Sequence record: NC_010583.1 | Length of the DNA stretch: 64,000 nt | Reading direction: 5' to 3' (one strand) | Source of the DNA: Escherichia phage Eps7 | Shown: one piece after another, positions 1-64,000 of the stretch | How positions within the stretch are numbered: the stretch's first letter is position 1 | Layout: every line of letters starts with the position of its first letter | Notes under the pieces: generated by a model | Told to the model about the DNA's origin: nothing | What the model saw: the letters and a program-made list of their open reading frames with translations, nothing else | The model's database searches: none | Program-made: the position numbers and the translations under genes

Positions 1-106
1 TGTTATCGTTACACACCGTGACTATTTTATTTTTATTGTTAGGCAACTTTTAATTTGTCGATGAATTGTTGCGGAGTGGTACTATATTCCGCGCGTTCTT
101 CCTCGG

Positions 107-772
107 TCATACCTTCCCAACACATTTTAAACGTTCGGCTAGGAATTGATAATCGTTATCATCATCTAACGATTCATCAATAAAGGTTTCACCGATCAAT
201 GTTACGCCGATTGATAGGATATCGTTAACGGCTTGAGCGTCCAGCGTTTTAAATCCAGCACTTGCCGCCGCTGATAATACACCTTTATGATCATCAATCA
301 TTGTAAAATCAGCGTTCGGGTATAGCTGTTTAAACAGTTCAAAGTAATAAGATTTATATACAGCGTCTTTGCTGTGATATATTTCGCTAACCTTATCCGC
401 TTCAAAGTATTTATGTAATGTATCGCGGGAAAATACGCGAATATTACTATTTCCGCGCCCTCGCAAGCCTTGTTTGCGTAAATAAAAATAATCGCTTTTA
501 GACATTAAGCGCGCGGTACAAATAATATTTAAAGTATTTGCATCATTCATACATTGGCGCATATATTCAACCAATGGCAATAAAGAATCTTGCATAATTA
601 AATCATGTTTGCAGGCTTCGCGGGAATACTTAACTAAATTTAAATTCCCATTATCATCAAAACAAGGCGCTACACGGTGCATTGAATTAATGATTGTCCC
701 GTCTAAATCCCAAATCATAACGCGGGAAATATGCGGAAAAGTGCGGGTAATATTCATGTTAACTTGATTCAT
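107..772 (-). CDS. dmp: HAD-family 5'-deoxyribonucleotidase (Dmp-like pre-early protein)
   Basis: 221-aa ORF with N-terminal HAD motif WDLDGT; first gene of a T5-type pre-early block. Confidence 0.6.
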   Translation of the reverse strand: MNQVNMNITRTFPHISRVMIWDLDGTIINSMHRVAPCFDDNGNLNLVKYSREACKHDLIMQDSLLPLVEYMRQCMNDANTLNIICTARLMSKSDYFYLRKQGLRGRGNSNIRVFSRDTLHKYFEADKVSEIYHSKDAVYKSYYFELFKQLYPNADFTMIDDHKGVLSAAASAGFKTLDAQAVNDILSIGVTLIGETFIDESLDDDNDYQFLAERLKCVGKV

Positions 773-855
773 TTATTTGTTTCTCCTGTTAAGGGTAGTT
801 AGTTCAATCTTGCCAGCTAATTATATTAGATTAGCTGGCAATGTTCAATTAACTG

Positions 856-1248
856 TTAGTTAGTGAGGCCATACGCTAGCGCGTCACCGATAAAGCTAAG
901 ATCTTCACCATGTACGCTAGAGCGAATCCCCGCGCAAGTGTAAACCATCGCGCTAGCTTCTGGATTGCAGACCGGACACGGCTTAACAACTGCAAACGCT
1001 AGACCGGATTTAAGCGCATCAATAATAATTGTTTGCACTGTCAAAGTATCAGCGTAAACGCCTTTTGCTTTCGTATGGCTTGCCACTTTGCCGGTATCAT
1101 AAGCAAAGGTAGTAACCTGCAAAGCGTCGTTATAATTCAGCAAATCAAAATTAACTTGCCCCGCCTCGACGTGATAACGTTCACCATTAGAATAAACTAG
1201 AACGATGGAAGAAGTAGCGCGATCAAAAGGAATGTTTTGGTTTTTCAT
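856..1248 (-). CDS. hypothetical pre-early protein
   Basis: 130-aa ORF in compact same-strand array; CPVC motif; no recognisable domain. Confidence 0.45.
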   Translation of the reverse strand: MKNQNIPFDRATSSIVLVYSNGERYHVEAGQVNFDLLNYNDALQVTTFAYDTGKVASHTKAKGVYADTLTVQTIIIDALKSGLAFAVVKPCPVCNPEASAMVYTCAGIRSSVHGEDLSFIGDALAYGLTN

Positions 1249-1280
1249 GTTTATGACTCCAGATTATTTAATTACGGGAT

Positions 1281-1559
1281 TTATTGAAAAAATACATTTA
1301 AAGATAAATCAGTTTTACGAAAATATGTTTCGTCGCCGTCTTTCCTTTCTTGATTAAGGTAATCGCCTGTCATTACCTGAATAGAATCTTTTCCGAAAAA
1401 GATCATATTTTCGCCAATATTACTATCCCATACGGCATACATTCCCGCGTACATTCCACGGGTAACTAAATAAACGCAACTATCAAAAGACATTTCAGAC
1501 CATGCAATATCTTCTAAACAATTGCTATCAGGGATAGATATATTAATTTTACTAGCCAT
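1281..1559 (-). CDS. hypothetical protein
   Basis: 92-aa ORF in same-strand array. Confidence 0.4.
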   Translation of the reverse strand: MASKINISIPDSNCLEDIAWSEMSFDSCVYLVTRGMYAGMYAVWDSNIGENMIFFGKDSIQVMTGDYLNQERKDGDETYFRKTDLSLNVFFQ

Positions 1560-1611
1560 TTAATAAACCTTTTATTAATGGCGGTATATTTCAACCGCCG
1601 ATTAAATTTAA

Positions 1612-3277
1612 TTATGCAAAGAATTTACCGTTTTTGAAGTCAATCAAAGTACGTTGCCCGTTTGCATAGGTAATTAAATGCGTTTGCGTCCAGCTTGACG
1701 CGCCCACGTTGTAGCCCATATCAAGCGACCCCGCCACGCCAGCGGTATAAACGCCGCCGTAAATGCTAGCCGTATGAGTATGACCAGTGTTAAGGCGTCC
1801 CAACTTTTTAAACTGCTTAGGATTGCCCCGACTGCCGTTAATGCCATTGTGACCATGTACGCCGCATTCAATGCCAGCGATTTTAAACGACTGGTCAGTA
1901 GTCAGGAAAATAGCGTTAAATTCGCAACCTGCGACACTACGCAAGGCGTAATCTAGCACGTTAAAAGTATCATCCTTTTCAGCAATAGCGGCGTATATAG
2001 CAGCGTTTAGACGGTGATACAATTCCGCGTTTGCGGGATCGTCTTTAATGTTAGCGTTACGATCATCTAACCAGCGGGATAAAGCTAAATCATGGTTAGA
2101 TTCAACAATGATTGTTTGAGAAAAATCACGCTCCATTGATTCTAATACGCGTCCAGTGTCGATAAGATCATCTAGAACCTTGTCACGTCCTGCGGCGTAC
2201 TGTTTAGCAAGGAATACACCACTAGCGCGGTTGTGATGGTTACGCGATGTAAAATCATGCACATCATGAATAAACTGATATTTAGGCTTGAGAATATCAA
2301 GCAAGCTGTTTTCACTAGCCCATGAAGCAACGGCGCATTCATCATCTAGTTTTTCGGCGTGAATATCGCCATATTGCAAGCCTAGAACATGATCGGACGT
2401 TTCAAAACATCCGGTGGGCATAGCGCAAACATTCAAATCATAGAACATTCCGCTTTCATCCATTGTTTCAAGCTGGCGGCAATAAAATTCTCCGTCGTCG
2501 TCAAATTCTACCAGCAAAGCACCGTAATTATGCAGCGCCTCGGCTTTTTGACCTGCTTTCTGCTGAATGTAGTTTTTAAGCGTAGCCGTTCCGGTTGAAT
2601 ACATACGGCGCACTACTTCACCTTTTAACGCTGGCACACTTTCAGCGGTAATTTTAGCGTGACCAATTGCCAGACCTTCAATATTAAAGCCGTGGCGGTT
2701 TCTGCGAATCCTGAAAGCGGATAGTCTGCCGTTGGTAACACGTTAATTTCAGCCATGAAAGCAAAACGGCGATTATTTAAAAATACGTTTTTCTCGCAAA
2801 TATATTTATTAAATGCGGGATCGTATTTAATGCCTTCGTTACCTTCTCCATTCTGGAAGCCGTTTTTATTGTAAATGAATTTACTAACCAGCAATTCACC
2901 GCCGATATATTCAGCGAATTTTTCCAGACTTGCTAAAAAGTTTTTATGCGGGAGGAAGTATTATTTTGAATCGACGTTAGAATAAAACGGCGACCGGATT
3001 TAACTTCCCACTGTTCCACGGTACTAGAAACAATCCCCGCCGCTTCTGGGCGATCATCATTTTTAATCGCCTTTTCAGCTTTTGCCGCTTTCGGTTTCGC
3101 TGGCTTGTTTGCTTCCAGCCAATCACAAATCGCGGTGGAATGTTTCGTTGTATCGTAAACAGCTTTTGAAATATCGTCGCAAACTTCTAATTTAGTAGCG
3201 CGCAAACGCTTACCATAGAAATTAAAATCAGCGGCCATTTTCAGAATTTGAGCTTGTTTTTCTGCGGAAATATTCAT
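1612..3277 (-). CDS. A1: A1-like pre-early protein with metallophosphoesterase domain; reading frame interrupted twice
   Basis: three consecutive same-strand ORFs (2933..3277, 2625..2894, 1612..2637) totalling ~545 aa; GVHGH and GHTHT phosphoesterase-like motifs in the C-terminal piece; ORF ends look out of frame. Confidence 0.55.
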
Positions 3278-3386
3278 AACTAATTCAACTCCTATAAAGG
3301 GATAAAGATTAAAGCTGGCAATATTGCCAAATATAACGCCTTGCCTGAAGTGAGGACAATTTAAAAGGCGTTATAATTTGCAACAT

Positions 3387-3611
3387 TTAATTAATCGGCA
3401 TTAAACTAGAACAAAAGCCAAATACAATGCCAATTGTAAGAAAGATAATTGACAGATATTTTTGAATGTTCGCGTTTTTGCGGAAATTATTTGCGGCGTA
3501 AACGTTATTAATTCCAATTATTGCCAGAATTGACCTCGTATAATTCAGAATAAAAGCGGCGGCAATAATAAATAAACCTAAAATAAACGCTTCGCTAGGA
3601 TAAAAGATCAA
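3387..3611 (-). CDS. small membrane protein (two predicted TM helices)
   Basis: 74-aa hydrophobic ORF. Confidence 0.4.
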   Translation of the reverse strand: MIFYPSEAFILGLFIIAAAFILNYTRSILAIIGINNVYAANNFRKNANIQKYLSIIFLTIGIVFGFCSSLMPIN

Positions 3612-3661
3612 GATTATTCTCCTTTAAGGGTTAGCGGGGAATATTCCCCGCTAGTTAAAAT

Positions 3662-4078
3662 TTATTCACCTGCGGCCTGTTTTACTTCCTCCGCTACGCC
3701 TAACAATTGCGCTACAGCTTCCAGCGTTTCAAGTTTAGCACTTTCAAGGCTTGCCAGATCGTCGGCATCTTTTACGATACCTGAATCAATAGCGTGTTTA
3801 GCGATGACGCGCACATAGTGAGCTTTACGGACACTAGACCCGCCGCCAACTTTACGCGGTTTATCGCTTTTCTGATAGGCTTTTGCACTGGTCAATTTAG
3901 AACGTACAGACACCGGACTTGCAGCGCCAACGGCGGCGGCAATTTCTTTCAAGCCGTCACTATTCGCAAACTCAATCCCGCTTTTAGCGACCATTTCAGA
4001 ATACATAGAAACAGCTTTTTCGGTGTTTTCTTCGTTCCAAGAGAATTTTGCGGTTTTTTCGGTTTTAACGTTAGACAT
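3662..4078 (-). CDS. hypothetical pre-early protein (possible A2-like DNA-binding protein)
   Basis: 138-aa ORF, Lys/Ala-rich, directly downstream of A1-like gene region; assignment by position only. Confidence 0.4.
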   Translation of the reverse strand: MSNVKTEKTAKFSWNEENTEKAVSMYSEMVAKSGIEFANSDGLKEIAAAVGAASPVSVRSKLTSAKAYQKSDKPRKVGGGSSVRKAHYVRVIAKHAIDSGIVKDADDLASLESAKLETLEAVAQLLGVAEEVKQAAGE

Positions 4079-4177
4079 AATTTAATACTCCATTCAATTA
4101 TTAATTAAGGGATTATGATTAACTAATGTTAATCCATATATTCCCCATATTTCAGGGGAATATAAAGTTAGCACTAA

Positions 4178-4429
4178 TTAGCTAATAGCTTGCCATTTAT
4201 CATCTTTCTGAATGATCTTTACAACGTCGCCGGATTTAACGCGAACATTATAAATTGGCTTGCCGTGGTTACTGCGTTCCGTTTCCGCATAGACCGCTTC
4301 AATTTTATCGAAAGGATCTAGCGCCGCACCTTTAATACGTTCGGCTTTTCCGGTTAATTCATCCGTTTTAGTAACGAAAGGAATAAATACAGATTGACCT
4401 ACTTTCGGCGCGGTAATAACGTTTTGCAT
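4178..4429 (-). CDS. hypothetical protein
   Basis: 83-aa ORF ending the minus-strand pre-early block. Confidence 0.4.
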   Translation of the reverse strand: MQNVITAPKVGQSVFIPFVTKTDELTGKAERIKGAALDPFDKIEAVYAETERSNHGKPIYNVRVKSGDVVKIIQKDDKWQAIS

Positions 4430-4563
4430 TTTTAATACTCCGGTTTATTGGGGATTATTCCACAATAGCGCCTCGATACTTTGAAACGCTATTAGATTAT
4501 AATCCGCTAGGAGTTAGCCTAAACATTACCGTTTTTCCAAATTGTTAAAGAGCAGTTACTACG

Positions 4564-4872
4564 GGGAACATCTTAAAACCTATCGGCTAGCGTGTCAAGC
4601 GTTTTTTAAACTTTTTTCGATTTGATGTGAGTTATATAAATCAATCATTATATTACGCCACACCATTTCCAGACCTTGCTGCTTACCTTTCTTGTATTGC
4701 TTGAATCTGTATTTTACAGATCGTTGCGCTACTGTCAACAAATTTTTTTGTTCTGCTATCTAATGCGCTAGCAGGTTTCGCACTAATCACTAAAGCGTTT
4801 TTTGATTTGATCATTATCGTCGATTCCTTATAATGTATAAGTTTACCGCCGATAGGCTTTAAGATGTTCCCT
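4564..4872. repeat. 24-bp inverted repeat pair (GGGAACATCTTAAAACCTATCGGC / reverse complement) separated by ~260 bp
   Basis: 4564-4587 and 4849-4872 are reverse complements with one mismatch; lies in 1.5-kb non-coding region. Confidence 0.7.
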
Positions 4873-5520
4873 AGTTTTTAAAGAGCATGGCGGTAAACTT
4901 CCCCGCCGTGTAATCTTGCGTTTCGTTTCCGTCCCGCCGTCCTACGAGATAAATAATAGCAAATTGAGCGAAAGAGACAAGCGTAATTTTGTAAAGAAGT
5001 GTAAAGACAAACGCCACCGCACCACGTCCAGCGGCGCACTAAATTTAATGAAACGGGCGCGCGAATAACACCAAAACAACCATTTTAGCAAGTAATTTTT
5101 TCATTTATATCTGCTCTAGGGTACTTGACAAAATCTAAAATCCTCGTGGTGAGGTTTTCTCGGTGTACCCCTTATGATTGCCTATCTTTTCCTTTGATGC
5201 GCTTAGAATCGCTTACAGAGCGTTTTAGACCCTGTTAATAACTTATACAAAAAGCAAAAAATGAAATTTAATGAGTTATCCACTTGATTTTTCAAAAAAG
5301 TATTTTCTGCTGTTATTTTTCATTGACAAATAAGTTTAGACGTGCATTGATTGGTTAGCAGACTAACAATCGCTAGGATGATAATCACGCTGGTGGATTG
5401 TAACAGCCGAAACAGTTAGCAGACTATTAATAATCTAAAAACCTATTAGCCAACTAACTATTTCATATTATATAATATACTTATAAATTAAAGAGAAATA
5501 ATAACTATAAGAAACTATCG

Positions 5521-5655
5521 GCTAAGTGAGAACCACTATCATTTAGGTTATTCACAAAGTTATCCACAGCACTTTTTGACTTGACACAATAAGCAACATT
5601 TTGGCGACTTATCCACAGACTTATATACAGGTTATCCTACTGTATAAATATACAG
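5521..5655. repeat. left arm of ~135-bp imperfect inverted repeat carrying DnaA-box-like 9-mers and a 7-bp-arm palindrome
   Basis: reverse complement of 9781-9914 aligns with 5521-5655; TTATTCACA, TTATCCACA x2 at 5548-5617; CTGTATAAATATACAG at 5640-5655. Confidence 0.7.
5548..5617 (+). promoter_or_regulatory. cluster of three DnaA-box-like sites (TTATNCACA)
   Basis: TTATTCACA 5548-5556, TTATCCACA 5560-5568 and 5609-5617. Confidence 0.5.
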
Positions 5656-5905
5656 GGTAGAATGGTAGCAGTAACAACCGCAATCAAATTTAAGCGGTCT
5701 AAAACGCGCTACACGGCGTTTTCTCACTGCTGCCCTTATTATAATAAAGCCTTGTGTACGCTTACAGAGAGCTAGAAATAGAAAAACGCGCGGCTATCAT
5801 AAAAACAAGCGTTAGGCAAGGAATAAAAAACCTTTTCTTTTTTCTTGCCCCTAACAAACAAATATCTATATCATTCACTCACCGATTAACGATGGAGACA
5901 AAGAA

Positions 5906-6907
5906 ATGTCTACTGTAAGAATTGCAGTACCAGCAAACGCAACTATTGTTAAAGGTAGTTTGCGCAACCTGCTAGATGGTAGTAGTGCGGCAAGTATTCA
6001 GCACACCGCCGCAATGGTTGAAAAAATTCACGAGGATATTTTAGATAATAATGATACTCATTATTCAGTCGATGATTTCACGCTATTACTAGACCAGACA
6101 AGGGCGCTAGTAATTTTCAACCGTGATTATCACATTTTCCGTAACAGTCGGGGAACTGATATTGATTTTATCATTGTTGGTTATAGTGAATCCAATAATG
6201 GTTACATTGCGCGATTATATAACGTGCAAGAAAAAGAGCAGGTAACAGCAACAAAAGTAAATAATATCCGGCTGGATAGTGTCGGATCGTTATTAAATAG
6301 TATCTGGCGTGAATTATCCTCAAGCTATAAAGGTGCGGATAGTGACGCAATCGAAACAACTGGCGTATTGTGTTTTGAAAAGTCAACGGGTAACATGTTG
6401 ATCCCTAACGATTATTTAGAGTATGGGAATGAATCAAACGTTGCAAATGCTGGATTTACACTTTTACCGCTTGACAATGTAACAAAACAGGCTGTACAAT
6501 CTCAAACTTCAAGCGCAAATGCGCAAACTACTGAAAATAAAGGAAATATTATGTCTAAAGTATCTTCTATCGTTGCCGCTAATAAATCCGCCGTTGTAAA
6601 CGCTGCTAAACTGGAAGCGGGTAAAATTGCACTGACTCAAATCACAAAAGTAGCGGCGAAAAAAGCGCCGTTTATGATTAAAGGTTATATCGATACGCCG
6701 ATTGGTCGTGTAGTGATTGCTAACCTGTTAAGCGTAGCAGTTGACCAGTACGCCCCGACTAATCAGAAAGCGAAAGCGATAGCAGGCGCGGCAATGGAAG
6801 CGGCAATGTTGGAAATGGTACAGAGTTTCAATATTGCTGAAATGATCGATGAAATGGTAAAAGGCATTGACATTTCTACCTTTACCCAAAACACCGAAAC
6901 AGAATAA
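5906..6907 (+). CDS. hypothetical protein
   Basis: 333-aa ORF with GGAGA RBS; first gene of plus-strand cassette. Confidence 0.6.
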   Translation: MSTVRIAVPANATIVKGSLRNLLDGSSAASIQHTAAMVEKIHEDILDNNDTHYSVDDFTLLLDQTRALVIFNRDYHIFRNSRGTDIDFIIVGYSESNNGYIARLYNVQEKEQVTATKVNNIRLDSVGSLLNSIWRELSSSYKGADSDAIETTGVLCFEKSTGNMLIPNDYLEYGNESNVANAGFTLLPLDNVTKQAVQSQTSSANAQTTENKGNIMSKVSSIVAANKSAVVNAAKLEAGKIALTQITKVAAKKAPFMIKGYIDTPIGRVVIANLLSVAVDQYAPTNQKAKAIAGAAMEAAMLEMVQSFNIAEMIDEMVKGIDISTFTQNTETE

Positions 6908-6915
6908 TAATTACT

Positions 6916-6938
6916 AGCGGGGATTATTCCCCGCTTTA
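6916..6938 (+). terminator. hairpin AGCGGGG-N6-CCCCGCT with short T tract
   Basis: stem-loop immediately after stop of 5906..6907. Confidence 0.4.
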
Positions 6939-6973
6939 CTATTTCCCTGTTAATTGTTAGGAGACTAGTTATT

Positions 6974-7282
6974 ATGCAACTAAATCAAATCATGTTAGCG
7001 CAATTAGCCGAAAAAATGCCGAATAGCCCACATGTTAATTATTCGGACAATCAAAGCAATATTCCTATATGGGAAAAGCAAGGCCGTCCCTTTTTATGGG
7101 AACATGTAGAAAGCGCGAATAATTATCATGCTTTCTTTGATCGTGGTTATGGCTGGCTATGTATTTTTGTAGACGAAACTTTGCTGGATTATGGAATGGA
7201 TGAAATAGTCCGTGATGACGTAATTTTCTTAAATAAAGGATTTTACAGTGTAGCAAATTCTCTTTATTTCCCCGCTAATTAA
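6974..7282 (+). CDS. hypothetical protein
   Basis: 102-aa ORF preceded by TAGGAG RBS. Confidence 0.5.
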   Translation: MQLNQIMLAQLAEKMPNSPHVNYSDNQSNIPIWEKQGRPFLWEHVESANNYHAFFDRGYGWLCIFVDETLLDYGMDEIVRDDVIFLNKGFYSVANSLYFPAN

Positions 7283-7295
7283 TAGGAGTCTAGTT

Positions 7296-7790
7296 ATGTC
7301 AGAAGAAAAATATGGCTTTTCTCTAGAAAGTGTGAATGAAGCTGAACACGATATGATCGTTTTAGTTGATTGTCATACTGGCTATTGCGGGGAGGGCTGG
7401 ACGGAGGAACATTTTGTTCCCGCTGGCTGTGATCTGGACGCTTTCGCAAACGAACACGCATATGATAATGCTTCTCGTTTCGGTAGCGATGGGGAAGAAG
7501 ATGAAGAAACAGGGGAATGGATTGAAAATGATAATGTATATGCGAGTCTTTATCATTATCAATTGAGTAAGTCCGGTACTTATGTAAACGGCGGCGATCC
7601 TATTAATACCATTATGAAACTAATTATTAAACACGGTGGCGCGGAAATAATTGGTAACAAGGCGTTATTATACGCAAACCGATTAAAACAGCTTGTTTAT
7701 ATTCCTAATAATTCCCGTTGGGATGAATATGCCGTTTTACAGAAAGAATTAAAACGCTGTTTCAACATTGAAGCATTAGAAATAGTCTGA
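7296..7790 (+). CDS. hypothetical acidic protein
   Basis: 164-aa ORF preceded by TAGGAG RBS. Confidence 0.55.
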   Translation: MSEEKYGFSLESVNEAEHDMIVLVDCHTGYCGEGWTEEHFVPAGCDLDAFANEHAYDNASRFGSDGEEDEETGEWIENDNVYASLYHYQLSKSGTYVNGGDPINTIMKLIIKHGGAEIIGNKALLYANRLKQLVYIPNNSRWDEYAVLQKELKRCFNIEALEIV

Positions 7791-7806
7791 TGTAAAGTTT
7801 TGTAAA

Positions 7807-7833
7807 GGTCGCCTATTATGGCGGCCTTTTTTG
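7807..7833 (+). terminator. rho-independent terminator-like hairpin plus T6
   Basis: GGTCGCC-loop-GGCGGCC followed by TTTTTTG. Confidence 0.55.
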
Positions 7834-7897
7834 TTATAATGCCTTTACACCGAAACGGTGGATTGAAAATTTTCCCTGATTTCTAGGAGGCGTTAAA

Positions 7898-8125
7898 ATG
7901 GTACATTCATCATCTTCTGCAATTTTTAATGGTATGGAATGGGTATCCGTTCCCGCTATTATCAGCGTTATGGTTTCTGAATTTGGGATTGGTAAAACTT
8001 ATATCACCATTCAGGAACTTTATGACAATGACAAGATTGACCAGCAAACGGCGGGCTTTTTGCTGGATGAATTAAAAGCTAACCACTGTACCAAAAAGCA
8101 AGCGGCAAAAATTGTTTTAATGTAA
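7898..8125 (+). CDS. hypothetical protein
   Basis: 75-aa ORF with CTAGGAGG RBS. Confidence 0.45.
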   Translation: MVHSSSSAIFNGMEWVSVPAIISVMVSEFGIGKTYITIQELYDNDKIDQQTAGFLLDELKANHCTKKQAAKIVLM

Positions 8126-8171
8126 TTATTAAAGGGGATATATTATCCCCTAATTTCTAGGAGCTAATAAA

Positions 8172-8321
8172 ATGGTTATTTTTAGATCTATTCTGGCTAG
8201 TATCTTGGGCGCTATTTTATCGCTGTTTGTAATAGCTTTCGGCGTTCACGTGGTTATTATTGGAGCAGGTATCGCGGGGTTTTCTTACTTGTTAGGCTGT
8301 ATGACTGGTAAAGGGGAATAA
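8172..8321 (+). CDS. small membrane peptide (49 aa)
   Basis: ORF below track threshold; CTAGGAGC RBS; hydrophobic. Confidence 0.4.
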   Translation: MVIFRSILASILGAILSLFVIAFGVHVVIIGAGIAGFSYLLGCMTGKGE

Positions 8322-8324
8322 AAA

Positions 8325-8537
8325 ATGTTAAAGAATATTTCCCTTGCCCGTTCTAAAGGTTTTAAGCTGGTGGATGTTAACACGTTTGAGCGTCCAGATT
8401 GTAAAATCGAATATGTAGCACGCAACAAAAACGCTTTCCGTGTTACTGAAAAGAAATTTGACAAGCGCGGAAATTTGGTAGCCGAAACGGTTAAACACTT
8501 TGCCACCTTTTACGCTGCTTTTCGTGGGGTATTATGA
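8325..8537 (+). CDS. hypothetical protein
   Basis: 70-aa ORF. Confidence 0.45.
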   Translation: MLKNISLARSKGFKLVDVNTFERPDCKIEYVARNKNAFRVTEKKFDKRGNLVAETVKHFATFYAAFRGVL

Positions 8538-8658
8538 AAACTTTATTTTCTATTTTGCTCGGTGCTGCTGGTGGCTTTATTGCTACCTACTTAAAGTGAT
8601 CCTGCACTGTTAGGAGTTTATTCGATTTGTTTTGGCTATTTGCTAGGGAGGTTGGCAG

Positions 8659-9003
8659 ATGGTAATTTATGAGGGCAATCGCTTTATTACTAATTGCCGT
8701 CCGGCATTATTAGCAAACTATTTAAATCAGCTTTCACCAGTTTATAAAGGCGTAGTTAATATCTATGAGGGCAAAGCACATTATAAAATTTCTGCCGTTG
8801 TCGCCCGTGAACTAGCGTTTCAATTTTTAACTTTTGGGTCTTGTGACGTTCAGGTTATGGGGGAAGCGTTAATAGCGGAAAATGAAAATGAATTTATTGA
8901 CATTTTCCGCAAAGTATGTACGGAGCGCCTGATTATGAAAGGCGCGTATATTCAATCAACCGCTGAAAGTATTGAAACAGCGTTTCGAAAGGTGGCGCAA
9001 TGA
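8659..9003 (+). CDS. hypothetical protein
   Basis: 114-aa ORF with GGGAGG RBS. Confidence 0.55.
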   Translation: MVIYEGNRFITNCRPALLANYLNQLSPVYKGVVNIYEGKAHYKISAVVARELAFQFLTFGSCDVQVMGEALIAENENEFIDIFRKVCTERLIMKGAYIQSTAESIETAFRKVAQ

Positions 9004-9200
9004 CTAAAGATGAAGCACTAGAAAAAATGAAACAAGGTTTCAAAGTTAGTAATCAATATTTTACTAGCGATGAATTTTTGTACATGAAAGAAAACGGCGT
9101 GATCATGTCAGAAGATGGTTACAATTTTAATGATTGGTTTTTCAATATTCGCAAGGGTGAGGAATGGAAGCTAGACGGTTGGAGCGTCTACCGTGAATAG
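9000..9200 (+). CDS. hypothetical protein
   Basis: 66-aa ORF, ATGA overlap with upstream gene. Confidence 0.5.
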   Translation: MTKDEALEKMKQGFKVSNQYFTSDEFLYMKENGVIMSEDGYNFNDWFFNIRKGEEWKLDGWSVYRE

Positions 9201-9326
9201 CTGGTGGCGTAAAACGCAAAGTCACAAATCTAATAATACCGCTGGGAAACATTCCCAGCGTTTACGATTTGGTAATGGCTTTACAATGATATTGATAATC
9301 ATTCTCATTCTAGGAGCGATGGCGTT

Positions 9327-9422
9327 ATGAGACTATATATTTTCGTGGGTAATATTAAGCCTGCTAATGATCCCAACGGTGGCGACAATATCCGCCGCTA
9401 TTTTCAACAATACATCTATTAA
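9327..9422 (+). CDS. small hypothetical peptide (31 aa)
   Basis: ORF below track threshold preceded by CTAGGAGCG RBS. Confidence 0.3.
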   Translation: MRLYIFVGNIKPANDPNGGDNIRRYFQQYIY

Positions 9423-9437
9423 TAACGGGGCGTTACT

Positions 9438-9632
9438 ATGAGTGATAAAATTGTTATTAGTAAAACTAGTGTTACCGTGGATACATTCTATGTAGAAGAT
9501 ACAAAAGAAAACCGCGCAATTTGTGAGAATCAAGAGTATGACAAACTTATATATGATGAGTATGGTTACTACACTAATCTAGTAGATTCCTACGGTGAAA
9601 GCGTAGAGTTCTCCCATCAAATACCGGACTAA
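9438..9632 (+). CDS. hypothetical protein
   Basis: 64-aa ORF; last gene of plus-strand cassette. Confidence 0.5.
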   Translation: MSDKIVISKTSVTVDTFYVEDTKENRAICENQEYDKLIYDEYGYYTNLVDSYGESVEFSHQIPD

Positions 9633-9638
9633 TAATAA

Positions 9639-9668
9639 CGGGGCGCAACTATCGGCCCCGCCTTTTCT
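9639..9668 (+). terminator. GC-rich hairpin followed by T-rich tract
   Basis: CGGGGC-loop-GCCCCG then CCTTTTCT after last cassette gene. Confidence 0.5.
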
Positions 9669-9780
9669 GGCCTTCCTCAAATTTCCCATTATTAAAATAC
9701 CTCCTCCAAAAATAAACGCGTTAGGATGCGTTACAGAGCGTTTTAGAGCTATATTAGAGTTATTCACCACGCAGGAATAC

Positions 9781-9914
9781 TGTATAAATATACAGTAGAA
9801 TAACCTGTTGATAAGTCTGTTGATAACGCCTCAAAATCACTAGGATTTTGTCAAGTCAAATCGTGCTGTTAATAAACCTGTGGATAACTTAAATAACAGT
9901 GTTTCTCACTTCGC
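9781..9914. repeat. right arm of ~135-bp imperfect inverted repeat (DnaA-box-like sites, palindrome)
   Basis: CTGTATAAATATACAG 9781-9796; TGTTGATAA x2 (9807-9827) and TGTGGATAA 9879-9887; reverse complement matches 5521-5655. Confidence 0.7.
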
Positions 9915-10100
9915 TTTCTAAATGCGACTCATTCTCATTATGCGACTCATTCGTACTCAACTCTGTAAAGGATAACCATTCTCATTCCGCTTTCTAAGTG
10001 TGAATCATTATCATTCGCATTCAACTTCTCAAATGCGAATCAATCTCATTATCATTCGCATTTCGGCAGGCAGGGCATTTTCATTTTGCCCTGCGCTTTT

Positions 10101-10698
10101 GTGCAAATCCGACATTTGCCCCCACGGATTACGTGCCAGCGTGCATGTGCGAATCCGACAATTTTGTGTGTGAAACCGATGGGAAATATTTTTTATATGT
10201 GCGAATCCGACAATGAATTTTCCTAAAAACTCCAGCAATCAGCAACTGCGATGCAATCCAGCTGGATTCACTAGAGTATGTGCAAATCCGACATGAGTTT
10301 ATTTGTGCAAAACCGACAAGATTTTTGTGACTTCGATGAGAGGGTGTGTGATTGTGTGGGTTTGGGGAGAAGTGCGAATCCGACGAGGTTTTTGGGAGGA
10401 ACTATGGAGGGTGCAGCTGTAGTGGTGCTTCAGCACCGGTTTGCTGCGTTTTTGGGGATAATGTGGGATGTTTTGGCTAGAATTGAGATTAGTGGAGATA
10501 AAGCGAAATTTTTATTAGCAAAATGGGGCAAAATCGCTTGACAAGTGAAAATTCCTGTGGCTCCAAAAACTCAGGCAATCAAGGGCCTTCGGCCCGAAAT
10601 AATGCTGCTATTTTCAGGAGAGTATGTGTTCATGAAAACTTAGGCAATTGTGCAAATCCGACCATAAATTTCTAGAAACACAATGTGCAAATCCGACA
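10101..10698. repeat. dispersed array of about 8 copies of 14-bp motif GTGC(A/G)AATCCGACA
   Basis: copies at 10101, 10147, 10199, 10280, 10305 (variant), 10372 (variant), 10650, 10685; irregular spacing; non-coding. Confidence 0.75.
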
Positions 10699-10741
10699 GT
10701 AATTTCCAGAAATGTGTTTTCAAAAAAATGTTGTCTAGAAA

Positions 10742-10814
10742 TAACCGCCCTCCCTATAACCGCCCTGTATAGGAAACCGCCCTAGGATATCTATAGTAGG
10801 TGAGAAACTGCCCT
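10742..10814. repeat. short direct repeats AACCGCCCT x3 plus AACTGCCCT
   Basis: 10742-10750, 10758-10766, 10775-10783, 10806-10814. Confidence 0.6.
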
Positions 10815-11232
10815 AGAATGCGTGAGAAACAGATTTAAAGTTTGATGTAAACTCTAGAGTTAGTGCTCAACTATTCCTAGAAACTTAGGAGTCTAGAGGA
10901 AAGTGTTGTGCCATCCTAGCAGATGAGCGGCAACAGGTGTATCATCTTGAACATAAATATTGCCTTTAAATATTTATAAGGTAAATAAAAGTAAATATAC
11001 CCCCATTTCATGAGAGTTAGCCCCTCTAGGCGCGTGCGATTTGATACATCCTCCTGAGTCTCGGGGAGGAAGAACAATTGACGAGAACCTGCAAGCAGAA
11101 CCGTCATCAAGTGTTTTCCTACGAGGAATGATGTAAATCTACGGCCTAGAGGTAAAAACAAGTTGATGTTTTTAATCTATGAGATTATTATAACATGCAG
11201 CTCAAATAATGTCAAGAAGATTTTATTAACAT

Positions 11233-12267
11233 TTATACATCGTGATTGACTTTGAGTATGACTCCCTTCGATGCCATGAAAAGGAATGTTGCTAAGTAAG
11301 ATGACTCGGAGTTTAGCGCAGAATAATCTACACTTCCTCTAGGTCTAGTTTCTTGTTTAGTGTCAAGAATTGTTGATATATCAAACTTAACAAAGTTAGC
11401 AATCTTTCTAGCTTGCTCGGGATCACGTAAGAGTTCATAATGCGCTGCATTTAGAATATTAGTGGATTCAATTACATCATCATTAATTATACTTAGATGA
11501 ACCTGCGCAAGTATCGAGACAATCCCTAGCTTTAACTCAGATACAGAAGAATAAGGTGGTTCTACTTTCTTTGTAAGTCTAGGAAGATGATCATATTTAC
11601 ATTGTTTTTGTGGAATCATCAGAATGTTGGGATAACATTCTAAACATGACTTTGCATTTCCTTCTTTAAAATGTGGGAGTTCTTTATCAGCAAAGACATG
11701 GAATGAATCTGCTGAGAATCCTTTAATAGTAGGGTCAACAGTTTGAATCAGACGACGTAGACTAATGTATGAAGGAGCTAATGTAACTTCTTCTGCATCT
11801 TTATTATACTTGGGCTGTCCACTAGCATTAATATATGCAGGATAAAACTCTGCACAAAATGCTATTGCATGTGCCTCTAACTCATTAAGCTGAGAAACAC
11901 ATTTTCCATTACAAGCTCTAGCTAATTTAATAATCTCTGCTAAATTCTTTTTTTATACTCATATATAATCATCCGGTCTGGGTTTAAGTTCTGTTATTGA
12001 TTTTGCTGAGGGCTCTAACTTAATCCATGTAAATCCTAGCTGTTCTGATAGGTGAGAGATATTTCTAGGTGTTATCTTTATATCTGGAGGTAATTTAAAT
12101 ACTAGGTCTTTAAGTAACTTCATATCATCTGAACCAATGAAGAGAATATACTGCATTTCATCTCTTAGTTCATATTCAGATTCACTCAGGGAGCTAACAC
12201 CAGCAGTAAATTTATTGAGTTGGGCCACTTTGCAGCGACCCACGGTAAACTGAGTAATTATATCCAT
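11233..12267 (-). CDS. hypothetical protein(s); coding continuous 11233-11952 but no canonical start, upstream ORF 11959..12267 ends 6 nt before an A7 run
   Basis: ORFs 11233..11619 and 11959..12267 with an open stop-free frame between them; possible indel at homopolymer 11946-11952. Confidence 0.4.
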
Positions 12268-12878
12268 TAACGACCTCTAGCCTTATCTGCATCAATAGCT
12301 TCGAATACTTTCGTTAACATTTCTTCAAGCTCTCCATCTTTGCTAGGGTTGCTCAGATGAATAGTATATGAGTTCCTAGAAACTCCGGAGTCTTCCTGTG
12401 CTCCGCGATCTTTAGCAAAACTCATCATTGTAACACCAGCTTTGTTCCACTCATCTACGTTAGACGCTTCCCCAAACTTATATGACTGTGTACTATTTAC
12501 TATACCACCACACTTAATATTGTGCATATCCGACATTAATCTTTTATCAGAATTATTTAACATCGTGATTGGTCCAGACTGCCACGGATCTCGAATAGTC
12601 ACTGGAGTACTAGGGCGGTTCACCTCAGTCTTCACAAGTTTGTATCCAGCATCGATTAGTGAATTAATCAGATTATCAGCCGGGATGCGAGCCGTGCCAA
12701 AGATCTTACGAGCATTCATAAGTTTAGCCTGAAACTCTTTGCAAGCCTGAAGATCAATGTGCAAAAACGACAGCTGCATAGATTTAAACTGTACTGTAGC
12801 AGTCAGATCTTTAAAGCTGTAATCCCATGTATCGAGTTCATGATCTGCAACTACTTTAATGGTTTGTTGTGTAAACAT
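12267..12878 (-). CDS. hypothetical protein
   Basis: 203-aa ORF. Confidence 0.5.
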   Translation of the reverse strand: MFTQQTIKVVADHELDTWDYSFKDLTATVQFKSMQLSFLHIDLQACKEFQAKLMNARKIFGTARIPADNLINSLIDAGYKLVKTEVNRPSTPVTIRDPWQSGPITMLNNSDKRLMSDMHNIKCGGIVNSTQSYKFGEASNVDEWNKAGVTMMSFAKDRGAQEDSGVSRNSYTIHLSNPSKDGELEEMLTKVFEAIDADKARGR

Positions 12879-13063
12879 TATCTATTCTCCAGTTTATCTA
12901 ACAGCTTACGAGCTGCGATATTGTGTTGTTTAATTTCTCTGTTAAGAATCTCGTTCTCACAGTTTAACTCTAGATTCTTAGTATTAAGACGACTGCAGAT
13001 CAGTATCAAGCCTAGAATAGTTAAGAGGGATACGCCAAGTATTATTAGTAATAAGGTTTCCAT
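12878..13063 (-). CDS. small membrane protein (N-terminal TM, coiled-coil tail)
   Basis: 61-aa ORF; resembles neighbouring 13063..13296. Confidence 0.45.
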   Translation of the reverse strand: METLLLIILGVSLLTILGLILICSRLNTKNLELNCENEILNREIKQHNIAARKLLDKLENR

Positions 13064-13296
13064 TATTTGATTCCCATGTAACGTTTAAGATAAACAATGA
13101 AGTCTTCCGCTGTATGTTCTAGGCTACCTTGAGCCACGAATAACTTGAGAGACTCACGTTGTAATTTAAGAGTAGCTATCTCGCCACGTAACTTCACGTT
13201 ATCGTCAATAATCTTATTAGCTTCACGAGTCTTGTGCACAGCAGTGTTAATGGCAAAGACTAATACGATTGCTAAGATAATTAATACATATTCCAT
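13063..13296 (-). CDS. small membrane protein (N-terminal TM, coiled-coil tail)
   Basis: 77-aa ORF; similar architecture to 12878..13063. Confidence 0.45.
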   Translation of the reverse strand: MEYVLIILAIVLVFAINTAVHKTREANKIIDDNVKLRGEIATLKLQRESLKLFVAQGSLEHTAEDFIVYLKRYMGIK

Positions 13297-14067
13297 TAGT
13301 TACTCCATATTAGCATCCAGCTCTTGTCGAACGTGGCTGCTCTATTAATTAATTCGCCCATGGAGACGTTATTGTCGTCTATGGCTTCTTGTATAAACTC
13401 TTTACCAAAATCATCCAGTAGGTATTCTGTACCATTTATAATAATCTTATACAGGGTTGGGACTAAAGGATGTTGATGATTAAGTGGGTTCTCATTAACA
13501 GTTATCTCATTCCTTCCCCACGTCGTCTTGAACAGTTTGTGGGAGAGTAGAGCTAATGGGTTTGACCAGACTACGTACTCCATCTTTCTTTAACTCCTGT
13601 TTTAACTTTTGATCTTTATTATACCAAATTATGTGCTCGCCGTCAACTACAAATTTGTGGAAAGGTGCCGGTACGGTGTACACTCCATATTCTGTTAAGC
13701 GTGTCACAACTTTATGAGCACACAATCGGCAACCATGTCCTTCTAAGTGAGACCGTGCAGTTTGCAAGAAGTAACCATCGTGATCTGGACAATAGATCTC
13801 AACCTGCTGTTGCATCGTTCTATATTTAACTCTTTCATACCCAAAGAACTTACCATGTGCTTCAACAGCTCTTCTGATAAAGATAAGATTAAGTGCATCC
13901 TGTTGAAAGTCTGGATGAAGTTGTTTGAGCTTAGTTCTATTAATAGATCCATTTGATTTAGTGAATCTATTTATGGGGAATTGTAATGCTTCCTCATAAA
14001 GTAATTCGTTTATTTTATCTCTCATGCTAAATAGTCTCACAGTTAAGATAGAAGCATTCGTAAGCAT
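13296..14067 (-). CDS. hypothetical Cys/His-rich protein (possible zinc-binding nuclease-like), two overlapping frames
   Basis: ORFs 13507..14067 and 13296..13583 overlap; motif CPDHDGYF...HLEGHGCRLC. Confidence 0.35.
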
Positions 14068-14230
14068 ACTCCGTATATTCTTTATCTTGTAATAGATAGT
14101 TAGCCTGATCTTCTGGTACTCCAGCAGCTAATAATTGTTGTTTATTAGGCTTTTCAGCGAATACCTTTACGAAGTACATTCCCTCTTGATTGTACTCATT
14201 TATATCTCTAGTAAGAACATATACTTGCAT
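14027..14230 (-). CDS. hypothetical protein
   Basis: 67-aa ORF. Confidence 0.4.
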   Translation of the reverse strand: MQVYVLTRDINEYNQEGMYFVKVFAEKPNKQQLLAAGVPEDQANYLLQDKEYTEYAYECFYLNCETI

Positions 14231-14286
14231 TTGTAATTTCCTTGATACACGAAAGGCCAGAACAATTAAGTCCTGGCCTCTAGAAA

Positions 14287-14709
14287 TTAGGTAGCGTCAA
14301 TGCTCACTAAATCCGTTATAAATTCACCTGATTCCATAGGGATAGAGATCGCAGGATCACATTCACAGGAGGTTATCCATTCGTCCCATTTACTATCAAG
14401 TAAAGAGATAAAGCTATCAGGACTTCCTCTTTCTTTATACCTAGCTAAATATTCTTCTTTTAGCTCTCGTTCTGGATAAAGCAGAATAAAATCTATTCCA
14501 GCAGCATGAAGGGCATCCCGTACTTCTTTATGGCTAGAAACTAAGATCAGTTTACCTTCTTCTATAGCTTGTGAAATGTGCTCAATATAGTTCGCTGGAA
14601 AGTTATCCTTCGGGAACTTAGAAGAATCTGAATCTAGTACACGTGGAAAACACCTAGTAAAGTAAGTCTTACCACACCCTGGAAAAGCAGATATAACGTT
14701 AAATTGCAT
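14287..14709 (-). CDS. P-loop NTPase / nucleotide kinase-like protein
   Basis: 140-aa ORF with Walker A AFPGCGKT near N-terminus. Confidence 0.5.
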   Translation of the reverse strand: MQFNVISAFPGCGKTYFTRCFPRVLDSDSSKFPKDNFPANYIEHISQAIEEGKLILVSSHKEVRDALHAAGIDFILLYPERELKEEYLARYKERGSPDSFISLLDSKWDEWITSCECDPAISIPMESGEFITDLVSIDAT

Positions 14710-14719
14710 AATTATTTCC

Positions 14720-15082
14720 TTAGTGAAGTTGCTTGCCGTTTAAGGCCATATCAGCAGTTTCTAGAAGAGATTCAGTAATCTCACGAGATACTGAATACTC
14801 ATTAATTGCATGGCGACGTTTATAAGCATAGGCATTAACAACCAGATCTACAGCACCAAGAACATCTTGAACAGTAACTTCTTCACCATTATCAATCTCT
14901 TCCTGAGTAATGTCCATTAACTGGCCAACTGCCATTAAGAGACCAATAAGATCTGCTGTTTCACCTGCAACGATTGGGTCAACATGGTCTGTAGTAAGAT
15001 CGAAGGCATGATTAACAATATCTCGACCTTCTAGAGTACCTTCCTCAATCCGCTTCTCCAACTGCTTCATCTGCTCTAGCAC
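14720..15082 (-). CDS. hypothetical acidic protein
   Basis: 120-aa ORF. Confidence 0.45.
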   Translation of the reverse strand: MLEQMKQLEKRIEEGTLEGRDIVNHAFDLTTDHVDPIVAGETADLIGLLMAVGQLMDITQEEIDNGEEVTVQDVLGAVDLVVNAYAYKRRHAINEYSVSREITESLLETADMALNGKQLH

Positions 15083-15513
15083 TGGATTTTTTCTTTTGTG
15101 TCATGATAAAGATTTCCTGTATCAGTTGGAAGGAATGCCGATTGTGCCTTCGGCGGATGTTGTTTTGCAATCCAGTTGAGGATCAGTACACGGCTAGGAA
15201 CGATATCAGTATTATACCAGAAGTCATGAACCCAATGTCGTGCATCTTCGAACTTACCGAATTTATATGCTTTCTTAAACAATTCAAAACCAAAACAGTC
15301 AGGTGCAAAATCTACATCACGATAAGGAATTACCTTAGAACCTGTGAGATCTTGGATAGCTGCATTAATTTCTGTGTGGGAGTATTTCGACTCATGGAAT
15401 GTATTGAAGAAGCGATAATTGAAGCGTCCATTTGTTTCGACAAACAACTGAATGAATAAATCATTAAATTGTCCATCAAACCAGTAATTCTGTAATCTTT
15501 GCAGTGCTGTCAT
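15076..15513 (-). CDS. hypothetical protein
   Basis: 145-aa ORF. Confidence 0.5.
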   Translation of the reverse strand: MTALQRLQNYWFDGQFNDLFIQLFVETNGRFNYRFFNTFHESKYSHTEINAAIQDLTGSKVIPYRDVDFAPDCFGFELFKKAYKFGKFEDARHWVHDFWYNTDIVPSRVLILNWIAKQHPPKAQSAFLPTDTGNLYHDTKEKIQC

Positions 15514-15710
15514 TTACGAACTCCATTAATTGCTGCGATAACGCCTTCATACATGAAGGGAAGAACTTGTGAAACGTGGAAATCTTGAATTGTCCAGCCC
15601 GCTTCTTGATACATAATGTTAATGATTGCACAACTTAACATAAAAGCGGGTAGAATTATAAAGTAATCCCACGTTGCTTTCTGCAAGTTAGGGTTATAAA
15701 AATTAATCAT
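15510..15710 (-). CDS. small membrane protein
   Basis: 66-aa hydrophobic ORF. Confidence 0.4.
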   Translation of the reverse strand: MINFYNPNLQKATWDYFIILPAFMLSCAIINIMYQEAGWTIQDFHVSQVLPFMYEGVIAAINGVRK

Positions 15711-15810
15711 CTATTTTTAAGTCTCCGTATTACTTTGGCCTGCTCAACGATTATGAAAATGGCAACCACTAAACCGAAGATTAGGATTGCCATAACAGTT
15801 GTTAAATCAA

Positions 15811-16143
15811 TCAAGGTAGACGCCAAACGTAATGGGCTGTCCAAAGTGTTTCTGGTTCATCGTCATGATGCATCACTAAGGACTCTGGAGAATAACTATT
15901 AGCTAGTTCTTTACGAACCATCTCACGTTCTTCACCAGTTTCAATATTTTTAACAATCACTTTCATATTAAGAGGAGTTAACTCAGAAAGCGGTCGCCAT
16001 AAATCTTCCAGATCTGTTTTAGTTTTATTCTGGATAGATTGAAGGACTTCTAGTGTCTGGGGGTCTACGTTAATAAACCCACGTTCAGTAACAAAACCTA
16101 GAAACTCGTCCAGCAGGGTTAATTCACTAAAATTAAGCTTCAT
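15811..16143 (-). CDS. hypothetical protein
   Basis: 110-aa ORF. Confidence 0.5.
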   Translation of the reverse strand: MKLNFSELTLLDEFLGFVTERGFINVDPQTLEVLQSIQNKTKTDLEDLWRPLSELTPLNMKVIVKNIETGEEREMVRKELANSYSPESLVMHHDDEPETLWTAHYVWRLP

Positions 16144-16378
16144 CTTTCAGAATATCCTCGATCATGTCAGAAGATTGCTGTAGTTCGTCTACAATGCGTT
16201 TAACGTCAGTTTTTGTCACTTTACCAGCCAACATCGTGAACAGCATTGCAACGATGATGATAGGAACTGGCAGAACAAACAGTGCTACTTTACCAACGTT
16301 CTTCGGGGTCCAGGTATGATACTTAGTAACCAGAACACCAACAATAACCAGATAAAAAGCTAAGATAATTAACATCAT
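16133..16378 (-). CDS. small membrane protein
   Basis: 81-aa ORF with TM segments. Confidence 0.45.
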   Translation of the reverse strand: MMLIILAFYLVIVGVLVTKYHTWTPKNVGKVALFVLPVPIIIVAMLFTMLAGKVTKTDVKRIVDELQQSSDMIEDILKDEA

Positions 16379-16656
16379 TTCTTAATCTCCGTGATTACCT
16401 GAGCGCGCAGGACTTTAATAGGAAGTTTAGTGTTACCAACAAGAGTTTCAATATTCGTTAGCTTTTCTTTAAGAAGATCTGAACGTCTTTGCGTGTCCTC
16501 AATATCTTTCTCAGCAGCTATATACTTTTCCCATAGTGCATTGTTGGTGGCCTTCATTGCTTCCATATTTTTATTAGCATTAATAATACCAATGATTCCA
16601 CCAATTGCTGCTAAAGTCGTGAGAACCAGTAATCCAATTAAAATTTCTGTAATCAT
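16375..16656 (-). CDS. membrane-anchored coiled-coil protein
   Basis: 93-aa ORF, N-terminal TM. Confidence 0.45.
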   Translation of the reverse strand: MITEILIGLLVLTTLAAIGGIIGIINANKNMEAMKATNNALWEKYIAAEKDIEDTQRRSDLLKEKLTNIETLVGNTKLPIKVLRAQVITEIKK

Positions 16657-17060
16657 TTAAATACTCCATTAGCACACCACATGGATGGTGGGACTTCTTC
16701 TACATTTCCATAAAATTTGATCTTAAATAAGACACTACCTTTATTTTGGCAGAAAATCTTTCCTTCCTCTACCATAATTTTTGCTTGATTTGTGTCACCA
16801 GATCTTAAAACATCTATTACTGTAACCCCTGTAAATCTGGAGAATTGTTCATCAGCATATTCACCTTGTTGACGGTGTCTCTGCTCCATTTCCATGGCTG
16901 CTTTCTTTGCCTCTTCCCATTTATCCTTATGCTGAGTTGGGGCTTCCTTAACTTCTACTTTATCACGCTGGTTAAGCATGAAATCGGTAACACCGAGTGT
17001 GATAGCTAGAGAGACTAGGGCATTCAGCCCTAGTACAAGTAAGAATTTTCCGTTAGTCAT
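16653..17060 (-). CDS. membrane-anchored protein
   Basis: 135-aa ORF, N-terminal TM. Confidence 0.5.
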   Translation of the reverse strand: MTNGKFLLVLGLNALVSLAITLGVTDFMLNQRDKVEVKEAPTQHKDKWEEAKKAAMEMEQRHRQQGEYADEQFSRFTGVTVIDVLRSGDTNQAKIMVEEGKIFCQNKGSVLFKIKFYGNVEEVPPSMWCANGVFK

Positions 17061-17311
17061 TATTTCTTACCTTTTAGTTGCTTAACTTCACGCTCAAAAG
17101 ATGCTGCACGACGTTCGGCGGTTGCCTGATGCTCTTTCGCAAAACGTACTTCCTGTTTAGCGAGGTTGAATGCCATAGCATTCTTGTTCAGAGAATCATA
17201 CATCTTTTTCATTGCCGGAATAGACATCTTCATGAGCTGACCTTCAAAACCCTGCATATCGAGGAGAATTGCCAGAACGTTAGCCATTTCAGTTTTAGTC
17301 ATGTTTTCCAT
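17060..17311 (-). CDS. hypothetical protein
   Basis: 83-aa ORF 35 nt downstream of promoter -10. Confidence 0.5.
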   Translation of the reverse strand: MENMTKTEMANVLAILLDMQGFEGQLMKMSIPAMKKMYDSLNKNAMAFNLAKQEVRFAKEHQATAERRAASFEREVKQLKGKK

Positions 17312-17345
17312 TAGAATTTCCTCTCTCTCATTAATTTATGAACTT

Positions 17346-17375
17346 ATTATACAGAATTTTAAAGACTAAAAGCAA
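17346..17375 (-). promoter_or_regulatory. sigma70-type early promoter (-35 TTGCTT, -10 TATAAT on minus strand)
   Basis: plus-strand ATTATA 17346-17351 and AAGCAA 17370-17375, 18-bp spacer, A/T-rich upstream. Confidence 0.6.
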
Positions 17376-17392
17376 CTGAATTTTTTAATTAC

Positions 17393-17824
17393 TTACCAAT
17401 CGTTAATGAAACCTGAGAACTCAGAAGCAAATACTAGCTCAAATTTCTCAGCAATTTCAGGGTGATCTTTACAGATCAGTTCAATGCACTTCTCAGGTTC
17501 CATACCATCTTCCTCAGGATCACCGTAATACTTGTCCCAAAGATCATCAGGAATAACTTGCTCAGCTAGATCTTGGAAGTTCACTAACTGATAGCGTGGA
17601 GTATCCTCATTAATAAAGATCTCATGCAATTCCTCAGATACTTCTCCCTTATAATCGGAAATTAGCAGAGCATTGCAAGCAAAACATTCCCACATCATCA
17701 AACGCTCAGAAATCGGGTTCGATTTGTCTTGAACATAGGACTGAAAGACTGCCTTAAAAGTAGCTTTAACTTGCTCAAACTTATCTGCTGTTGCGATTAA
17801 AAGTGCTTTATCAATCTTTTGCAT
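17393..17824 (-). CDS. hypothetical protein
   Basis: 143-aa ORF. Confidence 0.5.
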   Translation of the reverse strand: MQKIDKALLIATADKFEQVKATFKAVFQSYVQDKSNPISERLMMWECFACNALLISDYKGEVSEELHEIFINEDTPRYQLVNFQDLAEQVIPDDLWDKYYGDPEEDGMEPEKCIELICKDHPEIAEKFELVFASEFSGFINDW

Positions 17825-17854
17825 TTTGATTCCTTCTCATCTAATTATAAAGTA

Positions 17855-17883
17855 ATTATACAGAAAACTAAGCATTTTAGCAA
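17855..17883 (-). promoter_or_regulatory. sigma70-type early promoter (-35 TTGCTA, -10 TATAAT)
   Basis: ATTATA 17855-17860, TAGCAA 17878-17883, 17-bp spacer. Confidence 0.6.
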
Positions 17884-17987
17884 ATGTAAAGTTTTAAAAT
17901 AAAAGGCCTAAGCCTAGGCCCGTAAAGAAAGAGATAAGAACTACTATCCCTATTGCTATAAATATCTCACGAGCCATGCCATCAAAA

Positions 17988-18503
17988 TCAAACATTGATA
18001 TCTCCCCTCAATACCGCTGCCACATCTTCATCGATTTGGAGTACTTCACCAGTAGTACAGTTAACCACTTTATCATAGCTTGTGAATTTGCCAGACACAA
18101 TATCCTCTAGAGGAATAGGAGTCTTGCTCATCTCAAAAGAGACGTTGATATAACGTGGGTCACGCACAGAATTAGTATGCACATGTCCGTGAATGTTTAG
18201 CCTACCACGAAGTTCTGCTTCATGCAATGGACAATGTGACAGCCAAAACTTCTTGCCACCACCTGTTTGCTTACCTAGAGCCTGAATATCATCATAAACG
18301 TCTATAAGATCTTTAATATGCAGACCCTGACGCTCAGCATCGTGGTTTCCCATAATTAGTTGGTTAGGCACGTTGTGGATAACCGACTTCAACTTGGCCA
18401 ACCCTTCTCGCCCCACGGCACTATCTCCTAGCAGCACAAGTTTTGTACGCTTGCCAATGTGCTTGGACAAAGTATCTAGGATATACTCATCGTGCTCTTT
18501 CAT
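17988..18503 (-). CDS. calcineurin-like metallophosphoesterase
   Basis: 171-aa ORF with GDSAVGRE, GNHD and GHVH motifs. Confidence 0.6.
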   Translation of the reverse strand: MKEHDEYILDTLSKHIGKRTKLVLLGDSAVGREGLAKLKSVIHNVPNQLIMGNHDAERQGLHIKDLIDVYDDIQALGKQTGGGKKFWLSHCPLHEAELRGRLNIHGHVHTNSVRDPRYINVSFEMSKTPIPLEDIVSGKFTSYDKVVNCTTGEVLQIDEDVAAVLRGDINV

Positions 18504-18576
18504 GTTCTTAAACCAGGGGCGAAAACGAAGAATCCCTGGGTGGTCTAAGTGGAGTTCACTCCAGAATTTAACTTCA

Positions 18577-18783
18577 TTATTTATTCCTTACACATGTGGA
18601 TATAATAGTATAACTATCGTAGAATATACCTTTTGTGAGTCCAATTTGAATACTGGAATAATCTAGCTCACCTCCAGCTACATCACATAAGTGTTTTGTA
18701 TCTTCTGCAGTAAATCTCATATTATCGTCGTAAGAATCACATCCAGCTAACAGCAATGTAGATAAGAATACCAGCTTTTTCAT
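18577..18783 (-). CDS. small lipoprotein
   Basis: 68-aa ORF with lipobox-like signal MKKLVFLSTLLLAGC. Confidence 0.5.
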   Translation of the reverse strand: MKKLVFLSTLLLAGCDSYDDNMRFTAEDTKHLCDVAGGELDYSSIQIGLTKGIFYDSYTIISTCVRNK

Positions 18784-19082
18784 TAATACCTCTTTTTAGT
18801 TAACCAATACATATGGTGCTCATATTGATAGCGATTCCACTTATCTTTAAATTCATCCATATGATTAAAGATATGTTTGGCTAAATCGTTAGCATTCTCT
18901 AGTGTTTTAGCGTAAAGTTTTACTGGTTCGCCATTCTCATACGAGATAATAATAAAGAGCCTATTATCTTCTTCAAATGCGGGGGATATAGATCGTATCC
19001 CCTCAACATCAATAAAGCCAGCCCAGCCTAGAGACTCAAAGTTACAATACTTAGTAATTGTTGGTATAATAGGTTTTTCCAT
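18783..19082 (-). CDS. hypothetical protein
   Basis: 99-aa ORF. Confidence 0.5.
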   Translation of the reverse strand: MEKPIIPTITKYCNFESLGWAGFIDVEGIRSISPAFEEDNRLFIIISYENGEPVKLYAKTLENANDLAKHIFNHMDEFKDKWNRYQYEHHMYWLTKKRY

Positions 19083-19960
19083 TACAGAATCCTCTGTACA
19101 CCACAGCTATCATTTTTATCTGTGGTAAATGTCATGATCTTACCGGCTTCATCATTAACTTGCGCAACCGTCAACTGCCCGTTGAAAACACCGCCAGTAT
19201 CGAGATAAACACGGTTCTTATACAGAATTGGGTAAGGAACACCAGTGTGTCCGTGGAATACGAAATCCACATTCTCAACTTCTGGTACTTCCACAGTCAA
19301 TTCATCTTTAAATCCCGCATAACGCTGGAAGTATGGATGCTCCGCACCTTGTTTAGACAGATGAAAACCAATTTCTTGAATTACATCACGATCCCATAGA
19401 TACGGCTCAATGTAATAGCTAGGATGATCATTAGGATCATTTTCACTTGCAGCGATATGATCAATAATATCATCCCAATTAGGTGTATGTACATCGAATC
19501 CAGCATCTTTATACTGAAACGGTATTCCGCCATGAACAACACCGTATTTCTTGCCACGATGGAGTACGGTCATGAATACAGGCATTTTAGCTGCCATATC
19601 TTCTGCGATACCTTTAATTGTATCGGTATCCATATCATTCATTGCCCACATCCCTCCATTATACATCCAGTTGGCATAGTCACCCGCAATCATAAACTGA
19701 TCATGGTTGCCACGAACGCTACGGAAGCGTGGGTTATATAAGAATTTGGCTAGGACCTGTAAGTTCTGCGGGCCACGGTCAATTAAGTCGCCAACACAGA
19801 CAACATAGTCACGCTTTTCTTTATATCCTGCTAGTTTAAGAGCATCTTCCAGCATATCATTACAGCCGTGAATATCTCCTACGAAGAACAGGTTAACATC
19901 GTCTGGTACTACTAACATTTCGTGCAGGTTAAATTCTTTTTTCATTATCGAGTCATCCAA
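19082..19960 (-). CDS. serine/threonine protein phosphatase (PPP family, lambda-phosphatase-like)
   Basis: 292-aa ORF with GDIHG, GDLIDRG and GNHD motifs. Confidence 0.8.
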   Translation of the reverse strand: MDDSIMKKEFNLHEMLVVPDDVNLFFVGDIHGCNDMLEDALKLAGYKEKRDYVVCVGDLIDRGPQNLQVLAKFLYNPRFRSVRGNHDQFMIAGDYANWMYNGGMWAMNDMDTDTIKGIAEDMAAKMPVFMTVLHRGKKYGVVHGGIPFQYKDAGFDVHTPNWDDIIDHIAASENDPNDHPSYYIEPYLWDRDVIQEIGFHLSKQGAEHPYFQRYAGFKDELTVEVPEVENVDFVFHGHTGVPYPILYKNRVYLDTGGVFNGQLTVAQVNDEAGKIMTFTTDKNDSCGVQRIL

Positions 19961-20325
19961 TTAGTGTGTTTTTCAGCTTCTGTATCATTTGGCTCAAAGA
20001 CAACGTGACAGTCTACTACTTCCCAGAAAGATTGACGGATGATAGCATTTTGTTCTGCAATATCCAATCCTTCCCATTCTTCAAGTGTTTCTAGATCTGT
20101 ATCAACTTCGGTATCACAGCCCACCAGCCCCAAAGTAACAACAATAGTAACACGGCCTTCACGTTCTTCGGGATAAACTTCAGCATATTCCCAAGCAGCC
20201 TGTTCAACATAGTATTCTTGCTCCGATTTAGACAAAGAGTTATACTTTTCTTCTGTGATTCCCATCTCTACAGCACGAGTACCACAGACCACGTTGTTAT
20301 GTATTATAAGATATGCGTAATTCAA
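19945..20325 (-). CDS. hypothetical acidic protein
   Basis: 126-aa ORF 32 nt downstream of promoter. Confidence 0.5.
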   Translation of the reverse strand: MNYAYLIIHNNVVCGTRAVEMGITEEKYNSLSKSEQEYYVEQAAWEYAEVYPEEREGRVTIVVTLGLVGCDTEVDTDLETLEEWEGLDIAEQNAIIRQSFWEVVDCHVVFEPNDTEAEKHTNWMTR

Positions 20326-20356
20326 TGTGATACTCCCCTCATCAATTTATACATAT

Positions 20357-20386
20357 ATTATATCAAAATTTTTAGTCAGAAAGCAA
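20357..20386 (-). promoter_or_regulatory. sigma70-type early promoter
   Basis: ATTATA 20357-20362, AAGCAA 20381-20386, 18-bp spacer. Confidence 0.6.
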
Positions 20387-20390
20387 GTAA

Positions 20391-20419
20391 TAAAAAACCC
20401 AGATCAGCTAAGATCTGGG
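20391..20419 (-). terminator. rho-independent terminator
   Basis: CCCAGATC-AGCTAA-GATCTGGG stem-loop followed on minus strand by T6. Confidence 0.65.
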
Positions 20420-20428
20420 TTAGATTTA

Positions 20429-20719
20429 TTAATCTTCTGGATTATCTTCCAGGAAGTTTTTGATTGCGTCATGCATAGTTTCTTTACGAAGTTGACGACC
20501 AATCAGAATGTGGTTGGCTTCCACACGACCATTAGGGAGACGATCTGCTAGAACTACTACAGGAACCTGACGAACGCCAAATTTCTGCATAAGTTCTGCA
20601 TTATCAGTCTCTTTATGAACTTCTAGACTGTAGTCCTGTACTACTTTATCGAATACAGGCTCGAACATTTTGCACGGATTGCAGGTAGATCCCTTTAATA
20701 GATATACTAATTTACTCAT
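20429..20719 (-). CDS. thioredoxin/glutaredoxin-like protein
   Basis: 96-aa ORF with CNPC redox motif near N-terminus. Confidence 0.6.
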   Translation of the reverse strand: MSKLVYLLKGSTCNPCKMFEPVFDKVVQDYSLEVHKETDNAELMQKFGVRQVPVVVLADRLPNGRVEANHILIGRQLRKETMHDAIKNFLEDNPED

Positions 20720-21122
20720 GTTTATTAACGGCCTCCAAAAATGCCTTCATTACTTTTACTGTTGCAGTGCTAAGATCTAAGGTAGCACCTAAGCACTCAG
20801 ATACAGCAGCCTGATAAGGGGCTTTTAGCCTGCCTTCCGGTACTTGTACTTTCTTATAGGTTTTCTTTTTGACTTTATCCAGCATCGTTTCAAGAACATT
20901 GAGAGGCAACTTCTGACCTTCAATATTCACGCCAAGCTCTTCCATTAGCATGGTATTTAAGTCAATACGAGTAAGTTTCTTGCCCTTGCTAGACATACGA
21001 ATTCCCGCCTTTTTCTCAAGTTTTGCACGCTCTGGTGAATCGAGGTCACGTAATGCGATGTTCAATTCATACGGAGCCATATTGTAATGGTTAGCCATCT
21101 GAGTGTAGTAACGATCTGACAT
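20712..21122 (-). CDS. hypothetical protein
   Basis: 136-aa ORF. Confidence 0.5.
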   Translation of the reverse strand: MSDRYYTQMANHYNMAPYELNIALRDLDSPERAKLEKKAGIRMSSKGKKLTRIDLNTMLMEELGVNIEGQKLPLNVLETMLDKVKKKTYKKVQVPEGRLKAPYQAAVSECLGATLDLSTATVKVMKAFLEAVNKHE

Positions 21123-21203
21123 TTGTGAAACTCCTCTGATTCAATTTATACAAATATTATATAAAAATTTACAGCGGACAGAGAAGTCAACTACTTTTTT
21201 ATA

Positions 21204-21620
21204 TTAATGTGCTTGATGTGGGAATCTCTTCCTAACTAGGTACATTGTTATTGGATATATTGAATACATAAGTATAGGGGAGAAAAGGGTGAAATAAGCC
21301 GTGACTCCCCCAGCTAACATCAGTGGTATCAATGCTAGAGTAAGGGCCATAAGAATCATACCGAATGAGACAGCCAGGGCTACTGTTATGCAGTTCTCTA
21401 ACTCCATCCAAAGCCAACAATATTTCGTATTTCTCTGGCAGTTGCATTTGCAAACGCCGAATGTGCCCATAATTATATACTCTAGCCCATGAACGACTTT
21501 CTTTAATGTGTCATTTTGGGTAACTAGTGCGACAACCGTAAGAATTATCATTAAAATGAAAACTACTAGGCTTATCTTCCATATTCCTAGTAACATCATG
21601 GTGAATAGTTCTGCAAACAT
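21204..21620 (-). CDS. multi-pass membrane protein
   Basis: 138-aa ORF with several hydrophobic segments. Confidence 0.5.
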   Translation of the reverse strand: MFAELFTMMLLGIWKISLVVFILMIILTVVALVTQNDTLKKVVHGLEYIIMGTFGVCKCNCQRNTKYCWLWMELENCITVALAVSFGMILMALTLALIPLMLAGGVTAYFTLFSPILMYSIYPITMYLVRKRFPHQAH

Positions 21621-21695
21621 GGCTTTCTCCTATCATTAAGTTTTTAAAGCCCCCTTTGCTTTAAAAGGCGGGAATTACCCCACCTTGATTTATTA

Positions 21696-22110
21696 TCAGA
21701 CTAATTCTACGTGACCACCGTCGTAAGTACCACGATCGATCTCATCATGATAATCACCAGAACTATTCCAGTCGGCACCAAAACGAAGTTTGACACCAAG
21801 TTCCTTACCAGCTTGTTCAAAAGCCTTCTTAACAGCCCAAAATGCTTCCAGATCTTTCCAATCAATCTTACCATTAATATATGGTGCAAAATCGATAGCG
21901 TCTCCAGTTACATGCTTACTTTTGCTAGGGTCTTTCAAAAATGAAGTACCATTAGCAATGTTTTGGGCACTTTGTGCTACTGTACGAATACCTTGTACGA
22001 TTGTGAAATCATATGGGGATAGTTCTAAAGCCCTACGAGCTACCTTTTGTAGCTCGGGCTTAACAGTTGCTAATTGTTTTTCGTCTTATTTTACCTAAAT
22101 TAAAACTCAT
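21696..22110 (-). CDS. lys: endolysin, L-alanyl-D-glutamate peptidase type; apparent +1 frameshift near 5' end
   Basis: C-terminal 80 aa (HVTGDAIDFAPY...GGHVELV) plus upstream out-of-frame start MSFNLGK; matches recalled T5 endolysin; ATGA overlap with upstream gene. Confidence 0.7.
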
Positions 22111-22761
22111 ATAGATCTACCTAATGATCTTTGCTGCGGTGAGCAAAGCTTTGTTAAGTACTCCTTAAATTGTTCCGAGTCAGCTGTATCTACGGGTTTA
22201 TCCTTCCAGGCAATACCTATGTATCCAGCATAGATATTATTTAGGTTGAAATACGGACAAGTATAGACGTAATTAAAAGTAACGTTCTTAAACGCGGGTA
22301 TATTTGACCCCATATATTTATTTACTTTTACACTTAAATCCGAAGCGTAGTTAAAGCCTTCCAGGTGACGTCTATAAAGTTCAGACGTCTTGTTTACTGC
22401 TTTATCGGCCAAGTCAGCCCTATCCAATTGCGCATTGCTTTCCCATGCAATAATGTTCGAATAATCGTTTATAGCATCGGGTTTATACTTGACTACAAAA
22501 ACAGCATCCGCACCCGTCTGAGAGAAAAGAACCATGCTCTTTTCTCGTGCTACATTAGGAAAGTTATCTATCCTTTGGGTTTGAACATCCTGTAAAACCG
22601 CAGACGTGAGAAGTCTTTAAAAATGACATCACCTCGCTAGTGTTACTTACAAACAAGAAAATAATGACAGCAACTAAGATAGTTAGCAGACGTTTTAGTA
22701 GCGAAGCTGGATCTTTCGCTTCTTGGAGCAGTACCGTTAATAGTTGTAGAAACTTTTCCAC
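22107..22761 (-). CDS. putative holin, frame interrupted
   Basis: ORFs 22564..22761 (N-terminal TM) and 22107..22535 with frame continuity across 22565-22616; coupled to endolysin start. Confidence 0.5.
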
Positions 22762-22785
22762 TTGTAACCTCCTCTAACCATTACC

Positions 22786-22814
22786 ATTATACTAATTCTA
22801 GAGGAAAATTACAA
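22786..22814 (-). promoter_or_regulatory. sigma70-type promoter (-35 TTGTAA, -10 TATAAT) upstream of holin-endolysin
   Basis: ATTATA 22786-22791, TTACAA 22809-22814, 17-bp spacer. Confidence 0.5.
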
Positions 22815-22872
22815 CGTGTTTTTAAAGATCACTTCTGGAGCATAATTTTTTGTCGTTGTCAAGAAGAATTTT

Positions 22873-22908
22873 AGGCAAAAGAAAAGCCAGAGTCGTTAAA
22901 CTCTGGCT
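22873..22908 (-). terminator. rho-independent terminator
   Basis: AGCCAGAG-loop-CTCTGGCT followed on minus strand by T-rich run. Confidence 0.6.
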
Positions 22909-22917
22909 TAAAACTAC

Positions 22918-23517
22918 TTACACTTCTCCATGTTCTTCTGGATGCGGAGCTTGAGCTTTACTATATTGCTCTTTGCGATAATTCGCCAAAATTTCAATAC
23001 GCTTATTGATTTCTTTACTGTTGAGGTAGATATTCTTATTCTCTTTTACCATGTCCTCGATCTCGTCAATAGAGAAGAACGGGAAGTAAACATCGAGCAT
23101 CATATCTTCTACAAACTGGTTGTAAGATTCATAGGCTTTCTTGATTTCTTGACCTTTCTCACAGAATCCGCCAGAGAACGTATGTCCCATAAGCGTAGCA
23201 TGTGGATGTACAACCCAACCGTGGCAAGACAGGAAGATTGTGCAGTAAGCAGAAGCACTAGGACCGAGCAGGTGTCCAATAACCGTTCCACGACAGTTAG
23301 CGATTAGGTTAGATAGTTGTGCAGCAGTATCAACGTAACCACCAGGCCCATTAATCATCAGATTAATTTCATCATCTTCACCAGCCTGCATCAGTATCAT
23401 GGATAGGTCACGATACTCATCCGGTGAGCCTAATTCTTCATCAAAGAAAAAGGTATATTCGTTAGATTGGCGAACAGTGTGAAACAGGTTAGTCTTTTCT
23501 TCTTTCTTATTAGTCAT
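22918..23517 (-). CDS. ClpP-like serine peptidase family protein
   Basis: 199-aa ORF with INGPGG...GHLLGPSASAY pattern resembling ClpP. Confidence 0.55.
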   Translation of the reverse strand: MTNKKEEKTNLFHTVRQSNEYTFFFDEELGSPDEYRDLSMILMQAGEDDEINLMINGPGGYVDTAAQLSNLIANCRGTVIGHLLGPSASAYCTIFLSCHGWVVHPHATLMGHTFSGGFCEKGQEIKKAYESYNQFVEDMMLDVYFPFFSIDEIEDMVKENKNIYLNSKEINKRIEILANYRKEQYSKAQAPHPEEHGEV

Positions 23518-23529
23518 AGTGATCCTTAA

Positions 23530-24282
23530 TTATCCAACTAGTGGTTCTAGCTCTAAGTCACAGAAGTGGTACACATCGGTACGAAGTGCATCAAGTCCGT
23601 TGAAGGTATTCTCAAATTTATGAGAAATGTATTTTTCAGGAATACCGCTTTCAGACGGATGATCTGTCTCGATGCGATACTTATTAGTAATACCAGATTC
23701 AACCTTAATAAGCATGGAATCCATATCTAGAGTATTGGTTTCCATGATTAGCTCTCCCTCATTGGGGAAACGCACATCGGTAACGATTGCGACGTCTGGG
23801 TCGTCTTTATCGATGGATTGCTCCAGAATTATGAGCCAAATGCGTTCATGCACCAGCTGCCTTCCTAACTCAGTACCTACAAGCTGTAGCATTTTTCTTG
23901 GGGAGATAAATACGCTATACAGCGCATCATCAGCTTGCCCAATTAACTGCTGAGGATCAAGGTATTTTCCTTCAAAAATCGGCCAAACGTACGAGAAGTC
24001 CTCAAACTTATCGATACCATACTTAAACCATACGTCTCTAGCTCGCTCCAATTGAGATTGTGTGACTGTAAACCATTGGTCAATCTCTTTTCCCCTGCGC
24101 TCTCCCAGAAACTCTGGAGTTACCCCGAGGATTACGGATGCAAGTTCGTAAACGGGTTTAGCAAAACTGTAACGACGGGATAAACACGTTGGGAACGTGT
24201 CATTACACCAGTCAATCATTAATTCTGCAACGGTATCTTTTCCCGCACCAGCCTCACCATGTAAACCGACTAATACTGACAT
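23530..24282 (-). CDS. deoxynucleoside monophosphate kinase-like P-loop protein
   Basis: 250-aa ORF with N-terminal GEAGAGKDT Walker A, similar in layout to phage dNMP kinases. Confidence 0.6.
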   Translation of the reverse strand: MSVLVGLHGEAGAGKDTVAELMIDWCNDTFPTCLSRRYSFAKPVYELASVILGVTPEFLGERRGKEIDQWFTVTQSQLERARDVWFKYGIDKFEDFSYVWPIFEGKYLDPQQLIGQADDALYSVFISPRKMLQLVGTELGRQLVHERIWLIILEQSIDKDDPDVAIVTDVRFPNEGELIMETNTLDMDSMLIKVESGITNKYRIETDHPSESGIPEKYISHKFENTFNGLDALRTDVYHFCDLELEPLVG

Positions 24283-24635
24283 TAATCTTTCCTATTTGTA
24301 ATGGGTGGATAGTAAACTAAGCAACGTTTTTCTTGTAAATCTTGACGATAGAAGCAAACCATACCGGTCAGTCGTGAAATGTAAGAGTAAACTGCTTCCT
24401 CGCATTTTGCTTTTGCATTCCAATCTTTGTAAGGTACAACAACTACTACGCCATCTTCACCATTTGTAGCTAATTTCTTTTCGAATTTGAAATCAAAGCT
24501 ACACGGCTGAAGTCCTTTAGGCCAGTCAACATGAGCTTGTTTTAACTCATGGGATGGCTCCGGTTTTATTTCTTCTGCACAGCCTGTGATTGTGATTGCG
24601 GCTGCGAGCAGTACTCCAAGTTTCCAGTTAAACAC
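24282..24635 (-). CDS. lipoprotein (candidate outer-membrane spanin subunit)
   Basis: 117-aa ORF with lipobox ITGC; overlaps upstream TM/coiled-coil gene. Confidence 0.45.
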   Translation of the reverse strand: MFNWKLGVLLAAAITITGCAEEIKPEPSHELKQAHVDWPKGLQPCSFDFKFEKKLATNGEDGVVVVVPYKDWNAKAKCEEAVYSYISRLTGMVCFYRQDLQEKRCLVYYPPITNRKD

Positions 24636-25015
24636 GCTAATCTTTCCTCGAACTCTTTATTCTGCTTTTTAGCAATTAATGTTACCAATCCAGGCTTTGC
24701 AGCGATAACATCTTGACGACTAAGAGCTTTATCTAACTGCTTAATCTTTTTGTCTAGATCTGCTTGCGAAATATTATTCATTGTGAAATACTGGTTCATT
24801 CGAGTCTCACGAAGTTCACTCTCAGTTTTCACTTTATTAAGAGAAGTCTCTAGAGTGGAGATCTTTTTAGTCGCAACTGCAAGATCTCCCGCTAAAGTTT
24901 CAACCTTATTTACTAAATGATAAGCACCGAATCCGATACCTATCGCAAGACCAGCTCCCAGGATATACCACTTACCTTGCCATATTCCTGAAAGAAGTTT
25001 TTGTATCAAATCCAT
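24566..25015 (-). CDS. N-terminal TM coiled-coil protein (candidate inner-membrane spanin subunit)
   Basis: 149-aa ORF; TM helix then heptad-rich region; 3' end overlaps lipoprotein gene. Confidence 0.45.
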   Translation of the reverse strand: MDLIQKLLSGIWQGKWYILGAGLAIGIGFGAYHLVNKVETLAGDLAVATKKISTLETSLNKVKTESELRETRMNQYFTMNNISQADLDKKIKQLDKALSRQDVIAAKPGLVTLIAKKQNKEFEERLACLTGNLEYCSQPQSQSQAVQKK

Positions 25016-25670
25016 GTGCTGCTAACCTGTCTTTATCTGATACGGTAATCATATCAGGCTCACCAGTTCCTAGTACACCGAAGATATACTGTTCGAGAAC
25101 TTGGTGTAAACGGTATAAGTTACTTTCAATTTCCTGCCACGGAATACCTGACTGATGGAAACGAATGTTTGTCTGAATTACGAAGTTACGAACATCATCG
25201 TTATCGTTCTTCTTAATACCTTTCACATATGCAATTGGTACGCGCAGTTCAGATAAGATACGTTCTGCTTTAGGTTTTGCTTCAACCAACATATCTCGCA
25301 TGGTTTCACGAACATCACCACGATTCTTGTCTAGTAAGTAAGAACGGGCATGTAATCCCATTTCTTCCATTTTATCAAATACAGCATCGATGTTGAACGT
25401 TTTGAAACTGAATGCCGGATGCCAGCAGGACAGCTCATGTAACCAGTAAACTTCACCTGCAATAAACAGCGGATTTACTGAGTATTCGAAATCACCACGG
25501 AAGGATAAGGAACCTTCACGAAACACCTGACGATTATGAACAATATTCTTTTCTACATCGTCGGTTACTTTTACTAGCAGCTCTTCAGTTTTACGCTCCC
25601 AGACACGATCTGGATCAAATAAACTATTCTGCAAATCGTATACATCATTGAACTTTGAAATGATTCTCAT
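24972..25670 (-). CDS. hypothetical protein
   Basis: 232-aa ORF 32 nt downstream of promoter. Confidence 0.55.
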   Translation of the reverse strand: MRIISKFNDVYDLQNSLFDPDRVWERKTEELLVKVTDDVEKNIVHNRQVFREGSLSFRGDFEYSVNPLFIAGEVYWLHELSCWHPAFSFKTFNIDAVFDKMEEMGLHARSYLLDKNRGDVRETMRDMLVEAKPKAERILSELRVPIAYVKGIKKNDNDDVRNFVIQTNIRFHQSGIPWQEIESNLYRLHQVLEQYIFGVLGTGEPDMITVSDKDRLAAHGFDTKTSFRNMAR

Positions 25671-25701
25671 AAATTATCCTTTTGCCTCAATCTATAAACA
25701 T

Positions 25702-25730
25702 ATTATATAATACTTGTGGCGTCTGAGCAA
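25702..25730 (-). promoter_or_regulatory. sigma70-type early promoter
   Basis: ATTATA 25702-25707, GAGCAA 25725-25730, 17-bp spacer. Confidence 0.55.
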
Positions 25731-25816
25731 CTGAAATTTTATTACAAAAAATAGCCCAGCCTGCAATTTTGCGACTGGGCTTTGTCATTATTATTCTTGC
25801 TAGGAGGTGATTATCA

Positions 25817-26206
25817 TCACTCTTGTTTACTTAATTCTCTAGCACGACGTAGCGATCCAGCGGTTCTCCATAGTTTAATGTCGTCAATAACTTCTTTGTA
25901 AGGAGCAATAGTAAGACCTAGCGGTCCTGCTACCAACAGTCCAAAGAAACCAATTACACGCATGTATAGCAAGCATTCTTTGGGAGTCATTGACTGGACA
26001 GCCTGCCTTTCCTCATCACTGTCGAACTCGTATTCTTGATCGTCTAAACGTAGGTACTTAATAAACCATTCAGCAGAATATTCATCCAGATGACTAATAA
26101 CTGCAATAGCATAGCCTAAACCAATAATAAACCATGCTGCTACAATGAATAAAATAAAGCTCATGATATCTCCAGTTAAAGTTGAGGTCCGCGACCAACT
26201 CACCAC
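25817..26206 (-). CDS. membrane protein
   Basis: 129-aa ORF with TM segments. Confidence 0.5.
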   Translation of the reverse strand: MVSWSRTSTLTGDIMSFILFIVAAWFIIGLGYAIAVISHLDEYSAEWFIKYLRLDDQEYEFDSDEERQAVQSMTPKECLLYMRVIGFFGLLVAGPLGLTIAPYKEVIDDIKLWRTAGSLRRARELSKQE

Positions 26207-26280
26207 TTACCGCACTAAGGGGCACGACTCCCTTATCCGTAACAGTTGCAGGTGACGCAACTCGGTCCTACGCGAGTTCT

Positions 26281-26565
26281 TTACTTGCTCTGCATTTCAG
26301 CACGGAATTTTTTCATCTTACGAGTTTTACGGAAGAAGAAATAAGTAGCTACTGGCCCGAACAAGGTGTCCATAATAAGCATACCTGACATGATGAATTT
26401 GAACATCTTTTCATCGTCAAATTCTGCTAATTCTGGTGGACGATATTTGTTTATAACATAAAGAATAACATCTTTATTTTTAGAGATATACAGATCATCA
26501 ATCAGACTGTAAATCGCGACAACTGCACCAATAACAAACCACAAAGCAAATGGAGAGATAATCAT
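26281..26565 (-). CDS. small membrane protein
   Basis: 94-aa ORF. Confidence 0.45.
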   Translation of the reverse strand: MIISPFALWFVIGAVVAIYSLIDDLYISKNKDVILYVINKYRPPELAEFDDEKMFKFIMSGMLIMDTLFGPVATYFFFRKTRKMKKFRAEMQSK

Positions 26566-26855
26566 TTAAGATCCTTTTCATCAATTAGAATAGTAACAAA
26601 CAATGGTACACAACCTGGGCACAAATCTTTACCAAACTTTTCCATTACATCCCAAAGTGGTAAGGTAATCATATCATTCTTAACTCTAGGATCTGTATAC
26701 TCAGCTATTCGTTTATTTGCAAAATCAGTAGCTAAATCTGAGTTATGCTCGTAGCTATAATCAGTCCAGAATTTAGTATGATCATTTCTAAGATACTCTA
26801 GTACAGCATCAGTTGCTGGAATCTGAACTAGACTGTTGAGATTTAGCTCTTTCAC
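26562..26855 (-). CDS. hypothetical protein
   Basis: 97-aa ORF. Confidence 0.5.
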   Translation of the reverse strand: MKELNLNSLVQIPATDAVLEYLRNDHTKFWTDYSYEHNSDLATDFANKRIAEYTDPRVKNDMITLPLWDVMEKFGKDLCPGCVPLFVTILIDEKDLK

Positions 26856-27306
26856 GTTCTTCTCTCCGACGTTTGCGTTCCTTCATCATGTGGGCTGCTA
26901 CAACCTCATGATAGTAATCGTTAATGTTACCTTCAGGTAAGAAATGTTTAATCGTTTCTAGCTGACAGATAACACGGTAAAGATGTTTATTTGGCAAACA
27001 TAATTTCATGCCCATAACAAATCCAGAGAAACCTGGAACACTGAACGTGGGTTGGGCTTCTACGTTGCCCTCGGGATTGATACTAAGTTCAATCGAGATA
27101 CCCATTTTCATACTATAAAGCTGACAACCCTCACCATTACCAAATCTTGACCAAACAGTAAAGTCCTCATCGATTTGATCTTGGATTTCTTCAATTGCAA
27201 GTTTAATTCTAGGATCTAAATTAGTCATCTTCACCTTCAAAGTCGCAATCATAACGACAAGTAAACGAATCGGAATTGTTAGAATGTTGAGTAGTGATTT
27301 CACCAC
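26809..27306 (-). CDS. hypothetical protein
   Basis: 165-aa ORF. Confidence 0.5.
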   Translation of the reverse strand: MVKSLLNILTIPIRLLVVMIATLKVKMTNLDPRIKLAIEEIQDQIDEDFTVWSRFGNGEGCQLYSMKMGISIELSINPEGNVEAQPTFSVPGFSGFVMGMKLCLPNKHLYRVICQLETIKHFLPEGNINDYYHEVVAAHMMKERKRRREERERAKSQQSSSDSSN

Positions 27307-27520
27307 GTTTGCTAACAGTAACAGCCGGAGTAGAGAAGTTTTTATTAGTATAGATCTCTACTTTGCCATTACGTTCTTTAATATCACGCACTTTACCATA
27401 TTCGGTGGTAATACCGTTCTGCTGAACTTTAATATTACCATTTTTCATAGAAACTTTGGTGGATGCCAGAGAACCGAAACTAACTGCTGAAATTACTAGA
27501 GCAATAATAAGTTTACGCAT
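27221..27520 (-). CDS. secreted protein (signal peptide)
   Basis: 99-aa ORF with N-terminal signal-like MRKLIIALVISAVSFGSLAS. Confidence 0.5.
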   Translation of the reverse strand: MRKLIIALVISAVSFGSLASTKVSMKNGNIKVQQNGITTEYGKVRDIKERNGKVEIYTNKNFSTPAVTVSKRGEITTQHSNNSDSFTCRYDCDFEGEDD

Positions 27521-27794
27521 AATGCAACTCTCTTAGTTTATTCGTGATAGCCTGTAGTACGCCTTCTCGACTAGTATCTATAGTTACACCGATAGAGTCT
27601 CCAGTCACATACACTTTACACCTATTAGGGCCTTCACTAATTATTAATGCCACTGTAGTTATATTTATAGAACAGTCCTTATAATTAGAAGTTCTAAAGG
27701 TAACGAAAGGAGAACAGAAATTACTCATCTTCATCCTCCTCCTTACAGTCACGGCATACATCATAATCATTGAAAGAATGTTCGTGAGCTTCAC
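27513..27794 (-). CDS. hypothetical protein (start uncertain)
   Basis: 93-aa ORF; probable true start at internal Met near 27731. Confidence 0.35.
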   Translation of the reverse strand: MKLTNILSMIMMYAVTVRRRMKMSNFCSPFVTFRTSNYKDCSINITTVALIISEGPNRCKVYVTGDSIGVTIDTSREGVLQAITNKLRELHYA

Positions 27795-28002
27795 ACCACC
27801 AAGAACAAGAATCGCACAAGAAAATTTCTGTTTTCTCTATTGCCTGTCCAAGCAGTTCGTCTGCTTCATCTTCTGTGATTTTCAAACTACAAACATCAGC
27901 AATACGTTTAACAATCATTCTGCCTGCTTCATGATAGGACATACAAGTCCCAACAACATCATGCTCAAGAACATGGACAGCGCAGTCTAAGCGAGTTTTC
28001 AT
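27721..28002 (-). CDS. Cys-rich acidic protein
   Basis: 93-aa ORF with several CxxC pairs. Confidence 0.5.
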   Translation of the reverse strand: MKTRLDCAVHVLEHDVVGTCMSYHEAGRMIVKRIADVCSLKITEDEADELLGQAIEKTEIFLCDSCSWWCEAHEHSFNDYDVCRDCKEEDEDE

Positions 28003-28032
28003 TTCAAAGCCCTCTCATCAATTTATATAAAT

Positions 28033-28061
28033 ATTATACCAAGAAAAGAGGGTTTTAGCAA
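28033..28061 (-). promoter_or_regulatory. sigma70-type early promoter
   Basis: ATTATA 28033-28038, TAGCAA 28056-28061, 17-bp spacer. Confidence 0.6.
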
Positions 28062-28078
28062 ATGAATTATTTACGAAA

Positions 28079-28447
28079 TTAGTCGTAGCACCACCATAAT
28101 CCACGCTTACGCAGATCATGATCGCGATTATAGTCGTAATTTTCTGGATCTTTCATCACATGATGAAGTTCACGACGGTTTCCCTGACGAACCATTTTGT
28201 TAGAATGCCACTTAACGTTCCTACTAACAGAATCCCACCAGTGCCCATCTTTCTTCTCGTTACGGATGATATTTTCCTGAATCTCCTTCTCAATTTCATC
28301 CCAAGTTTTTAGCCCATGCTTCATTGGATCGAACTTGATAATACTTCCACTGTTTACCATCCCTATCCGTGTAGATATACGGAATACGGATATTAGTGCT
28401 ATGAAAGTTATAAGTAGAACGATGTGCATCACGCCAGTGACGATCAC
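28079..28447 (-). CDS. membrane-anchored protein
   Basis: 122-aa ORF with N-terminal TM. Confidence 0.5.
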   Translation of the reverse strand: MIVTGVMHIVLLITFIALISVFRISTRIGMVNSGSIIKFDPMKHGLKTWDEIEKEIQENIIRNEKKDGHWWDSVSRNVKWHSNKMVRQGNRRELHHVMKDPENYDYNRDHDLRKRGLWWCYD

Positions 28448-28533
28448 CAGATTGTTTACGATATGTACGGCTCATATTACCTCCATTAAGTCTTTTAAAT
28501 TAACTTAATGTGGACGAACTTCAAAATATAACA

Positions 28534-28719
28534 TTAGTAATTTCCGTTGTCGTTGTATACTACCCCACTGCTAGGGAGTTCTTCTACTGTCACATTCTCG
28601 AACTCTATAGAACTTCTATGGTTTCTAGCCAGTTCGATTGCTTCTTCCGCAGTTTCCGCAACAACAATAGCTGTACCACCTAACCACAGGCCGCTATAGT
28701 TCACTTTAAAAATTTTCAT
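28534..28719 (-). CDS. hypothetical protein
   Basis: 61-aa ORF. Confidence 0.4.
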   Translation of the reverse strand: MKIFKVNYSGLWLGGTAIVVAETAEEAIELARNHRSSIEFENVTVEELPSSGVVYNDNGNY

Positions 28720-28783
28720 TTCGAAAATCCTATATACAAGAAAACCCCAGACTACTTATTCAATAGCTGGGGTTTGTTATTAA

Positions 28784-29077
28784 TTAACCTTCACCGAAAC
28801 CTACGAAGCCATCAAATTCATCATTTGAAATACCTTCGCCATATCCGATAATCAGTTCAGTCGATTCCATCTTTTTAATCTCCGAGATTTTCATGCCTGC
28901 TTTACTATTCTTATAGTATTTGCGAGGATTCCCACACATCCAACAAGAACAGATGCAAGGAGTGGTAGTGATAATGCCTAACCGCTTAGGACTTTCTTCG
29001 TGTGGGAAGACTGTCCAATACTTCTTGCGATTGTTTTTCACACGTTGCCGATGATGGCGTCTTAATGCTCGATCCAC
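28784..29077 (-). CDS. Cys-rich hypothetical protein
   Basis: 97-aa ORF. Confidence 0.5.
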   Translation of the reverse strand: MDRALRRHHRQRVKNNRKKYWTVFPHEESPKRLGIITTTPCICSCWMCGNPRKYYKNSKAGMKISEIKKMESTELIIGYGEGISNDEFDGFVGFGEG

Positions 29078-29158
29078 ACATTTCTCCTAAAACTTGGGAG
29101 ATAAATGGAGTTTGCTCGACTACTTTGCGTAGCTGGGAGAAATCGTATCCAAACCCCA

Positions 29159-29527
29159 TTATATCGCCTGAGTAAATGTACGACTAATAACGTCGTTCTG
29201 TTGTTCACGCGTCAGTGCATTAAATCGAACAGCATAGCCAGAGACACGAATGGTCAACTGAGGGTATTTTTCAGGATGTTTCTGTGCATCCAAAAGCTGA
29301 TCACGACTTAACACATTGACATTTAGGTGCTGACCTCCCTCGACCTGAGGAATTACTTCAACATCTACGATGCGAAAGGCTTCAGGATCAAAGTGAGGTG
29401 TGATACCTTCTAGATCTTCAACTAGAACTTTTTGTTTAAGTTCACCATCTTTAGAGTATAATTGAATGATCTGATTGTCATGAACAAGGTTAATTACGCC
29501 GGATTTAAGGTTTTGGTACGCTTTCAT
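29159..29527 (-). CDS. hypothetical protein
   Basis: 122-aa ORF. Confidence 0.5.
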
Positions 29528-29710
29528 TAGATCTCCCTGATGTTAGAATTTGGCTCAGCTTTTTGTTAACCCAGAAGCAAGATAAAAACTGGGAGGCAGG
29601 CTGTTTATTAAGTGAATACCCGATAATCGCTCGTAGTCCGGCTTGTGGATTGATAGTCCCATTCAGTTTAATAAACACAGAGATCTGGCACAAAGGCCTG
29701 ATCTTATCTT

Positions 29711-29787
29711 TGGTAGTTAGTAGTGGATTTGAACCACTGTAGTCGCTCCGTATGAAGGAGGTGCATAACCTCTCTGCCAACTAACTA
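29711..29787 (-). tRNA. tRNA with anticodon CAT (Met or Ile-lysidine type)
   Basis: manual fold: acceptor TAGTTAG/CTAACTA, T-arm GGTTCAAATCC, anticodon loop TTCATAC, encoded CCA. Confidence 0.6.
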
Positions 29788-29883
29788 TTATGTTTTACTA
29801 GACTAAGTAAGTATTCTTTATACTCTTTAGACCAATTAGTCTTTTTTAAACTTTCCTGGACGCATAGTCTTACTTCCTAAATT

Positions 29884-29960
29884 TGGTACTCCGGGAGGGA
29901 TTTAAACCCCCGATCTCTCGGTTATCAGCCGAGTGCTTTAGATCGCTAAGCTACCGAAGC
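29884..29960 (-). tRNA. tRNA-Ile (GAT)
   Basis: manual fold: anticodon stem CTCGG/CCGAG, loop CTGATAA, T-loop TTTAAAT, encoded CCA. Confidence 0.6.
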
Positions 29961-29961
29961 A

Positions 29962-30165
29962 TTAACATTTAATTGCAGAACGTTTACCATTTCTAGGCGC
30001 ACCTGGAAGTCGTGCACGTTCTGCCATTCTTCGCTTAATCTTTGGGATATTTTCTAGTGTTTGTTCTTCAGGCTTAATACCTGAAACACTACACCACTGA
30101 TTACCATCCCATGCGGTAATGATCATAACACCATTACCCATAATCTTTTGTGAAGTAATTCTCAT
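29962..30165 (-). CDS. hypothetical protein
   Basis: 67-aa ORF. Confidence 0.4.
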   Translation of the reverse strand: MRITSQKIMGNGVMIITAWDGNQWCSVSGIKPEEQTLENIPKIKRRMAERARLPGAPRNGKRSAIKC

Positions 30166-30458
30166 TATAACAACTCGTCTAAGTAAGAGGTATACTGGTA
30201 TTTAGCTTCACCAGTTTTATCTACTTCGACTTCTGTTCTAGGTACTTTTCGTACCAGACCGTGAATCATCTTATATTGAATAGATTTAGATGGTTCGTGA
30301 TCTTTAGGAAAGACCTGCTTAACTGTAACTACTTTAAATCCCTCACGTGGTGTTAGTACAACAACTTGATCACCTTCTTTGATTTTCCAAGACTCAGGAA
30401 ATTCATAAGTGTAGCGTTGACCACCGGTAAGGAATATAACAGAAAGATAACGTTTCAT
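30165..30458 (-). CDS. hypothetical protein
   Basis: 97-aa ORF 32 nt downstream of promoter. Confidence 0.5.
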   Translation of the reverse strand: MKRYLSVIFLTGGQRYTYEFPESWKIKEGDQVVVLTPREGFKVVTVKQVFPKDHEPSKSIQYKMIHGLVRKVPRTEVEVDKTGEAKYQYTSYLDELL

Positions 30459-30489
30459 TTGGTTTTCCTCTCATTAATTTATATAAACA

Positions 30490-30518
30490 TTATATCAAGA
30501 AATAAGAGGAAAGGCAAA
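30490..30518 (-). promoter_or_regulatory. sigma70-type early promoter (-35 TTGCCT)
   Basis: ATTATA 30490-30495, AGGCAA 30513-30518, 17-bp spacer. Confidence 0.55.
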
Positions 30519-30533
30519 TGAATTTTTAAATTT

Positions 30534-30608
30534 GGTGCTCCCACCAGGAATCGAACCCGGTTCAGATGCTTACAAGGCAACTGCATCGCCAGCAATGCTT
30601 TAGGAGCA
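30534..30608 (-). tRNA. tRNA-Thr (TGT)
   Basis: manual fold: T-arm CCGGGTTCGATTCCTGG, anticodon loop CTTGTAA, encoded CCA. Confidence 0.6.
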
Positions 30609-30774
30609 ATAAACCCGTTATTTCAACGGGATTTCTTTTTCAAATACAGGAGACTTATCAGACATTACTGTCATAGCCAACTGCTGTAGAAATTCGAATG
30701 AGAGTTTTAAACGTTCTTCGCCCAACTCAACCTCAACGCGCTTCATTCGTTTATCTACCTTTATCTTTAGATTA

Positions 30775-30996
30775 TCAGCCATCTTCGGGTTCTCTTTGCT
30801 CAGCTATTGCTAGCCAGTCTGGTAAAAGAAACTTAGTACGAAATTCTTCATATGTTTCTTCCGGATGAAAGCTATAGCCTTGCTTTTCATCATTTAATAA
30901 AACCGAACCGTCTTCCTGCTCATAAGCTCGGTATGTTTCACCAATAATTAAAACTCGCCTATTAGGGTTTTTATTACGAAACTCAAAAACGTCCAT
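30775..30996 (-). CDS. hypothetical protein
   Basis: 73-aa ORF. Confidence 0.5.
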   Translation of the reverse strand: MDVFEFRNKNPNRRVLIIGETYRAYEQEDGSVLLNDEKQGYSFHPEETYEEFRTKFLLPDWLAIAEQREPEDG

Positions 30997-31011
30997 AACG
31001 TTTCCTTAAAT

Positions 31012-31086
31012 TGGTGCGGGATACGAGAGTCGAACTCGTGTCTACTGGTTGGAAGCCAGTTATTCTAGCCACTGAACTAATCACGC
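31012..31086 (-). tRNA. tRNA-Gly (TCC)
   Basis: manual fold: anticodon stem ACTGG/CCAGT, loop CTTCCAA, T-loop TTCGACT, CCA. Confidence 0.65.
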
Positions 31087-31092
31087 ATAAAT

Positions 31093-31168
31093 TGGCTGGA
31101 GAAGGAGGAATCGAACCTACCATTAACGGAGTCAAAGGCCGTTGTGCTAACCGTTACACTACTCTCCA
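31093..31168 (-). tRNA. tRNA-Gln (TTG)
   Basis: manual fold: U1-A72, discriminator G, anticodon loop CTTTGAC, T-loop TTCGATT, CCA. Confidence 0.6.
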
Positions 31169-31174
31169 AGTATT

Positions 31175-31250
31175 TGGCTGGGATGCCACGGATCGAACGT
31201 GGAACCTTCGGAGTCAGAGGCCGACGATCTGCCAATTGATCTACATCCCA
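31175..31250 (-). tRNA. tRNA-Gln (CTG)
   Basis: manual fold: U1-A72, discriminator G, anticodon loop CTCTGAC, D-stem GATC, CCA. Confidence 0.6.
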
Positions 31251-31258
31251 ATAATTTT

Positions 31259-31459
31259 TTATTCTTCAGGAACCGTGGCTATTGGATCTGGTTCTTCTAG
31301 ACGTTTACCATTATGATCGACACGAATAATGCCACAACCTTCACAGATTACAACAGCACCATAGCCTTCTTTAACTTCGGCTTCTGTAATCAGACCAGAT
31401 AAATCACCAGTATCTTTGCCCCACATATCAATAGAGCATTCTTTGCAGAAATCAGCCAT
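31259..31459 (-). CDS. zinc-ribbon-like small protein
   Basis: 66-aa ORF with CxxC...CxxC. Confidence 0.5.
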   Translation of the reverse strand: MADFCKECSIDMWGKDTGDLSGLITEAEVKEGYGAVVICEGCGIIRVDHNGKRLEEPDPIATVPEE

Positions 31460-31483
31460 ATTTTATTTCCTATTTAAGTTAAT

Positions 31484-31558
31484 TGGTGCATCCTCAGGGA
31501 ATCGAACCCCGATCGTAAAGTTCGTAGCTTTACATTCTTTCCGTTGAAATAAGGACGC
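31484..31558 (-). tRNA. tRNA-Arg (ACG)
   Basis: manual fold: anticodon stem TAAAG/CTTTA, loop CTACGAA, T-loop TTCGATT, CCA. Confidence 0.6.
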
Positions 31559-31564
31559 AATATT

Positions 31565-31641
31565 TGGGGTGGCTAGTGGAATTCGAATCCACATAGGCCT
31601 GATTCACAATCAGGATCATTAACCAATTATGATATAGCCAC
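31565..31641 (-). tRNA. tRNA-His (GTG)
   Basis: manual fold: anticodon stem CCTGA/TCAGG, loop TTGTGAA, T-loop TTCGAAT, CCA. Confidence 0.7.
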
Positions 31642-31960
31642 AATTGAAATCTCTAGTTATCCCTTTCGGAGGGGCTAAAGGGCGATACCCATTCTAAAGA
31701 CTTCAATTGTGGCGGCTCTCCGAAACTCATCACACTAACAACTAGTTGATTACTTCTGGATTCTCGCCCAGAAAATTCTCTAGAAAGGTGCACCGTTACT
31801 CTTTGAGCCATTAATGTATCAAGAAGCAGAAGGACTTGAACCTTCACGAGATAGACCATTTATCTCAGCCTCGTTTTCGGGTATCTTATGAGGAGTGGAT
31901 GTTCCCCTTACGCCCTTTAGGAAGCCCCGTCTACCGATTCCGGCATACTTCAAGAATTAT
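31642..31960 (-). other. unresolved tRNA-like / structured RNA region
   Basis: ORF-free; contains Leu-tRNA-like D-arm GGAATCGGTAGAC and a T-arm GAAGGTTCAAGTCCTTC without clean acceptor pairing or CCA. Confidence 0.3.
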
Positions 31961-32164
31961 TTAAAACTTGTAACCTTCGGGAACCTTATCCTTAACACCA
32001 ATATACTCAGCTTGGATGTAATAATCAGGTACATGATCTTTTGGCAGATTCTTGTTAGTATCATGAACCTCAGCTCTAGCTTCTTCTTCAGAATCAAAAC
32101 CACGATACCAGATTTCACCACCCCAGCCACGTTCACTTTCGGTATACTTAACAATGTGTTTCAT
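31961..32164 (-). CDS. hypothetical protein
   Basis: track ORF 31961..32215 trimmed to internal Met so it does not overlap tRNA. Confidence 0.4.
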   Translation of the reverse strand: MKHIVKYTESERGWGGEIWYRGFDSEEEARAEVHDTNKNLPKDHVPDYYIQAEYIGVKDKVPEGYKF

Positions 32165-32182
32165 AAGGTTTTCCTTATTAGT

Positions 32183-32272
32183 TGGAGGAAGGTAATGGAG
32201 TCGAACCATCACCATATCGCTACAGCGGGCAGGTTTTCAAGACCTGTTACATACCACTATGTCCTACCTTCC
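32183..32272 (-). tRNA. tRNA-Ser (TGA), long variable arm
   Basis: manual fold: acceptor GGAAGGT/ACCTTCC, anticodon stem CAGGT/ACCTG, loop CTTGAAA, CCA; 90 nt. Confidence 0.65.
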
Positions 32273-32279
32273 AGTTGTT

Positions 32280-32370
32280 TGGCGGAAGAAGAGAGATTCG
32301 AACTCTCAAGCCGTTTTACCAGTCAGCCACTTTCCAAGCGGTTTTCGTCACCTAATCGATTTGCTCTTCC
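32280..32370 (-). tRNA. tRNA, long-variable-arm class (anticodon unresolved, possibly Ser-GGA)
   Basis: perfect T-arm GAGAGTTCGAATCTCTC, acceptor GGAAGAG/TTCTTCC, CCA; 91 nt. Confidence 0.5.
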
Positions 32371-32544
32371 GTAGATCTCAGGATTAAATCATAAACTTCA
32401 TTAGCGGATACTGGAAGTATGAGATTATACATCTTTTGGTCATACCTCTGACCATACTCTATAAACACATACTCTTTAGTTAATGTATTAACAGCTAACC
32501 AGATATCAGTTATAGGAGTTTTCATCATGAGTTAATCCAATGTT

Positions 32545-32625
32545 TGGTAGGGATGGAGGGACTCGAACCCACACCCGAAGACTAGAATCTAAATCTAGCG
32601 CGTCTGCCAATTTCGCCACATCCCC
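32545..32625 (-). tRNA. tRNA-Leu (TAG)
   Basis: manual fold: anticodon stem CTAGA/TCTAG, loop TTTAGAT, extended variable region, CCA. Confidence 0.6.
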
Positions 32626-32632
32626 ATTTTAT

Positions 32633-32851
32633 TTAGTTAGAAATAAATAATAATCCCGCAACAATGGAACCTACGCCACTGAACACCATTATCAGCATAG
32701 CTTCTAAGCTGATAAAGCGGACAGTATATGGAGCGCCCCAAGAATAATCAGTAAAGAAAGTTTTCTTTTCTTTAGCTAAATCTTTAACAGTTCTAAAATA
32801 GATAGCTAGTGCTAAAGCTGCAAGAACTATAGAGGCTGCTAAGAATACCAT
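32633..32851 (-). CDS. small membrane protein
   Basis: 72-aa ORF with two hydrophobic segments. Confidence 0.45.
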   Translation of the reverse strand: MVFLAASIVLAALALAIYFRTVKDLAKEKKTFFTDYSWGAPYTVRFISLEAMLIMVFSGVGSIVAGLLFISN

Positions 32852-32870
32852 ATTATTTCCTTAATTTGTT

Positions 32871-32946
32871 TGGTGGAGTCACTCAGAATTGAACTGAGTT
32901 CCACTGCTTGCAAGGCAGTAAGTTTAACCAAATAACCTATGACCCC
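32871..32946 (-). tRNA. tRNA-Ala (TGC)
   Basis: manual fold: G3-U70 pair, anticodon stem ACTGC/GCAGT, loop CTTGCAA, CCA. Confidence 0.6.
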
Positions 32947-32952
32947 GAATTT

Positions 32953-33031
32953 TGGTGGAGAATAACGGAATCGAACCGTTCTGATGTCCTCGGTGCAAGC
33001 GAGGTGTCCACTCCATGCAGACCCATTCCCC
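32953..33031 (-). tRNA. tRNA with anticodon TGC (second Ala-like copy)
   Basis: manual fold: G3-U70, anticodon stem CCTCG/CGAGG, loop CTTGCAC, T-arm AACGGTTCGATTCCGTT, CCA. Confidence 0.5.
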
Positions 33032-33040
33032 AAAATTTAT

Positions 33041-33304
33041 TTATTCTCTATACATATCGAGAACAGTTGCTACAATCTGAGCTTCTAGCCTAGCAATATC
33101 TTTATTCACTATATCAGATTCTACTACTAAGTGATTATATATTGCTTCAGTTTTAGCAAGATCTACATCAGATAGTTTATTAAGACTATTATAATACTTA
33201 GCATTATTGCAACGTTTCTTCATATCGGAAACTCGTTTATGGAGTGTTCTTTGTTGATAACGTTGTGACATTAGTTTCTTAGCCATATCTTTCAGATCAA
33301 ACAT
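33041..33304 (-). CDS. hypothetical protein
   Basis: 87-aa ORF with AGGAAT RBS. Confidence 0.5.
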   Translation of the reverse strand: MFDLKDMAKKLMSQRYQQRTLHKRVSDMKKRCNNAKYYNSLNKLSDVDLAKTEAIYNHLVVESDIVNKDIARLEAQIVATVLDMYRE

Positions 33305-33548
33305 GGATATTCCTTCTAGTTTACTAAGGCTATTAGCTCGGTGTGCGTATTACCCTCAGACATTAGCCAGTAGAGGATAATCGCTCTTCACAAACCCGAT
33401 ACACTATTCAGTTGCCGCTGAATCTAGCGGACTAATCTAGAACTTCTCCCGAGTCGTAGGGATCGTGCTTTTTTGGCAGCCAGTCCTAGGTCGAGCTAAT
33501 ACCTTAGTGAACTTTGATGAGGATTTCTCCTCATCAATTTATATAAAT
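33305..33548 (-). ncRNA. candidate structured leader / small RNA
   Basis: 245-nt ORF-poor transcribed segment between promoter and next start codon; long-range complement TAAGGTATTAGCTCG vs CGAGCTAATAGCCTTA; local hairpins. Confidence 0.3.
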
Positions 33549-33577
33549 ATTATAACAAGAAATTAAGCATCAAGCAA
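33549..33577 (-). promoter_or_regulatory. sigma70-type early promoter
   Basis: ATTATA 33549-33554, AAGCAA 33572-33577, 17-bp spacer. Confidence 0.6.
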
Positions 33578-33929
33578 GTACATTTTTAGCGATTTCTTGT
33601 AGTTCCTTAACGTCGCTAACGAAAAGGTAATCAGAGCTTCCAGAGTGCATACTCTGCATAACCACACCACCATCCGGTGCATCTTCTTTCAGTGTGATAC
33701 CTAACCAGAACTCGGCAAAACTAGGTGTTACCTCACCTTGACTTGCCTTGAACACATCGCCTTCTGTGATCTCTTGACCAGTGGAGAGTCCCATGTATGG
33801 TACGTTCAGATCAATATCTTTGTAGAACTCAGCTAGATCTTGCTCGAAATCCCAACCTTTAGAGATAGCGAACTCCATTGTTACATGACCGAAATAGCCT
33901 TGAACCTTGCTTGATAATTGCATTTGCAA
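33570..33929 (-). CDS. hypothetical protein
   Basis: 119-aa ORF. Confidence 0.5.
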   Translation of the reverse strand: MQMQLSSKVQGYFGHVTMEFAISKGWDFEQDLAEFYKDIDLNVPYMGLSTGQEITEGDVFKASQGEVTPSFAEFWLGITLKEDAPDGGVVMQSMHSGSSDYLFVSDVKELQEIAKNVLA

Positions 33930-33948
33930 TTCCTTATTTTGAGTTAAT

Positions 33949-34022
33949 TGGTACTCGGTGATAGAATCGAACTATCGCAACCGCCGTGTAAAGACGGGGT
34001 TCTCCCATTAAACTAACCGAGC
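33949..34022 (-). tRNA. tRNA-Val (TAC)
   Basis: manual fold: T-arm GATAGTTCGATTCTATC, anticodon stem CCGTC/GGCGG, loop TTTACAC, CCA. Confidence 0.6.
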
Positions 34023-34026
34023 AATT

Positions 34027-34104
34027 TGGTGGATTGCCTGGGATTCGAACCCAGAACTGACGGATTAAAGGTCCGCTACTCTTATCCAGTTGAGCTAGCA
34101 ATCC
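34027..34104 (-). tRNA. tRNA-Lys (TTT)
   Basis: manual fold: anticodon stem GCGGA/TCCGT, loop CCTTTAA, T-arm CTGGGTTCGAATCCCAG, CCA. Confidence 0.6.
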
Positions 34105-34490
34105 AATTTTTCTACTAATAATTTAAAAGCATCTAGTACAGGTACTTCAAACCATTCTCCAGATACTCTATAATCTTTAAGAAGATTATGTAATTCTTTC
34201 TCTGTACGTCTTTTATCCGACGAAAATCTGAAATGGTATAGCTTGTAGTCTCTATTAGGTGAATAAGTTTGATAACTTGTTAACCTCTCATTCACATCTA
34301 TAGTCATACCTATTTTATACATGCCTGGCCATGCTGGATTACCAATTACATATACAAAACCTTCCGTTATAGGTATTTTATGCTCCCTTTTATACTTTAA
34401 GAGATTTAAGGCTGCCATTCGATAACAGAATCTAAACTCTGAAGTTTTTAACTTACCTTCTTTACCTGAAATTTCGTTATATTTGCTCAT
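34095..34490 (-). CDS. T5orf172-type (GIY-YIG-like) domain protein
   Basis: 131-aa ORF with YVIGNPAWPGMYKIGMT...RL...Y pattern; 3' end overlaps tRNA by ~10 nt. Confidence 0.5.
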   Translation of the reverse strand: MSKYNEISGKEGKLKTSEFRFCYRMAALNLLKYKREHKIPITEGFVYVIGNPAWPGMYKIGMTIDVNERLTSYQTYSPNRDYKLYHFRFSSDKRRTEKELHNLLKDYRVSGEWFEVPVLDAFKLLVEKLDC

Positions 34491-34744
34491 ATAAGCTCTT
34501 ATGAGCTTATCATCTATAATGAAGTTATCAGGAAGGTTTAAGGCAGCTAAAAACTTTATTAATTAGCATAGACTTCCTTAATAGAATAAACTTTTAAGTT
34601 AAGGTGATTAATACCAAATTCCGCCATCACTTCGTTTTCATCTTTACCGTAATGGGCTAGTGGATACTTCTTACGATCTTTGCTAGAACGTAGATCACTT
34701 ACTTTTAAACGAAATAATTTCATTTCGAAATCCTTCTATTAAAT

Positions 34745-34822
34745 TGGAAGCGGGTGCAGGAATCGAACCTACCTCTTTCTAGCTTATGAGACTAGCGATC
34801 TCTACCAGAGATCTAACCCGCA
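34745..34822 (-). tRNA. tRNA-Met (CAT), possibly initiator type
   Basis: manual fold: unpaired 1-72, anticodon loop CTCATAA, T-loop TTCGATT, CCA. Confidence 0.55.
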
Positions 34823-34828
34823 ATTGTT

Positions 34829-34907
34829 TGGTCTCCGTGGGAGGATTTGAACCCCCCGACCCTATCGCCCCAAACGAAACGCTCTGGCCAAACTGAGCTA
34901 CACGGAG
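34829..34907 (-). tRNA. tRNA-Pro (TGG)
   Basis: manual fold: acceptor CTCCGTG/CACGGAG, anticodon loop TTTGGGG, T-loop TTCAAAT, CCA. Confidence 0.55.
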
Positions 34908-34938
34908 AATATTCTTTGTTAACTCACTTTATAAATAT

Positions 34939-34967
34939 ATTATACAGAGAATTAAGCTAAATAGCAA
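34939..34967 (-). promoter_or_regulatory. sigma70-type early promoter upstream of tRNA pair
   Basis: ATTATA 34939-34944, TAGCAA 34962-34967, 17-bp spacer. Confidence 0.6.
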
Positions 34968-35212
34968 CTACATTTTTAATAAATTTACTTATTAGGTAAG
35001 TCACCGAGCTATCAACTCATGCTAGCGAAAGTTTGCGAGACCTTCTTTAAGTACTAGAACACACCCGCCGATGTGTCGGACTTACTTAATAAGTAAACTT
35101 TCGTTTACTTACACCTACCTGGTCGGGAGGATTTTCAGCGACTAGAACCGGCCGGAAACTCATCGCCTTGTTTATCTAGGAGTCCGTTCTCTAGGAAGCA
35201 GAAACCTAAATT

Positions 35213-35287
35213 TGGTGCGGTCGGAGGGAATCGAACCCTCAACTTCTGGTTGGCAACCAAAAAATTATACCTTTTAACTACGAACGC
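35213..35287 (-). tRNA. tRNA-Gly (GCC)
   Basis: manual fold: T-arm GAGGGTTCGATTCCCTC, anticodon stem TTTGG/CCAGA, loop TTGCCAA, CCA. Confidence 0.6.
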
Positions 35288-35302
35288 ATAATAAGTCAAT
35301 CT

Positions 35303-35440
35303 AGGCAGGACTTGAACCTGCTATCACTTGTGCGGATTTACGAGAACCATTCTTTCACTCGAATCGAACGAGCTTCTACCCTCGGCAAGCTGGTGTCCCC
35401 TCTCCACCACGCTAGAATGATAATTAATGCCTGCTCCTTT
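35303..35440 (-). other. unresolved tRNA-like region (two T-arm-like motifs, no encoded CCA)
   Basis: GCAGGTTCAAGTCCTGC and GCTCGTTCGATTCGAGT motifs; acceptor stems could not be paired by hand. Confidence 0.3.
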
Positions 35441-35500
35441 GAATCAAGAAGTCCACCCCGGACTTTGGGTCTTTGCAGTACATCACGCTGCTCTGATGTT

Positions 35501-35576
35501 TGGTACACCCACTAGGACTTGAACCTAGAACCCTCCGCTTAAGAGGCGGTAGCTCTAACCATTGAGCTATGGATGT
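35501..35576 (-). tRNA. tRNA-Lys (CTT)
   Basis: manual fold: T-arm CTAGGTTCAAGTCCTAG, anticodon loop CTCTTAA, CCA. Confidence 0.55.
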
Positions 35577-35652
35577 ATTATTATGTTTTGCAGTGCTCTA
35601 AATATAGACACTTCCCACGCGGTGGTTATCTATACCAGCGTCCTGCAAAAAT

Positions 35653-35729
35653 TGGCGCGACCGATGGGATTCGAACCCACATTTTCTCCCGTGACAGGGG
35701 AGTACCATTACCAAGCCAGCCCCGATCGC
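35653..35729 (-). tRNA. tRNA-Asp (GTC)
   Basis: manual fold: anticodon stem CTCCC/GGGAG, loop CTGTCAC, T-loop TTCGAAT, discriminator G, CCA. Confidence 0.65.
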
Positions 35730-36025
35730 ATAATTTATTTACTCAGTTTTGAGTTTTTCGATAGCTTCCTCAACCTCTTTTAGAGCTTCACGACGGGCAT
35801 TCTGTTGCTGCATATCTTGAATTAATGTCAGTTTTTGTTTTTAATTTCTTGATCCCAAACCTTAATATTATTAATCAGACTATCACGATCAGCTTCTAGT
35901 CGAGCAATTGCACGAGTTGTCATATCTATTTCCTCAGTTATTAATGAAAATGGTATCTGTGACTGAATTCAATATCAGTAATGATAGCTGGTTGGCTACC
36001 GGTTTACTTAACTCTACACAGAATA

Positions 36026-36108
36026 TGGCGGGCCGTGTAGGATTCGAACCTACGTTGTCTTTCGACATGGATTAACAGTCCACCGCCAAACCGCTTGGCT
36101 AACGACCC
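36026..36108 (-). tRNA. tRNA-Asn (GTT) with enlarged variable region
   Basis: manual fold: anticodon arm GTGGACTGTTAATCCAT, T-arm GTAGGTTCGAATCCTAC, CCA; 83 nt. Confidence 0.55.
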
Positions 36109-36115
36109 TAAAATT

Positions 36116-36191
36116 TGGACGACCGCATGAGATTCGAACTCACATAAGGAGGTTTTGCAGGCCTCCGCCTAAGCCATTCAGCCAACGGTCG
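36116..36191 (-). tRNA. tRNA-Cys (GCA)
   Basis: manual fold: anticodon loop CTGCAAA, discriminator U, T-loop TTCGAAT, CCA. Confidence 0.55.
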
Positions 36192-36369
36192 AGTTATCTT
36201 GCTTTTCGAGATTAGTAAACTCTAGATCTTTAGAATGTCCTATAGATCTAGCATAATAGCCATCTCCAGCATCATAGCCTGACTTACCACACTCACACAT
36301 CTTAAACTCTCTATAACGAGTGAAAATATGTTCAGAACCACAACACTTAAATTTAACTAACATTTTCAT
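36178..36369 (-). CDS. zinc-ribbon-like small protein
   Basis: 63-aa ORF with CC...CxC; 3' end overlaps tRNA by ~14 nt so stop may be misplaced. Confidence 0.4.
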   Translation of the reverse strand: MKMLVKFKCCGSEHIFTRYREFKMCECGKSGYDAGDGYYARSIGHSKDLEFTNLEKQDNSTVG

Positions 36370-36590
36370 TTAACACGCTCCGGTAAATCTTCGAGTTTAT
36401 ATTGAGTAGCCACATTAGCAGCATCTAGTAACAAACCCATATGTTTAAGAATCCTAGTGATAGCTTCGCCTTCTGCTTCTTCTACAAAAGTGCGTAGTTG
36501 AATGAAGTCAATACCACCATCCATACCAGAGAAAATGTTAAGTAAGCGAAGCATTACCAGCTTACGTTCTTTTAATTCTTGTTCTGCCAT
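36366..36590 (-). CDS. hypothetical protein
   Basis: track ORF 36366..36608 trimmed to Met 30 nt downstream of promoter -10. Confidence 0.5.
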   Translation of the reverse strand: MAEQELKERKLVMLRLLNIFSGMDGGIDFIQLRTFVEEAEGEAITRILKHMGLLLDAANVATQYKLEDLPERVK

Positions 36591-36619
36591 GTTGCTTCTC
36601 CAGTTCAATTTATGTAATA

Positions 36620-36648
36620 ATTATACAGAACTTTAAGGATTTAAGCAA
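36620..36648 (-). promoter_or_regulatory. sigma70-type early promoter
   Basis: ATTATA 36620-36625, AAGCAA 36643-36648, 17-bp spacer. Confidence 0.6.
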
Positions 36649-36928
36649 CTACATTTTTCAGAAATTTGATGCCTTTCTTTTTCTTCTTATACTTCCACGT
36701 TAATGGATTCTGTCGATTATGAACGCTTGAGATCTTTGTCTCGTCAAATTTCTTCAATACCATGTAATCACACGCCAACTGCTCTAGTGGAATGGTTTCT
36801 CCATCAAAAGCATAAACATAAGGCTGTTGACTAGCACGATAATGATAGACTTTGTTAACTCTACGTTTCAGCGACTTATCCGCGCAGTAAATAAAGAAGT
36901 TTTCAGGATGCATCAGCATCTCCTTCAA
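36641..36928 (-). CDS. hypothetical protein
   Basis: 95-aa ORF directly downstream of tRNA. Confidence 0.45.
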   Translation of the reverse strand: MKEMLMHPENFFIYCADKSLKRRVNKVYHYRASQQPYVYAFDGETIPLEQLACDYMVLKKFDETKISSVHNRQNPLTWKYKKKKKGIKFLKNVVA

Positions 36929-36930
36929 AT

Positions 36931-37005
36931 TGGTGCAACCTGTACGTAACGATCGTACCTCTTCTCCTTTTCAGGGAGACGCTAATCCATCTCAGCTAAA
37001 GTCGC
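36931..37005 (-). tRNA. tRNA-Phe (GAA)
   Basis: manual fold: anticodon stem TCTCC/GGAGA, loop CTGAAAA, CCA; atypical T-loop. Confidence 0.5.
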
Positions 37006-37011
37006 AAATAT

Positions 37012-37088
37012 TGGCAAACCTACTAGGACTCGAACCTAGACCGTACGGTTTTGGAGACCGACATGCTGTCCAGTAACACTCTAGGAAT
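37012..37088 (-). tRNA. tRNA-like, anticodon probably CCA (Trp); acceptor stem imperfect
   Basis: T-arm CTAGGTTCGAGTCCTAG, anticodon arm CGGTCTCCAAAACCG, CCA end; 5' acceptor pairs poorly. Confidence 0.4.
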
Positions 37089-37096
37089 GCAGAAAT

Positions 37097-37173
37097 TGGC
37101 GTCCTGTGCGGGGATCGAACCCGCAAATCCTACCTTGAAAGGGTAGTGACTTTACCAGTTTGTCTAACAGGAC
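37097..37173 (-). tRNA. tRNA-Glu (TTC)
   Basis: manual fold: acceptor GTCCTGT/ACAGGAC, anticodon stem CTACC/GGTAG, loop CTTTCAA, CCA. Confidence 0.7.
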
Positions 37174-37180
37174 TTAAATT

Positions 37181-37271
37181 TGGTGTTGGATGATGGAGTC
37201 GAACCACCCGAGACCCTTCCGAGTCGGCAGATTTACAGTCTGCTTCGCTACCTCTACGATACTAATCCAAC
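37181..37271 (-). tRNA. tRNA-Tyr (GTA), long variable arm
   Basis: manual fold: anticodon stem GCAGA/TCTGC, loop CTGTAAA, 91 nt, CCA. Confidence 0.65.
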
Positions 37272-37396
37272 ATATTTGAATGAAAAATAAGTCGGTTAAA
37301 CTCAAGGTGGAATATTTCAGGAAATCCTGACTTTACCCCTAAAAGCAACTCGCTTAGTTACTTCTCATTCAGATATGTTTTCCAAATTAGATAACT

Positions 37397-37426
37397 ATTA
37401 TATCAAGTTTTGAAGGACTGAGCAAG
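37397..37426 (-). promoter_or_regulatory. sigma70-type promoter overlapping a hairpin
   Basis: ATTATA 37397-37402, AGCAAG 37421-37426; inverted repeat CTGAGCAAG...CTTGCTCAG 37418-37450. Confidence 0.45.
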
Positions 37427-37461
37427 TCAAATTTTAAAGAACTTGCTCAGTGCTATATCAG

Positions 37462-37737
37462 TTACTCGAAGCTAGGAGTGACACTCAGTTTGAATGGAAG
37501 CTCGAACACTTCTTCATAATCATCATTGAGCGTAATTACACGACCTTCTAGCTTAGTCATGGTGATTTCGATATCAGCCTCTGCATCAGGAGCCATACCA
37601 GCTTCCACACATTTAGCTTTGACTTCCGGCAGAAGTTCTACATCGTAGAAATAAAGCCATTCAATCTCACCTTCCCAGCCACCCCAGGATTTACAAACAG
37701 CACTTTCAACACCAGTTGCAGTAACACGTTTTGACAT
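37462..37737 (-). CDS. hypothetical acidic protein
   Basis: 91-aa ORF 31 nt downstream of promoter. Confidence 0.5.
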   Translation of the reverse strand: MSKRVTATGVESAVCKSWGGWEGEIEWLYFYDVELLPEVKAKCVEAGMAPDAEADIEITMTKLEGRVITLNDDYEEVFELPFKLSVTPSFE

Positions 37738-37767
37738 TCGTTAACTCCTTCATCAATTTATATAACT

Positions 37768-37797
37768 ATTATAGCAGAAATCTTAAGTAAAAAGCAA
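37768..37797 (-). promoter_or_regulatory. sigma70-type early promoter
   Basis: ATTATA 37768-37773, AAGCAA 37792-37797, 18-bp spacer. Confidence 0.6.
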
Positions 37798-37827
37798 GTA
37801 CATTTTTAAAATTTCTGCTTGGAGGAG

Positions 37828-38034
37828 TTAAACTCCTGATTCTTCAGCCAGATCAAGCCCAACCAACGTGATTGCCATAATAGCCGCGCCATGTTCTTTC
37901 TCTCCTAGCTCTTTGGCTTGAGTGAGAATATTTAGGAACTGCTTTTGAAAATCTGCAACTTCTTCTGTCATGCCTGCTTCAGCAATAATTCCTTTCAGCA
38001 TAAAGCGTTGTGCCGTAATTTCAGGATTAGCCAT
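37828..38034 (-). CDS. hypothetical protein
   Basis: 68-aa ORF. Confidence 0.45.
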   Translation of the reverse strand: MANPEITAQRFMLKGIIAEAGMTEEVADFQKQFLNILTQAKELGEKEHGAAIMAITLVGLDLAEESGV

Positions 38035-38185
38035 TTATTATCTCCAGTTATTTAGAATGTAAGCCAAACTTAGGATCATAGCGATCGTAAGTCGTACCAT
38101 TAGTTGAAGCCTTGATGCTATGAAAACGACAGTACATAAATTTACGTAGTGCTTTCTTAATAGCTTTCATTTTATTTCCTTAATT

Positions 38186-38262
38186 TGGTAGGGGTGGTGG
38201 GATTCGAACCCACAAAACCTGAATTTTAAGTCCAGTACCTATGCCAATTCGATTACACCCCC
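38186..38262 (-). tRNA. tRNA with anticodon TAA (Leu-type) but short variable arm
   Basis: manual fold: T-arm GTGGGTTCGAATCCCAC, anticodon stem CTGGA/TTCAG, loop CTTAAAA, CCA; D-arm irregular. Confidence 0.45.
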
Positions 38263-38270
38263 ATGTAATC

Positions 38271-38608
38271 TTAGCGAATCTCTAAACCCTGGAAATATCG
38301 AGGGAATGGAGAGCCAACTTCAAAATTGATGCCCCAATTAAGTTCAACGAGTTCAGATTTATTAAGATCTAGGCCATTACCTTCAAAGATATAGCCGTAA
38401 ACCGCAGGGAACATAGCTGCTAGATCTTCCATATCGGAATGAGCATTGTGTTCTTCACGGAACTGCTCAACTCTTCAATAGAACTTTTCTAGGAGACTCA
38501 GGTACGATGAACGTTACCACATCAGTAGAATCATCGGTACGATACACCGTAGCTTGGAACAAGCCAACACCTAAAAGGTTTATTGCCGGAGTAGTAAAAA
38601 TATCCATC
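38271..38608 (-). CDS. hypothetical protein, frame interrupted near 38470
   Basis: two adjacent protein-like frames (MDIFTTPAINLL... and ...EQFREEHNAHSDMEDL...) each below track threshold. Confidence 0.35.
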
Positions 38609-38794
38609 TTAGCCTCGCTCAATGTCTAGACAAATTGCATATTCAGGGTTGATACCAGTACCTTTACATGTAGGACATTCCCATTCTCTACAGAAAATAT
38701 CCCCAGGTTCTGCATCATCCTGCCTACCACTACCATGACAGTCCTTACACCGACATTCTTCTAATGCTTTCTTCATTTCATAGAATCTAGACAT
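38609..38794 (-). CDS. zinc-finger-like small protein
   Basis: 61-aa ORF with CxxC...CxxC. Confidence 0.5.
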   Translation of the reverse strand: MSRFYEMKKALEECRCKDCHGSGRQDDAEPGDIFCREWECPTCKGTGINPEYAICLDIERG

Positions 38795-38811
38795 ATAGTC
38801 TCCTAGTTAAT

Positions 38812-38889
38812 TGGTGGCTCCCGGAGGATTCGAACCTACCTACCTTTCGCTTATGAGGCGACGGCTCATACCAAATGAGCTTGAGAACC
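38812..38889 (-). tRNA. tRNA with anticodon CAT (third CAT tRNA)
   Basis: manual fold: D-stem GCTC/GAGC, anticodon loop CTCATAA, T-loop TTCGAAT, CCA. Confidence 0.55.
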
Positions 38890-38894
38890 AAATT

Positions 38895-38988
38895 TGGAGG
38901 AAGATGCCAGATTCGAACTGGCACACCGTGTCTCCACAGCTACTGGCTGTTTAGCAAACAGCTCCCTTACCTTTAGGGTTAATCTTCC
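38895..38988 (-). tRNA. tRNA-Ser (GCT), long variable arm
   Basis: manual fold: acceptor GGAAGAT/ATCTTCC, anticodon loop TTGCTAA, T-arm GCCAGTTCGAATCTGGC, 94 nt, CCA. Confidence 0.6.
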
Positions 38989-39002
38989 GAATTTATGAAT
39001 AT

Positions 39003-39031
39003 ATTATACAGAAAATTTCGGCATTAAGCAA
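39003..39031 (-). promoter_or_regulatory. sigma70-type early promoter upstream of tRNA pair
   Basis: ATTATA 39003-39008, AAGCAA 39026-39031, 17-bp spacer. Confidence 0.6.
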
Positions 39032-39039
39032 GTGAAATT

Positions 39040-39336
39040 TTACTGAACATTGCACTGATATACTTGTTTGATACGTGTCACTGACTTCTTAGTTGGGTTG
39101 ATAGAAGAACCCTGCCACCAACGTGATTCTGAGCTGAGAACAGCCCCAGGAACAGCTTGTTCTTTTGGCAGAACAATATCAAAACACTGTTCACCCATAT
39201 TATCTTTAATGTGCGACCAAATGTCTAGAGTAAATCGTTCTAGCTTATTACAAACTTGAACTTGACAAAGTTCCTGTTGTGGAGCAGCAAATACAGAAGT
39301 AGATACTAGAGTCAATGCAAGTACAATGCGTTTCAT
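39040..39336 (-). CDS. secreted/periplasmic protein (signal peptide)
   Basis: track ORF trimmed to MKRIVLALTLVSTSVFA start; MREESNM prefix is a leader artefact. Confidence 0.5.
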   Translation of the reverse strand: MKRIVLALTLVSTSVFAAPQQELCQVQVCNKLERFTLDIWSHIKDNMGEQCFDIVLPKEQAVPGAVLSSESRWWQGSSINPTKKSVTRIKQVYQCNVQ

Positions 39337-39366
39337 ATTTGATTCCTCTCTCAAATTTATAAATAT

Positions 39367-39394
39367 ATTATACAGAAATTTTCTATATAAGCAA
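39367..39394 (-). promoter_or_regulatory. sigma70-type early promoter
   Basis: ATTATA 39367-39372, AAGCAA 39389-39394, 16-bp spacer. Confidence 0.55.
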
Positions 39395-39411
39395 GGTAAA
39401 AATTTATGTAT

Positions 39412-39434
39412 ATAGCCCTCTAAGCGAGGGCTAT
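39412..39434 (-). terminator. hairpin ATAGCCCTC-loop-GAGGGCTAT downstream of pnuC-like gene
   Basis: perfect 9-bp stem; T-rich tract is weak. Confidence 0.4.
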
Positions 39435-39441
39435 AACTACT

Positions 39442-40134
39442 TTATTTGTTAACGCGTACAAAGTATCCTTTATAGGCTCCCATAATAGAGTTACCTAAGA
39501 ATACTAGCCACATTGCTAGGATTGCATAAGATGCACCTGTAGATTGAGCAGTTACAAGCCAAATGTACACAGTACCAATGTTAATAGCAATCCAAATCAG
39601 CCATTGTTCAGCATATTGTTTGACCATAAGCCACATAGCAATCACACTACCTACCGCAGTAAATGCATCCAACATTGGGAATGGATCAGCCGTAGTAGCA
39701 AGGAAACTACCATAACCTAACGTGGCTACTGCTAAAATCCCTAGAGTCAGCAAAGCTTGAGCTTTTGTCAGAACTTTAGTTGGAACATCCGGCAGATTAC
39801 TTGGCTTATTTTTATGCCATAAGTACATTCCATAAAACTGCATAGGAACGTAGTATAGCAGGTTTAGTGCAGCGTTACCATAAAGATCTGCGTTTAAAGC
39901 TGTAATACCATATGTAAGAACACCCACTAAGCCCCAAATATAGTTGGAAACACGTCCTTTTGCAACCAGAATAACACAAACCACATTGGTTATTGCAGTA
40001 GCCCAATCTAGAGCTGTACCATTATAGTTTGCTAAACTAATAAAGGCGACTGCTATAAACAGCCACAGATATTCCAGAGGTTTCCAGTTTTTAAAGTCAT
40101 TTACGAGATAGTTAGTCATATTAAAACTCTCCAA
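39442..40134 (-). CDS. pnuC: PnuC-like nicotinamide riboside transporter
   Basis: 230-aa multi-TM ORF overlapping the end of the NadR-like gene; size and topology typical of PnuC. Confidence 0.55.
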   Translation of the reverse strand: MESFNMTNYLVNDFKNWKPLEYLWLFIAVAFISLANYNGTALDWATAITNVVCVILVAKGRVSNYIWGLVGVLTYGITALNADLYGNAALNLLYYVPMQFYGMYLWHKNKPSNLPDVPTKVLTKAQALLTLGILAVATLGYGSFLATTADPFPMLDAFTAVGSVIAMWLMVKQYAEQWLIWIAINIGTVYIWLVTAQSTGASYAILAMWLVFLGNSIMGAYKGYFVRVNK

Positions 40135-41176
40135 AGATAAAGTGATGAATCAGCCAGTCTACTGCGTTTACTGCTTCGTCCATACGAACTTTGTAGTCCG
40201 GAGAGTCGATGTAAACAGTACGCCCTTCAGGGAACTGATTTGGAAATTCTTTCTTCATCTGCTCGAACAGTTCAGAAGTAATTGAACGATCGGAGTTAAT
40301 ACGTAAACCATCATCTACCCACTTGACAGTAGGCGCTAGAACAATTACTAAATCGTAATGTTCTTCTTTTGCAATTGCTGTAACCACAGGGTTCTTACTA
40401 TGTTCATAAAGTCTGTGGTAGAACTCAGTAATAAAAGCATTTGTATCCACAAACATGATCTTATTTGCAGTACGTTTTGCTTCAAACTCTAGCTCTTTGT
40501 GTCTGAACGCAATTTTACTATAGTCTTCGCTGGTAAGCAGATTTTCGTTACCAACTAGATCAACTTCACAATACGTTCGGCCATATTCTTTTACCCACGA
40601 AGTGTTGTATAGCTTCGCAAGGTATTTTGTTAAAGTAGTCTTTCCTGAGCTTTCAGTCCCAATGATTACAACCTTACGCACGTAATCTTTACGAACTACG
40701 CTAGGAAGAAACTCCCAATACTTCATAAGATCATTACGAATCATTGTAGCTGAGATTGGAACACGAGTCCGATCAGAATCTACAATATAATGACCAAACT
40801 TCGGCAGATATTTCTTATATTCTGCATCATAGTCTAGTTCGCTAGAGAAAATGGTGATCTCAGGCAAATGTCCGTAATTTTCATTAAGGATTCTAGCATA
40901 TTCCGGCCAACCATTCGGATATTCAGGAATATCATCTTCAATAATGTACTCTACCGAAATGTGCTCAATATCCGCGTAAGTTTGTTCTAACCAACGAAGT
41001 CGATTCTTTAACTGTAATACTTCCTGATCACGTGTGTTCTGCTTATCCAGCCAACGATTATCATGACTAACTACAACAATAACTCGTTCACACATAGTTG
41101 CTGCTGTGTTTATTAGGTTAATATGACCACGCGTTAATGGCGCGAACTTACCAATTACTAGACCAGTCTTAATCAT
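40121..41176 (-). CDS. nadR: NadR-like bifunctional NMN adenylyltransferase / ribosylnicotinamide kinase
   Basis: N-terminal nucleotidyltransferase motif GKFAPLTRGHINLI and C-terminal Walker A GTESSGKTT; start trimmed to MIKTGLV. Confidence 0.65.
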   Translation of the reverse strand: MIKTGLVIGKFAPLTRGHINLINTAATMCERVIVVVSHDNRWLDKQNTRDQEVLQLKNRLRWLEQTYADIEHISVEYIIEDDIPEYPNGWPEYARILNENYGHLPEITIFSSELDYDAEYKKYLPKFGHYIVDSDRTRVPISATMIRNDLMKYWEFLPSVVRKDYVRKVVIIGTESSGKTTLTKYLAKLYNTSWVKEYGRTYCEVDLVGNENLLTSEDYSKIAFRHKELEFEAKRTANKIMFVDTNAFITEFYHRLYEHSKNPVVTAIAKEEHYDLVIVLAPTVKWVDDGLRINSDRSITSELFEQMKKEFPNQFPEGRTVYIDSPDYKVRMDEAVNAVDWLIHHFIFGEF

Positions 41177-41205
41177 ATTTGATTCCTCTCTCAAATTTAT
41201 AAATA

Positions 41206-41234
41206 TATTATACAGAGAATTTAGCGTTCAAGCA
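41206..41234 (-). promoter_or_regulatory. sigma70-type early promoter
   Basis: ATTATA 41206-41211, AAGCAA 41229-41234, 17-bp spacer. Confidence 0.6.
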
Positions 41235-41390
41235 ATCGAATTTTTAAACTTTTTAGTGGAAAAATCTCAAGGCATTTAGTGGTAGCACGTTGTTGCTACA
41301 ATAATAGTATATGTATTACTAAAGTAAATAAAGAATTAAATACTAAAGACCTTAGTTGAATAACTTATGGGCTTTTCTTTTGCCTTAAAT

Positions 41391-41427
41391 ACAGAAAAGC
41401 CCGCGCTCTCGGAGGAAACGCGGGCTT
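41391..41427 (-). terminator. rho-independent terminator
   Basis: AGCCCGCG-loop-CGCGGGCT stem followed on minus strand by TTTTCT. Confidence 0.65.
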
Positions 41428-41450
41428 GGTTCGAAGATTACGTGTAACTA

Positions 41451-42395
41451 TTACTTGTTACGCATATCCATGATCATTTGACCATCGTAGCCAGTACCAA
41501 CAACAGTCTGCGGTACACCACCTTGTATTTTTCAGCACGAAGCATTTCAAACTTCCAGCTGCTTCCAACGAATCATTTCAGGAGTAATGGTACGTTGCAG
41601 CGCGGCGTTAGCTTCAGCTTCTTTCTTAGCTGCGTACAGTTTAGCATCTGCGTCACGTTCGTTAGCTACTGCCATGTTTTCACGAGCAGAACGATCAGCT
41701 TCAGCTTGCTTAACTTTCTGCTGTGCTTCTTGTTCAACACGAGCCAATTCAGCTTTAGCGGCGTTAACTTGTTCTTCACGAACTTTTGTGTTTTGTACCT
41801 GTTCCATGATTACAGGTGGCAGAGTAATATCCTGAAGGAATACTTGCTTAACCGTGTAACCATAAGGACGCGCGTACTCTTCTACTTCTTGCTGAATAGC
41901 AGTTTGCAGTTGAGCCTGAATCTTAGCGTCGAACAGATCTTGTGCTTTTGGTACAGACTTACCAAACTCACGAATCGTAGATAGCATCTTCTCTTCAACG
42001 TACTTGTTCAGAGCTTGATCCTGAGTACCTGCGTTAACACGGTTCATAGGAGCTTTAGCACCATCAAACTGCAACATAACGGTAATGTCAACAGTGGACT
42101 TAAACTTATCCTGGCTAGGAACCTGAAGTTTATCCAGTTTCATGGAAATATCTTTCGTACTAAAAGTATCAAAAGAAGCAAATGGGTTAACAATATGGAA
42201 GCCTGGCAATACAGGATTAGGGCTAACTTTACCCAGGAAGGTTTGGGTCTTAACAGTACCATCCTGAACAACTGTGTAGGAATTGAGAGCCAGAATAAGA
42301 GCGCCAAGACCAACTACAGCACCAACACCCCAACGTTTGATAGTGCGAATTACTTTTTGCTCAGAAGTCAGTTCTTTAGTGTTTTTAGTAAACAT
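41451..42395 (-). CDS. SPFH/band-7 (stomatin/prohibitin-like) membrane protein, C-terminus frame-shifted
   Basis: 282-aa ORF with N-terminal TM and long Gln/Ala coiled-coil region; protein-like frame continues to stop near 41451. Confidence 0.5.
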
Positions 42396-42406
42396 ATATT
42401 TCCTTA

Positions 42407-42607
42407 TTATTTAGAAGAGTTAGCTACTACAGTTACTTTAGTTGCAGAAATAAACAGGCTAGCATCCACAGCAAATTCAGGAGCTTTGATATCTCCATTA
42501 TGAAATATGACTATACCGGAGACTACTTCAAATGCTAGTGCTGTAACATCGGTGGTATTTACTTGTGAATGTTCACCTACTACTTTTACTATATATCGTG
42601 TTTTCAC
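42407..42607 (-). CDS. hypothetical protein
   Basis: 66-aa ORF downstream of tRNA. Confidence 0.45.
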   Translation of the reverse strand: MKTRYIVKVVGEHSQVNTTDVTALAFEVVSGIVIFHNGDIKAPEFAVDASLFISATKVTVVANSSK

Positions 42608-42633
42608 TTTATTTTCCTAGCAGTTAATAAAAT

Positions 42634-42708
42634 TGGCCGAGGTGACAGGATTCGAACCTGCATAAAGGAATTTAGAAGACTCCTGCCTATCCCTTAGACT
42701 ACACCCCG
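42634..42708 (-). tRNA. tRNA-Arg (TCT)
   Basis: manual fold: acceptor CGGGGTG/CACCTCG, anticodon stem GGAGT/ATTCC, loop CTTCTAA, T-arm GCAGGTTCGAATCCTGT, CCA. Confidence 0.6.
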
Positions 42709-43805
42709 TTTAGGTATTTTTAAGAACTCTTATAAAAGCTCTTAAAGATACCCGACGGTAGGTAGGGTCAGCCCCCTCAGATTAAGCTCTGCAGCCCTTC
42801 CGTCAGACAATATCTTCCAGTTTAAGTCAGGGTGACTTTGTGGTTATGTTCTCCGTATGTGAAGAACTCGGTTAGGCTTAGGTCATGACTCCCAGCCTAC
42901 TGCTGCCACTCAACAGGAATTATCGCGAATTACCTGTACTATTGGGCACCATTAGTGACATCTCTCATGTCAGCGTTTCCCACTCTCATATTCACGCGGT
43001 CTGTTAGAATCGCACCTCCGATTTTCGATGCGAAGCTGGATGCCTAGTCTCAGGTTAAACGGGGCACACACTAGGCAGTGATCCCGAGTTCCGAGTTTGG
43101 TTGAGGCCGTCAGGTTTCCTCGTGGTTTAGCTGTTTCGATTCTAACCTAATACTGATCAGGTGGCGTACCTCCTGAACCGTCATAGTATGTACTCCAGCA
43201 GCGAATGCTTATCCGGTATAAGCCCGAGTTATCCGATTCTTTCCAGAAGGAGCAGTAAAGCTCAATGTCAGCCTGTGAGCATCTGGCAGTGTTATCACAT
43301 AAGTCAGTTCGACACCCCACATTTTAGTGCCTGGTAGATCCCGAATGAAGCCCTCAGTCGTTAGACCTCCATCATTCATCAAAGATTTACGCTACCCACT
43401 ATTCGATGGACAATCGCCGCATTGTGGTATACATACGTTTTCACTTGCATCCTAGACGGGTCAGCGTTGAAAGTTATATGGGTTTCTCAAGCCCAACCTT
43501 CAGTCTTCTACCCCTGGGACACGCACCGTATTTCACACTGTGCCTAGCTCCTGTTGAGACCCATCGTTTTGTATAAATTAGAGAAGAGTTTAGAGGAGAG
43601 GTTTCAGACGCCTCATTTTACAAGAAGTCTCGAACCTATATTCGTTACTCTAGTCACTTGGCCGGATATACCGGACTGGACTCGGAACTCTAACAGGTGA
43701 TCATTCTTAACCCACCGACTCTATTCAGTGTCAGAAGCTATCACTAGGTGAATCGCTAAAGCTCACTCAGCGTAATCGGCTCGCTGTTCTCTAATTTATG
43801 AATCT
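42709..43805 (-). other. ~1.1-kb ORF-free, G+C-elevated segment transcribed from an early promoter (candidate large non-coding RNA or foreign insert)
   Basis: no ORF of 60 codons or more in six frames; sampled G+C ~45-52 percent versus ~30-40 percent in flanks; promoter at 43806-43834 points into it. Confidence 0.4.
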
Positions 43806-43834
43806 ATTATACAGAATTTTGGAACGTTTAGCAA
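43806..43834 (-). promoter_or_regulatory. sigma70-type early promoter reading into the ORF-free segment
   Basis: ATTATA 43806-43811, TAGCAA 43829-43834, 17-bp spacer. Confidence 0.6.
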
Positions 43835-43842
43835 ATCAATTT

Positions 43843-44286
43843 TTAATTAAATTCGCCAGCAACCTGAGCAGCAATGCCACCATCGTAACGACCAGGAAAC
43901 TCTTCCTTAATCGCTTTCATCAGCATACCCTTTGTAATCCCAGGATTCAACTTAACTAATTCTGCAAAGTATTTGCGAATCTCAGAATCAGATAACTGAG
44001 GCGGCAGATACTGTTGTAGCCATTTGTTCAGTATATATTCATACTGAGCAGACTGCAAGCTATAATTATCAAGGTCTTGACCGTGAAGTTTAGCTTTTGT
44101 CTGATTAATGCTTTTCAGTTGAGCTTTTAGATAAGATACAAACTGTTCAGAAGTAATGAAGTCTTTATCAACACGCTGAAGATCTCCGATTATAGTCTGG
44201 TAGCTTTTAGCTACTTCTTTATCAGAACCATCAACCTTAGATTCCTGCAAAGCCCTACGCAAAACATCTAGAATATTCTCTTCCAT
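43843..44286 (-). CDS. GatB/YqeY-domain-like protein
   Basis: 147-aa ORF; recalled resemblance of C-terminal region to YqeY family; TAATG overlap with upstream small ORF. Confidence 0.45.
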   Translation of the reverse strand: MEENILDVLRRALQESKVDGSDKEVAKSYQTIIGDLQRVDKDFITSEQFVSYLKAQLKSINQTKAKLHGQDLDNYSLQSAQYEYILNKWLQQYLPPQLSDSEIRKYFAELVKLNPGITKGMLMKAIKEEFPGRYDGGIAAQVAGEFN

Positions 44287-44456
44287 TATTTAATTCCCAG
44301 TGCTTGGTTAAAAGATTGTTCTGTCATAACTGCCGAGACTTTAGCGAAATCAAACTTCTTAGGGTTTGTAGTAATTTCAGCAACGTTAGTAGTTTTAACT
44401 GTTTTCGTAGTACGGATACCACGAGTATTAACACCAATAATTACAACTGATTTCAT
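44286..44456 (-). CDS. small hypothetical protein (56 aa)
   Basis: ORF below track threshold, 32 nt downstream of promoter. Confidence 0.4.
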   Translation of the reverse strand: MKSVVIIGVNTRGIRTTKTVKTTNVAEITTNPKKFDFAKVSAVMTEQSFNQALGIK

Positions 44457-44487
44457 ATTTCGCTTCCTCTCATTAATTTATGAAAGT

Positions 44488-44516
44488 ATTATACAGAAAT
44501 TTAAGGCTTTAAGCAA
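44488..44516 (-). promoter_or_regulatory. sigma70-type early promoter
   Basis: ATTATA 44488-44493, AAGCAA 44511-44516, 17-bp spacer. Confidence 0.6.
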
Positions 44517-44524
44517 TCGAATTT

Positions 44525-44992
44525 TTAAGTTTTCTTAACCACAGGCTTGTAGAACGTATGGCCTTGAATCTTCGTTGTTTTCTTAAACTTCTTTGTCCAG
44601 TACGGTTTATCTTTACCACTATGGAAGTATAACGCTCCATGTGTTGGATCTTGTGGTAAATCAACGTAGTATATCACTCTAGCTAAATTCTTAGCAACTT
44701 GCCAAGCCTCATCGGTTTTATCAACTTTTGGTCTCTTGGCCACCCAAGAGAACTGGTTAGACTGATATACTACTTTACAGTAAGAATCAGGAAAGTACCA
44801 GAGTTAACACGGTTTTTTAGTAACCTGTGCAACTGCGATCATTCCTTTAGTGCCCTCACCTCGTGCTTCGAAGTAGATATTTTTTGCAATGCAATCAATC
44901 TGCTTTGAGTCGTAGGTCGCATGACTATTGAAGCTATAGGTTAGGGCAGCTATTAAAAGCAAAGCTGCCTTCATTTTATTTACTCCGGCCAA
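44525..44992 (-). CDS. SleB-like cell wall hydrolase with signal peptide, frame interrupted
   Basis: ORFs 44804..44992 (signal peptide, NIYFEARGE) and 44525..44743 (HGALYFHS); intervening frame reads VNSGTFPDSYCKVVYQSNQFSW. Confidence 0.5.
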
Positions 44993-45297
44993 TCGTACTC
45001 AATACGATTAGGGCTTTCTTGATACCCTTCGTCTAAGAGATCATTACGCATGGTCTCTTTAGCTACTGGGTTCGAGGTTACTAGTACCACTTTCTTGGGT
45101 CTCTGACCAAATTCTAGGAGTAAACGAAGAATTTGATAACCTTCCATACCATCTACAGCCAGATCGTTATCCATATAAACGAAATGACCTGTGGTATCGG
45201 TTTTATTCAGAAACTCAATAGCGGCTTCGGGGGTTCGAATGATAATGTCCATTCCATGAAGGTTACGTACATCATCAATCAGAATATGAAAAATCAT
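44980..45297 (-). CDS. receiver (REC/CheY-like) domain protein candidate
   Basis: 105-aa ORF with ILIDD ... YMDNDL ... VVLVTS ... K spacing resembling response-regulator receiver domains. Confidence 0.4.
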   Translation of the reverse strand: MIFHILIDDVRNLHGMDIIIRTPEAAIEFLNKTDTTGHFVYMDNDLAVDGMEGYQILRLLLEFGQRPKKVVLVTSNPVAKETMRNDLLDEGYQESPNRIEYDWPE

Positions 45298-45327
45298 AAT
45301 AGCCTCGTCTCATCAATTTAAAAATAT

Positions 45328-45356
45328 ATTATACAGAAAACTAAACTAATTAGCAA
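45328..45356 (-). promoter_or_regulatory. sigma70-type early promoter
   Basis: ATTATA 45328-45333, TAGCAA 45351-45356, 17-bp spacer. Confidence 0.6.
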
Positions 45357-45736
45357 ATACATTTTTAAATTGAGAGACTAGTAAACCGATAAACAGCCTA
45401 GAGGCGCCACAGGCCATATCTTATGAGCCATGTACCTTTGATCTAGGGTTTGAATCATCAACGAATACTTTGCATCTTTTAGCTTTAGAAGGTTAGAAGT
45501 TTGAGTTCTTTTAACTTTTCAGCTTTCATACTTGAGCGTTGATCTTTGAAGTTGTGTTGGTACTACCAACGACCGTTTTTACAGTTCAGCTTAAGAGGCT
45601 GGTGTAATAAACATAATCTCCAATAGATTATACTTTATAGTATGGTCAGCGGTCTTATTTAACCTCGTATTTCAACCGCTGCTGCGAGGTAAGATGCTTG
45701 GGCTTTCGTCTACCGATTTACTAGTCTTTTAAATTA

Positions 45737-46375
45737 TTACTCTACTTCGATGAAAGTAGAGGCGTTGGACTCAGACAGAACAAAGTCAACGTTAGTTGCA
45801 AAGTCCTGGTATTCTTCGTCGTGTTGCTTGATCAGCTTTTCTAGCTCCAGCGGATCGATCAGGAACGGAGTGTTCTTGAGTTCCAGCAGGTTAAGCTGCA
45901 TCTTAACTTCATCCTCGGAAGTCTTCTTGTCGCGGGTAGCCATGGTATCCTGCAGACGCTCATACTTGGCGTCAAACTGAGCCTTCTGAGTGTTAAACTT
46001 AACAGTAGCAGCATGGAACTGCTTACGCATGTTAGCCAGCAACTGAGCTTTGAGTTCCATAGAACGCTTAGCTTCGATTGCTTCCGCAACAGTCATAGAG
46101 CGAGAACCGATCTCTACAACAGTTTCAGCATTGCTCTTGATCAGCGCAGCTTTCAGCTGATCACGCTGGGACATCATATCCAGCAGAGACTGGAAATCAG
46201 TCTTAATACGAGTAGACAGAGCATCTACTTCGATTGCAGCGCCAACGACAACTTGGTTCTTGTCCTTACCTTCACCAACAGCGATCAAAAGCTGTTGTTC
46301 AGTAGCTTTACGGATTTTAGCTTCCAGAGACTTGATAGTTGCCAGAGCACGAGTTTTAGAGATACGAGTAGTCAT
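45737..46375 (-). CDS. coiled-coil hypothetical protein
   Basis: 212-aa ORF, G+C-richer than neighbours. Confidence 0.55.
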   Translation of the reverse strand: MTTRISKTRALATIKSLEAKIRKATEQQLLIAVGEGKDKNQVVVGAAIEVDALSTRIKTDFQSLLDMMSQRDQLKAALIKSNAETVVEIGSRSMTVAEAIEAKRSMELKAQLLANMRKQFHAATVKFNTQKAQFDAKYERLQDTMATRDKKTSEDEVKMQLNLLELKNTPFLIDPLELEKLIKQHDEEYQDFATNVDFVLSESNASTFIEVE

Positions 46376-46429
46376 TATTTGCTTCCTTATATGAAGTTTG
46401 AGATTTGAATTTGTTTTAAAAACGGTCTA

Positions 46430-46612
46430 TTACAGACCGATTGCCAGCATAGTGCGCAGAACAGTATCAGAACTGTTATCAATATTCGGATTGGCGCGAT
46501 TCAGCACGTTAAAGATTTTCTGGATGCCGGACTGACGCTCAGCCATACGACGCAGACCCAGGTTACGTTTTGCTACTTTACCATTTTTACGGACGTTTTT
46601 AGATACTGGCAT
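46430..46612 (-). CDS. small basic protein
   Basis: 60-aa ORF. Confidence 0.4.
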   Translation of the reverse strand: MPVSKNVRKNGKVAKRNLGLRRMAERQSGIQKIFNVLNRANPNIDNSSDTVLRTMLAIGL

Positions 46613-47385
46613 AATTATTTTCCTTTTGTTGTTCTCTCAAATTTATGAATATATTATACAGAATTTGGAGCTGAAAGCAAATCAAATTTTGATTTTTTTC
46701 GATCATGATGGCTACACAATAACTTTCAACTAAAGCATCGAATGCGGGATCATGTTTCACTGGATAGATTCCATAACGAATGGTATCCATCTTTTCCATT
46801 TTAGCTTTTGCCCAGCTAGCACCTTCGGCTTCTAGATCTTTATAGCTATAACCAGCTTGCATCCACTGATTACGGAAAGATCGAACGTTACCTAAGTTCC
46901 AGAATTTCCACGGAACTATTTCTTCATGGGTTCCGGCATGGAACGTATTTGCAGAGTAGATTGTCATATCAAACTCTGGGCCATTGCCGTAATACAGAGC
47001 ATTATCTCCTAGAGACAATTCCATAATGTTCTGAGCCATAGAGAAGGCAGCATAATTAGAGCCTACGTCATTAGTGCAGTGATGCTTACCATCACGGAAG
47101 GCAATCAGTTTAGGATTACGACCATTTAGAGCCTCCATAATATGGAGCGCAGATGGACTGTTTTTTAGCTTGATCCATCCAGAATGCAATAGTAGAGGCA
47201 GTTACCTTAGCACCCGCATTAAGCTGATCTTGAACGTCTAGAGTAACGAATACCAGATCAGGATCTTTATCAATTCCGTGCATCGCTACAAAAGCGAAAG
47301 AAGGCATTGCAATATGAGTAGTACCGCAATTTCCTGGAGTACCTAGAGATTCAATGTCCAGCATACCAAAGGGCTTGAATTTCAT
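46599..47385 (-). CDS. putative exonuclease-like protein, frame interrupted
   Basis: ORFs 47116..47385 (MLDIESLG acidic motif) and 46599..47189 overlap; 3' end of downstream piece runs into promoter. Confidence 0.4.
46653..46680 (-). promoter_or_regulatory. sigma70-type early promoter
   Basis: ATTATA 46653-46658, AAGCAA 46675-46680, 16-bp spacer. Confidence 0.55.
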
Positions 47386-47415
47386 AATTATGTCCTTTAT
47401 TGTTGTAGAAAACTA

Positions 47416-47628
47416 TTAAAGAGCTGTCTCTTTAATAGACTCCCACTGTTTGGGGTCTTTCAGAGGAAGTTCCTCTTCTTCAAACAGGTCTGTTCCATTT
47501 TCACTAACATCCCAGTTTTCTTCCATGATTTCTTCTAGAAGCTCATGTTTAGAAAGACGAGTGTAGTCTCTAGCAGACTTGTGAGTGCTAGCACGGTTAA
47601 AATCATTCTTTGCAACGAAGTTACGCAT
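47416..47628 (-). CDS. hypothetical protein
   Basis: 70-aa ORF. Confidence 0.45.
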   Translation of the reverse strand: MRNFVAKNDFNRASTHKSARDYTRLSKHELLEEIMEENWDVSENGTDLFEEEELPLKDPKQWESIKETAL

Positions 47629-47669
47629 AGTTTCTCCAAATAAGAGGGGCTTTCGCCCCCTGATTTAAA

Positions 47670-47885
47670 TTACTTGCCCAGCAGTTTAAGGATATTTTCC
47701 TTAATAGTTTGAGCAGATTTTTCACTCTTATTGGTTTCAGCCAGTTTCAGAGCGAGTTCTTCCTGCTGTTTCTGAATATCAGCAGCAGTTTTCTGGTCAG
47801 CTTCAATACGAGCTTGAAGTTCATCAGTAATAGTGGTAAAGGAAGCAACGATTTCAGTAACGGAACGTGGTTTCTTAGAGAACAT
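47670..47885 (-). CDS. coiled-coil small protein
   Basis: 71-aa ORF. Confidence 0.45.
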   Translation of the reverse strand: MFSKKPRSVTEIVASFTTITDELQARIEADQKTAADIQKQQEELALKLAETNKSEKSAQTIKENILKLLGK

Positions 47886-47946
47886 AAAAATATCCTTAAT
47901 TAGTCAGAGAAAGAGTTAGTATATGGGGCTTTCGCCCCATCAATCA

Positions 47947-48462
47947 TTACTTCGCTTTACGCTTACGAGTAGGTTTAGCGGATTTACGATCAGAAGCACC
48001 AGTAAACTTAATACCGATACCGTAGCACAGAGCGCGAACGTTGTCACGGCTATACTCTACACCGAAAATATTCGGTTTAACGGAGCCAAACTGTCCACGG
48101 GATTCACGCATTACGTCAGCCATTGGCTTACGCTTCTGATTGACTGCTTTTTCGTAGTCTTTCAGAGCCATACCGTTGCGGGCGAACATCTCAGCACCGC
48201 CGTTAAAGCTCAGAGTTACCGGTACAGACTTATGACCTTCACCCTTGATGAACACAACCTGCTTAGCAGTTGCGCGAGTAGAGTTCTTGGCCTTCGGCTT
48301 CTGGCGAACCGGAGCCGCAGACTTCAGGGCAGTCTGAGCCTGAGCATCAGTAGGATGCTTACGCAGATGACGTTCCAGACGAGCCTTACGATTGGCTTCG
48401 GTCTGAGCGAAAGTTTTAACTGCCGGAGCTGCCTGAGTTTTTGCGTTTTTCTGCTTAGCCAT
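47947..48462 (-). CDS. basic (Lys/Ala-rich) protein, possible nucleic-acid binding
   Basis: 171-aa ORF. Confidence 0.55.
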   Translation of the reverse strand: MAKQKNAKTQAAPAVKTFAQTEANRKARLERHLRKHPTDAQAQTALKSAAPVRQKPKAKNSTRATAKQVVFIKGEGHKSVPVTLSFNGGAEMFARNGMALKDYEKAVNQKRKPMADVMRESRGQFGSVKPNIFGVEYSRDNVRALCYGIGIKFTGASDRKSAKPTRKRKAK

Positions 48463-48500
48463 TATTTGTTTTCCTTTTTGTTGATCAATTTATGAGATAT

Positions 48501-48529
48501 ATTATACGAAATTTTGAAGCGTTTAGCAA
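48501..48529 (-). promoter_or_regulatory. sigma70-type early promoter
   Basis: ATTATA 48501-48506, TAGCAA 48524-48529, 17-bp spacer. Confidence 0.6.
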
Positions 48530-48545
48530 ATGAATTTTTTAAAAA

Positions 48546-48824
48546 TTATCTGCCGATCATCTTAGCTTGTTCCTCACTGGAAACGTACTGATAACCACCC
48601 TTATTGTATGCAGGAGCAGTACACAGTTTCTTACGCTCAATTTCTTCTTGAGCCTTGCGTTCCCTTTCGGCTAACTCTTCATCTAGGTAAATTAGACGTT
48701 GCTCCGGAGGTGGTGGAAGCCTAGTTTCTGGCTCACCAATATTTGCCTTTCTGATCTGACGCGGAGATTGTGCGCGTTTTCTCAAAGGTTTAAATCCTAA
48801 TGAATTTGAGTTGTAAATTCGCAT
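48546..48824 (-). CDS. hypothetical protein
   Basis: 92-aa ORF. Confidence 0.5.
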   Translation of the reverse strand: MRIYNSNSLGFKPLRKRAQSPRQIRKANIGEPETRLPPPPEQRLIYLDEELAERERKAQEEIERKKLCTAPAYNKGGYQYVSSEEQAKMIGR

Positions 48825-48851
48825 AAAGCCCTCCTCACTTTCAATACGAAT

Positions 48852-48880
48852 ATTATACTAAATTAGAGGGCTTTAAGCAA
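48852..48880 (-). promoter_or_regulatory. sigma70-type early promoter
   Basis: ATTATA 48852-48857, AAGCAA 48875-48880, 17-bp spacer. Confidence 0.6.
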
Positions 48881-48900
48881 GTGAATTTTTAATTTATTTA

Positions 48901-49389
48901 TTACATCTCAGCAAGTTCTTGCTCAGTAATTACAGTATTGCATAGAGCATCAACTTCTTCATTACCACGAATACCTGAGTGACCTTTAACCTTAACAAAG
49001 GTTGGATTGGTATCATGGAAGTTAATATACTGTTGAGTTAGTTTAAATGCTTCTTGCCAGAGTTCTAGATTAAGAGGAGTTTCACCATCTCCCTTCTTCC
49101 AGCCTTTCTTCTGCCAAGACCACATCCAGCTTTCCATACCATTTTTGCAGTAAGCAGAATCAGTGTAGATAATTACTGGACGATTATCTTTCTTAGTAGA
49201 CCAACGAAGAACTTCTACAATTGCAGTAAGTTCCATTTCGTTATTAGTAGTTTTAGGGCTGAAGCCAGATTTAGAGCCAATACGATCATCATTATCATTA
49301 TAGACAACGAATCCCCACGCACCTAAACCAGGATTGCCTTTACATGCACCATCTGTATATATGTGGAAAACCGACATTATTTGCTCCAA
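48901..49389 (-). CDS. rnhA: ribonuclease HI
   Basis: 162-aa ORF with YTDGAC.GNPG, TNN.MEL, DS.Y and HSG..GNE.VD motifs. Confidence 0.8.
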   Translation of the reverse strand: MEQIMSVFHIYTDGACKGNPGLGAWGFVVYNDNDDRIGSKSGFSPKTTNNEMELTAIVEVLRWSTKKDNRPVIIYTDSAYCKNGMESWMWSWQKKGWKKGDGETPLNLELWQEAFKLTQQYINFHDTNPTFVKVKGHSGIRGNEEVDALCNTVITEQELAEM

Positions 49390-49646
49390 TCAATTTCAAG
49401 CCAAAAACCTTCACGCTGTTCATACTTAGCTTCTACAACATAACCTAGTTTGCTAAGTTTTTGCATGACGCTATTTCTAGCGTTTTCTGAGTATTCAGTT
49501 AATCCCTGGATGTGACAGTTAAATTCTTTATCTTTAATAGCTTTGTCAATCTCTACGGCAATAAGTGATTCTAGGTCAATTACTTCCTTTTTAATGCTAG
49601 CAATAGTATTTTGTTTTGCTTCTAAAGCAGATAAAAGAATAGACAT
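49377..49646 (-). CDS. hypothetical protein
   Basis: 89-aa ORF. Confidence 0.5.
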   Translation of the reverse strand: MSILLSALEAKQNTIASIKKEVIDLESLIAVEIDKAIKDKEFNCHIQGLTEYSENARNSVMQKLSKLGYVVEAKYEQREGFWLEIDWSK

Positions 49647-49648
49647 AT

Positions 49649-50227
49649 TTATTCTCCAATTACTAAAACATCATGTTGGGAAGATACACCACACATATAA
49701 TCTGCACAATGCGTAAAAGCCAGATCAATGATTTCAAATATATCATCTACATCTAAATCTGTGGCTCGACAATCCGCAATAGCTAAACCTGTACGAATAC
49801 TGGAAAGTACATCTTCTCCTCCACAGCCTACACCGGCATATTCAACTTCTAGAATAGAAGCATTAGATTGGAAAATAAAGATTCTTCCTTTGTAGAGCAT
49901 AATAAATTGTCCCAGATTAGGTTCAGCATATTTTTCATTTTTCTTTTCGCCAAAATCTTTCTGGTTAAACATATCACGTAATTTAGGTACTATTTCCGTA
50001 TATAAATATTTATCATCGGAAATATCTGCTAAACGTGGTGGTACAGTAAAGCTATGCTCTAGTAATTGTCCCATGTAGAAGGAACTAGTGTATCCGAAGT
50101 ACAAATCATCAGAGATTTTGAATACTTTCGGATTTTTAACCAGCAGTTTCGTATAGCCATTAGAACCCATACGATCACCAGCTAAGTATACTTTATCTTT
50201 ATATTTAAATGCTACTATGGCTGTCAT
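49649..50227 (-). CDS. Ntn-hydrolase (HslV/proteasome-like) family protein candidate
   Basis: 192-aa ORF starting MTAIVAFKYKDKVYLAGDRMGSNG, resembling HslV N-terminus. Confidence 0.45.
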   Translation of the reverse strand: MTAIVAFKYKDKVYLAGDRMGSNGYTKLLVKNPKVFKISDDLYFGYTSSFYMGQLLEHSFTVPPRLADISDDKYLYTEIVPKLRDMFNQKDFGEKKNEKYAEPNLGQFIMLYKGRIFIFQSNASILEVEYAGVGCGGEDVLSSIRTGLAIADCRATDLDVDDIFEIIDLAFTHCADYMCGVSSQHDVLVIGE

Positions 50228-50257
50228 TATTAAATCCTTCTGTCAAATTAGAAGTAT

Positions 50258-50286
50258 ATTATATTTGAATTTCACTCAGTAAGCAA
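50258..50286 (-). promoter_or_regulatory. sigma70-type early promoter
   Basis: ATTATA 50258-50263, AAGCAA 50281-50286, 17-bp spacer. Confidence 0.6.
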
Positions 50287-50325
50287 ATGAAATTTAAATA
50301 TAATAGCCCCGAAGGGCTATTTGAA

Positions 50326-50679
50326 TTAGATTATAATCAAGATTATTAGGGCGTATGTCAGATAATGCAGTAACTGATCAAATCCTAAAGCTATCCAAAA
50401 CTTAGCATCGCTTATAGCATATTTACAGCGTTGTGCTTTCCAATAATCTATAATAAAGTGTAGAATTAATTCCATAATAGCTAAAGCTATAGACATTCCT
50501 GGTGATGTGAATAGGATTAGAATTGCAAATGTTAATCCAGCATGTACTAGCGAATGGGTTAATAATGGAAGTTTCCACCCTATTTTATGCGTCTTTCTTA
50601 GCATATATGGTGTTTGGAGTGGATAATCGGCCATAAAATGTTTTAGAAAGAATATGACAAATAATAGTATAATTAACAT
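50326..50679 (-). CDS. multi-pass membrane protein
   Basis: 117-aa hydrophobic ORF. Confidence 0.45.
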   Translation of the reverse strand: MLIILLFVIFFLKHFMADYPLQTPYMLRKTHKIGWKLPLLTHSLVHAGLTFAILILFTSPGMSIALAIMELILHFIIDYWKAQRCKYAISDAKFWIALGFDQLLHYLTYALIILIII

Positions 50680-50682
50680 ATG

Positions 50683-51537
50683 TTACACCGTAAATGGATA
50701 TGCAATAGCAGGATGGTGTTCATAGCCACGAACAGTAAAATCATCCTTACTTACCCACGTTAATACATCATCCAAAGTTCTAATATTTGGATTGATTTCT
50801 AAAGTAGGAGGTGCAAAAGGTTCACGATCGAATTGCTTGTGCTCCATCAGAACATTATACTGATCTTCATAGATATGAAGATTAATAATCTTTTGACGAG
50901 CAATACCTGGCTTAAGACCTGTAATCTGTGCCATAATAGCTAGAAGTGCATAGCATTGCACCATATTAAATACTTGGCCCAGCAAGAAATCATTAGACCT
51001 CTGGAAAGAGTTTAGGTATAGTGTATCACCTAAAATAGAGAATTGATGGGTATGCATACACGGACGTAGGCATCCTTTACGAAATTCCCCACGGGTTCCA
51101 AAAGTTAAAATTTCTCCACGATCGTCAATCCCTCTTTTCAAATTATGATAGACTTTGGCTAACTGATCAAATACCATACCATCAGAATTAGTCCAATGAC
51201 GTCCTTGAACACCATAGACTCGTCCCATATCATCCTCGCCTTTACGGAATGGATTACCTAGCCAGGCAATATTTTCATTTGCATTAGCATTCCATGTATT
51301 AACACCAATAGCGCGGAATTGTGCTGCTGAGTCGTACCCACGGAGATATCCGATCATTTCCATTATTGCTTGTTTAGCAAATGCTTTACGAGTAGTTACT
51401 AGCGGCAGTTCTCCTGCTCCTACGTTAAAGGTAAAGTCTGCATCAATAATGGTTAGGCAACGAACCCCTGTTCTAGGATTCGTTACCCATACACCCTCTT
51501 CAAGAATACGTTTTCCAGTTTCAATATATTGCTTCAT
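50683..51537 (-). CDS. thyA: thymidylate synthase
   Basis: 284-aa ORF with catalytic-Cys region [10 protein letters not shown]; adjacent to DHFR and RNR genes. Confidence 0.8.
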
Positions 51538-52062
51538 TTAAATATCACCAATTCTTGTAAGAATGAAAGCGTTTTATCTGCATTCTGTCCTGCCACATAG
51601 TCCATTCTAGTTGCCATTGAATTATAAGTAATATGATGATGCAGATGTACATCAGCAGATAATGGTGTGGCTGAAGTAATAGTAGAGATATACGCCATAT
51701 CTAGATGATTTTTTGACATACATTTCAAGAAGCAGAGTTGCTCCCCCTAATACTACAGTTACCTCTTCCTTGAGAAAATCAGGCAGACGGTATCCAATGT
51801 TGCTTATGCGTGTAGCTGATCTTATAGAGTTCGGTAGTGGTCTATTTGCATAAATAAATAGGTCAGAATCTCCTAGTATTCTTTTTTGCAGAGTCTCAGG
51901 GAATGCTAACCAAGTTCCTGCTCCTACAATAATATTGTCAGGTGCCAGAGAATCCAATGTAGCATAGAAGATATCTAGTTCTTCTTTGAAAGAACCCCAG
52001 GGGAGCTTACCATTGAGGCCGAACTCCCCATTCGGCCCAGTTGCATAGATTGCTGCTATCAT
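51534..52062 (-). CDS. dihydrofolate reductase, frame interrupted near 51700
   Basis: N-terminal MIAAI...GKLPW DHFR motif; two overlapping frames 51652..52062 and 51534..51728. Confidence 0.6.
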
Positions 52063-53207
52063 TAGAACATATCCTCAAATTCGTTGCCAAGATCTTTCAG
52101 AGTATCAGCAGATGTTTCTGTTACTTGACCTACACGATACGCTGCGCCAATCTGAATCTCTTGCGGAGCAGGTTGTAAAGATGTAGTATCCAACCAGTTC
52201 ATAATCCACGGAATAGGGTTCTTAGTAATTACAGGTAAGTGGCTTGGCCATTCTACACCAATGTGCATAAATGCGTTACGTCCTACAAAGTAAAGGTATT
52301 CTTCAAGCAGTTCTGCGTTCAAACCAATCAGACTGCGGCCTTTAAAGATAAAGTGGCCCCATTCAATCTCAGTTTTCAGAGTTTTTAGGAGTTGTGTTGG
52401 TGCTTTAGCTAATGCTTCATCTACCAGATCTTTATCAAATTGCTGGAACATAATCTGGATGATAGCTTTAGACATTTGAGTATGTAGAGCTTCATCTTTA
52501 GCGATTAATTGCAGGTTCTTAGCAATACCTTGCAGAATATCGTTCTCTGCTAGAGCAAAGGTACATGCAAAGGATGCGTAGAACTGCATTGCTTCCAGAC
52601 CGTAGATTGCAAAGTAAGCATCTAACAGCTTAGCCTGAGTTTCACGTTTAACTTCAGGGAACTCAGTTTCTGGATAAGTATTATCACCACGATGATCACG
52701 TACTGCAAGGAAATACTGACCTAACAGATACAATTCATCAAACAGTTCAACAGAATCTGCGATACGTGCAAATGCTTCTTGGTTTTTAGTTACAGAATCA
52801 ATAAATTCTGCTGGATCAGTCAGAACGTTACGAATAATATTACTATACGCACGGCTGTGCAGATCTTCGAAGTAGCTCCACTGCTTGAGCATACCCTCCA
52901 ATTCAGGACGGCTTACAAGCGGCATAATAGCTGCTTCAGGAGCACGGCTAATGAAAGAATCTGTTTGGGTCTGCCATGCTAAGTTCAGGAGAGTAATTTC
53001 CTGAATATCACGCGGAAGGTTTGGCCATTGTTTCTTATCGGCTTCCAGACTGATTTCAGTTTCAGTCCAAAATTGAGAACGTTGCAGAAGTGCTAGACGC
53101 TCAAGTTCAGGATGTGCTACACGAACGTAATCTGCGATACCAAGAGAATCGCCCAGGAAAAGGTCAGCGTTAGTATGATCCCAATTCAGGTTTAGTAAAG
53201 TAGTCAT
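52062..53207 (-). CDS. nrdB: ribonucleotide reductase small subunit
   Basis: 381-aa ORF with ferritin-like DEALH region; sits between DHFR and nrdA. Confidence 0.75.
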   Translation of the reverse strand: MTTLLNLNWDHTNADLFLGDSLGIADYVRVAHPELERLALLQRSQFWTETEISLEADKKQWPNLPRDIQEITLLNLAWQTQTDSFISRAPEAAIMPLVSRPELEGMLKQWSYFEDLHSRAYSNIIRNVLTDPAEFIDSVTKNQEAFARIADSVELFDELYLLGQYFLAVRDHRGDNTYPETEFPEVKRETQAKLLDAYFAIYGLEAMQFYASFACTFALAENDILQGIAKNLQLIAKDEALHTQMSKAIIQIMFQQFDKDLVDEALAKAPTQLLKTLKTEIEWGHFIFKGRSLIGLNAELLEEYLYFVGRNAFMHIGVEWPSHLPVITKNPIPWIMNWLDTTSLQPAPQEIQIGAAYRVGQVTETSADTLKDLGNEFEDMF

Positions 53208-53238
53208 TGATTTTCCTCTTTCTCACTATTTCAGGAAT

Positions 53239-53267
53239 ATTATAGCAAATCTGGTAGCGATTAGCAA
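53239..53267 (-). promoter_or_regulatory. sigma70-type early promoter upstream of nrdB
   Basis: ATTATA 53239-53244, TAGCAA 53262-53267, 17-bp spacer. Confidence 0.6.
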
Positions 53268-53273
53268 GTAAAA

Positions 53274-53756
53274 TTATAAACTATCAAGCTCCAATAGTTT
53301 AGCATCGCGCCATTCTATAGCATCCTCTAATTCTTTAAATGTTTTAGTATGTTTTACACCTTTCCTAGCTATTTGGACTTGATAAGATCCACTTGCTTTT
53401 TGGTGTATATTTTTAATACCTAACTTATTGTCCTTATGTGCTCCAACGTTCTTTCCATTACTAAATCTGTTAGAGGCTAGTAAATTAATTGCTCTATTAT
53501 CATGACGTATTCTATTATCATGATCTACTTCTTTTGGGATGTACCCATGCGTAATATAGAATGCTAGGATATGTGCGTAGTATTTTGTACCTCTTACCTG
53601 CATTACTATGTATCCTGAGCATTTTTCCAAAGAGCCTGCCTCTTTGCCTGCAAACTTAGTATTAAATGATTTATCTTCTCTAGGTTTGTGGGTAAAGATT
53701 CCGGTTTCTGGATTATAGTCAAATAACTCAGCTATTTCTTTGTATTTTTCTTCCAT
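53274..53756 (-). CDS. HNH homing endonuclease
   Basis: 160-aa ORF with HNH motif EVDHDNRIRHDNRAINL; located between nrdA and nrdB. Confidence 0.7.
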   Translation of the reverse strand: MEEKYKEIAELFDYNPETGIFTHKPREDKSFNTKFAGKEAGSLEKCSGYIVMQVRGTKYYAHILAFYITHGYIPKEVDHDNRIRHDNRAINLLASNRFSNGKNVGAHKDNKLGIKNIHQKASGSYQVQIARKGVKHTKTFKELEDAIEWRDAKLLELDSL

Positions 53757-53811
53757 AATCTAAAATTACAGCCATTATAGGCCTAATAAAGGGGCTTTCG
53801 CCCCTTATTTA

Positions 53812-56204
53812 TTATAATTGACAACCACCAGATGCGCATCCAGCAGCAGCTTCCTCTCCTGCACCTCCACCATTTTCAGTGTTGAAGTTTGCATAATAAA
53901 AGGTTTTCCAACCGTACTTAACAGCAGTCATAAAGTCACGAACTACTACTGGGCCGGGAATGATTTCATTCTCGAACTTGGTGTAGTCATAGTACATATT
54001 CGTACTGATAGACTGGCTGAAGAATTTCTGCATGGTTGCTACCCATTTGATCCACTCGATACGATCTACATCATAAGCCAGTTTATAGCTCATTAATGTA
54101 TCCCAATCAGTTGCACCTGGAGCAATTGCAATTACTTTATTAACTGCACTACCCTTGATAGATACGATCTTACGGGGCGGTTCGATAGAGTTAGTAACAC
54201 CTAGCAGTACAGAGGAACTTTCACCTGGCATCTGAGCAGTCAGAACAGAGTTGCGCATACCATATTTCAGAATATCTGCACGCAGAGATTCCCAATCCAT
54301 TTCTAGACCTACAGTTACCAGTTCATCAACAGTTTTCTTGTACGTGTCGATTACCAGAGTTCCTTGCGAAGGCTTAGTACGATTAAACCAGTCACATGCA
54401 CCTTGTTCTTTAGCCAGACGTACAGAGGCTTTATGTAGGAAGTAGGACAGCTTTTCAGCTTCACGGTGAATCCAGTTACGTGCTTCAACACCTTCGTAAG
54501 CCAAACCTTCTGCTGCCATTGCACCTGCTGCGTTCATCAGACCAATACCAACGTTACGACGTTTCTTAGCCGTGTACTTCCATAGTTGGGAATGGGTAAT
54601 CCTGAATCTCGATGATTGTATCAACGAATTTCAGAAGGATGTAGCAAGTTTTCTCCCATTCAGCCAGAGATTCCATGCGGCCTAGTACAACACCACCTAA
54701 GTTACACAGAGATACTTCACCAATATCTTCTGGACGCATATCGTCTAACTGATCTTGGGTTTTATACAGTTCCGTAACGTGATGGAATGGACGGGTGGCT
54801 GAGTAATTCAACACAAAAGGGTTGGTCATACGAATCGGGTCAAGGAAGTTACCATGACGGTTAGATTCACCAATGTGATGAGCATACATACGCCCTGTTT
54901 CCATACGGATACGTAACCAAGTATCTAGGATTTCTTTTGCAGAGATTCTAGGAGCTGCTGGAATTGTTTTTCCTTCGTGGTCGATCTTTGTAAGAGAAGC
55001 CACACGTTTCTCCGCTGCCACGTAGATTTCTTCAAACTTAGCCTCATCTTCACCATAAAACGCTTCATGAACTTCTGGTGCGTAGAAGTAGGACATTAGC
55101 GTAATATCTTCGTTTTTCAGGTAACGTTTTAACAGAAGGTTGTTAAAGCTCAGAGAATAATCCATCTTATCGATTTTATTCTCGTCTGTAGCACGTTGCT
55201 GCTTAACCTGCATCAACTGAATGATTTCAGGATCGAAGTATGGATAAGACACAGTAGCAGAACCGCCACGGGTTTGCTGAGTGTTAGCTTTTACTGATCG
55301 GTCAATGTGTCGATAATATGGCAGTTTTCCGGAATGCGGGAATGCCCCATTTCGCACCGGATCAGCAATTGATCGGCTTTCAAGATGATACCCGATTCCC
55401 GCTCTGGCTGCGACCATTTTGAAGACGATGTGCTCGGCTGTGTCGATTGAATCCAGCGTGTCAGTGGAATCCACGAGACAGCAACTAGCAAATCCACGGT
55501 CACTAGAGCGCAGGCCAACCAGTGGCGGCGTAGGAACGTTGATTTTGTGGAGCGACATTGCATTGTAGAGGTCGATTGCATCTAGGATTGTCCAGTTAGG
55601 TTGAGATAACATCGCCATTGCCATACCCATGTAGGCAAACTGCGGGGTTTCATAAATTTCACCAGTTGCAATATTACGACGAGAATACTTGTCGAAGAAC
55701 TGTTTCAGTCCACCACTGGTGAATAAACGATCGCGATCATGATCAATAACTTGGTTCAGAGCGTCAAACTGATCATCGCTAATCCATGCACTCATGTCTT
55801 CCCAGCGCCAACACGAACCATATGATCGTGGAAGAAACGCAGAGAAGGGGTTCAAAGGAATCATATAGGCGTTTACGCATCTGCGCAAGACGTAATTCCT
55901 TTGCTACAGTATCATATGCTGGGTTGTCTTTGATAAGACCTTCAGCGGCTTTAATTAACACATCTTGGAGGGTATCGGAATCTACAACACCTTTTGGTAG
56001 ATTTTTCTGGGCAGACATAACGACGGCAGACCAACTTACGTCAGTTGCTTTACATGCCCATGCAGCCCAATCATTGAGTTTTTCAGGAGCAAAGTCCTGA
56101 ACAGTACCGTCACGTTTAATTACTTTTTCAATACTATGGCTCATTGGGGTTTCCTTTTTGTAGTTATCAGGATTTAGGAAATATTCTACTTTGTTTTGGG
56201 TCAT
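53812..56204 (-). CDS. nrdA: ribonucleotide reductase large subunit, frame interrupted twice
   Basis: three consecutive ORFs (55779..56204 with ATP-cone VIKRDGT, 54566..55888, 53812..54624 ending in Cys-rich tail); breaks near 55800-55880 and 54570-54620. Confidence 0.75.
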
Positions 56205-56267
56205 TATGCAAGTACAATTTTACAGATAAAAAGAGCCCGGATATTTTCATACCCAGGCTCGTCTGTC

Positions 56268-56510
56268 TTACCATTTAAGTTTATCGGTTATATCAATTAG
56301 CTTCTGTTGTATTTCTCGGTTGAAGAGAATATCTACAGAAGTACTTAGTTCATTATAGTTGAAAGGCCGATTTGGATTAGAGGCTACAATTTTCCACGCT
56401 AGGGTAGTCTTAGGACTTTCTTCCCCTTCCTTACGTGTAATCATGTTAGCAGCACTCAGTGAAGTACGGTGGATCTTAGTTTTGCGGTGCAGATGTACGA
56501 CGTTTCCCAT
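56268..56510 (-). CDS. hypothetical protein
   Basis: 80-aa ORF. Confidence 0.45.
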   Translation of the reverse strand: MGNVVHLHRKTKIHRTSLSAANMITRKEGEESPKTTLAWKIVASNPNRPFNYNELSTSVDILFNREIQQKLIDITDKLKW

Positions 56511-56511
56511 A

Positions 56512-56845
56512 TTACACCTTCCCCATATCCTTAAAGATATCGTAGAATGCTTTAGACTCCGGTGAGCGAACGTTGTCGATCAGTTCGATCATAGAGAAAG
56601 GAGAGTTTTCGTACTTCTCATAGACTTCCATAAGAAGTGCTAGACCTGAATCACCCTTGATGTCTTTCTGAGCTATATCCCCACAGATAATTAAACGACA
56701 ATCTTGTCCTACACGAGTCAGGAGACAGATCATTGCTTCAACGGAGATATTCTGAGCTTCATCGACAATTACATAGGAGTTGTTGAATGTTGCCACGCTT
56801 TCTTGAACCATTGCGGTTCTCTCTTTTTTGACGTGCTTTTCCCAT
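56512..56845 (-). CDS. PhoH-like P-loop ATPase fragment (Walker B only)
   Basis: VIVDEAQN and CGDIAQKD motifs; probable start MGKARQKRE upstream with frame shift at an A6 run. Confidence 0.45.
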
Positions 56846-56918
56846 AAATAACACTCCTATAGTGTACTTCGCTAACAGAGGATCAACAAAAAGATCTTGT
56901 TTATCAACTTACAAATAT

Positions 56919-56947
56919 ATTATACCAATATATGCGGGAGAAAGCAA
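56919..56947 (-). promoter_or_regulatory. sigma70-type early promoter
   Basis: ATTATA 56919-56924, AAGCAA 56942-56947, 17-bp spacer. Confidence 0.55.
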
Positions 56948-57138
56948 CTACAATTTTAAATAAGCCTATGATATTGCATTTAAATAAAAAATTTGCTTGC
57001 TTTTATTGGGAGATGTATGGTACTAGATAATCATTTTATATCGCGTACACGGGCGCGTGATTATACTATTTTTAATAGAGGTTGGCAAATAAAATTTTTT
57101 GACCCAGATCAATTTACAGAATGTTATAGTAAAATATT

Positions 57139-57168
57139 GTTGACATCCGCCTTCGAATGAGTTATAAT
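57139..57168 (+). promoter_or_regulatory. consensus sigma70 promoter (TTGACA-17-TATAAT) upstream of nrdD
   Basis: TTGACA 57139-57144, TATAAT 57163-57168; GGAGG RBS before ATG 57198. Confidence 0.65.
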
Positions 57169-57197
57169 AGTAGTCTTAGTTAGAGAAGGAGGGTATA

Positions 57198-59072
57198 ATG
57201 AATCGCAATGAAGAACTAAAATATAAAGGAATGCAGTCCTTAATTCGAAACTGCAAAGAAATTATCGAAGGTTCAGCAGATGAAGAGCTGCTGTTTAATA
57301 ATGCCAATAAACCCTCAGAACGTTTCCCTACACAAAGGGATATGCTTGCAGGGGAATTGAGTAAATATCTGATTCTGGAAGAAATGCCAATACAGATTCG
57401 AAATGCTCACATGATTGGTGATATTCACTTCCATGATGCTGATTACGCTGCGTTAGGTATGACTAACTGTTGCCTGGTTGCTTTGGAAGATATGTTGAAG
57501 AATGGTATGAAGGTTGGTAATGCTGAAATCAGTACACCAAACTCTATTACTACTGCGGCTGCTATTACAGCTCAGATTATCACTCAAGTTAGCTCCCATC
57601 AGTATGGTGGTACTTCTGTAGACCGATTAGATGAAGTATTGGCTCCTTATGTTCGTAAGTCTTACGATAAGAATCATGCGTTTGCAAAGCGTTGGACTAA
57701 GGATGAAGCCAAAGCATCTGTAATGGCTACGGAAATGACTGAGAAAGAAGTGTACGATGCCTGTCAAGGTCTAGAATATGAAATCAATACGATGTTCAAC
57801 TCTAATGGTCAGAGTCCATTTATTACCTTTGGGTTTGGTCTAGGAACTTCTTGGGAAGCACGTCTTGTACAGAAAGCAATCCTAGAAGTGCGTATGGATG
57901 GTTTGGGTATCAATAAACGTACTGCTATCTTCCCTAAACTGGTATTTGTTCTGCGAGATGGCGTAAACATGAAGCCTGGAGATGTCAACTACGATATCAA
58001 GAAGTTGGCTATGAAGTGTACTGCCGAACGTATGTATCCTGACTATATCAGCTATGATAAGGTTGTAGAAGTTACGGGAGACTACAAAGTCTCTATGGGC
58101 TGTCGTTCATTCCTGGCTGCTGCGGAAGATGGTGAAACTTCTGGTCGTAACAACTTAGGCGTTGTTTCCGTAAACCTTCCTCGAATCGCTATCGAAGCGG
58201 AAGGAAATATTGATCTATTCTTCGATCTGCTTGAGCTGCGTGTGGATACCGCGTTAAAAGCATTGGAGTGGAGAGTTGATCGCTTAAAATACATTCAAGC
58301 TAACGCTGCGCCCATCCTCTATATGTCAGGAGCCTTTGGATTACGTCTGGGGCCAGATGAATATGTATTTGATCATTTCTACAAGCGTGCTTCTGTATCC
58401 CTAGGATATATTGGCTGCCACGAAATGTTGCAGCTCATGTTTGGTAAAGATGTTGATACAATGTCTGAGTCTTGTATCAAGTTCGTTCAACGTGTGTTAC
58501 AATACATGCGTGATCGTGCTGATCAGAAGAAGGAAGAGACTCAATTAGGGTATAGTCTGTATGCTACACCATCTGAATCTCTATGTGATCGCTTCTGTCG
58601 TCTAGATCGTGAGTATTTCCCAGAGCATGAAGATATTCTGGCTAAAGGATATTACACTAACTCTCATCACCTTGATGTGGAGCGTAAGGTTGCTCCAAAT
58701 GTGAAGTTTGATTATGAGTCTAACTTTACTCCTATTGCTTCTGGTGGGTGCATTTCCTATGTGGAATTACCCGATATGAAACGATTCCCAGATGCGCTGG
58801 AATGGGTTATTAACTATGCTGCAAGTAAGGTTCATTACTTCGGTATTAATACTCCAGTAGACTCCTGTGGGGAATGTGGGTTCTTGGGTGAGACTATAGC
58901 TTCTGAGGATGGTTTCAAATGCCCTATTTGTGGCAACCATGACCCTGAGACTCTTGAGGTAACTCGTCGAGTTTGTGGATATCTTGGAAATCCAGGTGCT
59001 CGTCCGTTTAACCCAGGCAAACAGCATGAGGTAATGGGTCGAGTGAAACATCAGGACATTCGCGCTAAATAA
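57198..59072 (+). CDS. nrdD: anaerobic ribonucleoside-triphosphate reductase
   Basis: 624-aa ORF ending with glycine-radical motif RVCGYLG and CPICG zinc-ribbon. Confidence 0.8.
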   Translation: MNRNEELKYKGMQSLIRNCKEIIEGSADEELLFNNANKPSERFPTQRDMLAGELSKYLILEEMPIQIRNAHMIGDIHFHDADYAALGMTNCCLVALEDMLKNGMKVGNAEISTPNSITTAAAITAQIITQVSSHQYGGTSVDRLDEVLAPYVRKSYDKNHAFAKRWTKDEAKASVMATEMTEKEVYDACQGLEYEINTMFNSNGQSPFITFGFGLGTSWEARLVQKAILEVRMDGLGINKRTAIFPKLVFVLRDGVNMKPGDVNYDIKKLAMKCTAERMYPDYISYDKVVEVTGDYKVSMGCRSFLAAAEDGETSGRNNLGVVSVNLPRIAIEAEGNIDLFFDLLELRVDTALKALEWRVDRLKYIQANAAPILYMSGAFGLRLGPDEYVFDHFYKRASVSLGYIGCHEMLQLMFGKDVDTMSESCIKFVQRVLQYMRDRADQKKEETQLGYSLYATPSESLCDRFCRLDREYFPEHEDILAKGYYTNSHHLDVERKVAPNVKFDYESNFTPIASGGCISYVELPDMKRFPDALEWVINYAASKVHYFGINTPVDSCGECGFLGETIASEDGFKCPICGNHDPETLEVTRRVCGYLGNPGARPFNPGKQHEVMGRVKHQDIRAK

Positions 59073-59079
59073 TGAATCA

Positions 59080-59113
59080 GCCAGATCGCTAGTCGATCTG
59101 GCTTTTATTTTAT
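59080..59113 (+). terminator. rho-independent terminator after nrdD
   Basis: AGCCAGATCG-CTAGT-CGATCTGGCT followed by TTTTATTTT. Confidence 0.7.
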
Positions 59114-59141
59114 TTGCTTTCGAGCTAAAACTTATGTATAA

Positions 59142-59453
59142 TTGATTTATAAATTTGAGAGGAGAAAGACTATGAGCAAATTGCTTCCGAAAGTAGATGT
59201 TTCCCATCTTGGAGAGCCTAGTGAAGAACGTAAGGCTCTTGATTGGCTAGGTGGATTTGATTATCGTCGTGTTGTTGCAACATGGAATACTGGTAAGGTT
59301 AAAAAATTTCGTGTGCATTATGTTGGCAAAGATAAGTGGCTCTGGATCGATTATGAAGAATCGAAGGGATCTACTAAGGCTGTAAAAGTCTATCGTATGA
59401 ATGGGTATTATTATGCTCATTGTGATAAGAATGAATTTACAGTACAGAACTAA
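59142..59453 (+). CDS. hypothetical protein
   Basis: 103-aa ORF with GAGAGG RBS; lacks CxxxCxxC so not an NrdG activase. Confidence 0.5.
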   Translation: MIYKFERRKTMSKLLPKVDVSHLGEPSEERKALDWLGGFDYRRVVATWNTGKVKKFRVHYVGKDKWLWIDYEESKGSTKAVKVYRMNGYYYAHCDKNEFTVQN

Positions 59454-59462
59454 GGAACAAGA

Positions 59463-59666
59463 ATGAAGAACGTAAGACATCTTAAATATCGCTTAATTTA
59501 CAACGGACGTATGGAAACAGAAGATCTAGCTCAGCTAGCGATCAATTCAGATGAAGTTACGGTTCGTGCTTTATCTATTGAGAAGCTGCGTGCTTCTTAC
59601 GAAAATCGTATTATGGAACTGGAGGAGAAACTGTATGGACTTCTTGAATCAGAATCTAAAAAATAA
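59463..59666 (+). CDS. hypothetical protein
   Basis: 67-aa ORF. Confidence 0.45.
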   Translation: MKNVRHLKYRLIYNGRMETEDLAQLAINSDEVTVRALSIEKLRASYENRIMELEEKLYGLLESESKK

Positions 59667-59829
59667 TCTAGAAAACATGCTTATGGAGCAGTGGAACTCT
59701 GGGTATAATGCTGGGGTGGCTACTTGTATTGCGGGGTTGGATATGCTTATTAAGCAAGAAAAGGTACGTCCAGAAGAAGCAATTCTACTCCAAAATATCA
59801 TCGAAGGATTCAAGCAAGGAATCGTATAA
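59635..59829 (+). CDS. hypothetical protein
   Basis: track ORF 59551..59829 trimmed to Met after GGAGGAG RBS. Confidence 0.45.
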   Translation: MDFLNQNLKNNLENMLMEQWNSGYNAGVATCIAGLDMLIKQEKVRPEEAILLQNIIEGFKQGIV

Positions 59830-60643
59830 TGCGTAGACTAATCGTTGTTAGTGGTGCAGGTTTGAGTGTAGATAGTGGTGTTCGTGCTTTCCGTACTGAT
59901 ACTGCTAGTGGTAAAGCGTTGTGGGATGATTATGACCTAGAAGAGGTATGTAATATTCATGCCTTTCGTGGTAATTTTACCATAAAACTCATATGTTTTA
60001 CAACAAACGTCGTGAAGAGTTACAAACTGTTGAACCTAACCTAGCTCATTTGCGTATTGGTGAATGGTATAAACGGTATCCAAATCAAGTGGTAAACCTT
60101 ACTACCAATGTTGATGATCTAATCGAACGTGCTGGAGTGCCGAGAGAAGATATACTCCATATTCATGGATATCTGAAAGAAATTATTGTAGAGCATGCGT
60201 TCGACCAGACACGTGATGTTATTGATATTGGGTATAGTTCTATTGATCCAGATGACTTTGATTGGGTTAAACCTAACGTTATCTTCTTTGGTGAGGTTGC
60301 TCCTGCCTATAAAACAATGTATGAGGTTTTTGATGGTATCACCAGTCATGATATGATCATCATTGTTGGGTGCTCTAACCAAGTAATTAACTTCTACTGG
60401 GAGCTATTTCCTGTTCTGAATCTTACTGCTGCAAAACTTATGGTAGTTAACTATTACGATAGTGCAGTAGCTATGGAACCAGGCTATCAGGGCATGACTC
60501 GTAGTGAAATGTATCAGTTAGAAGAACGTGGTATTCCTTACTGGAGTAAAGGTGCTGTGGATGCCTTTAGTGATCCCGATTTTATTGCTCGTGTGGAAGC
60601 TCATCTAGAAGGTAAACCCTATGTTCAACAAAAGCATGTGTGA
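59829..60643 (+). CDS. Sir2-family (sirtuin-like) protein, frame interrupted near 60000
   Basis: N-terminal VVSGAGLSVDSGVRAFR and downstream TTNVDDL...HIHG resemble sirtuin motifs; two overlapping frames. Confidence 0.5.
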
Positions 60644-60803
60644 TCTTTTAGTGTGGCCGGATGGTAGTTGGTGCTACCGTTTCGAATTTGCTACCGATGA
60701 TTTCTCATGGAAGAGTGATGATTTCTGTGTTATCTATGAAGATACAGCAGAATGGAAAGAGTTCCTTATTAAGGAGGGAGAATATGGTGAAGAAGATTTT
60801 TAA
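60621..60803 (+). CDS. small acidic protein
   Basis: 60-aa ORF. Confidence 0.4.
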   Translation: MFNKSMCDLLVWPDGSWCYRFEFATDDFSWKSDDFCVIYEDTAEWKEFLIKEGEYGEEDF

Positions 60804-60969
60804 GGGTATCTGGAAAGGTCTAGTATGGTTTGTCAACCTAATCGGTATGATTACCATTTATTCTCTGTTCCTATCTGTTATGTGGGGTAAAGGTGAATTG
60901 AAGGTTCCAGTTCCTTTTACTGATGAAGTTAAAGTCTGGACGTGGGATGCTACTGGTGGAAATAAGTAA
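60784..60969 (+). CDS. small membrane protein
   Basis: track ORF 60661..60969 trimmed to Met after AGGAGGGAG RBS. Confidence 0.45.
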   Translation: MVKKIFKGIWKGLVWFVNLIGMITIYSLFLSVMWGKGELKVPVPFTDEVKVWTWDATGGNK

Positions 60970-61462
60970 TACTCCTATAATTTTCCTGGATATTGATGGG
61001 GTGCTCAATTCGAGCATCTCTCACCATCATGCTCCAGATAGTGAAAAGCTATTCTTTGGTAGTGATTGGGTTTATAAGCCATTACTCCAGGCTTTTCAGA
61101 ACTTCCTTAAACCTTCTCCAATAATGATTGTTGGGGTATCTTCATGGTTTTCTGTACGAAACGAGATGGAGAACGTCCAGAGTATGACCGGGCTCGGTTT
61201 GATCGATCGTTTTCTTGGTACAACAGATTTTACTGGTGGCGGTTTATCTCGTGGTAATTCTGTCTTACGTTTCGTAGAAAAACATAAGCTCAAGCATTGG
61301 TGCGTCCTAGATGATGCTGGTGCTATGATGTATCAATTTCCTACTGTTATTGTAAATGGCAGGACTGGAATAAACCTTCAAGATTTAAATGCTATCAGCT
61401 ATATGCTGGAGTTTAGTCCAGATCTTGAAATGTGTAAGGCTCTTCAGAAACTCAAGGTGTAA
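60947..61462 (+). CDS. HAD-like hydrolase
   Basis: FLDIDGVLN motif near N-terminus; start chosen to avoid overlap. Confidence 0.5.
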   Translation: MLLVEISNTPIIFLDIDGVLNSSISHHHAPDSEKLFFGSDWVYKPLLQAFQNFLKPSPIMIVGVSSWFSVRNEMENVQSMTGLGLIDRFLGTTDFTGGGLSRGNSVLRFVEKHKLKHWCVLDDAGAMMYQFPTVIVNGRTGINLQDLNAISYMLEFSPDLEMCKALQKLKV

Positions 61463-61464
61463 AT

Positions 61465-61893
61465 ATGTTCGATAATCTTTTCATGAAAGAGGTAAACCCT
61501 ATGCTCCTCAACTTCTGGCGATCTCTCCCTGATGGTATGTATAATGAAACCATCAATCTGCTCAAGATTTGGTGTGAGAATAACGATATCTTCTTATCCT
61601 TTAAAGGCCCACTAGAGGAAGCTCCGTGTATTGGAGTTAGCGTGGATTTAGGGGAGGGAGTAGAAGAGATTGTAGACTGGAAAGAACTAGATGAAATGGG
61701 TCTGGTTTTTGCCTTGAACCATAAGCTGTTTATGCCTGCAAATCACCGTCTTATTGTAAACTATCGCACTGGTGAAGCTCCTGCTTTCCAGGTAAATGAA
61801 CGGGAGGGCTGGTCATATTCGCCCGAAGAAGTAAATGAGGGGATTCAGAAACTTCGTCGTTTCGGGTATATGATCCCAGGTTTAACTGCTTAA
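61465..61893 (+). CDS. hypothetical protein (tandem paralog A)
   Basis: 142-aa ORF; shares W.EL..MGL..ALN...F.P......R...TGE. ... PGL pattern with next gene. Confidence 0.5.
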   Translation: MFDNLFMKEVNPMLLNFWRSLPDGMYNETINLLKIWCENNDIFLSFKGPLEEAPCIGVSVDLGEGVEEIVDWKELDEMGLVFALNHKLFMPANHRLIVNYRTGEAPAFQVNEREGWSYSPEEVNEGIQKLRRFGYMIPGLTA

Positions 61894-61902
61894 GGAGGCA
61901 GA

Positions 61903-62298
61903 ATGGAACAAGTATTTTGGCGTCAGATAGATCCTAGTTTGGTAGAGCGTGCTGAGGGGCTCCTTGCACGTTGGTTGGGGGTTGACAAGGTTAGTGTAAC
62001 ATTTCCGTTTACTTCTGTAACAGACCCTAGTGTAGGTGTCTTTGTGGACGAAGATGAAGATGATGGTTGGGAAGCTGACTGGAATGAATTGTCCAGTATG
62101 GGCTTGATTGTTGCCCTCAACTTCTCTATATTCCACCCACGTGGTTTAGCTATTACACGTGATCCCGAAACCGGTGAATCCCCTTATCTTTTGCAAGTAG
62201 AAGATGATATTTGGGAGTACACCGAAGATATTCTCGAAGAAGCTAAAGGTCAATTAAATCGCATTGGGATCTATGTTCCAGGCCTAAATGATGATTGA
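61903..62298 (+). CDS. hypothetical protein (tandem paralog B)
   Basis: 131-aa ORF similar to 61465..61893. Confidence 0.5.
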   Translation: MEQVFWRQIDPSLVERAEGLLARWLGVDKVSVTFPFTSVTDPSVGVFVDEDEDDGWEADWNELSSMGLIVALNFSIFHPRGLAITRDPETGESPYLLQVEDDIWEYTEDILEEAKGQLNRIGIYVPGLNDD

Positions 62299-62322
62299 TT
62301 TTCATTAGTCCAATCCTGATTA

Positions 62323-62349
62323 CCGAGTCATTTTGGCTCGGTTTTCTCT
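62323..62349 (+). terminator. rho-independent terminator
   Basis: CCGAG-loop-CTCGG followed by TTTTCTCTG. Confidence 0.55.
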
Positions 62350-62390
62350 GTGCTCAAAGACACTGATAGCACCTTACGGAAAAATTTTAC

Positions 62391-62419
62391 TTGCAGGATG
62401 GTCAAAATCTTGATATAAT
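62391..62419 (+). promoter_or_regulatory. sigma70-type promoter (TTGCAG-17-TATAAT) on plus strand
   Basis: TTGCAG 62391-62396, TATAAT 62414-62419, A-rich upstream. Confidence 0.5.
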
Positions 62420-62916
62420 ATTTATATTGAATTGAGAGACATTAGTAAAAATTGATTTTGCTAATTTTTCTTGTTTACAATCCGCAATACGGAACAGTTA
62501 GGCTGCCCCATTAAGGGTTGTTTTAACTATTACTAGTGTTTATACTGCATTAGTTAATTATCAATTAAGTGATCTGCGTACCCTGAATTCGGAAAGGTAA
62601 ATCCAAACCGTGCATATTTAGCTCGTTATATAGGCAGAGCTTTATATGGGGGTGCGAACGAAAAGAGCAGCGAATGGTGACACGTCCAGTAGCCACCTAC
62701 CAATAGGATAGTGAGGGCAATCAGAATCGGCTTAGCGGCCAATGACCTAGGTTCTGATCTGGATAAGAGTTAAGAGAGCGCAGCACTGAGGTATGATAAC
62801 TTATTCATACTGCTTGATGATGATTAATGTTTGTGTAAATGGTAGTAATAGTTGTTCTATTCTTTTGAATAGTCCTAAAGAAAGATATTCGAATAACCAA
62901 CATAGGAGTATTGTTG

Positions 62917-64000
62917 TGTTCTCAATCCTACAAGGTCACGCAGGATTTTCCAGAGATAAAGCTACTGGCATCTGGAAAGAGATCAAAGTGGAAGATTACA
63001 CCTTTGCAAAGCGATTCTCTAAAGAGCATCCAGAAGGTAAACCAGCTTCCATGCCCTTCAAATTTGATGTACTTGAAGAACTTGACCCGCAAAACCTTGC
63101 TGAAATGTTACCTATCATGCGTCGTCTTACCAAAGACCCGCATATTGTAGCTATTCGTGGTAAATGTTTAGCCCCAAAAGATAATGTGCGTCGTACCAGG
63201 GGAAACTTTAACGTATCCAATCCTAGTCATATTATTGCTATGGACGTGGATGGTATTGTAGATACTGGTGGCTATGACAAGTTTAATCTTGTTGGCATGG
63301 CACGTCATATTATTAAGATGTTGAATAGTATTAGTGAGGATATGTTTCCTCTTGATGCAGGGTTTATTGCCCATGCATCGTCTTCGGCTGGATTAAAACC
63401 AGGTATCCGAATGCACTTAATGCTAGAATCTAATGTCAAGGTAACGCAGGGACAGTTAAAGTTCTTATTTACATCTATCAATGATAGTAGTAAGCAAAAG
63501 TACGGCTTTGATATTGCTGACTTAGCTTATTATTCTTCTGTTCAGCTTCACTATTTCGCAGATCCCTTATTTGATGATGGTATAGTCGATCCGTTTAAAG
63601 CGGAGAATAAACCACGTCTTGTGTATGTTAAGGGTTCGAAGGTAAATCTACCTAATAACCTAGTTGACTTTGAAACAACTAGAGGTGAGTTTAAAGAAGA
63701 GTTCTACTCCTTACTTGACCAAATTAAAGGCAAGAAGGCTGCATCTGATAAAGTGGAAGAAACCATCAGCGAACTAGAAGAAGCTGAGGATGGAGTGTAC
63801 CTGCGTATTATTCCAAAACTTTATCACAGAGCGTTAGAAGATGGTGTTGACTTTACGTGGTTAGAACGTGAAATTAAACCAGCTTTATCTGAGTATATTG
63901 CGACTAAAGATAATAGTCGTAATATTCAAGATTACTTTAATAACGGTCGTAAGCAGGCTCTCAAAGCCTTTGTAAATAACTCCAAACGTGAGATTCCACC
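62917..64000 (+). CDS. partial ORF running off window end; possible replication (primase-like) protein
   Basis: GTG start after AGGAG RBS; open frame of ~360 codons to window end; function guessed from position only. Confidence 0.4.

What the first reader, a model, noticed from the sequence alone, without database searches (positions are those of the whole stretch)
35303..35440. Second unresolved tRNA-like block with two T-arm motifs
Two T-arm-like motifs (GCAGGTTCAAGTCCTGC and GCTCGTTCGATTCGAGT) lie within ~140 nt between tRNA-Gly(GCC) and tRNA-Lys(CTT). Neither has an encoded CCA and I could not pair the acceptor stems. These could be tRNA pseudogenes or non-canonical tRNAs.
Basis: seen in the sequence. 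Interest (0 to 1): 0.4.

Follow-up and report, generated by a model that had tools for sequence, protein, structure and literature searches.

The report
One tRNA-like RNA, two T-loops
The two T-arm motifs belong to a single 125-base tRNA-shaped RNA gene of a T5-like phage, the counterpart of phage T5's long-annotated "RNA2", in which a conserved 55-base domain with a second T-loop replaces the anticodon loop; its function is still unknown.

Summary
Both T-arm motifs exist on the minus strand (35321-35305 and 35373-35357), between tRNA-Lys(CTT) and tRNA-Gly(GCC). No CCA is encoded, and ARAGORN and Rfam call no tRNA there.

This is one gene, not two tRNAs or pseudogenes. Window 35418-35294 (-) is the ortholog (89.6% identity) of phage T5 "RNA2", which GenBank AY543070 annotates as a "tRNA-like stable RNA with unknown functions".

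Comparison of 13 T5-like lineages and 3 Acinetobacter T4-like phages gives a full cloverleaf frame:
- a 7-bp acceptor stem joining the two ends;
- a D-arm;
- a 5-bp anticodon-type stem;
- a 4-nt variable loop;
- a T-arm.

All stems show compensatory changes. The anticodon loop is replaced by a 55-nt insert with a second T-loop hairpin and near-invariant AAUGG, C.CGUAA and UCC elements.

The RNA cannot decode. It is probably processed like its tRNA neighbours and probably acts as a non-decoding tRNA mimic. That function is inferred, not shown.

The feature is already known, though it is absent from Rfam and usually unannotated or mis-annotated. Interest is moderate.

The parts
35294..35418 (-). 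Whole tRNA-like RNA gene, ortholog of T5 RNA2. A1 is at 35418, the discriminator G at 35297, then ACT.
   Evidence: blastn of T5 rna2 (AY543070 32959-33083) covers 35419-35295 at 89.6% identity, E = 4e-43. The covariance model R1 scores 134.6 bits, E = 3e-28, on 35294-35418. The family HMM scores 122.6 bits, and this is the only full-length copy in the window.
35412..35418 (-). Acceptor stem, 5' strand ATTCTAG.
   Evidence: It pairs with 35304-35298. In this window 6 of 7 positions pair, with T.T at 2:71. All 7 positions show compensatory changes, and 95.6% of cells pair across 13 lineages.
35391..35409 (-). D-arm: stem TGGTG/CACCA with loop GAGAGGGGA, which contains the GG.
   Evidence: In the curated alignment 4 of 5 stem positions are compensatory and 98.5% of cells pair. 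The MAFFT alignment counts 5 of 5. The GG in the loop is invariant.
35386..35390 (-). Anticodon-type stem, 5' strand GCTTG.
   Evidence: It pairs with CAAGT at 35330-35326. Pairing is 100% in 16 sequences and 5 of 5 positions are compensatory, for example CCTG/CAGG, CCTC/GAGG, CCAT/GTGG, TCTG/CAGA and GCCG/CGGC.
35331..35385 (-). 55-nt insert that replaces the 7-nt anticodon loop.
   Evidence: Replacing it with a 7-nt loop makes ARAGORN call a tRNA at default thresholds in 4 of 5 lineages. T-loop 1 is 95% identical and the 3' 14-mer 87% identical across the ten most divergent lineages. The frame stems are only 41-69% identical.
35357..35373 (-). T-loop hairpin 1 inside the insert: GCTCG-TTCGATT-CGAGT.
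   Evidence: The stem covaries (CTCG/CGAG, ACGG/CCGT, CTGG/CCAG, ATGG/CCAT), with 97.5% of cells paired. It is the only helix that RNAalifold recovers within the insert.
35331..35351 (-). Near-invariant insert elements: AATGG (35351-35347), CTCGTAA (35344-35338) and ATCCGCA (35337-35331).
   Evidence: These columns are invariant or nearly so in alignments of T5-like and Acinetobacter T4-like homologs. A spacer of 1-6 nt of variable length separates AATGG from CTCGTAA.
35326..35330 (-). Anticodon-type stem, 3' strand CAAGT.
   Evidence: See its 5' partner.
35322..35325 (-). Variable loop GATA.
   Evidence: Read from the alignment.
35305..35321 (-). True T-arm: GCAGG-TTCAAGT-CCTGC. It stacks directly on the acceptor 3' strand.
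   Evidence: Three of 5 stem positions are compensatory and 97.5% of cells pair.
35298..35304 (-). Acceptor stem, 3' strand CTAGATT.
35288..35297 (-). Discriminator G (35297) and a 9-nt trailer, ACTTATTAT, running up to tRNA-Gly. No CCA is encoded here.
   Evidence: At the same three positions CCA is encoded in KKP_3711, UTK0010, L011 and L043.

Best explanation
Window 35418-35294 (minus strand) encodes one tRNA-like small RNA of about 121-125 nt. It is the ortholog of phage T5 RNA2.

Shown here:
- It has a complete tRNA frame. A 7-bp acceptor stem closes the two ends. There is a D-arm with a GG loop, a 5-bp anticodon-type stem, a 4-nt variable loop, and a canonical T-arm stacked on the acceptor stem. 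Compensatory substitutions maintain every stem.
- A 55-nt insert replaces the 7-nt anticodon loop. The sequence of the insert is conserved, rather than its pairing. It carries a second, canonical T-loop hairpin and the elements AAUGG, C.CGUAA and UCC.
- The RNA has no anticodon loop and no U33, so it cannot decode.
- It sits in the phage tRNA array, on the same strand as the tRNAs. No promoter-like or terminator-like site was found on that strand within its two flanking spacers (35288-35500).

Inferred from the frame and from general knowledge of tRNA processing:
- RNase P cuts it out of the polycistronic tRNA transcript at its 5' end.
- RNase P cleavage of the downstream tRNA-Gly and 3' exonuclease trimming release it.
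- The host CCA-adding enzyme adds CCA where it is not encoded. Some lineages encode CCA at exactly this position.
- Both T-loops are plausible substrates for the T-loop-modifying enzymes.

Inferred function, with the weakest support: a non-decoding tRNA mimic. The frame would give stability and access to proteins that handle tRNA. The insert would be the specific binding surface for a host or phage factor. My leading guess is a decoy or inhibitor for an enzyme that acts on tRNA, such as a tRNA-targeting defence nuclease or an enzyme that modifies the acceptor end.

My confidence is about 0.9 for identity and architecture, about 0.6 for biogenesis, and about 0.2 for the decoy function. The single figure given for this explanation, 0.75, refers to identity, architecture and the non-decoding tRNA-mimic reading taken together.
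For: Identity:
- The window is an Epseptimavirus-type T5-like phage, 99.7% identical to SB13 and PSa2.
- T5 record AY543070 annotates the homologous 125 nt as misc_RNA rna2, "tRNA-like stable RNA with unknown functions". Identity to the window is 89.6%.

Architecture:
- In the MAFFT alignment of 15 sequences, 90.3% of cells pair, against 75.3% in shuffles and 36-43% when partners are slid.
- In the same alignment, 22 of 31 pairs change on both sides, against 10.8 in shuffles, with 0 of 500 shuffles reaching the observed value.
- In the curated alignment the acceptor, D, anticodon-type, T1 and T2 helices pair in 95.6-100% of cells, with compensatory changes at 23 of 27 positions.
- Replacing the insert with a 7-nt loop gives default ARAGORN tRNA calls in 4 of 5 lineages.
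- Ordinary tRNAs align end to end to the frame model at 15-32 bits. True members score 73-143 bits, with one member per phage.

Selection on the insert sequence:
- T-loop 1 is 95% identical and C.CGTAA.TCCGCA 87% identical. The frame stems are 41-69% identical.

Distribution:
- 502 phage records match the 213-nt spacer query that holds the element, though some (Klebsiella records) match only the upstream spacer part.
- Homologs occur in Acinetobacter T4-like phages 133 and ZZ1 and in one 167-kb contig.
- All homologs lie in or beside tRNA arrays.

The 3' end:
- CCA is encoded right after the discriminator in KKP_3711, UTK0010, L011 and L043.

Not protein-coding:
- Only short ORFs with TTG or GTG starts lie within the element. 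The single ATG ORF (35427-35522, plus strand) lies upstream of it.
- The homologs differ by frame-breaking indels of 1-6 nt.
Against: - No expression, end-mapping or stability data were available here. "Stable RNA" rests on the T5 depositors' annotation, and I could not trace its experimental basis. No open-access paper I found discusses it.
- The single-sequence fold is no better than shuffles (z = +0.47). This is also common for true tRNAs.
- This window's acceptor stem has a T.T mismatch at 2:71, and CCA is not encoded.
- The fold of the insert is unresolved. Two mutually exclusive candidates each pair in only 81-85% of cells, with one or two compensatory positions. RNAalifold finds only the T-loop hairpin.
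- In the Acinetobacter phages the 5' acceptor strand and the D-arm are not clearly recoverable.
- No data bear on the proposed decoy or mimic function, and no protein gene is consistently linked to the element.
Confidence: 0.75

Rival explanations
1. Two adjacent tRNA pseudogenes or two separate non-canonical tRNAs. Each T-arm motif would be the remnant of its own tRNA.
For: There are two T-loop motifs 52 nt apart. ARAGORN at lowered thresholds gives overlapping weak calls built on either motif. One GenBank record, KKP_3711, annotates a 70-nt tRNA-Arg(ccg) using the upstream motif.
Against: No acceptor stem can be formed for either half. The only stem that covaries joins the outermost ends. 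The alternative 5' half-cloverleaf (TTCTAGC/GAAAGAA) is possible only in this clade and fails in type-B lineages (sequences). The most strongly conserved part of the element, its insert, lies between the two motifs. Pseudogenes would not show compensatory changes across two phage families.
Confidence: 0.03
2. A genuine decoding tRNA interrupted in its anticodon loop by an intervening sequence that is spliced out.
For: The insert sits exactly where tRNA introns sit. ARAGORN in intron mode at a relaxed threshold proposes tRNA-Pro(agg) with a 27-nt intron over 35295-35414. The frame alone scores as a tRNA.
Against: At 55 nt the insert is far too short for a self-splicing group I or II intron (general knowledge). 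Bacteria and these phages are not known to have the archaeal/eukaryal splicing endonuclease. The second insert nucleotide, which would be position 33, is C in nearly all lineages, so the flanks cannot rebuild a U33 anticodon loop (rows). The insert is more conserved in sequence than the exon-like frame, the opposite of what is expected for an intron. T5 depositors annotate the full 125 nt as the stable RNA.
Confidence: 0.05
3. A cis-acting processing or punctuation element, like the t-elements of plant mitochondria. The tRNA-like frame would only recruit RNase P and 3' processing enzymes to cut the polycistronic transcript. The released RNA would have no function of its own.
For: It lies inside a polycistronic tRNA array, with no promoter-like or terminator-like site on its strand in the flanking spacers. 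In T5 it follows a protein-coding gene, T5.067, so it could define an mRNA 3' end.
Against: A punctuation role needs only the acceptor/T-arm minihelix. It does not explain near-invariant insert sequences and a second T-loop conserved across Demerecviridae and Acinetobacter Straboviridae. In this window the element is flanked by tRNAs, which already provide processing sites.
Confidence: 0.12
4. A miniature tmRNA-like or ribosome-directed RNA. It would be a tRNA-like domain, charged on its acceptor end, that enters stalled ribosomes or binds a ribosomal tRNA-elbow site.
For: As in tmRNA, the termini form an acceptor/T-arm module and the anticodon arm is replaced by another domain. The Serratia phage Kamaji homolog has G3.U70 and A73 (rows). 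In phage ZZ1 the homolog lies next to an RF-1-domain gene.
Against: ARAGORN in tmRNA mode finds nothing. Rfam gives no tmRNA hit. There is no tag reading frame or pseudoknot. G3.U70 is absent in this window and in most lineages. The link to the RF-1-domain gene is not conserved in Acj133 or L055.
Confidence: 0.03
5. A small protein-coding gene, as several GenBank records annotate ("hypothetical protein").
For: Some records place a hypothetical CDS over the region. ORFs of 28-67 aa exist.
Against: All ORFs within the element start with TTG or GTG, overlap each other, and lie on both strands. Homologs differ by indels of 1, 2, 3, 4 and 6 nt. The substitution pattern is one of compensatory base pairs.
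Confidence: 0.01

Closest known systems
Phage T5 RNA2 (gene rna2; GenBank AY543070, misc_RNA 32959-33083, "tRNA-like stable RNA with unknown functions")
   Same: It is the direct ortholog, with 89.6% identity over 125 nt. It has the same strand relation to the tRNA array, the same frame and the same insert.
   Different: The neighbours differ. T5 has CDS T5.067 upstream and RNAIV downstream. The window has tRNA-Lys(CTT) and an 82-nt spacer upstream and tRNA-Gly(GCC) downstream. T5 pairs position 2:71 (U-A) and has U.G at 3:70, whereas the window has T.T at 2:71. The tail is ACA in T5 and ACT in the window.
Other stable RNAs in phage tRNA clusters: T5 RNA1 (144 nt, "tRNA-like") and T4 species 1 and species 2 RNAs (rnaC, rnaD)
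   Same: All are RNAs of about 105-145 nt, of unknown function, encoded inside phage tRNA clusters on the tRNA strand. T5 RNA1 and T4 rnaC end in a T-arm followed by an acceptor-like 3' strand (sequences). RNA1 also looks like a tRNA frame with an enlarged anticodon region.
   Different: No homology was detected. The family HMM and the covariance model find only T-arm-level matches: T4 rnaC scores 17.1 bits (E = 0.15) and RNA1 has no significant hit. Only short motifs are shared with RNA1, namely TGAGATAAATGGTC, ATCC(G/A)C and, in this window's copy only, CGTAA.
Canonical tRNA (Rfam RF00005)
   Same: It has an acceptor stem, a D-arm with GG, a 5-bp anticodon-type stem, a variable loop, a T-arm with a TTCRANY loop, and a discriminator. 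In some lineages CCA is encoded.
   Different: There is no 7-nt anticodon loop, no U33 and no anticodon. A 55-nt insert takes their place. Position 8 is C rather than U. It scores below the thresholds of ARAGORN and Rfam.
tRNA-like domain of tmRNA (SsrA)
   Same: The termini pair into an acceptor/T-arm module, and a non-tRNA domain replaces the anticodon arm.
   Different: There is no tag ORF and there are no pseudoknots. The D-arm is complete. G3.U70 is not conserved. The RNA is about one third the size of tmRNA. Neither ARAGORN nor Rfam detects it as tmRNA.
Bacterial and phage Y RNA-like tRNA mimics (YrlA)
   Same: They are non-decoding RNAs that copy the tRNA elbow, with T-arm and D-arm. 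Some are phage-encoded (from memory).
   Different: In YrlA the termini form the Ro/Rsr-binding stem at the anticodon-stem side, which is the opposite topology (from memory). Rfam gave no YrlA match at E <= 10. No rsr gene was looked for.

Membership tests
T5 RNA2 family (phage tRNA-like stable RNA) | Sequence homology to the annotated T5 rna2 gene over its full length | tested here: met
   Identity is 89.6% over 125 nt, E = 4e-43. The HMM scores 122.6 bits. The covariance model scores 134.6 bits, against 32 bits or less for any non-member.
T5 RNA2 family (phage tRNA-like stable RNA) | tRNA frame with the 55-nt insert and a second T-loop hairpin in place of the anticodon loop | tested here: met
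   All five helices and the insert elements are present in the window copy.
T5 RNA2 family (phage tRNA-like stable RNA) | Location within the phage tRNA array, on the same strand as the tRNAs | tested here: met
   It lies between tRNA-Lys(CTT) and tRNA-Gly(GCC) on the minus strand. The context is the same in PSa2, KKP_3711, My1 and phiR2-01.
T5 RNA2 family (phage tRNA-like stable RNA) | Accumulates as a stable RNA in infected cells | not testable with these tools
   This rests only on the depositors' wording in AY543070.
Canonical tRNA (RF00005 / ARAGORN) | Cloverleaf stems: acceptor 7 bp, D, anticodon stem 5 bp, T 5 bp with a T-loop | tested here: met
Canonical tRNA (RF00005 / ARAGORN) | 7-nt anticodon loop with U33 and an anticodon | tested here: not met
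   A 55-nt insert lies between the strands of the anticodon-type stem. The nucleotide at the position of U33 is C.
Canonical tRNA (RF00005 / ARAGORN) | Score above the detection thresholds | tested here: not met
   Rfam gives 12.5 bits against a gathering score of 29. ARAGORN at default settings finds nothing.
tmRNA | Tag-peptide reading frame, pseudoknots and the G3.U70 alanine identity pair | tested here: not met
   ARAGORN -m finds nothing. Rfam gives no hit. Position 3:70 is T-A in the window.
Intron-containing tRNA | An intron that can be removed (group I core or bulge-helix-bulge) and leaves a canonical anticodon loop | tested here: not met
   The insert is 55 nt. No Rfam intron family matches. 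The flanks cannot rebuild a U33 loop. The insert is more conserved than the frame. Splicing itself cannot be tested here.
T4 species 1 / species 2 RNA (rnaC, rnaD) | Sequence or structure homology to T4 rnaC or rnaD | tested here: not met
   nhmmer finds only T-arm-level matches in the T4 tRNA region. The covariance model scores 17.1 bits on rnaC, E = 0.15.

The most novel reading that the evidence does not exclude
RNA2 may define a family of phage tRNA mimics shared by T5-like siphophages and Acinetobacter T4-like myophages. In this family a complete tRNA frame displays a second T-loop module, and the invariant AAUGG and C.CGUAA elements, where the anticodon should be. Such an RNA would act in trans as a decoy or inhibitor for a host factor that recognises tRNA. 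Candidates are a tRNA-cleaving or tRNA-modifying anti-phage defence effector, or a protein that binds the T-loop or tRNA elbow. Because it cannot decode, it would not disturb translation.
Probability: 0.2. Interest if true: 0.7.

Novelty: already known. Interest (0 to 1): 0.38.

Why it matters
Phage tRNA arrays are now known to act as counter-defences. T5 tRNA-Tyr counters retron Eco7, and phage tRNAs are proposed to offset tRNA-cleaving nucleases (PMC10644984; T5 and tRNA-targeting defences also in PMC13096335). Yet the "stable RNAs" that sit among these tRNAs in T5 and T4 still have no assigned function.

This locus shows three things:
- One of these RNAs is a well-constrained tRNA mimic, and its conserved business end replaces the anticodon.
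- It is shared between two phage families.
- It is invisible to ARAGORN and Rfam. In public genomes it is usually unannotated, called a hypothetical protein, or mis-called tRNA-Arg(ccg).

A curated RNA family built from the alignment made here would correct hundreds of annotations. It would also give a defined target for deletion and pull-down experiments.

Tried and rejected
1. ARAGORN relaxed modes (-ps80, -ps60, -i, -m, -mt) gave three inconsistent sub-threshold calls: Ile(aat), Ala(tgc) and Pro(agg) with an intron. None has a conserved acceptor stem.

2. Rfam at E <= 10, on 14.5 kb and on the 146-nt region alone, gave no family at or near threshold.

3. Single-sequence MFE folding was not informative (z = 0.47). 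The MFE structure breaks the helices that covary.

4. An all-against-all column covariation scan was swamped by phylogenetic correlation and was abandoned.

5. Several pairings within the insert were tried:
- Extending the anticodon-type stem into the insert (GCG/CGC with a bulged A) is not conserved.
- A GGTT/ATCC hairpin presenting CUCGUAA as a pseudo-anticodon loop works only in lineages without the 3-6-nt spacer insertions.
- CGAG/CTCG pairs in 85% of cells but is broken in the commonest T5 clade.
- GGGY/RUCC plus XXXX/CNCG with a UAA bulge pairs in 81% of cells, with two compensatory positions. It is my preferred candidate but is unproven.

6. The genome-contig scan with GAAAGAATGGTTCNCGTAA gave 12 hits. 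One, on a 167-kb contig, is a true homolog. Nine share one conserved coding context that reads VERMVHVMP, which I take from memory to be gatC, and two more are unrelated. Twelve hits is about the number expected by chance.

7. The metagenome scan gave only T5-like and Klebsiella-phage variants.

8. Paralogy with T5 RNA1, or with T4 rnaC or rnaD, was not supported by HMM or CM searches.

9. Literature searches found no open-access paper that describes T5 RNA2.

10. The 82-nt upstream spacer shows no significant fold (z = -0.40).

Full report
**What the window is.** The 651 bases around the finding are 99.7% identical to Salmonella phage vB_SenS_SB13, Salmonella phage JNwz02 and Escherichia phage PSa2 (Epseptimavirus, Demerecviridae). 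They also match hundreds of other T5-like phages. ARAGORN finds 29 tRNA genes, all on the minus strand, between 29.7 and 42.7 kb. The finding lies in the 213-nt gap between tRNA-Lys(CTT) at 35501-35576 and tRNA-Gly(GCC) at 35213-35287.

**Checking the observation.**
- Read on the minus strand, GCAGGTTCAAGTCCTGC is at 35321-35305 and GCTCGTTCGATTCGAGT is at 35373-35357.
- The T-loop core GTTCRANTC occurs 30 times in the window, against 4.4 +/- 2.1 in shuffles. Twenty-eight of the 30 are on the minus strand in the tRNA array. These two are among four there that no ARAGORN tRNA covers.
- No CCA follows the 3' motif; the sequence reads CTAGATT-G-ACT.
- ARAGORN at default settings and the Rfam tRNA model call nothing. 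Rfam reaches 12.5 bits against a gathering score of 29.

**What it is homologous to.**
- The 213-nt spacer matches 502 phage records.
- The conserved core is query positions about 79-206, which is window 35295-35422. It includes phage T5 itself.
- T5 record AY543070 annotates exactly this stretch (32959-33083, minus strand, 125 nt) as misc_RNA rna2, "RNA2: tRNA-like stable RNA with unknown functions". It sits among several other stable RNAs: rnaI, rnaIII, rnaIV, rna1, rna2H, rna3 and rnaX.
- blastn of T5 rna2 against the window covers 35419-35295 at 89.6% identity, E = 4e-43.
- Most other records leave the region unannotated. Some place a hypothetical protein on it. Enterobacter phage KKP_3711 calls a 70-nt tRNA-Arg(ccg) that uses the internal T-loop hairpin.

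**One molecule, not two.** I collected homologs from IMG/VR, metagenomes, GenBank phages and one genome contig. They fall into 13 distinct Demerecviridae lineages: T5 and Epseptimavirus types, Klebsiella Sugarlandvirus types, Serratia phage Kamaji, Yersinia phage phiR2-01 and Pectobacterium phage My1. Three are Acinetobacter-type T4-like phages: 133, ZZ1 and a 167-kb contig. The comparison shows a single cloverleaf.

| Element | Window coordinates (minus strand) | Support |
|---|---|---|
| Acceptor stem | ATTCTAG 35418-35412 with CTAGATT 35304-35298 | In other lineages it becomes TACGGGG/TCCCGTA, TATGGGA/TCCCGTA, GTTCTAG/CTAGAAC or GGGTACT/GGTATCC. All seven positions are compensatory. |
| D-arm | 35409-35391 | Four of five stem positions are compensatory in the curated alignment; the MAFFT alignment counts five of five. 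The loop keeps an invariant GG. |
| Anticodon-type stem | GCTTG 35390-35386 with CAAGT 35330-35326 | It becomes CCTG/CAGG, CCTC/GAGG, CCAT/GTGG, TCTG/CAGA, GCTG/CAGT, GCCG/CGGC or TCTG/CGGA. It pairs in 100% of 80 cells, and all five positions are compensatory. |
| Variable loop | GATA 35325-35322 | Read from the alignment. |
| T-arm | 35321-35305 | It abuts the acceptor 3' strand. |
| Discriminator | G35297 | Read from the alignment. |

- On the automatic MAFFT alignment, 90.3% of cells pair, against 75.3% in shuffles and 36-43% when partners are slid.
- On the same alignment, 22 of 31 pairs change on both sides, against 10.8 expected, and 0 of 500 shuffles reach the observed value.
- The curated alignment gives 95.6-100% pairing per helix.
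- The window copy has one T.T mismatch at 2:71, which it shares with its closest relatives.

**The anticodon loop is replaced.**
- Between the two strands of the anticodon-type stem lie 55 nt (35385-35331) instead of 7.
- When I replaced this insert with a 7-nt loop, ARAGORN at default thresholds called a tRNA in 4 of 5 lineages. The anticodon in those calls is an artefact of the loop I supplied.
- A covariance model of the frame scores 134.6 bits on 35294-35418. It scores 73-143 bits on exactly one place per phage. Ordinary tRNAs align to it end to end at only 15-32 bits.
- A family HMM finds a single full-length copy in the window.

**What the insert contains.**
- A canonical T-loop hairpin, GCTCG-TTCGATT-CGAGT, at 35373-35357. 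Its stem covaries: CTCG/CGAG, ACGG/CCGT, CTGG/CCAG, ATGG/CCAT.
- AATGG at 35351-35347.
- C.CGTAA at 35344-35338.
- (A/G/T)TCCGCA at 35337-35331.
- A spacer of 1-6 nt, variable in length, lies between AATGG and C.CGTAA.

Across the ten most divergent lineages, T-loop 1 is 95% identical and the C.CGTAA.TCCGCA 14-mer is 87% identical. The frame stems are only 41-69% identical. Selection therefore preserves pairing in the frame and sequence in the insert. This pattern fits a scaffold that presents a recognition surface.

**The fold of the insert is not resolved.** RNAalifold recovers only the T-loop hairpin. Two mutually exclusive candidates have modest support.
- CGAG/CTCG pairs in 85% of cells. 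It has one compensatory position and is broken in the commonest T5 clade.
- GGGY/RUCC followed by XXXX/CNCG, with a UAA bulge, pairs in 81% of cells. It has two compensatory positions (U-A/C-G, and A-U/U-A/C-G) and places the variable-length spacer in a bulge. I prefer this second candidate, but it is unproven.

**Context and biogenesis.**
- The promoter and terminator consensus scans found no site on the minus strand between 35288 and 35500.
- The element is 9 nt upstream of tRNA-Gly. In Klebsiella phages it starts 3-4 nt after the CCA of the preceding tRNA.
- In KKP_3711, UTK0010, L011 and L043 the three bases after the discriminator are CCA. Elsewhere they are ACT, ACA, CTA or CAA.
- From these facts and from established tRNA biology, I infer the following pathway. 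RNase P cuts at the 5' end. RNase P cleavage of the next tRNA, followed by exonuclease trimming, releases the RNA. The host enzyme then adds CCA.
- These processing steps are inference. No transcript data were available.

**It is not protein-coding.** Only short, overlapping ORFs with TTG or GTG starts lie within the element, and the one ATG ORF (35427-35522) lies upstream of it. Homologs differ by frame-breaking indels.

**Function.**
- With no anticodon loop and no U33, the RNA cannot decode.
- It is not tmRNA-like in any defining feature.
- It is not an intron-bearing tRNA in any way I could test. The insert is too short. The flanks cannot rebuild an anticodon loop. The insert is more conserved than the frame.
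- The best-supported reading is a non-decoding tRNA mimic whose insert is the functional surface.
- A decoy or inhibitor for a tRNA-recognising factor is my leading guess, at about 0.2. The guess is prompted by the counter-defence roles now attributed to T5 tRNAs (PMC10644984, PMC13096335).
- Nothing in my data tests this guess.

**Distribution.**
- The family appears restricted to phages. It occurs in Demerecviridae and in a few Acinetobacter Straboviridae. There the insert, the anticodon-type stem and the T-arm are kept, but the 5' acceptor strand and the D-arm are unclear.
- The scan of 185,579 species genomes returned one true homolog, on a 167-kb contig that carries a phage-like tRNA array. 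The other hits were coding-sequence coincidences.

**Verdict.** The feature is real and ordered, but it is already known as T5 RNA2. Three results here go beyond the GenBank one-line annotation:
- the explicit architecture, a tRNA frame with a T-loop-bearing insert in place of the anticodon loop;
- the covariation support for it;
- the cross-family distribution.

I cannot exclude that older literature, which I could not read, already contains these points. Interest is moderate.

Noticed in passing
window 31810-31954 (-): This is a homolog of T5 RNA1 (144 nt, "tRNA-like stable RNA") at 80.7% identity. It has a T-arm (T-loop at 31833-31841) that ARAGORN does not call, a D-loop of the class II tRNA type, and an enlarged anticodon region. 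It shares short motifs with RNA2 (TGAGATAAATGGTC, CGTAA, ATCC(G/A)C). The HMM and the covariance model detect no homology.
   Followed up: partly
window 32280-32370 (-): A degenerate tRNA-like element of the class II type, ending in ...CTTCCGCCA, with a T-loop at 32295-32303. Rfam tRNA-Sec scores 22.5 bits and the frame model 23.5 bits, but ARAGORN does not call it. It occupies the position of T5 tRNA-Ser2(GGA).
   Followed up: no
window 35951-36023 (-), 33388-33501 (-), 35029-35080 (-): These are homologs of other annotated T5 RNAs of unknown function: RNA3 ("putative tRNA-like RNA", 94.5% identity, abutting tRNA-Asn), RNA2H (94.7% over 113 nt) and part of RNAIV (81%).
   Followed up: no
window 35419-35500 (-): The 82-nt spacer between tRNA-Lys(CTT) and RNA2 is 94-97.5% identical (mostly 96-97.5%) to a segment of Klebsiella Sugarlandvirus phages. 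There it lies more than 1 kb away from their RNA2 homolog, so it behaves as a separate conserved module. It contains two hairpins, but its fold is no better than shuffles.
   Followed up: partly
L044 (Acinetobacter phage ZZ1) 528-758: Directly downstream of the ZZ1 RNA2-like element is a 76-aa "RF-1 domain peptide chain release factor" gene. Its product appears to lack the GGQ motif: it reads ...RVGKHSNWVNTPDRGVRVTHISTGI.... The link is not conserved in Acj133 or L055.
   Followed up: partly
L055 7053-7127 (-), L062 6751-6823 (-): The T4-like Acinetobacter-type contigs carry a predicted amber-suppressor tRNA with anticodon CUA, which ARAGORN labels "Pyl". In L055 it lies immediately upstream of the RNA2-like element.
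   Followed up: no
L004 684-753 (Enterobacter phage KKP_3711) and several GenBank records: Public annotations of this locus are inconsistent. Some call it tRNA-Arg(ccg), built on the internal T-loop hairpin. Others call it a hypothetical protein or leave it blank. Only T5 AY543070 labels it as an RNA.
   Followed up: yes
L052-L054, L056-L061 (Clostridia MAG contigs): The 19-mer GAAAGAATGGTTCACGTAA recurs in a conserved bacterial coding context that reads ...VERMVHVMP.... I take this from memory to be gatC. It is a coincidental match unrelated to the RNA.
   Followed up: partly

What the first reader, a model, noticed from the sequence alone, without database searches (positions are those of the whole stretch)
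39442..41176. NadR-like / PnuC-like pair: phage-encoded nicotinamide riboside uptake and NAD synthesis module
The NadR-like ORF has a nucleotidyltransferase motif (TRGHINLI) and a second-domain Walker A (GTESSGKTT) but no N-terminal HTH region, consistent with NMN adenylyltransferase plus ribosylnicotinamide kinase. A 230-aa multi-TM PnuC-like transporter overlaps its end. Together they would let the phage import nicotinamide riboside and make NAD+, which could support phage enzymes or counter NAD-depleting host defences.
Basis: partly seen in the sequence, partly recalled or inferred. Interest (0 to 1): 0.6.

Follow-up and report, generated by a model that had tools for sequence, protein, structure and literature searches.

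The report
Phage NAD-rebuilding module NARP3, already known

Summary
On the minus strand, a 351-aa NadR-like gene (41176..40121) is followed one base later by a 225-aa PnuC-like gene (40119..39442).

All profile libraries support both assignments. NadR lacks the N-terminal HTH.

The window is an Epseptimavirus, a T5-like phage of the Demerecviridae. The two proteins are 347/351 and 224/225 identical to Bas30_86 and Bas30_87 of Escherichia phage TrudiRoth.

Those proteins were published in August 2026 as "NARP3" (Sci Adv, PMC13464706). That paper showed nicotinamide riboside (NR) binding and NR-dependent rescue for the transporter, and NR->NMN->NAD+ conversion in vitro for the enzyme. It also reported crystal structures (a near-identical PDB chain is 9x6f/9x6h) and rescue of T7 and lambda from Sir2-HerA and DSR1.

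All 20 residues named in that paper, most of them tested by mutation, are conserved here. The pair had been flagged as a hypothesis in 2024.

Corrections: the 230-aa TTG start and the "overlap" are probably a longest-ORF artefact. The unit has its own T5-early-type promoter and ends in a hairpin.

Still open: the role in the native phage has never been tested. One new but weak lead: the small secreted protein just downstream sits next to nadR in three unrelated phage lineages.

The parts
41207..41235 (-). Sigma-70-type promoter of the unit: -35 TTGCTT (41235-41230), 17-nt spacer, -10 TATAAT (41212-41207). An AT-rich tract lies upstream.
   Evidence: Read directly from the sequence. The automatic scan found an offset variant, TTGAAC/TATATT, at 41231-41202. 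The resemblance to classical T5 early promoters is from my own memory and was not tested. Function is inferred.
41174..41216 (-). 43-nt block running from the -10 box through the RBS (GAGAGAGGAA, 41192-41183) to the nadR ATG. An exact second copy lies at 39334-39376.
   Evidence: 2 exact matches in the window and 0 in 100 shuffles. Both copies are also exact in TrudiRoth.
40121..41176 (-). NadR-like bifunctional enzyme of 351 aa: an NMN adenylyltransferase domain (about residues 1-150) and a ribosylnicotinamide kinase domain (about 165-315). No HTH domain.
   Evidence: profile libraries; 347/351 identical to Bas30_86. PDB 9x6f/9x6h at 794 bits over the full length, and H. influenzae NadR 1lw7 at 1e-54; all 17 Bas30_86 residues named in the paper are conserved.
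39442..40119 (-). PnuC-type nicotinamide riboside transporter, 225 aa from ATG 40119. RBS GGAG at 40132-40129. The start lies 1 nt after the nadR stop.
   Evidence: profile libraries; 224/225 identical to Bas30_87. N. mucosa PnuC 4qtn at 8.7e-33. N45, Q94 and N180 conserved, about 7 hydrophobic segments.
39411..39435 (-). 10-bp GC-containing hairpin 7 nt after the pnuC stop. It is the likely end of the transcription unit. Its T tail is imperfect.
   Evidence: (reported on the + strand; the stem is palindromic) and the sequence. Terminator function is inferred.
41397..41427 (-). Strong terminator-like hairpin (12 pairs plus a T run) after the upstream SPFH gene. It marks the upstream boundary of the unit.
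39040..39336 (-). Neighbouring gene with its own copy of the promoter/RBS block. It encodes a 98-aa secreted protein (phrog_6894, = bas30_0088) with 4 invariant Cys. It is a possible accessory partner, not an established one.
   Evidence: PHROG 1.3e-52. (adjacent to nadR in three phage lineages, absent from that position in others). (conservation). (model at pLDDT 76, no fold match).

Best explanation
This is a copy of the phage NAD+ reconstitution pathway NARP3. It is a bicistronic early transcription unit of an Epseptimavirus (T5-like phage).

Proposed mechanism:
- The PnuC-type inner-membrane protein takes up nicotinamide riboside (NR).
- The HTH-less NadR-like enzyme phosphorylates NR to NMN in its C-terminal kinase domain.
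- The same enzyme adenylylates NMN to NAD+ in its N-terminal domain. Each step uses one ATP.
- This refills the NAD+ pool when host NADase defences (Sir2-HerA, DSR1 and similar) empty it, so phage replication can continue.

Shown here: gene structure, family membership, near-identity to the characterised proteins, and conservation of every residue named in the paper.

Shown elsewhere for proteins about 99% identical: NR binding, the two-step catalysis, the crystal structure, and NR-dependent rescue of T7 and lambda.

Inferred: that the same happens during infection by this phage, early expression from the promoter, and translational coupling of the two genes.
For: - Family assignments pass curated cut-offs.
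- The window is an Epseptimavirus, with 97-98% DNA identity to SP_Thor, PSa2 and TrudiRoth.
- Proteins are 347/351 and 224/225 identical to Bas30_86/87.
- The PDB entry 9x6f/9x6h matches at 794 bits end to end.
- The 17 enzyme residues and 3 transporter residues named in PMC13464706, most of them tested by mutation, are all unchanged (residues taken).
- The paper reports for the transporter: NR binding with Kd 0.66 uM.
- The paper reports for the enzyme: NR->NMN->NAD+ by HPLC.
- The paper reports in vivo: restoration of NAD+/NADH and 10^3-10^4-fold rescue of T7 and lambda from Sir2-HerA and from DSR1, only when both genes are present. Rescue is NR-dependent with an EC50 of about 4-6 uM.
- The two genes co-occur across phages with near-equal counts: 790 and 778 of 50,697 records, with matching organism breakdown.
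- No riboswitch or other Rfam element lies in the unit, which fits unregulated phage-promoter expression.
Against: - The published tests were heterologous: plasmid expression with T7, lambda and Klebsiella phages. The authors state that the native phage could not be examined.
- No deletion mutant of any T5-like phage has been tested, so the contribution during a real infection is unknown.
- The pathway needs external NR, whose availability in natural habitats is uncertain.
- TIGR01526 scores 270 bits, below its equivalog cut-off of 341. The enzyme is therefore a diverged NadR relative, not an orthologue.
Confidence: 0.9

Rival explanations
1. The module's main native role is housekeeping rather than counter-defence. 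It would raise NAD+ supply for the phage's own NAD+-consuming enzymes and for the heavy nucleotide metabolism of a large lytic phage. Defence evasion would then be a side benefit.
For: - The close relative PSa2 encodes a two-part NAD-dependent DNA ligase just beyond the window's end, and a Sir2-like protein.
- The window itself carries the Sir2-like gene at 59829-60643.
- It also carries nrdAB, nrdD, thyA and frd homologues by synteny with PSa2.
- NadR/PnuC pairs are common in large and jumbo phages (PMC9503650).
Against: - T5 has the ligase and Sir2-like genes but lacks nadR/pnuC at the syntenic site. The module is therefore dispensable for that lifestyle.
- The only functional data available show a defence-related phenotype.
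- The Sir2-like gene is frameshifted in this window.
- The two roles are not mutually exclusive.
Confidence: 0.25
2. The functional unit here has three genes. The small secreted protein downstream (39040-39336) would work with NadR/PnuC in the periplasm, for instance by capturing or protecting NR.
For: - Homologues (52-66% identity) lie within 10-640 nt upstream of nadR in jumbo phages of about 355-371 kb and in phages of about 145 kb. In Epseptimavirus the gene lies just downstream of pnuC.
- It carries the same 43-nt promoter/RBS block as nadR.
- It has a signal peptide and 4 invariant Cys, which suggests a periplasmic protein.
Against: - At least 7 other phage lineages carry the gene with no nadR/pnuC within 5-10 kb.
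- The organism lists suggest that Vibrio and Gram-positive phages with NadR/PnuC lack it.
- The two genes alone are sufficient in E. coli.
- The model matches no known fold that would give a function.
- The linkage could simply reflect transfer as a block.
Confidence: 0.12
3. The transporter carries a different substrate, such as another vitamin nucleoside as in other Pnu-family members. Alternatively the enzyme is only an adenylyltransferase, so the pair would not form an NR-to-NAD+ route.
For: The Pnu family includes transporters for other vitamins (my own knowledge, not tested here). N45 of the phage protein aligns with a Gly in N. mucosa PnuC.
Against: - A protein differing by one residue binds NR, and rescue is NR-dependent.
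- The kinase-domain Walker A and the site-1 residues are intact.
- TIGR01528 (the PnuC equivalog) is passed by a wide margin.
Confidence: 0.02

Closest known systems
NARP3 of Escherichia phage TrudiRoth (Bas30_86/Bas30_87; Sci Adv 2026, PMC13464706; PDB 9x6f/9x6h)
   Same: Same genus. Same gene order and 1-nt spacing. Same flanking genes (SPFH upstream, bas30_0088 homologue and tRNA-Ser/Met downstream). Proteins 98.9% and 99.6% identical, with all named residues conserved.
   Different: Four substitutions in the enzyme (K196E, K234E, I347N, F348V relative to Bas30_86) and one in the transporter (A25V). None is at a residue named in the paper.
Bacterial NadR plus PnuC (E. coli / Salmonella / Haemophilus influenzae NR salvage; PDB 1lw7, 4qtn)
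   Same: Same two catalytic domains and motifs, and the same transporter fold family. H. influenzae NadR matches at 1e-54 and N. mucosa PnuC at 9e-33. The Q and N pocket residues and the EQW..W segment align.
   Different: The phage enzyme has no N-terminal HTH repressor domain. The genes are fused into one phage-promoter-driven unit, whereas in E. coli they sit at separate loci according to the paper. No NAD-responsive regulation is evident.
NARP1 and NARP2 (Osterman et al., 'Phages reconstitute NAD+ to counter bacterial immunity', bioRxiv 10.1101/2024.02.11.579819)
   Same: Same strategy: rebuild NAD+ instead of inhibiting the defence protein. That paper already named the NadR/PnuC operon of BASEL phages as a likely further pathway.
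   Different: Different chemistry. NARP1 rebuilds NAD+ from ADP-ribose and nicotinamide. NARP2 uses Nampt plus NMNAT starting from nicotinamide and PRPP. NARP3 depends on an imported precursor.

Membership tests
NARP3 (phage NadR-like / PnuC-like module) | NadR-like enzyme with NMNAT and RNK domains but no HTH | tested here: met
   NF005988 aligned to model positions 65-406 only. The ORF cannot extend upstream by more than 6 codons. 98.9% identical to Bas30_86.
NARP3 (phage NadR-like / PnuC-like module) | PnuC-type transporter encoded immediately downstream on the same strand | tested here: met
   The ATG lies 1 nt after the nadR stop. 99.6% identical to Bas30_87.
NARP3 (phage NadR-like / PnuC-like module) | Residues named in the paper, most tested by mutation: enzyme K10, F11, S37, E80, P84, G89, F110, S112, D115, V139, I141, K163, D164, R167, K168, E230, D275; transporter N45, Q94, N180 | tested here: met
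   All 20 are unchanged.
NARP3 (phage NadR-like / PnuC-like module) | NR import and NR->NMN->NAD+ catalysis | not testable with these tools
   Inferred from about 99% identity to proteins for which it was measured.
NARP3 (phage NadR-like / PnuC-like module) | Rescue of phage from NAD+-depleting defence (Sir2-HerA, DSR1) | not testable with these tools
   Reported for Bas30_86/87 expressed from plasmids. Never tested in a native T5-like phage.
NadR family (NCBIfam NF005988 / TIGR01526) | Nucleotidyltransferase (H/T)xGH and ISxTxxR motifs | tested here: met
   TRGH at 15-18 and ISATMIR at 141-147. CTP_transf_like 3.5e-07.
NadR family (NCBIfam NF005988 / TIGR01526) | C-terminal P-loop kinase domain with Walker A | tested here: met
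   GTESSGKT at 173-180. AAA_28 2e-31.
NadR family (NCBIfam NF005988 / TIGR01526) | N-terminal HTH DNA-binding domain of the trifunctional enterobacterial protein | tested here: not met
   Model positions 1-64 are unmatched. This is therefore a bifunctional NadR-like enzyme, not a trifunctional NadR regulator.
NadR family (NCBIfam NF005988 / TIGR01526) | Score above the curated cut-off | tested here: inconclusive
   NF005988 scores 254 against a cut-off of 201 (pass). TIGR01526 scores 270.5 against 341 (fail).
PnuC family (Pfam PF04973 / TIGR01528) | Profile score above the curated cut-off | tested here: met
   PF04973 scores 148 bits against 27.3. TIGR01528 scores 121 against 42.45.
PnuC family (Pfam PF04973 / TIGR01528) | Multi-pass membrane protein with a conserved substrate pocket | tested here: met
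   About 7 hydrophobic segments. Q94, N180 and the EQWLIW segment align with the same residues of 4qtn.

The most novel reading that the evidence does not exclude
In phages of Gram-negative hosts, the NadR/PnuC module may have an unrecognised accessory partner. The candidate is the 98-aa secreted, disulfide-bonded protein of family phrog_6894 (window 39040-39336, = bas30_0088).

It sits next to nadR in three unrelated phage lineages and has no known fold. It could act in the periplasm on NR supply.

Separately, the native-phage role of NARP3 is still untested. The exact 43-nt repeats that flank the cassette might delete it precisely by recombination, which would make it an easily lost accessory unit.
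Probability: 0.12. Interest if true: 0.5.

Novelty: already known. Interest (0 to 1): 0.22.

Why it matters
NAD+ depletion is a common end-point of bacterial anti-phage systems, and phage pathways that rebuild NAD+ defeat several such systems at once. This locus is a natural copy of the third such pathway.

Its value now is as one more instance. It confirms how tightly the module is conserved in Epseptimavirus phages of Salmonella and E. coli.

It also points to what is still missing: a test in the native phage, and the role of the conserved neighbouring secreted protein.

Tried and rejected
- Rfam scan of 38900-43900 at E<=0.1 for an NAD riboswitch or other regulatory RNA: only the two flanking tRNAs were found.
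- TTG start at 40134 for pnuC: rejected in favour of ATG 40119 (RBS position and annotation in relatives).
- Function of the downstream secreted protein:
  - Pfam and NCBIfam gave nothing.
  - A PDB profile search gave no hit at E<=5.
  - The afdb50 library was unavailable.
- Obligate linkage of that protein with nadR: rejected, because many lineages carry it without nadR nearby.
- A 65-aa 'nicotinamide mononucleotide transporter' is annotated in phage PSa2 near the Sir2-like gene. The corresponding window ORF (59551-59829) has no Pfam match and is not hydrophobic, so this is probably a misannotation.
- Literature search for further NARP3 work found nothing relevant.

Full report
**What is there.** The stated interval holds two minus-strand ORFs.
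- The first runs from ATG 41176 to a TAA at 40123-40121 and encodes 351 aa. The longest ORF adds only six codons, from a TTG at 41194, and everything upstream is promoter sequence. No N-terminal domain can be hidden there.
- The second ORF was listed as 230 aa from TTG 40134. That TTG has no ribosome-binding site. ATG 40119 lies nine bases after a GGAG, is the start annotated in relatives, and gives 225 aa.
- The genes therefore do not overlap. They are arranged TAA-T-ATG, which is compatible with translational coupling (inferred).

**Family assignment of the enzyme.**
- Pfam: AAA_28 (2e-31) and the cytidylyltransferase-like domain (3.5e-07).
- NCBIfam: the NadR model NF005988 scores 254 bits against a cut-off of 201. 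The match covers only model positions 65-406, so the HTH is missing.
- The narrower TIGR01526 equivalog scores 270 bits, below its cut-off of 341.
- PHROG 3462 matches at 2.8e-153.

**Family assignment of the transporter.**
- It passes PF04973 (3.1e-43), TIGR01528 (121 bits against 42) and PHROG 1880 (1.2e-74).
- It has about seven hydrophobic segments.
- It aligns with the solved N. mucosa PnuC 4qtn at 8.7e-33. The Gln and Asn of the pocket and the EQW..W segment are conserved.

**What the window is.**
- A 3.6-kb piece around the locus matches 445 phage records. The best matches are 97-98% identical Epseptimavirus genomes (T5-like, Demerecviridae): SP_Thor, JN-S202001, S116, PSa2, SuperGirl and TrudiRoth. 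Many already annotate nadR and pnuC.
- The window also carries 29 tRNA genes in the arrangement typical of T5-like phages.

[quoted passage not shown] That paper studies Bas30_86/Bas30_87 of phage TrudiRoth and reports the following.
- The PnuC-like protein is a trimer that binds NR (Kd 0.66 uM). Residues N45, Q94 and N180 are required.
- The HTH-less NadR-like enzyme binds NR, NMN and NAD+ and converts NR to NMN to NAD+ in vitro.
- Crystal structures with and without NAD+ define a kinase site and an adenylyltransferase site. Mutants in either site abolish function.
- Both genes together, but neither alone, restore NAD+/NADH. They rescue T7 and lambda by 10^3-10^4-fold from Sir2-HerA, and also from DSR1. 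Rescue depends on NR, with an EC50 of about 4-6 uM.

**How the window compares with those proteins.**
- The window proteins are 347/351 and 224/225 identical to Bas30_86 and Bas30_87.
- The deposited structure 9x6f/9x6h matches end to end at 794 bits.
- All 17 enzyme residues and all 3 transporter residues named in the paper are unchanged.

**Earlier mentions.** The operon had been named as a probable further NAD+ reconstitution pathway of BASEL phages in the 2024 NARP1/NARP2 preprint. Phage NadR was surveyed in 2022.

**Anatomy added here.**
- The unit is bounded upstream by a strong terminator-like hairpin after the SPFH gene (41427-41397).
- Next comes a promoter with -35 TTGCTT (41235-41230), a 17-nt spacer and -10 TATAAT (41212-41207). 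A long purine-rich RBS follows.
- A 10-bp hairpin lies 7 nt after the pnuC stop (39435-39411).
- The 43 nt from the -10 box to the ATG are repeated exactly in front of the next gene (39376-39334). No shuffle of the window gave a match. The repeat is also exact in TrudiRoth.
- Recombination between the two copies would remove nadR-pnuC precisely (inference).
- No Rfam family other than tRNA matches the region, so no NAD-responsive RNA control is evident.
- In T5 itself, the site between the SPFH gene and tRNA-Ser holds different genes (T5.076-T5.079) and no nadR/pnuC. The position therefore behaves as an accessory-gene slot.

**Distribution.**
- tblastn finds NadR-like genes in 790 and PnuC-like genes in 778 of 50,697 phage records.
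- The host breakdowns are nearly the same for both. Listed as NadR/PnuC records: Vibrio 355/383, Salmonella 174/174, Klebsiella 47/47, Bacillus 24/24, Lactobacillus 18/18, Prevotella 15/15 and Erwinia 14/14.
- This supports a functional pair well beyond Enterobacteriaceae phages.

**What remains uncertain.**
- All functional data are heterologous. The authors say the native phage could not be tested.
- A housekeeping role is not excluded. It would feed the phage's NAD-dependent ligase, which is present in the close relative PSa2 just beyond the window's end, and its Sir2-like protein.
- T5 has both of those genes without the module, and the Sir2-like gene is broken in this window. I rate housekeeping as the main role at about 0.25.

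**A side lead.** The gene after pnuC (39336-39040) encodes a 98-aa protein of family phrog_6894.
- It has a signal peptide, four invariant cysteines and a conserved SESRWYQGSSINPTKKSVTRV segment.
- The family has only 75 clusters among 5.8 billion proteins, none named and none with a Pfam domain.
- Homologues sit 10-640 nt upstream of nadR in jumbo phages of 355-371 kb and in phages of about 145 kb. In Epseptimavirus the gene is just downstream of pnuC.
- Ten of 18 IMG/VR loci show this linkage.
- At least seven other lineages have the gene with no nadR/pnuC within 5-10 kb.
- The organism lists suggest that Vibrio and Gram-positive phages with NadR/PnuC lack it.
- The two published genes are sufficient on their own.
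- The NARP3 paper does not mention this gene.
- I treat a functional link as possible but unproven, at about 0.12.

**Sequence quality note.**
- Compared with three relatives, the window has an extra T at about 41550 and a missing C at about 41524 in the 3' end of the SPFH gene. This creates a premature TGA and gives 282 aa instead of 314.
- The window also has one T fewer in a T run, which splits the Sir2-like gene. PSa2 shares that second change.
- These homopolymer changes may be sequencing errors. nadR and pnuC are intact.

**Verdict.** The feature is a known system, NARP3, in a phage of the same genus as the one in which it was characterised.

Noticed in passing
window 39040-39336 (-): 98-aa secreted protein (phrog_6894, = bas30_0088) with 4 invariant Cys, no Pfam domain and no fold match. 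It lies next to nadR in Epseptimavirus, in jumbo phages of about 360 kb and in phages of about 145 kb. It occurs without nadR nearby in at least 7 other lineages.
   Followed up: yes
window 41174-41216 and 39334-39376 (-): Exact 43-nt direct repeat (-10 box, RBS, ATG) flanking the nadR-pnuC cassette. Recombination between the copies would delete the cassette precisely. Both copies are also exact in TrudiRoth.
   Followed up: partly
window 59829-60643 (+): The Sir2-like gene is split into a 71-aa piece and a 216-aa piece. A T run has one T fewer (TTTT against TTTTT in phage AKFV33). The same split is annotated in PSa2. Most T5-like phages annotate a single Sir2-family gene at this position.
   Followed up: partly
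window 41520-41552 (-), 3' end of the SPFH/Band 7 gene (41547-42395): An extra T and, 26 nt later, a missing C relative to PSa2, TrudiRoth and T5. Together they create a premature TGA, giving 282 aa instead of 314. Possibly homopolymer sequencing errors.
   Followed up: partly
L003 (phage T5, NC_005859, record 37.2-39.8 kb) against window 39000-41500: At the syntenic site between the SPFH 'lipoprotein' gene and tRNA-Ser, T5 carries T5.076 (Toprim/primase-like) and T5.077-079 instead of nadR-pnuC. The site behaves as an accessory-gene swap position.
   Followed up: partly
window 29711-42708 (-): 29 tRNA genes, all on the minus strand, interspersed with small ORFs. This is the tRNA region typical of T5-like phages.
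   Followed up: no
window about 42709-43842: About 1.1 kb without long ORFs and with raised G+C (0.43), next to tRNA-Arg. T5 annotates a 719-nt stable 'RNAX' of unknown function at the equivalent position. Homology was not checked.
   Followed up: no
window 60923-61462 (+): 179-aa protein with a HAD_SAK_2 domain (HAD domain of 'Swiss Army Knife' RNA repair proteins, 2.6e-19), just downstream of the Sir2-like gene.
   Followed up: no
window 59551-59829 (+): The homologous small ORF in PSa2 is annotated 'nicotinamide mononucleotide transporter'. The window ORF has no Pfam match and is not hydrophobic, so this is probably a misannotation in the public record.
   Followed up: partly
L034 (metagenome contig ERZ23498458 scaffold_52), 5918-8282: In an unrelated phage-like contig, a phrog_6894 homologue lies about 770 nt downstream of a Band_7/SPFH gene. 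In the window, SPFH lies upstream of nadR-pnuC and phrog_6894. A possible older SPFH link was not examined.
   Followed up: no

What the first reader, a model, noticed from the sequence alone, without database searches (positions are those of the whole stretch)
42709..43805. 1.1-kb ORF-free, G+C-elevated segment driven by a strong early promoter
Every other kilobase of this region is densely coding or tRNA-coding, but this stretch has stops in all six frames (no ORF of 60 codons or more) and visibly higher G+C than its flanks. An early promoter (43806-43834) points straight into it and tRNA-Arg(TCT) lies at its far end, so it should be transcribed as a long leader or non-coding RNA. It also contains internal complementary segments, for example CGAGTTCCGAGT at ~43086 and its reverse complement at ~43680. 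I could not match it to tRNA, rRNA, RNase P, tmRNA or intron cores by eye.
Basis: seen in the sequence. Interest (0 to 1): 0.8.

Follow-up and report, generated by a model that had tools for sequence, protein, structure and literature searches.

The report
Large structured RNA of T5-like phages
The 1.1-kb gene-free stretch encodes a conserved, intricately folded non-coding RNA of T5-like phages that sits behind a strong early promoter, is unannotated in hundreds of genomes and matches no known RNA family, so a classic phage family carries a big RNA whose job is unknown.

Summary
Window 42709-43805 has no ORF of 60 codons or more, has higher G+C than its flanks, and lies between a strong sigma-70 promoter (minus strand, 43834-43806) and tRNA-Arg(UCU).

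The segment is neither junk nor a decayed gene. It is conserved in about 520 T5-like phage records, and recognisable versions occur in Sugarlandvirus, Mccorquodalevirinae, Priunavirus and Erwinia phage KEY. No relative has a conserved ORF there.

Comparative analysis shows a modular, highly structured RNA read from the minus strand. It has:
- a 5' domain closed by a helix that starts at the predicted +1;
- a covarying pseudoknot;
- an optional second domain;
- a long central arm with conserved CxC and GxG mismatches, tipped by a tRNA-shaped unit in most relatives and by a small substitute in this phage;
- a 3' domain with an invariant palindromic loop (GUCAUGAC);
- a 19-bp hairpin 3 nt before tRNA-Arg.

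Four formal pair-count tests beat all or nearly all of 500 shuffles and all slid controls. G-U pairs indicate the strand. Rfam 15 has no match.

The RNA most likely accumulates as a stable folded molecule released by RNase P. Its function is unknown. The closest analogues are GOLLD and ROOL, but it belongs to neither family.

The parts
43806..43834 (-). Sigma-70 early promoter, TTGCTA (43834-43829), 17-nt spacer, TATAAT (43811-43806). The predicted +1 is the A at 43799.
   Evidence: Promoter scan. The -35 and -10 hexamers are conserved in all 17 aligned relatives and in DU_PP_V, PR1, KEY and L085. The +1 is placed by analogy with the T5 PN25 promoter (TATAATAGATTCA), which rests on my own knowledge.
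42709..43799 (-). The whole predicted non-coding RNA, 1091 nt from +1 to the base before tRNA-Arg.
   Evidence: ORF-free. Homologous in about 520 phage records. In this sequence 131 nested pairs and 7 pseudoknot pairs are backed by comparative evidence.
43573..43799 (-). 5' domain of about 226 nt, closed by helix P1 (43799-43787 pairs with 43586-43574), so the 5' end is base-paired from +1. The interior holds swappable hairpin modules.
   Evidence: Inverted repeat I1, 16 nt, 94% complementary. P1 pair counts are 85.0% paired against 65.2% shuffled (0/500), covariation 0.504 against 0.195, slid controls 44-56%. Paired indels occur in L006 and KEY, and DU_PP_V, PR1 and L085 have entirely different complementary sequences. 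MFE z = -2.6.
43714..43786 (-). 5' pseudoknot core. Hairpin CAGCG/CGCUG is 43786-43782 with 43772-43768. Its loop GCCGAUU (43780-43774) pairs with AGUCGGU (43720-43714), just after the conserved GAAUAG. Hairpin P2 (43767-43764 with 43730-43727) lies in between.
   Evidence: 95.3% paired against 87.4% shuffled (0/500); slid controls 23-43%. Pseudoknot pairs are CG17/AU5/UA1 and GC20/UA2. All 4 P2 pairs show changes on both sides.
43404..43566 (-). Domain 2 core, an optional module absent from T5-type RNAs, closed by CGAUGG (43566-43561) with CCAUCG (43409-43404).
   Evidence: RNAalifold on 11 sequences gives 30 pairs, 17 with compensatory changes. The closing helix shows CG5/UA4 and AU5/GC4/GU2.
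43322..43403 (-). Extension of domain 2, about 80 nt, found only in the window type (window, L004, L005, L006). It includes a GGUAG...CUACC stem.
   Evidence: Alignments. Only 3-4 close relatives carry it, so the structure is weakly supported.
43191..43321 (-). Central arm. The near-invariant 5' flank GGGGUGUCGAACUGACUUAUGUGAUAACACUG pairs with the 3' flank as a 14-position helix (43307-43294 with 43237-43224) that keeps CxC and GxG mismatches and an AACA/A internal loop. The tip is 43286-43243. Here it is a small two-hairpin unit that keeps the acceptor-like stem; in most relatives it is a tRNA-shaped unit. Hairpin GCUUAU...AUAAGC is 43223-43207.
   Evidence: 27 sequences including KEY, DU_PP_V, PR1 and L085: 96.4% paired against 84.1% shuffled (0/500); 18 pairs changed on both sides against 8.8; slid controls 31-47%. 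The flank helix is 99.7% paired with 7 compensatory pairs. The relatives' tip scores 29-37 bits as tRNA, while the window's tip has no tRNA hit at E<=10. The module is single copy per genome.
42984..43190 (-). Domain 4, a variable middle region. It has a conserved hairpin UCGCAUCGAAAAUCGGAGGUGCGA (43033-43010) and a module-specific 10-bp closing repeat (43146-43137 with 43012-43003).
   Evidence: RNAalifold on 12 sequences gives 6 compensatory pairs out of 34. Inverted repeat I4. This is the weakest part of the model, with MFE z about -0.5.
42840..42983 (-). 3' domain A, a multi-hairpin unit closed by GUGG (42983-42980) with CCAC (42843-42840).
   Evidence: 16 sequences including DU_PP_V: 95.4% paired against 87.9% shuffled (0/500); 22 pairs changed on both sides against 9.5; slid controls 33-49%.
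42881..42892 (-). Hairpin loop GGAGUCAUGACC on a covarying stem. AGUCAUGACC is invariant across the aligned sequences; position 3 is A in some T5-type RNAs. The core GUCAUGAC is an 8-nt palindrome that cannot fold on itself. It is a candidate kissing-loop or protein site.
   Evidence: AGUCAUGACC is invariant in 16 aligned sequences, and the GGAGUCAUGACC motif is also present in KEY, which is not in that alignment. The stem shows AGGC/GCCU, AGAC/GUCU and AGGU/ACCU. GTCATGAC occurs once in the 64-kb window. The proposed role is inference.
42754..42838 (-). 3' domain B. Conserved hairpin AAGUCACCCUGACUU (42838-42824), conserved AAACUGGAAGAUA, then a junction whose outer helix is GACGG...CCGUC.
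   Evidence: helices 8 and 9. The outer helix was read: GACGG/CCGUC here, GACAG/CUGUC in L009, GACUG/CAGUC in KEY, GACUAG/CUAGUC in DU_PP_V. That helix was not formally counted.
42712..42753 (-). Terminal 19-bp hairpin, nearly identical even in Mccorquodalevirinae, ending 3 nt before tRNA-Arg.
   Evidence: Fold. 16 pairs are 100% paired, with 5 one-sided G-U/G-C changes. Unique in the window. A role as 3'-end protection or an RNase III site is inference.
42634..42708 (-). tRNA-Arg(UCU), co-oriented and separated from the hairpin by UAA. Its 5' maturation by RNase P would create the 3' end of the large RNA.
   Evidence: ARAGORN and Rfam, 49.3 bits. No terminator-like site lies between the promoter and the tRNA. 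Processing is inferred from general tRNA biology.
43086..43096 (-).
   Evidence: An exact inverted repeat. It is present only in phages with the same module pair (window, L001, L010) and absent from L004, L005, L011, L012 and L013, which share this arm. It is not supported as a conserved helix.

Best explanation
The segment is the gene for a large (about 1.09 kb here, roughly 0.6-1.3 kb in relatives), modular, highly structured non-coding RNA that is conserved across T5-like phages (Demerecviridae of enterobacteria).

Inferred life cycle:
- Host RNA polymerase starts at a strong early promoter (+1 about 43799) and reads the minus strand through to tRNA-Arg(UCU).
- The first 13 nt pair with 43586-43574, which buries the 5' end.
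- RNase P cutting at the tRNA 5' end (42708/42709) releases the RNA with a 19-bp hairpin 3 nt from its new 3' end.
- The molecule should therefore accumulate as a stable folded RNA.

Conserved surfaces:
- a 5' pseudoknot;
- a long central arm with fixed CxC and GxG mismatches and an AACA/A loop, which displays a tRNA-shaped tip in most relatives and a stripped-down tip here;
- a 3' domain with an invariant palindromic loop.

I think it most likely acts in trans as a folded scaffold or sponge for a factor of the translation or tRNA world, as is suspected for the GOLLD and ROOL RNAs of other phages.

Shown: conservation, absence of coding, secondary structure, strand. Inferred: transcription, processing, stability, mode of action.

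Rough sub-probabilities:
- functional structured RNA, 0.9;
- released as one stable RNA, 0.6;
- trans-acting scaffold or sponge, 0.4;
- self-association through the palindromic loop, 0.2.
For: Conservation and specificity:
- About 460-520 T5-like phage records match, with conserved blocks and swapped modules.
- The same architecture and motifs occur in Sugarlandvirus, Erwinia phage KEY, Pectobacterium phage DU_PP_V (Mccorquodalevirinae) and Providencia phage PR1 (Priunavirus).
- The core motif occurs only in T5-like contigs of IMG/VR. In metagenomes, 12 of the 33 matching stretches are confirmed copies, the long ones being T5-like-sized contigs.
- 5,426 E. coli genomes have no match.

Not coding:
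- No ORF of 35 aa or more stays open in relatives.
- The CDS annotations in GenBank records contradict each other.

Structure, with shuffled and slid controls:
- P1;
- pseudoknot core;
- central arm;
- 3' domain;
- domain 2, 17 of 30 pairs compensatory.

Strand: 179 G-U cells against 24 A-C cells. The same pairs on the other strand would be only 86-91% paired.

Thermodynamics: z = -2.6 for the 5' domain and -3.7 for the 3' domain.

Promoter and end features:
- The promoter is conserved with the RNA.
- The hairpin, a UAA spacer and the tRNA follow one another directly.

Analogy: GOLLD and ROOL are phage-encoded, lie near tRNA islands, and GOLLD sometimes has a tRNA in its linker.
Against: - No expression, end-mapping or stability data were available, so transcription and processing are inferred.
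- The middle of the RNA (43330-42984) has no thermodynamic signal (z about 0) and weaker covariation.
- In several relatives tRNA-Arg is not downstream and a CDS follows the hairpin. In KEY and PR1 protein genes follow directly. The RNase P release step is therefore not universal, and the RNA could remain a 5' UTR there.
- The tRNA-shaped tip is dispensable, being absent here and in Sepoy, STG2, GSW6 and PR1. This weakens tRNA-mimic ideas.
- Sugarlandviruses have the RNA but no detectable YqeY-like neighbour. That removes the most obvious candidate protein partner.
- The shuffle control ignores phylogeny, and the structures were derived from these same sequences. Only the slid controls address relatedness.
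Confidence: 0.6

Rival explanations
1. It is a cis-acting leader or processing platform. The folded RNA exists only to control the maturation, stability or timing of what lies downstream (tRNA-Arg, or a CDS in relatives) and of the embedded tRNA-like unit. Flanking stems would serve as RNase III or RNase P guides, as in rRNA operons with spacer tRNAs. The RNA would have no trans function.
For: The RNA is co-oriented with, and directly abuts, tRNA-Arg. A tRNA-shaped unit sits inside a long flank helix, like a spacer tRNA between processing stems. In relatives a CDS follows the terminal hairpin, so the RNA is formally a 5' UTR there.
Against: More than 1 kb with a pseudoknot, conserved non-Watson-Crick pairs and an invariant loop is far more than other tRNAs in the same cluster need, which sit 6-8 nt apart. 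The RNA is conserved whatever lies downstream, whether tRNA-Arg, a 510-nt CDS or other genes. The embedded tRNA-like unit is missing in several phages while its flanks stay nearly invariant.
Confidence: 0.2
2. It is a polycistronic precursor of several independent small stable RNAs. The 5' domain, central arm and 3' domain would be cut apart, like the tRNA cluster of phage T4 with its stable RNA species 1 and 2.
For: The domains are closed by their own helices: P1, the domain 2 helix and GUGG/CCAC. Modules are gained and lost independently. PR1 lacks the 3' domain.
Against: No internal promoters or terminators were found. The central helix ties sequences 5' and 3' of the tip together. Domain order is fixed in all lineages.
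Confidence: 0.1
3. It is a DNA-level element, such as a replication origin with a priming transcript (R-loop), a recombination hotspot or a protein-binding region. The hairpins would matter as DNA, or not at all.
For: It has a strong promoter and a slightly G-rich transcript (plus-strand GC skew is negative). It has a mosaic history that suggests frequent recombination. It contains an invariant palindrome, GTCATGAC, that could bind a dimeric protein.
Against: G-U pairs outnumber A-C 179 to 24 in the helices, so the structure is complete on one strand only. A loop-to-downstream pseudoknot with compensatory changes has no DNA rationale. DnaA boxes and repeats cluster elsewhere, at 5548-5617.
Confidence: 0.04
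4. It is non-functional debris: decayed tRNA genes or protein genes and recombination scars in the plastic tRNA region.
For: The tRNA region of T5 tolerates large deletions. A pseudo-tRNA is annotated here in T5. Modules come and go.
Against: Blocks stay near-invariant across subfamilies while the neighbouring YqeY protein falls to 32-38% identity. Compensatory changes maintain pairing. No tRNA remnants appear at E<=10 apart from the central unit. No relative has an intact gene here. The published viable T5 deletions read here (T5Mos 30661-38625; T5-123 29191-32442) stop short of this locus at 40701-41537.
Confidence: 0.03
5. It encodes one or more micro-proteins of fewer than 60 aa.
For: ORFs of 40-58 aa exist on both strands. 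Some records annotate such CDSs.
Against: None stays open or in frame across relatives at 75-85% identity. The annotated CDSs differ in strand and position between records.
Confidence: 0.02

Closest known systems
[quoted passage not shown]
   Same: It is phage or prophage encoded and lies next to tRNA islands. It exceeds 800 nt and is ornate. It has a more conserved 3' part and a variable 5' part, and a tRNA sometimes sits in the central linker. Its function is unknown (Kretsch et al., bioRxiv 10.1101/2024.12.08.627333).
   Different: The segment does not match the Rfam model, even at E<=10, in the window or in nine relatives. The hosts are Enterobacterales phages rather than Lactobacillales or lake metagenomes. 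Here the tRNA-shaped unit caps a conserved helix rather than lying in an unstructured linker. Multimeric cage formation is untested.
ROOL RNA (Rumen-Originating, Ornate, Large)
   Same: It is encoded in phages and prophages, often near tRNA islands. It has a complex fold with pseudoknots and no known protein partner. Kissing loops hold a multimer together. This RNA also has a pseudoknot and an invariant palindromic loop.
   Different: There is no Rfam match. The window RNA is 1,091 nt, and ROOL RNAs are about half that size (my own knowledge, not). The motifs differ. Oligomerisation here is only a conjecture.
Stable RNAs species 1 and 2 (bands C and D) of the phage T4 tRNA cluster (own knowledge)
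   Same: They are non-tRNA stable RNAs of unknown function, co-transcribed with phage tRNAs and matured by the host tRNA-processing enzymes.
   Different: They are small, about 120-140 nt, and the T4 cluster is compact. This RNA is about ten times larger and has multiple domains. No sequence relation was tested or seen.
Bacterial Y RNA-like YrlA (own knowledge)
   Same: It is a long stem with conserved irregularities that carries a tRNA-like module (acceptor-like and T-arm elements) at its end. Versions are found in some phages.
   Different: YrlA is about 100-130 nt and its stem is formed by the RNA's own ends. No Rfam Y-RNA family matched. E. coli, the host of many of these phages, lacks the Ro partner (own knowledge).
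rRNA operons with spacer tRNAs and RNase III processing stems (own knowledge)
   Same: A tRNA-shaped unit is embedded in a long transcript, with the 5' and 3' flanks pairing into long helices. Release of the parts depends on RNase P and RNase III.
   Different: There is no rRNA homology. The flank helix here keeps specific mismatches and an internal loop across subfamilies, which suggests recognition rather than mere cleavage.

Membership tests
GOLLD RNA | Match to the family covariance model (conserved 3' domain) | tested here: not met
   No hit at E<=1 over 28000-48000, at E<=10 over 42600-43860, or at E<=5 in nine relatives. The family is in Rfam.
GOLLD RNA | Encoded in phages or prophages, next to tRNA genes, more than 800 nt | tested here: met
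   A T5-like phage. The RNA is 1091 nt, abuts tRNA-Arg and lies at the edge of a 29-tRNA island.
GOLLD RNA | Assembles into an RNA-only multimeric cage | not testable with these tools
   Only an invariant palindromic loop, GUCAUGAC, hints at self-association.
ROOL RNA | Match to the family covariance model | tested here: not met
   No hit.
tRNA (central unit) | Cloverleaf that scores above the Rfam tRNA gathering threshold of 29 bits, or is called by ARAGORN | tested here: not met
   Window 43286-43243 has no tRNA hit at E<=10 and no ARAGORN call. In relatives the homologous unit scores 29.3-37.1 bits and is called tRNA-SeC(tca) or Ser(act).
tRNA (central unit) | Single-stranded 5' leader and a 3' end that allow excision and CCA function | tested here: not met
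   Leader and trailer pair into a 14-position helix plus CU/AG in all 27 sequences. No CCA is encoded after the acceptor-like stem; GGA/AAAG follows.
Structured non-coding RNA (general) | Base pairs kept by compensatory substitutions, above shuffled and slid controls | tested here: met
   Searches give 0/500 shuffles for percentage paired and covariation score, with slid controls 23-56% paired against 85-96% observed. One search adds 17 of 30 compensatory pairs.
Structured non-coding RNA (general) | The RNA is actually made and is stable in infected cells | not testable with these tools
   Only the promoter and its conservation are available. No transcriptome paper on this locus was found.
Protein-coding gene or pseudogene | An open frame conserved in relatives | tested here: not met
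   All ORFs of 35 aa or more acquire stops or frame-breaking length changes in relatives.
T5-type early promoter | Sigma-70 -35 and -10 hexamers with a 17-nt spacer and the T5-type downstream region ATAAATT | tested here: met
   TTGCTA-17-TATAAT, then AGATTC and ATAAATTAGAGA. T5 annotates the homologous site as 'repeat c copy 3'. The comparison with PN25 rests on my own knowledge.

The most novel reading that the evidence does not exclude
This is a previously unrecognised class of giant ornate phage RNA, a counterpart of GOLLD and ROOL in the genetically tractable T5/E. coli system. It would self-assemble through its invariant palindromic loop into a dimer or larger RNA-only particle. It would use its conserved central arm, with or without a tRNA-shaped tip, to capture a host or phage factor of the tRNA or translation machinery during early infection, for example to blunt tRNA-targeting defences or retune translation.
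Probability: 0.15. Interest if true: 0.9.

Novelty: new variant of a known kind. Interest (0 to 1): 0.78.

Why it matters
T5 has been studied for some 70 years and hundreds of T5-like genomes are deposited, many as therapy candidates. Yet this 0.6-1.3 kb locus is left blank or covered by contradictory 'hypothetical protein' calls.

If it is a functional large RNA, three things follow. It adds a new family to the very short list of giant structured bacterial and phage RNAs (GOLLD, ROOL, OLE, raiA and others), whose functions are a long-standing open question. It places one in E. coli and Salmonella phages, where deletions, compensatory mutants, RNase mutants, pull-downs and cryo-EM are routine. 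It corrects the annotation of more than 500 genomes.

The link between large phage RNAs, tRNA islands and embedded tRNA-like units, seen independently in GOLLD, would become directly testable.

Tried and rejected
- **Known RNA families.** Three Rfam 15 scans, down to E<=10, found only tRNAs. No intron, ribozyme, tmRNA, RNase P, 6S, Y RNA, GOLLD or ROOL matched.
- **Array of decayed tRNAs.** Rejected: there are no weak tRNA hits apart from the central unit in relatives.
- **Host-derived DNA or contaminant.** Rejected: no match in 5,426 E. coli genomes, and the locus is syntenic in many phages.
- **Decayed gene or indel artefact.** Rejected by the ORF conservation test.
- **YqeY-like neighbour as obligatory partner.** Considered because of the conserved adjacency. 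Downgraded because the Pfam hit is below threshold (25.4 against 27 bits) and Sugarlandviruses keep the RNA without the protein.
Not conserved.
- **Brute-force helix search.** A search over all column pairs of the global alignment was too noisy because swapped modules were force-aligned. I replaced it with module-wise analysis.
- **Whole-RNA MFE.** It does not reproduce the covariation-supported helices: -335 kcal/mol unconstrained against -261 constrained. The full-length dot-bracket is only a working model.
- **Covariance model R1.** It was trained on the distant homologues too, so its E-values for them are not independent. I used it only for copy number and to separate 12 true metagenome hits from 21 chance pattern matches.
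- **Protein-guided search of IMG/VR.** It returned only close relatives.
- **Vibrio phage Thalassa.** It has no such gap at the syntenic site.
- **Literature.** Nine full-text searches found no description of this RNA. The supplements of Fremin et al. 2023 (29-151 nt candidate RNAs from IMG/VR) were not available to check for overlap.
Full report
**Observation.** The window comes from a T5-like phage (Epseptimavirus). The segment is 99.8% identical to Klebsiella phage 150049, where nothing is annotated between tRNA-Arg and the next CDS. Inside 42709-43842 the longest ORFs on either strand are 56-58 aa. G+C is 0.45-0.49, against about 0.33-0.40 on both sides. Among ORF-free, tRNA-free stretches of the window it is the second longest and the most G+C-rich. 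A TTGCTA-17-TATAAT promoter lies on the minus strand at 43834-43806. tRNA-Arg(UCU) lies at 42708-42634 on the same strand. The quoted internal complementarity is an exact 11-mer, 43086-43096 with 43680-43690.

**Not a known RNA, not host DNA, not a broken gene.** Rfam 15 scans found only tRNAs, both for the window (E<=1 over 20 kb, E<=10 over the segment) and for nine relatives. There is no match in 5,426 complete E. coli genomes. Every ORF of 35 aa or more in the segment picks up stops or frame-breaking length differences in relatives that are 75-85% identical. The short CDSs that some GenBank records place here differ in strand and position from record to record.

**Distribution.**
- blastn finds the segment in 460 (megablast) to 522 (blastn) phage records, essentially all T5-like.
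- The match pattern is mosaic. Blocks 1-137, 285-327, 379-536, 577-612, 720-827 and 950-1134 of the segment recur, while the stretches between them are exchanged, lost or expanded. Length ranges from 818 to 1338 nt among the 17 Markadamsvirinae and Sugarlandvirus sequences aligned.
- Reading the syntenic loci of more distant phages shows the same promoter, order and motifs in Erwinia phage KEY, Pectobacterium phage DU_PP_V (Mccorquodalevirinae), Providencia phage PR1 (Priunavirus) and IMG/VR contigs L078, L084 and L085. In those phages the neighbouring YqeY-like protein has dropped to 32-38% identity.
- A degenerate core motif matches 35 stretches in 2.9 million IMG/VR contigs. All but one come from contigs of 104-123 kb; the exception is a 14.5-kb fragment.
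- In the metagenome collection, 12 of 33 matching stretches are real copies and the rest are chance matches.
- Vibrio phage Thalassa has no such gap at the syntenic site.
- T5 itself annotates only a pseudo-tRNA in its 837-nt version, at 40701-41537.

**Structure, read 5' to 3' on the minus strand.**

1. *Helix P1.* The first 13 nt from the predicted +1 (43799-43787) pair with 43586-43574 and close a domain of about 226 nt.
   - Across 20 sequences this helix is 85% paired against 65% in shuffles (0/500).
   - The covariation score is 0.50 against 0.20, and slid controls are 44-56% paired.
   - L006 has a 2-nt insertion on both strands and KEY has a 1-nt deletion on both strands.
   - DU_PP_V, PR1 and L085 use quite different complementary sequences.

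2. *Pseudoknot core.* Just inside P1, the hairpin CAGCG/CGCUG presents the loop GCCGAUU, which pairs with AGUCGGU 54 nt downstream, after a covarying hairpin and a conserved GAAUAG.
   - Two pseudoknot pairs change on both sides: CG17/AU5/UA1 and GC20/UA2.
   - Overall the core is 95.3% paired against 87.4% shuffled (0/500), with slid controls 23-43%.

3. *Domain 2.* This optional domain (43566-43404, plus an extension to 43322) has 30 predicted pairs, 17 of them compensatory, in 11 sequences.

4. *Central arm (43321-43191).* This is the most conserved part.
   - The near-invariant 5' flank pairs with the 3' flank over 14 positions (43307-43294 with 43237-43224).
   - It keeps a CxC mismatch, which is UxU in DU_PP_V, a GxG mismatch and an AACA/A internal loop, while the Watson-Crick positions around them covary.
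   - In 27 sequences the arm is 96.4% paired against 84.1% shuffled (0/500).
   - 18 pairs change on both sides against 8.8 expected, and slid controls are 31-47%. The flank helix alone is 99.7% paired.
   - In most phages the tip of the arm is tRNA-shaped: 29-37 bits on the Rfam tRNA model, and ARAGORN 'tRNA-SeC(tca)' in some.
   - In this window, and in Sepoy, STG2 and GSW6, the tip is a 44-nt two-hairpin unit that keeps the acceptor-like stem through a G-C to A-U exchange. In PR1-type RNAs it is a simple hairpin.

5. *Domain 4 (43190-42984).* This variable domain has weaker support.

6. *3' domain (42983-42714).* It is closed by GUGG/CCAC and contains several covarying hairpins.
   - One covarying stem carries the loop GGAGUCAUGACC, whose AGUCAUGACC core is invariant.
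   - A conserved hairpin, AAGUCACCCUGACUU, and a junction follow.
   - The domain is 95.4% paired against 87.9% shuffled (0/500). 22 pairs change on both sides against 9.5, and slid controls are 33-49%.

7. *Terminal hairpin (42753-42712).* This 19-bp hairpin is almost identical even in DU_PP_V. It ends 3 nt before tRNA-Arg.

In the window sequence, 131 nested pairs and 7 pseudoknot pairs rest on comparative evidence.

**Strand and thermodynamics.**
- In the tested helices G-U cells outnumber A-C cells 179 to 24.
- The same pairs on the opposite strand would be only 86-91% paired, against 95-96% on the minus strand.
- The folded molecule is therefore the minus-strand transcript, in the direction of the promoter.
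- Dinucleotide-shuffle z-scores are -2.6 for the 5' domain and -3.7 for the 3' domain on that strand, against -1.9 and -1.7 on the other strand.
- The middle has z about 0.

**How it probably works.**

Shown: the locus is a conserved non-coding gene whose product is constrained as a folded RNA.

Inferred from the anatomy:
- transcription begins at the A of TATAATAGATTCA, by analogy with T5 PN25 (my own knowledge);
- the 5' triphosphate end is locked in P1;
- RNase P generates the 3' end when it matures tRNA-Arg;
- the terminal hairpin then blocks 3' exonucleases.

That is the design of a stable RNA. The tRNA-shaped tip is unlikely to be excised as a working tRNA, because its leader and trailer are fully paired and no CCA is encoded.

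The conserved mismatches, the AACA/A loop, the pseudoknot and the invariant palindromic loop look like recognition surfaces. The palindrome GUCAUGAC cannot fold on itself and occurs once in the window. It is a candidate kissing-loop dimerisation site or protein site, but this is conjecture.

I favour a trans-acting scaffold or sponge role tied to the tRNA or translation world, with modest confidence.

An obligatory partnership with the adjacent YqeY-like protein is unlikely. Its Pfam hit is sub-threshold, and Sugarlandviruses keep the RNA without it.

The viable T5 deletions read here (30661-38625 and 29191-32442) leave this locus intact. That fits, but does not prove, importance.

**Rivals.**
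- *Cis-acting leader or processing platform.* This is the main alternative, because in some relatives a CDS rather than tRNA-Arg follows.
- *Precursor of several small RNAs.* This is possible because the domains are self-closed.
- *DNA-level function.* The G-U asymmetry and the pseudoknot argue against it.
- *Debris.* Compensatory evolution and near-invariant blocks across subfamilies argue against it.
- *Micro-proteins.* The ORF test argues against them.

**Comparison with known systems.**
- The closest analogues are GOLLD and ROOL. Both are large, ornate, phage-encoded and next to tRNA islands. GOLLD sometimes has a tRNA in its linker and has a conserved 3' part with a variable 5' part. Both form multimers held by kissing loops.
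- This RNA resembles them in kind but fails the membership test, because it does not match their covariance models.
- Other partial analogies rest on my own knowledge: the T4 tRNA-cluster stable RNAs, YrlA (a stem plus a tRNA-like module), and rRNA operons with spacer tRNAs.
- Nine full-text searches found no description of this RNA. The only long non-coding region discussed for T5 and BF23 is the one at the FST/SST border. Fragments of this RNA might be among the 29-151-nt candidates of Fremin et al. 2023, which I could not check.

**Verdict.** I rate it a new family of large structured phage RNA, that is, a new variant of a known kind, in a highly tractable model phage. Its function is unknown. 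Interest 0.78.

Noticed in passing
window 4430-5905: This is the longest ORF-free stretch of the window (1476 nt, GC 0.37). It has three DnaA-box consensus matches clustered at 5548-5617, a 24-nt inverted repeat (4564-4587 with 4848-4871) and several direct repeats. It fits the 'long noncoding region at the FST/SST border with repeats and DnaA boxes' described for BF23 and T5 (PMC10644984).
   Followed up: partly
L003 2463-2536, L009 922-995, L016 905-978 (relatives; homologous to window 43286-43243): In some Epseptimaviruses the tip of the central arm is a tRNA-shaped unit with a UCA anticodon, called tRNA-SeC or tRNA-OTHER. On paper this is an opal-suppressor-like element, but it sits inside a fully paired flank helix and has no encoded CCA.
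   Followed up: partly
L006 882-1560, L008 394-1433, L011 662-1186, L048 2157-2297, L076 3401-3664: GenBank records place short 'hypothetical protein' CDSs over the RNA gene: TrudiGerster bas27_0080-82, Sugarland gp139-141, Sepoy_126/127, KEY key_076 and PR1_88. They disagree in strand and position and are probably spurious.
   Followed up: partly
L085 reverse strand, about 1375-1720 of the printed orientation: In this 104-kb IMG/VR contig a second T5-type promoter directly after tRNA-Arg drives another ORF-free stretch of about 250 nt, followed by more tRNAs. It may be a second structured leader.
   Followed up: no
L076 about 3630-3660; L078 and L085 equivalents: PR1-type versions of the RNA carry an extra T-arm-like element (GAGAGGTTCGATTCCTCC) between the 5' domain and the central arm, while their central-arm tip is only a small hairpin.
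   Followed up: no
window 43003-43012/43137-43146 and 42909-42918/43549-43558: There are two further exact 10-nt inverted repeats inside the RNA. The first would close domain 4 but is missing in L004 and L005. The second would link the start of domain 2 to the 3' domain and competes with a local covarying hairpin. Their status is unresolved.
   Followed up: partly
window 29713-35576, plus strand: Rfam 'Plastid-ycf2 5UTR' hits (23-36 bits, below the 65.7-bit threshold) lie exactly antisense to phage tRNA genes. These are artefacts of tRNA-like symmetry, not real elements.
   Followed up: no
window 43846-44286 (minus strand) and relatives: The 147-aa protein upstream of the promoter is only weakly YqeY-like (25.4 bits against a cut-off of 27, C-terminal part only). 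Records annotate it variously as 'tRNA amidotransferase', 'recombination-related exonuclease' or hypothetical. It is absent next to the RNA in Sugarlandviruses.
   Followed up: partly
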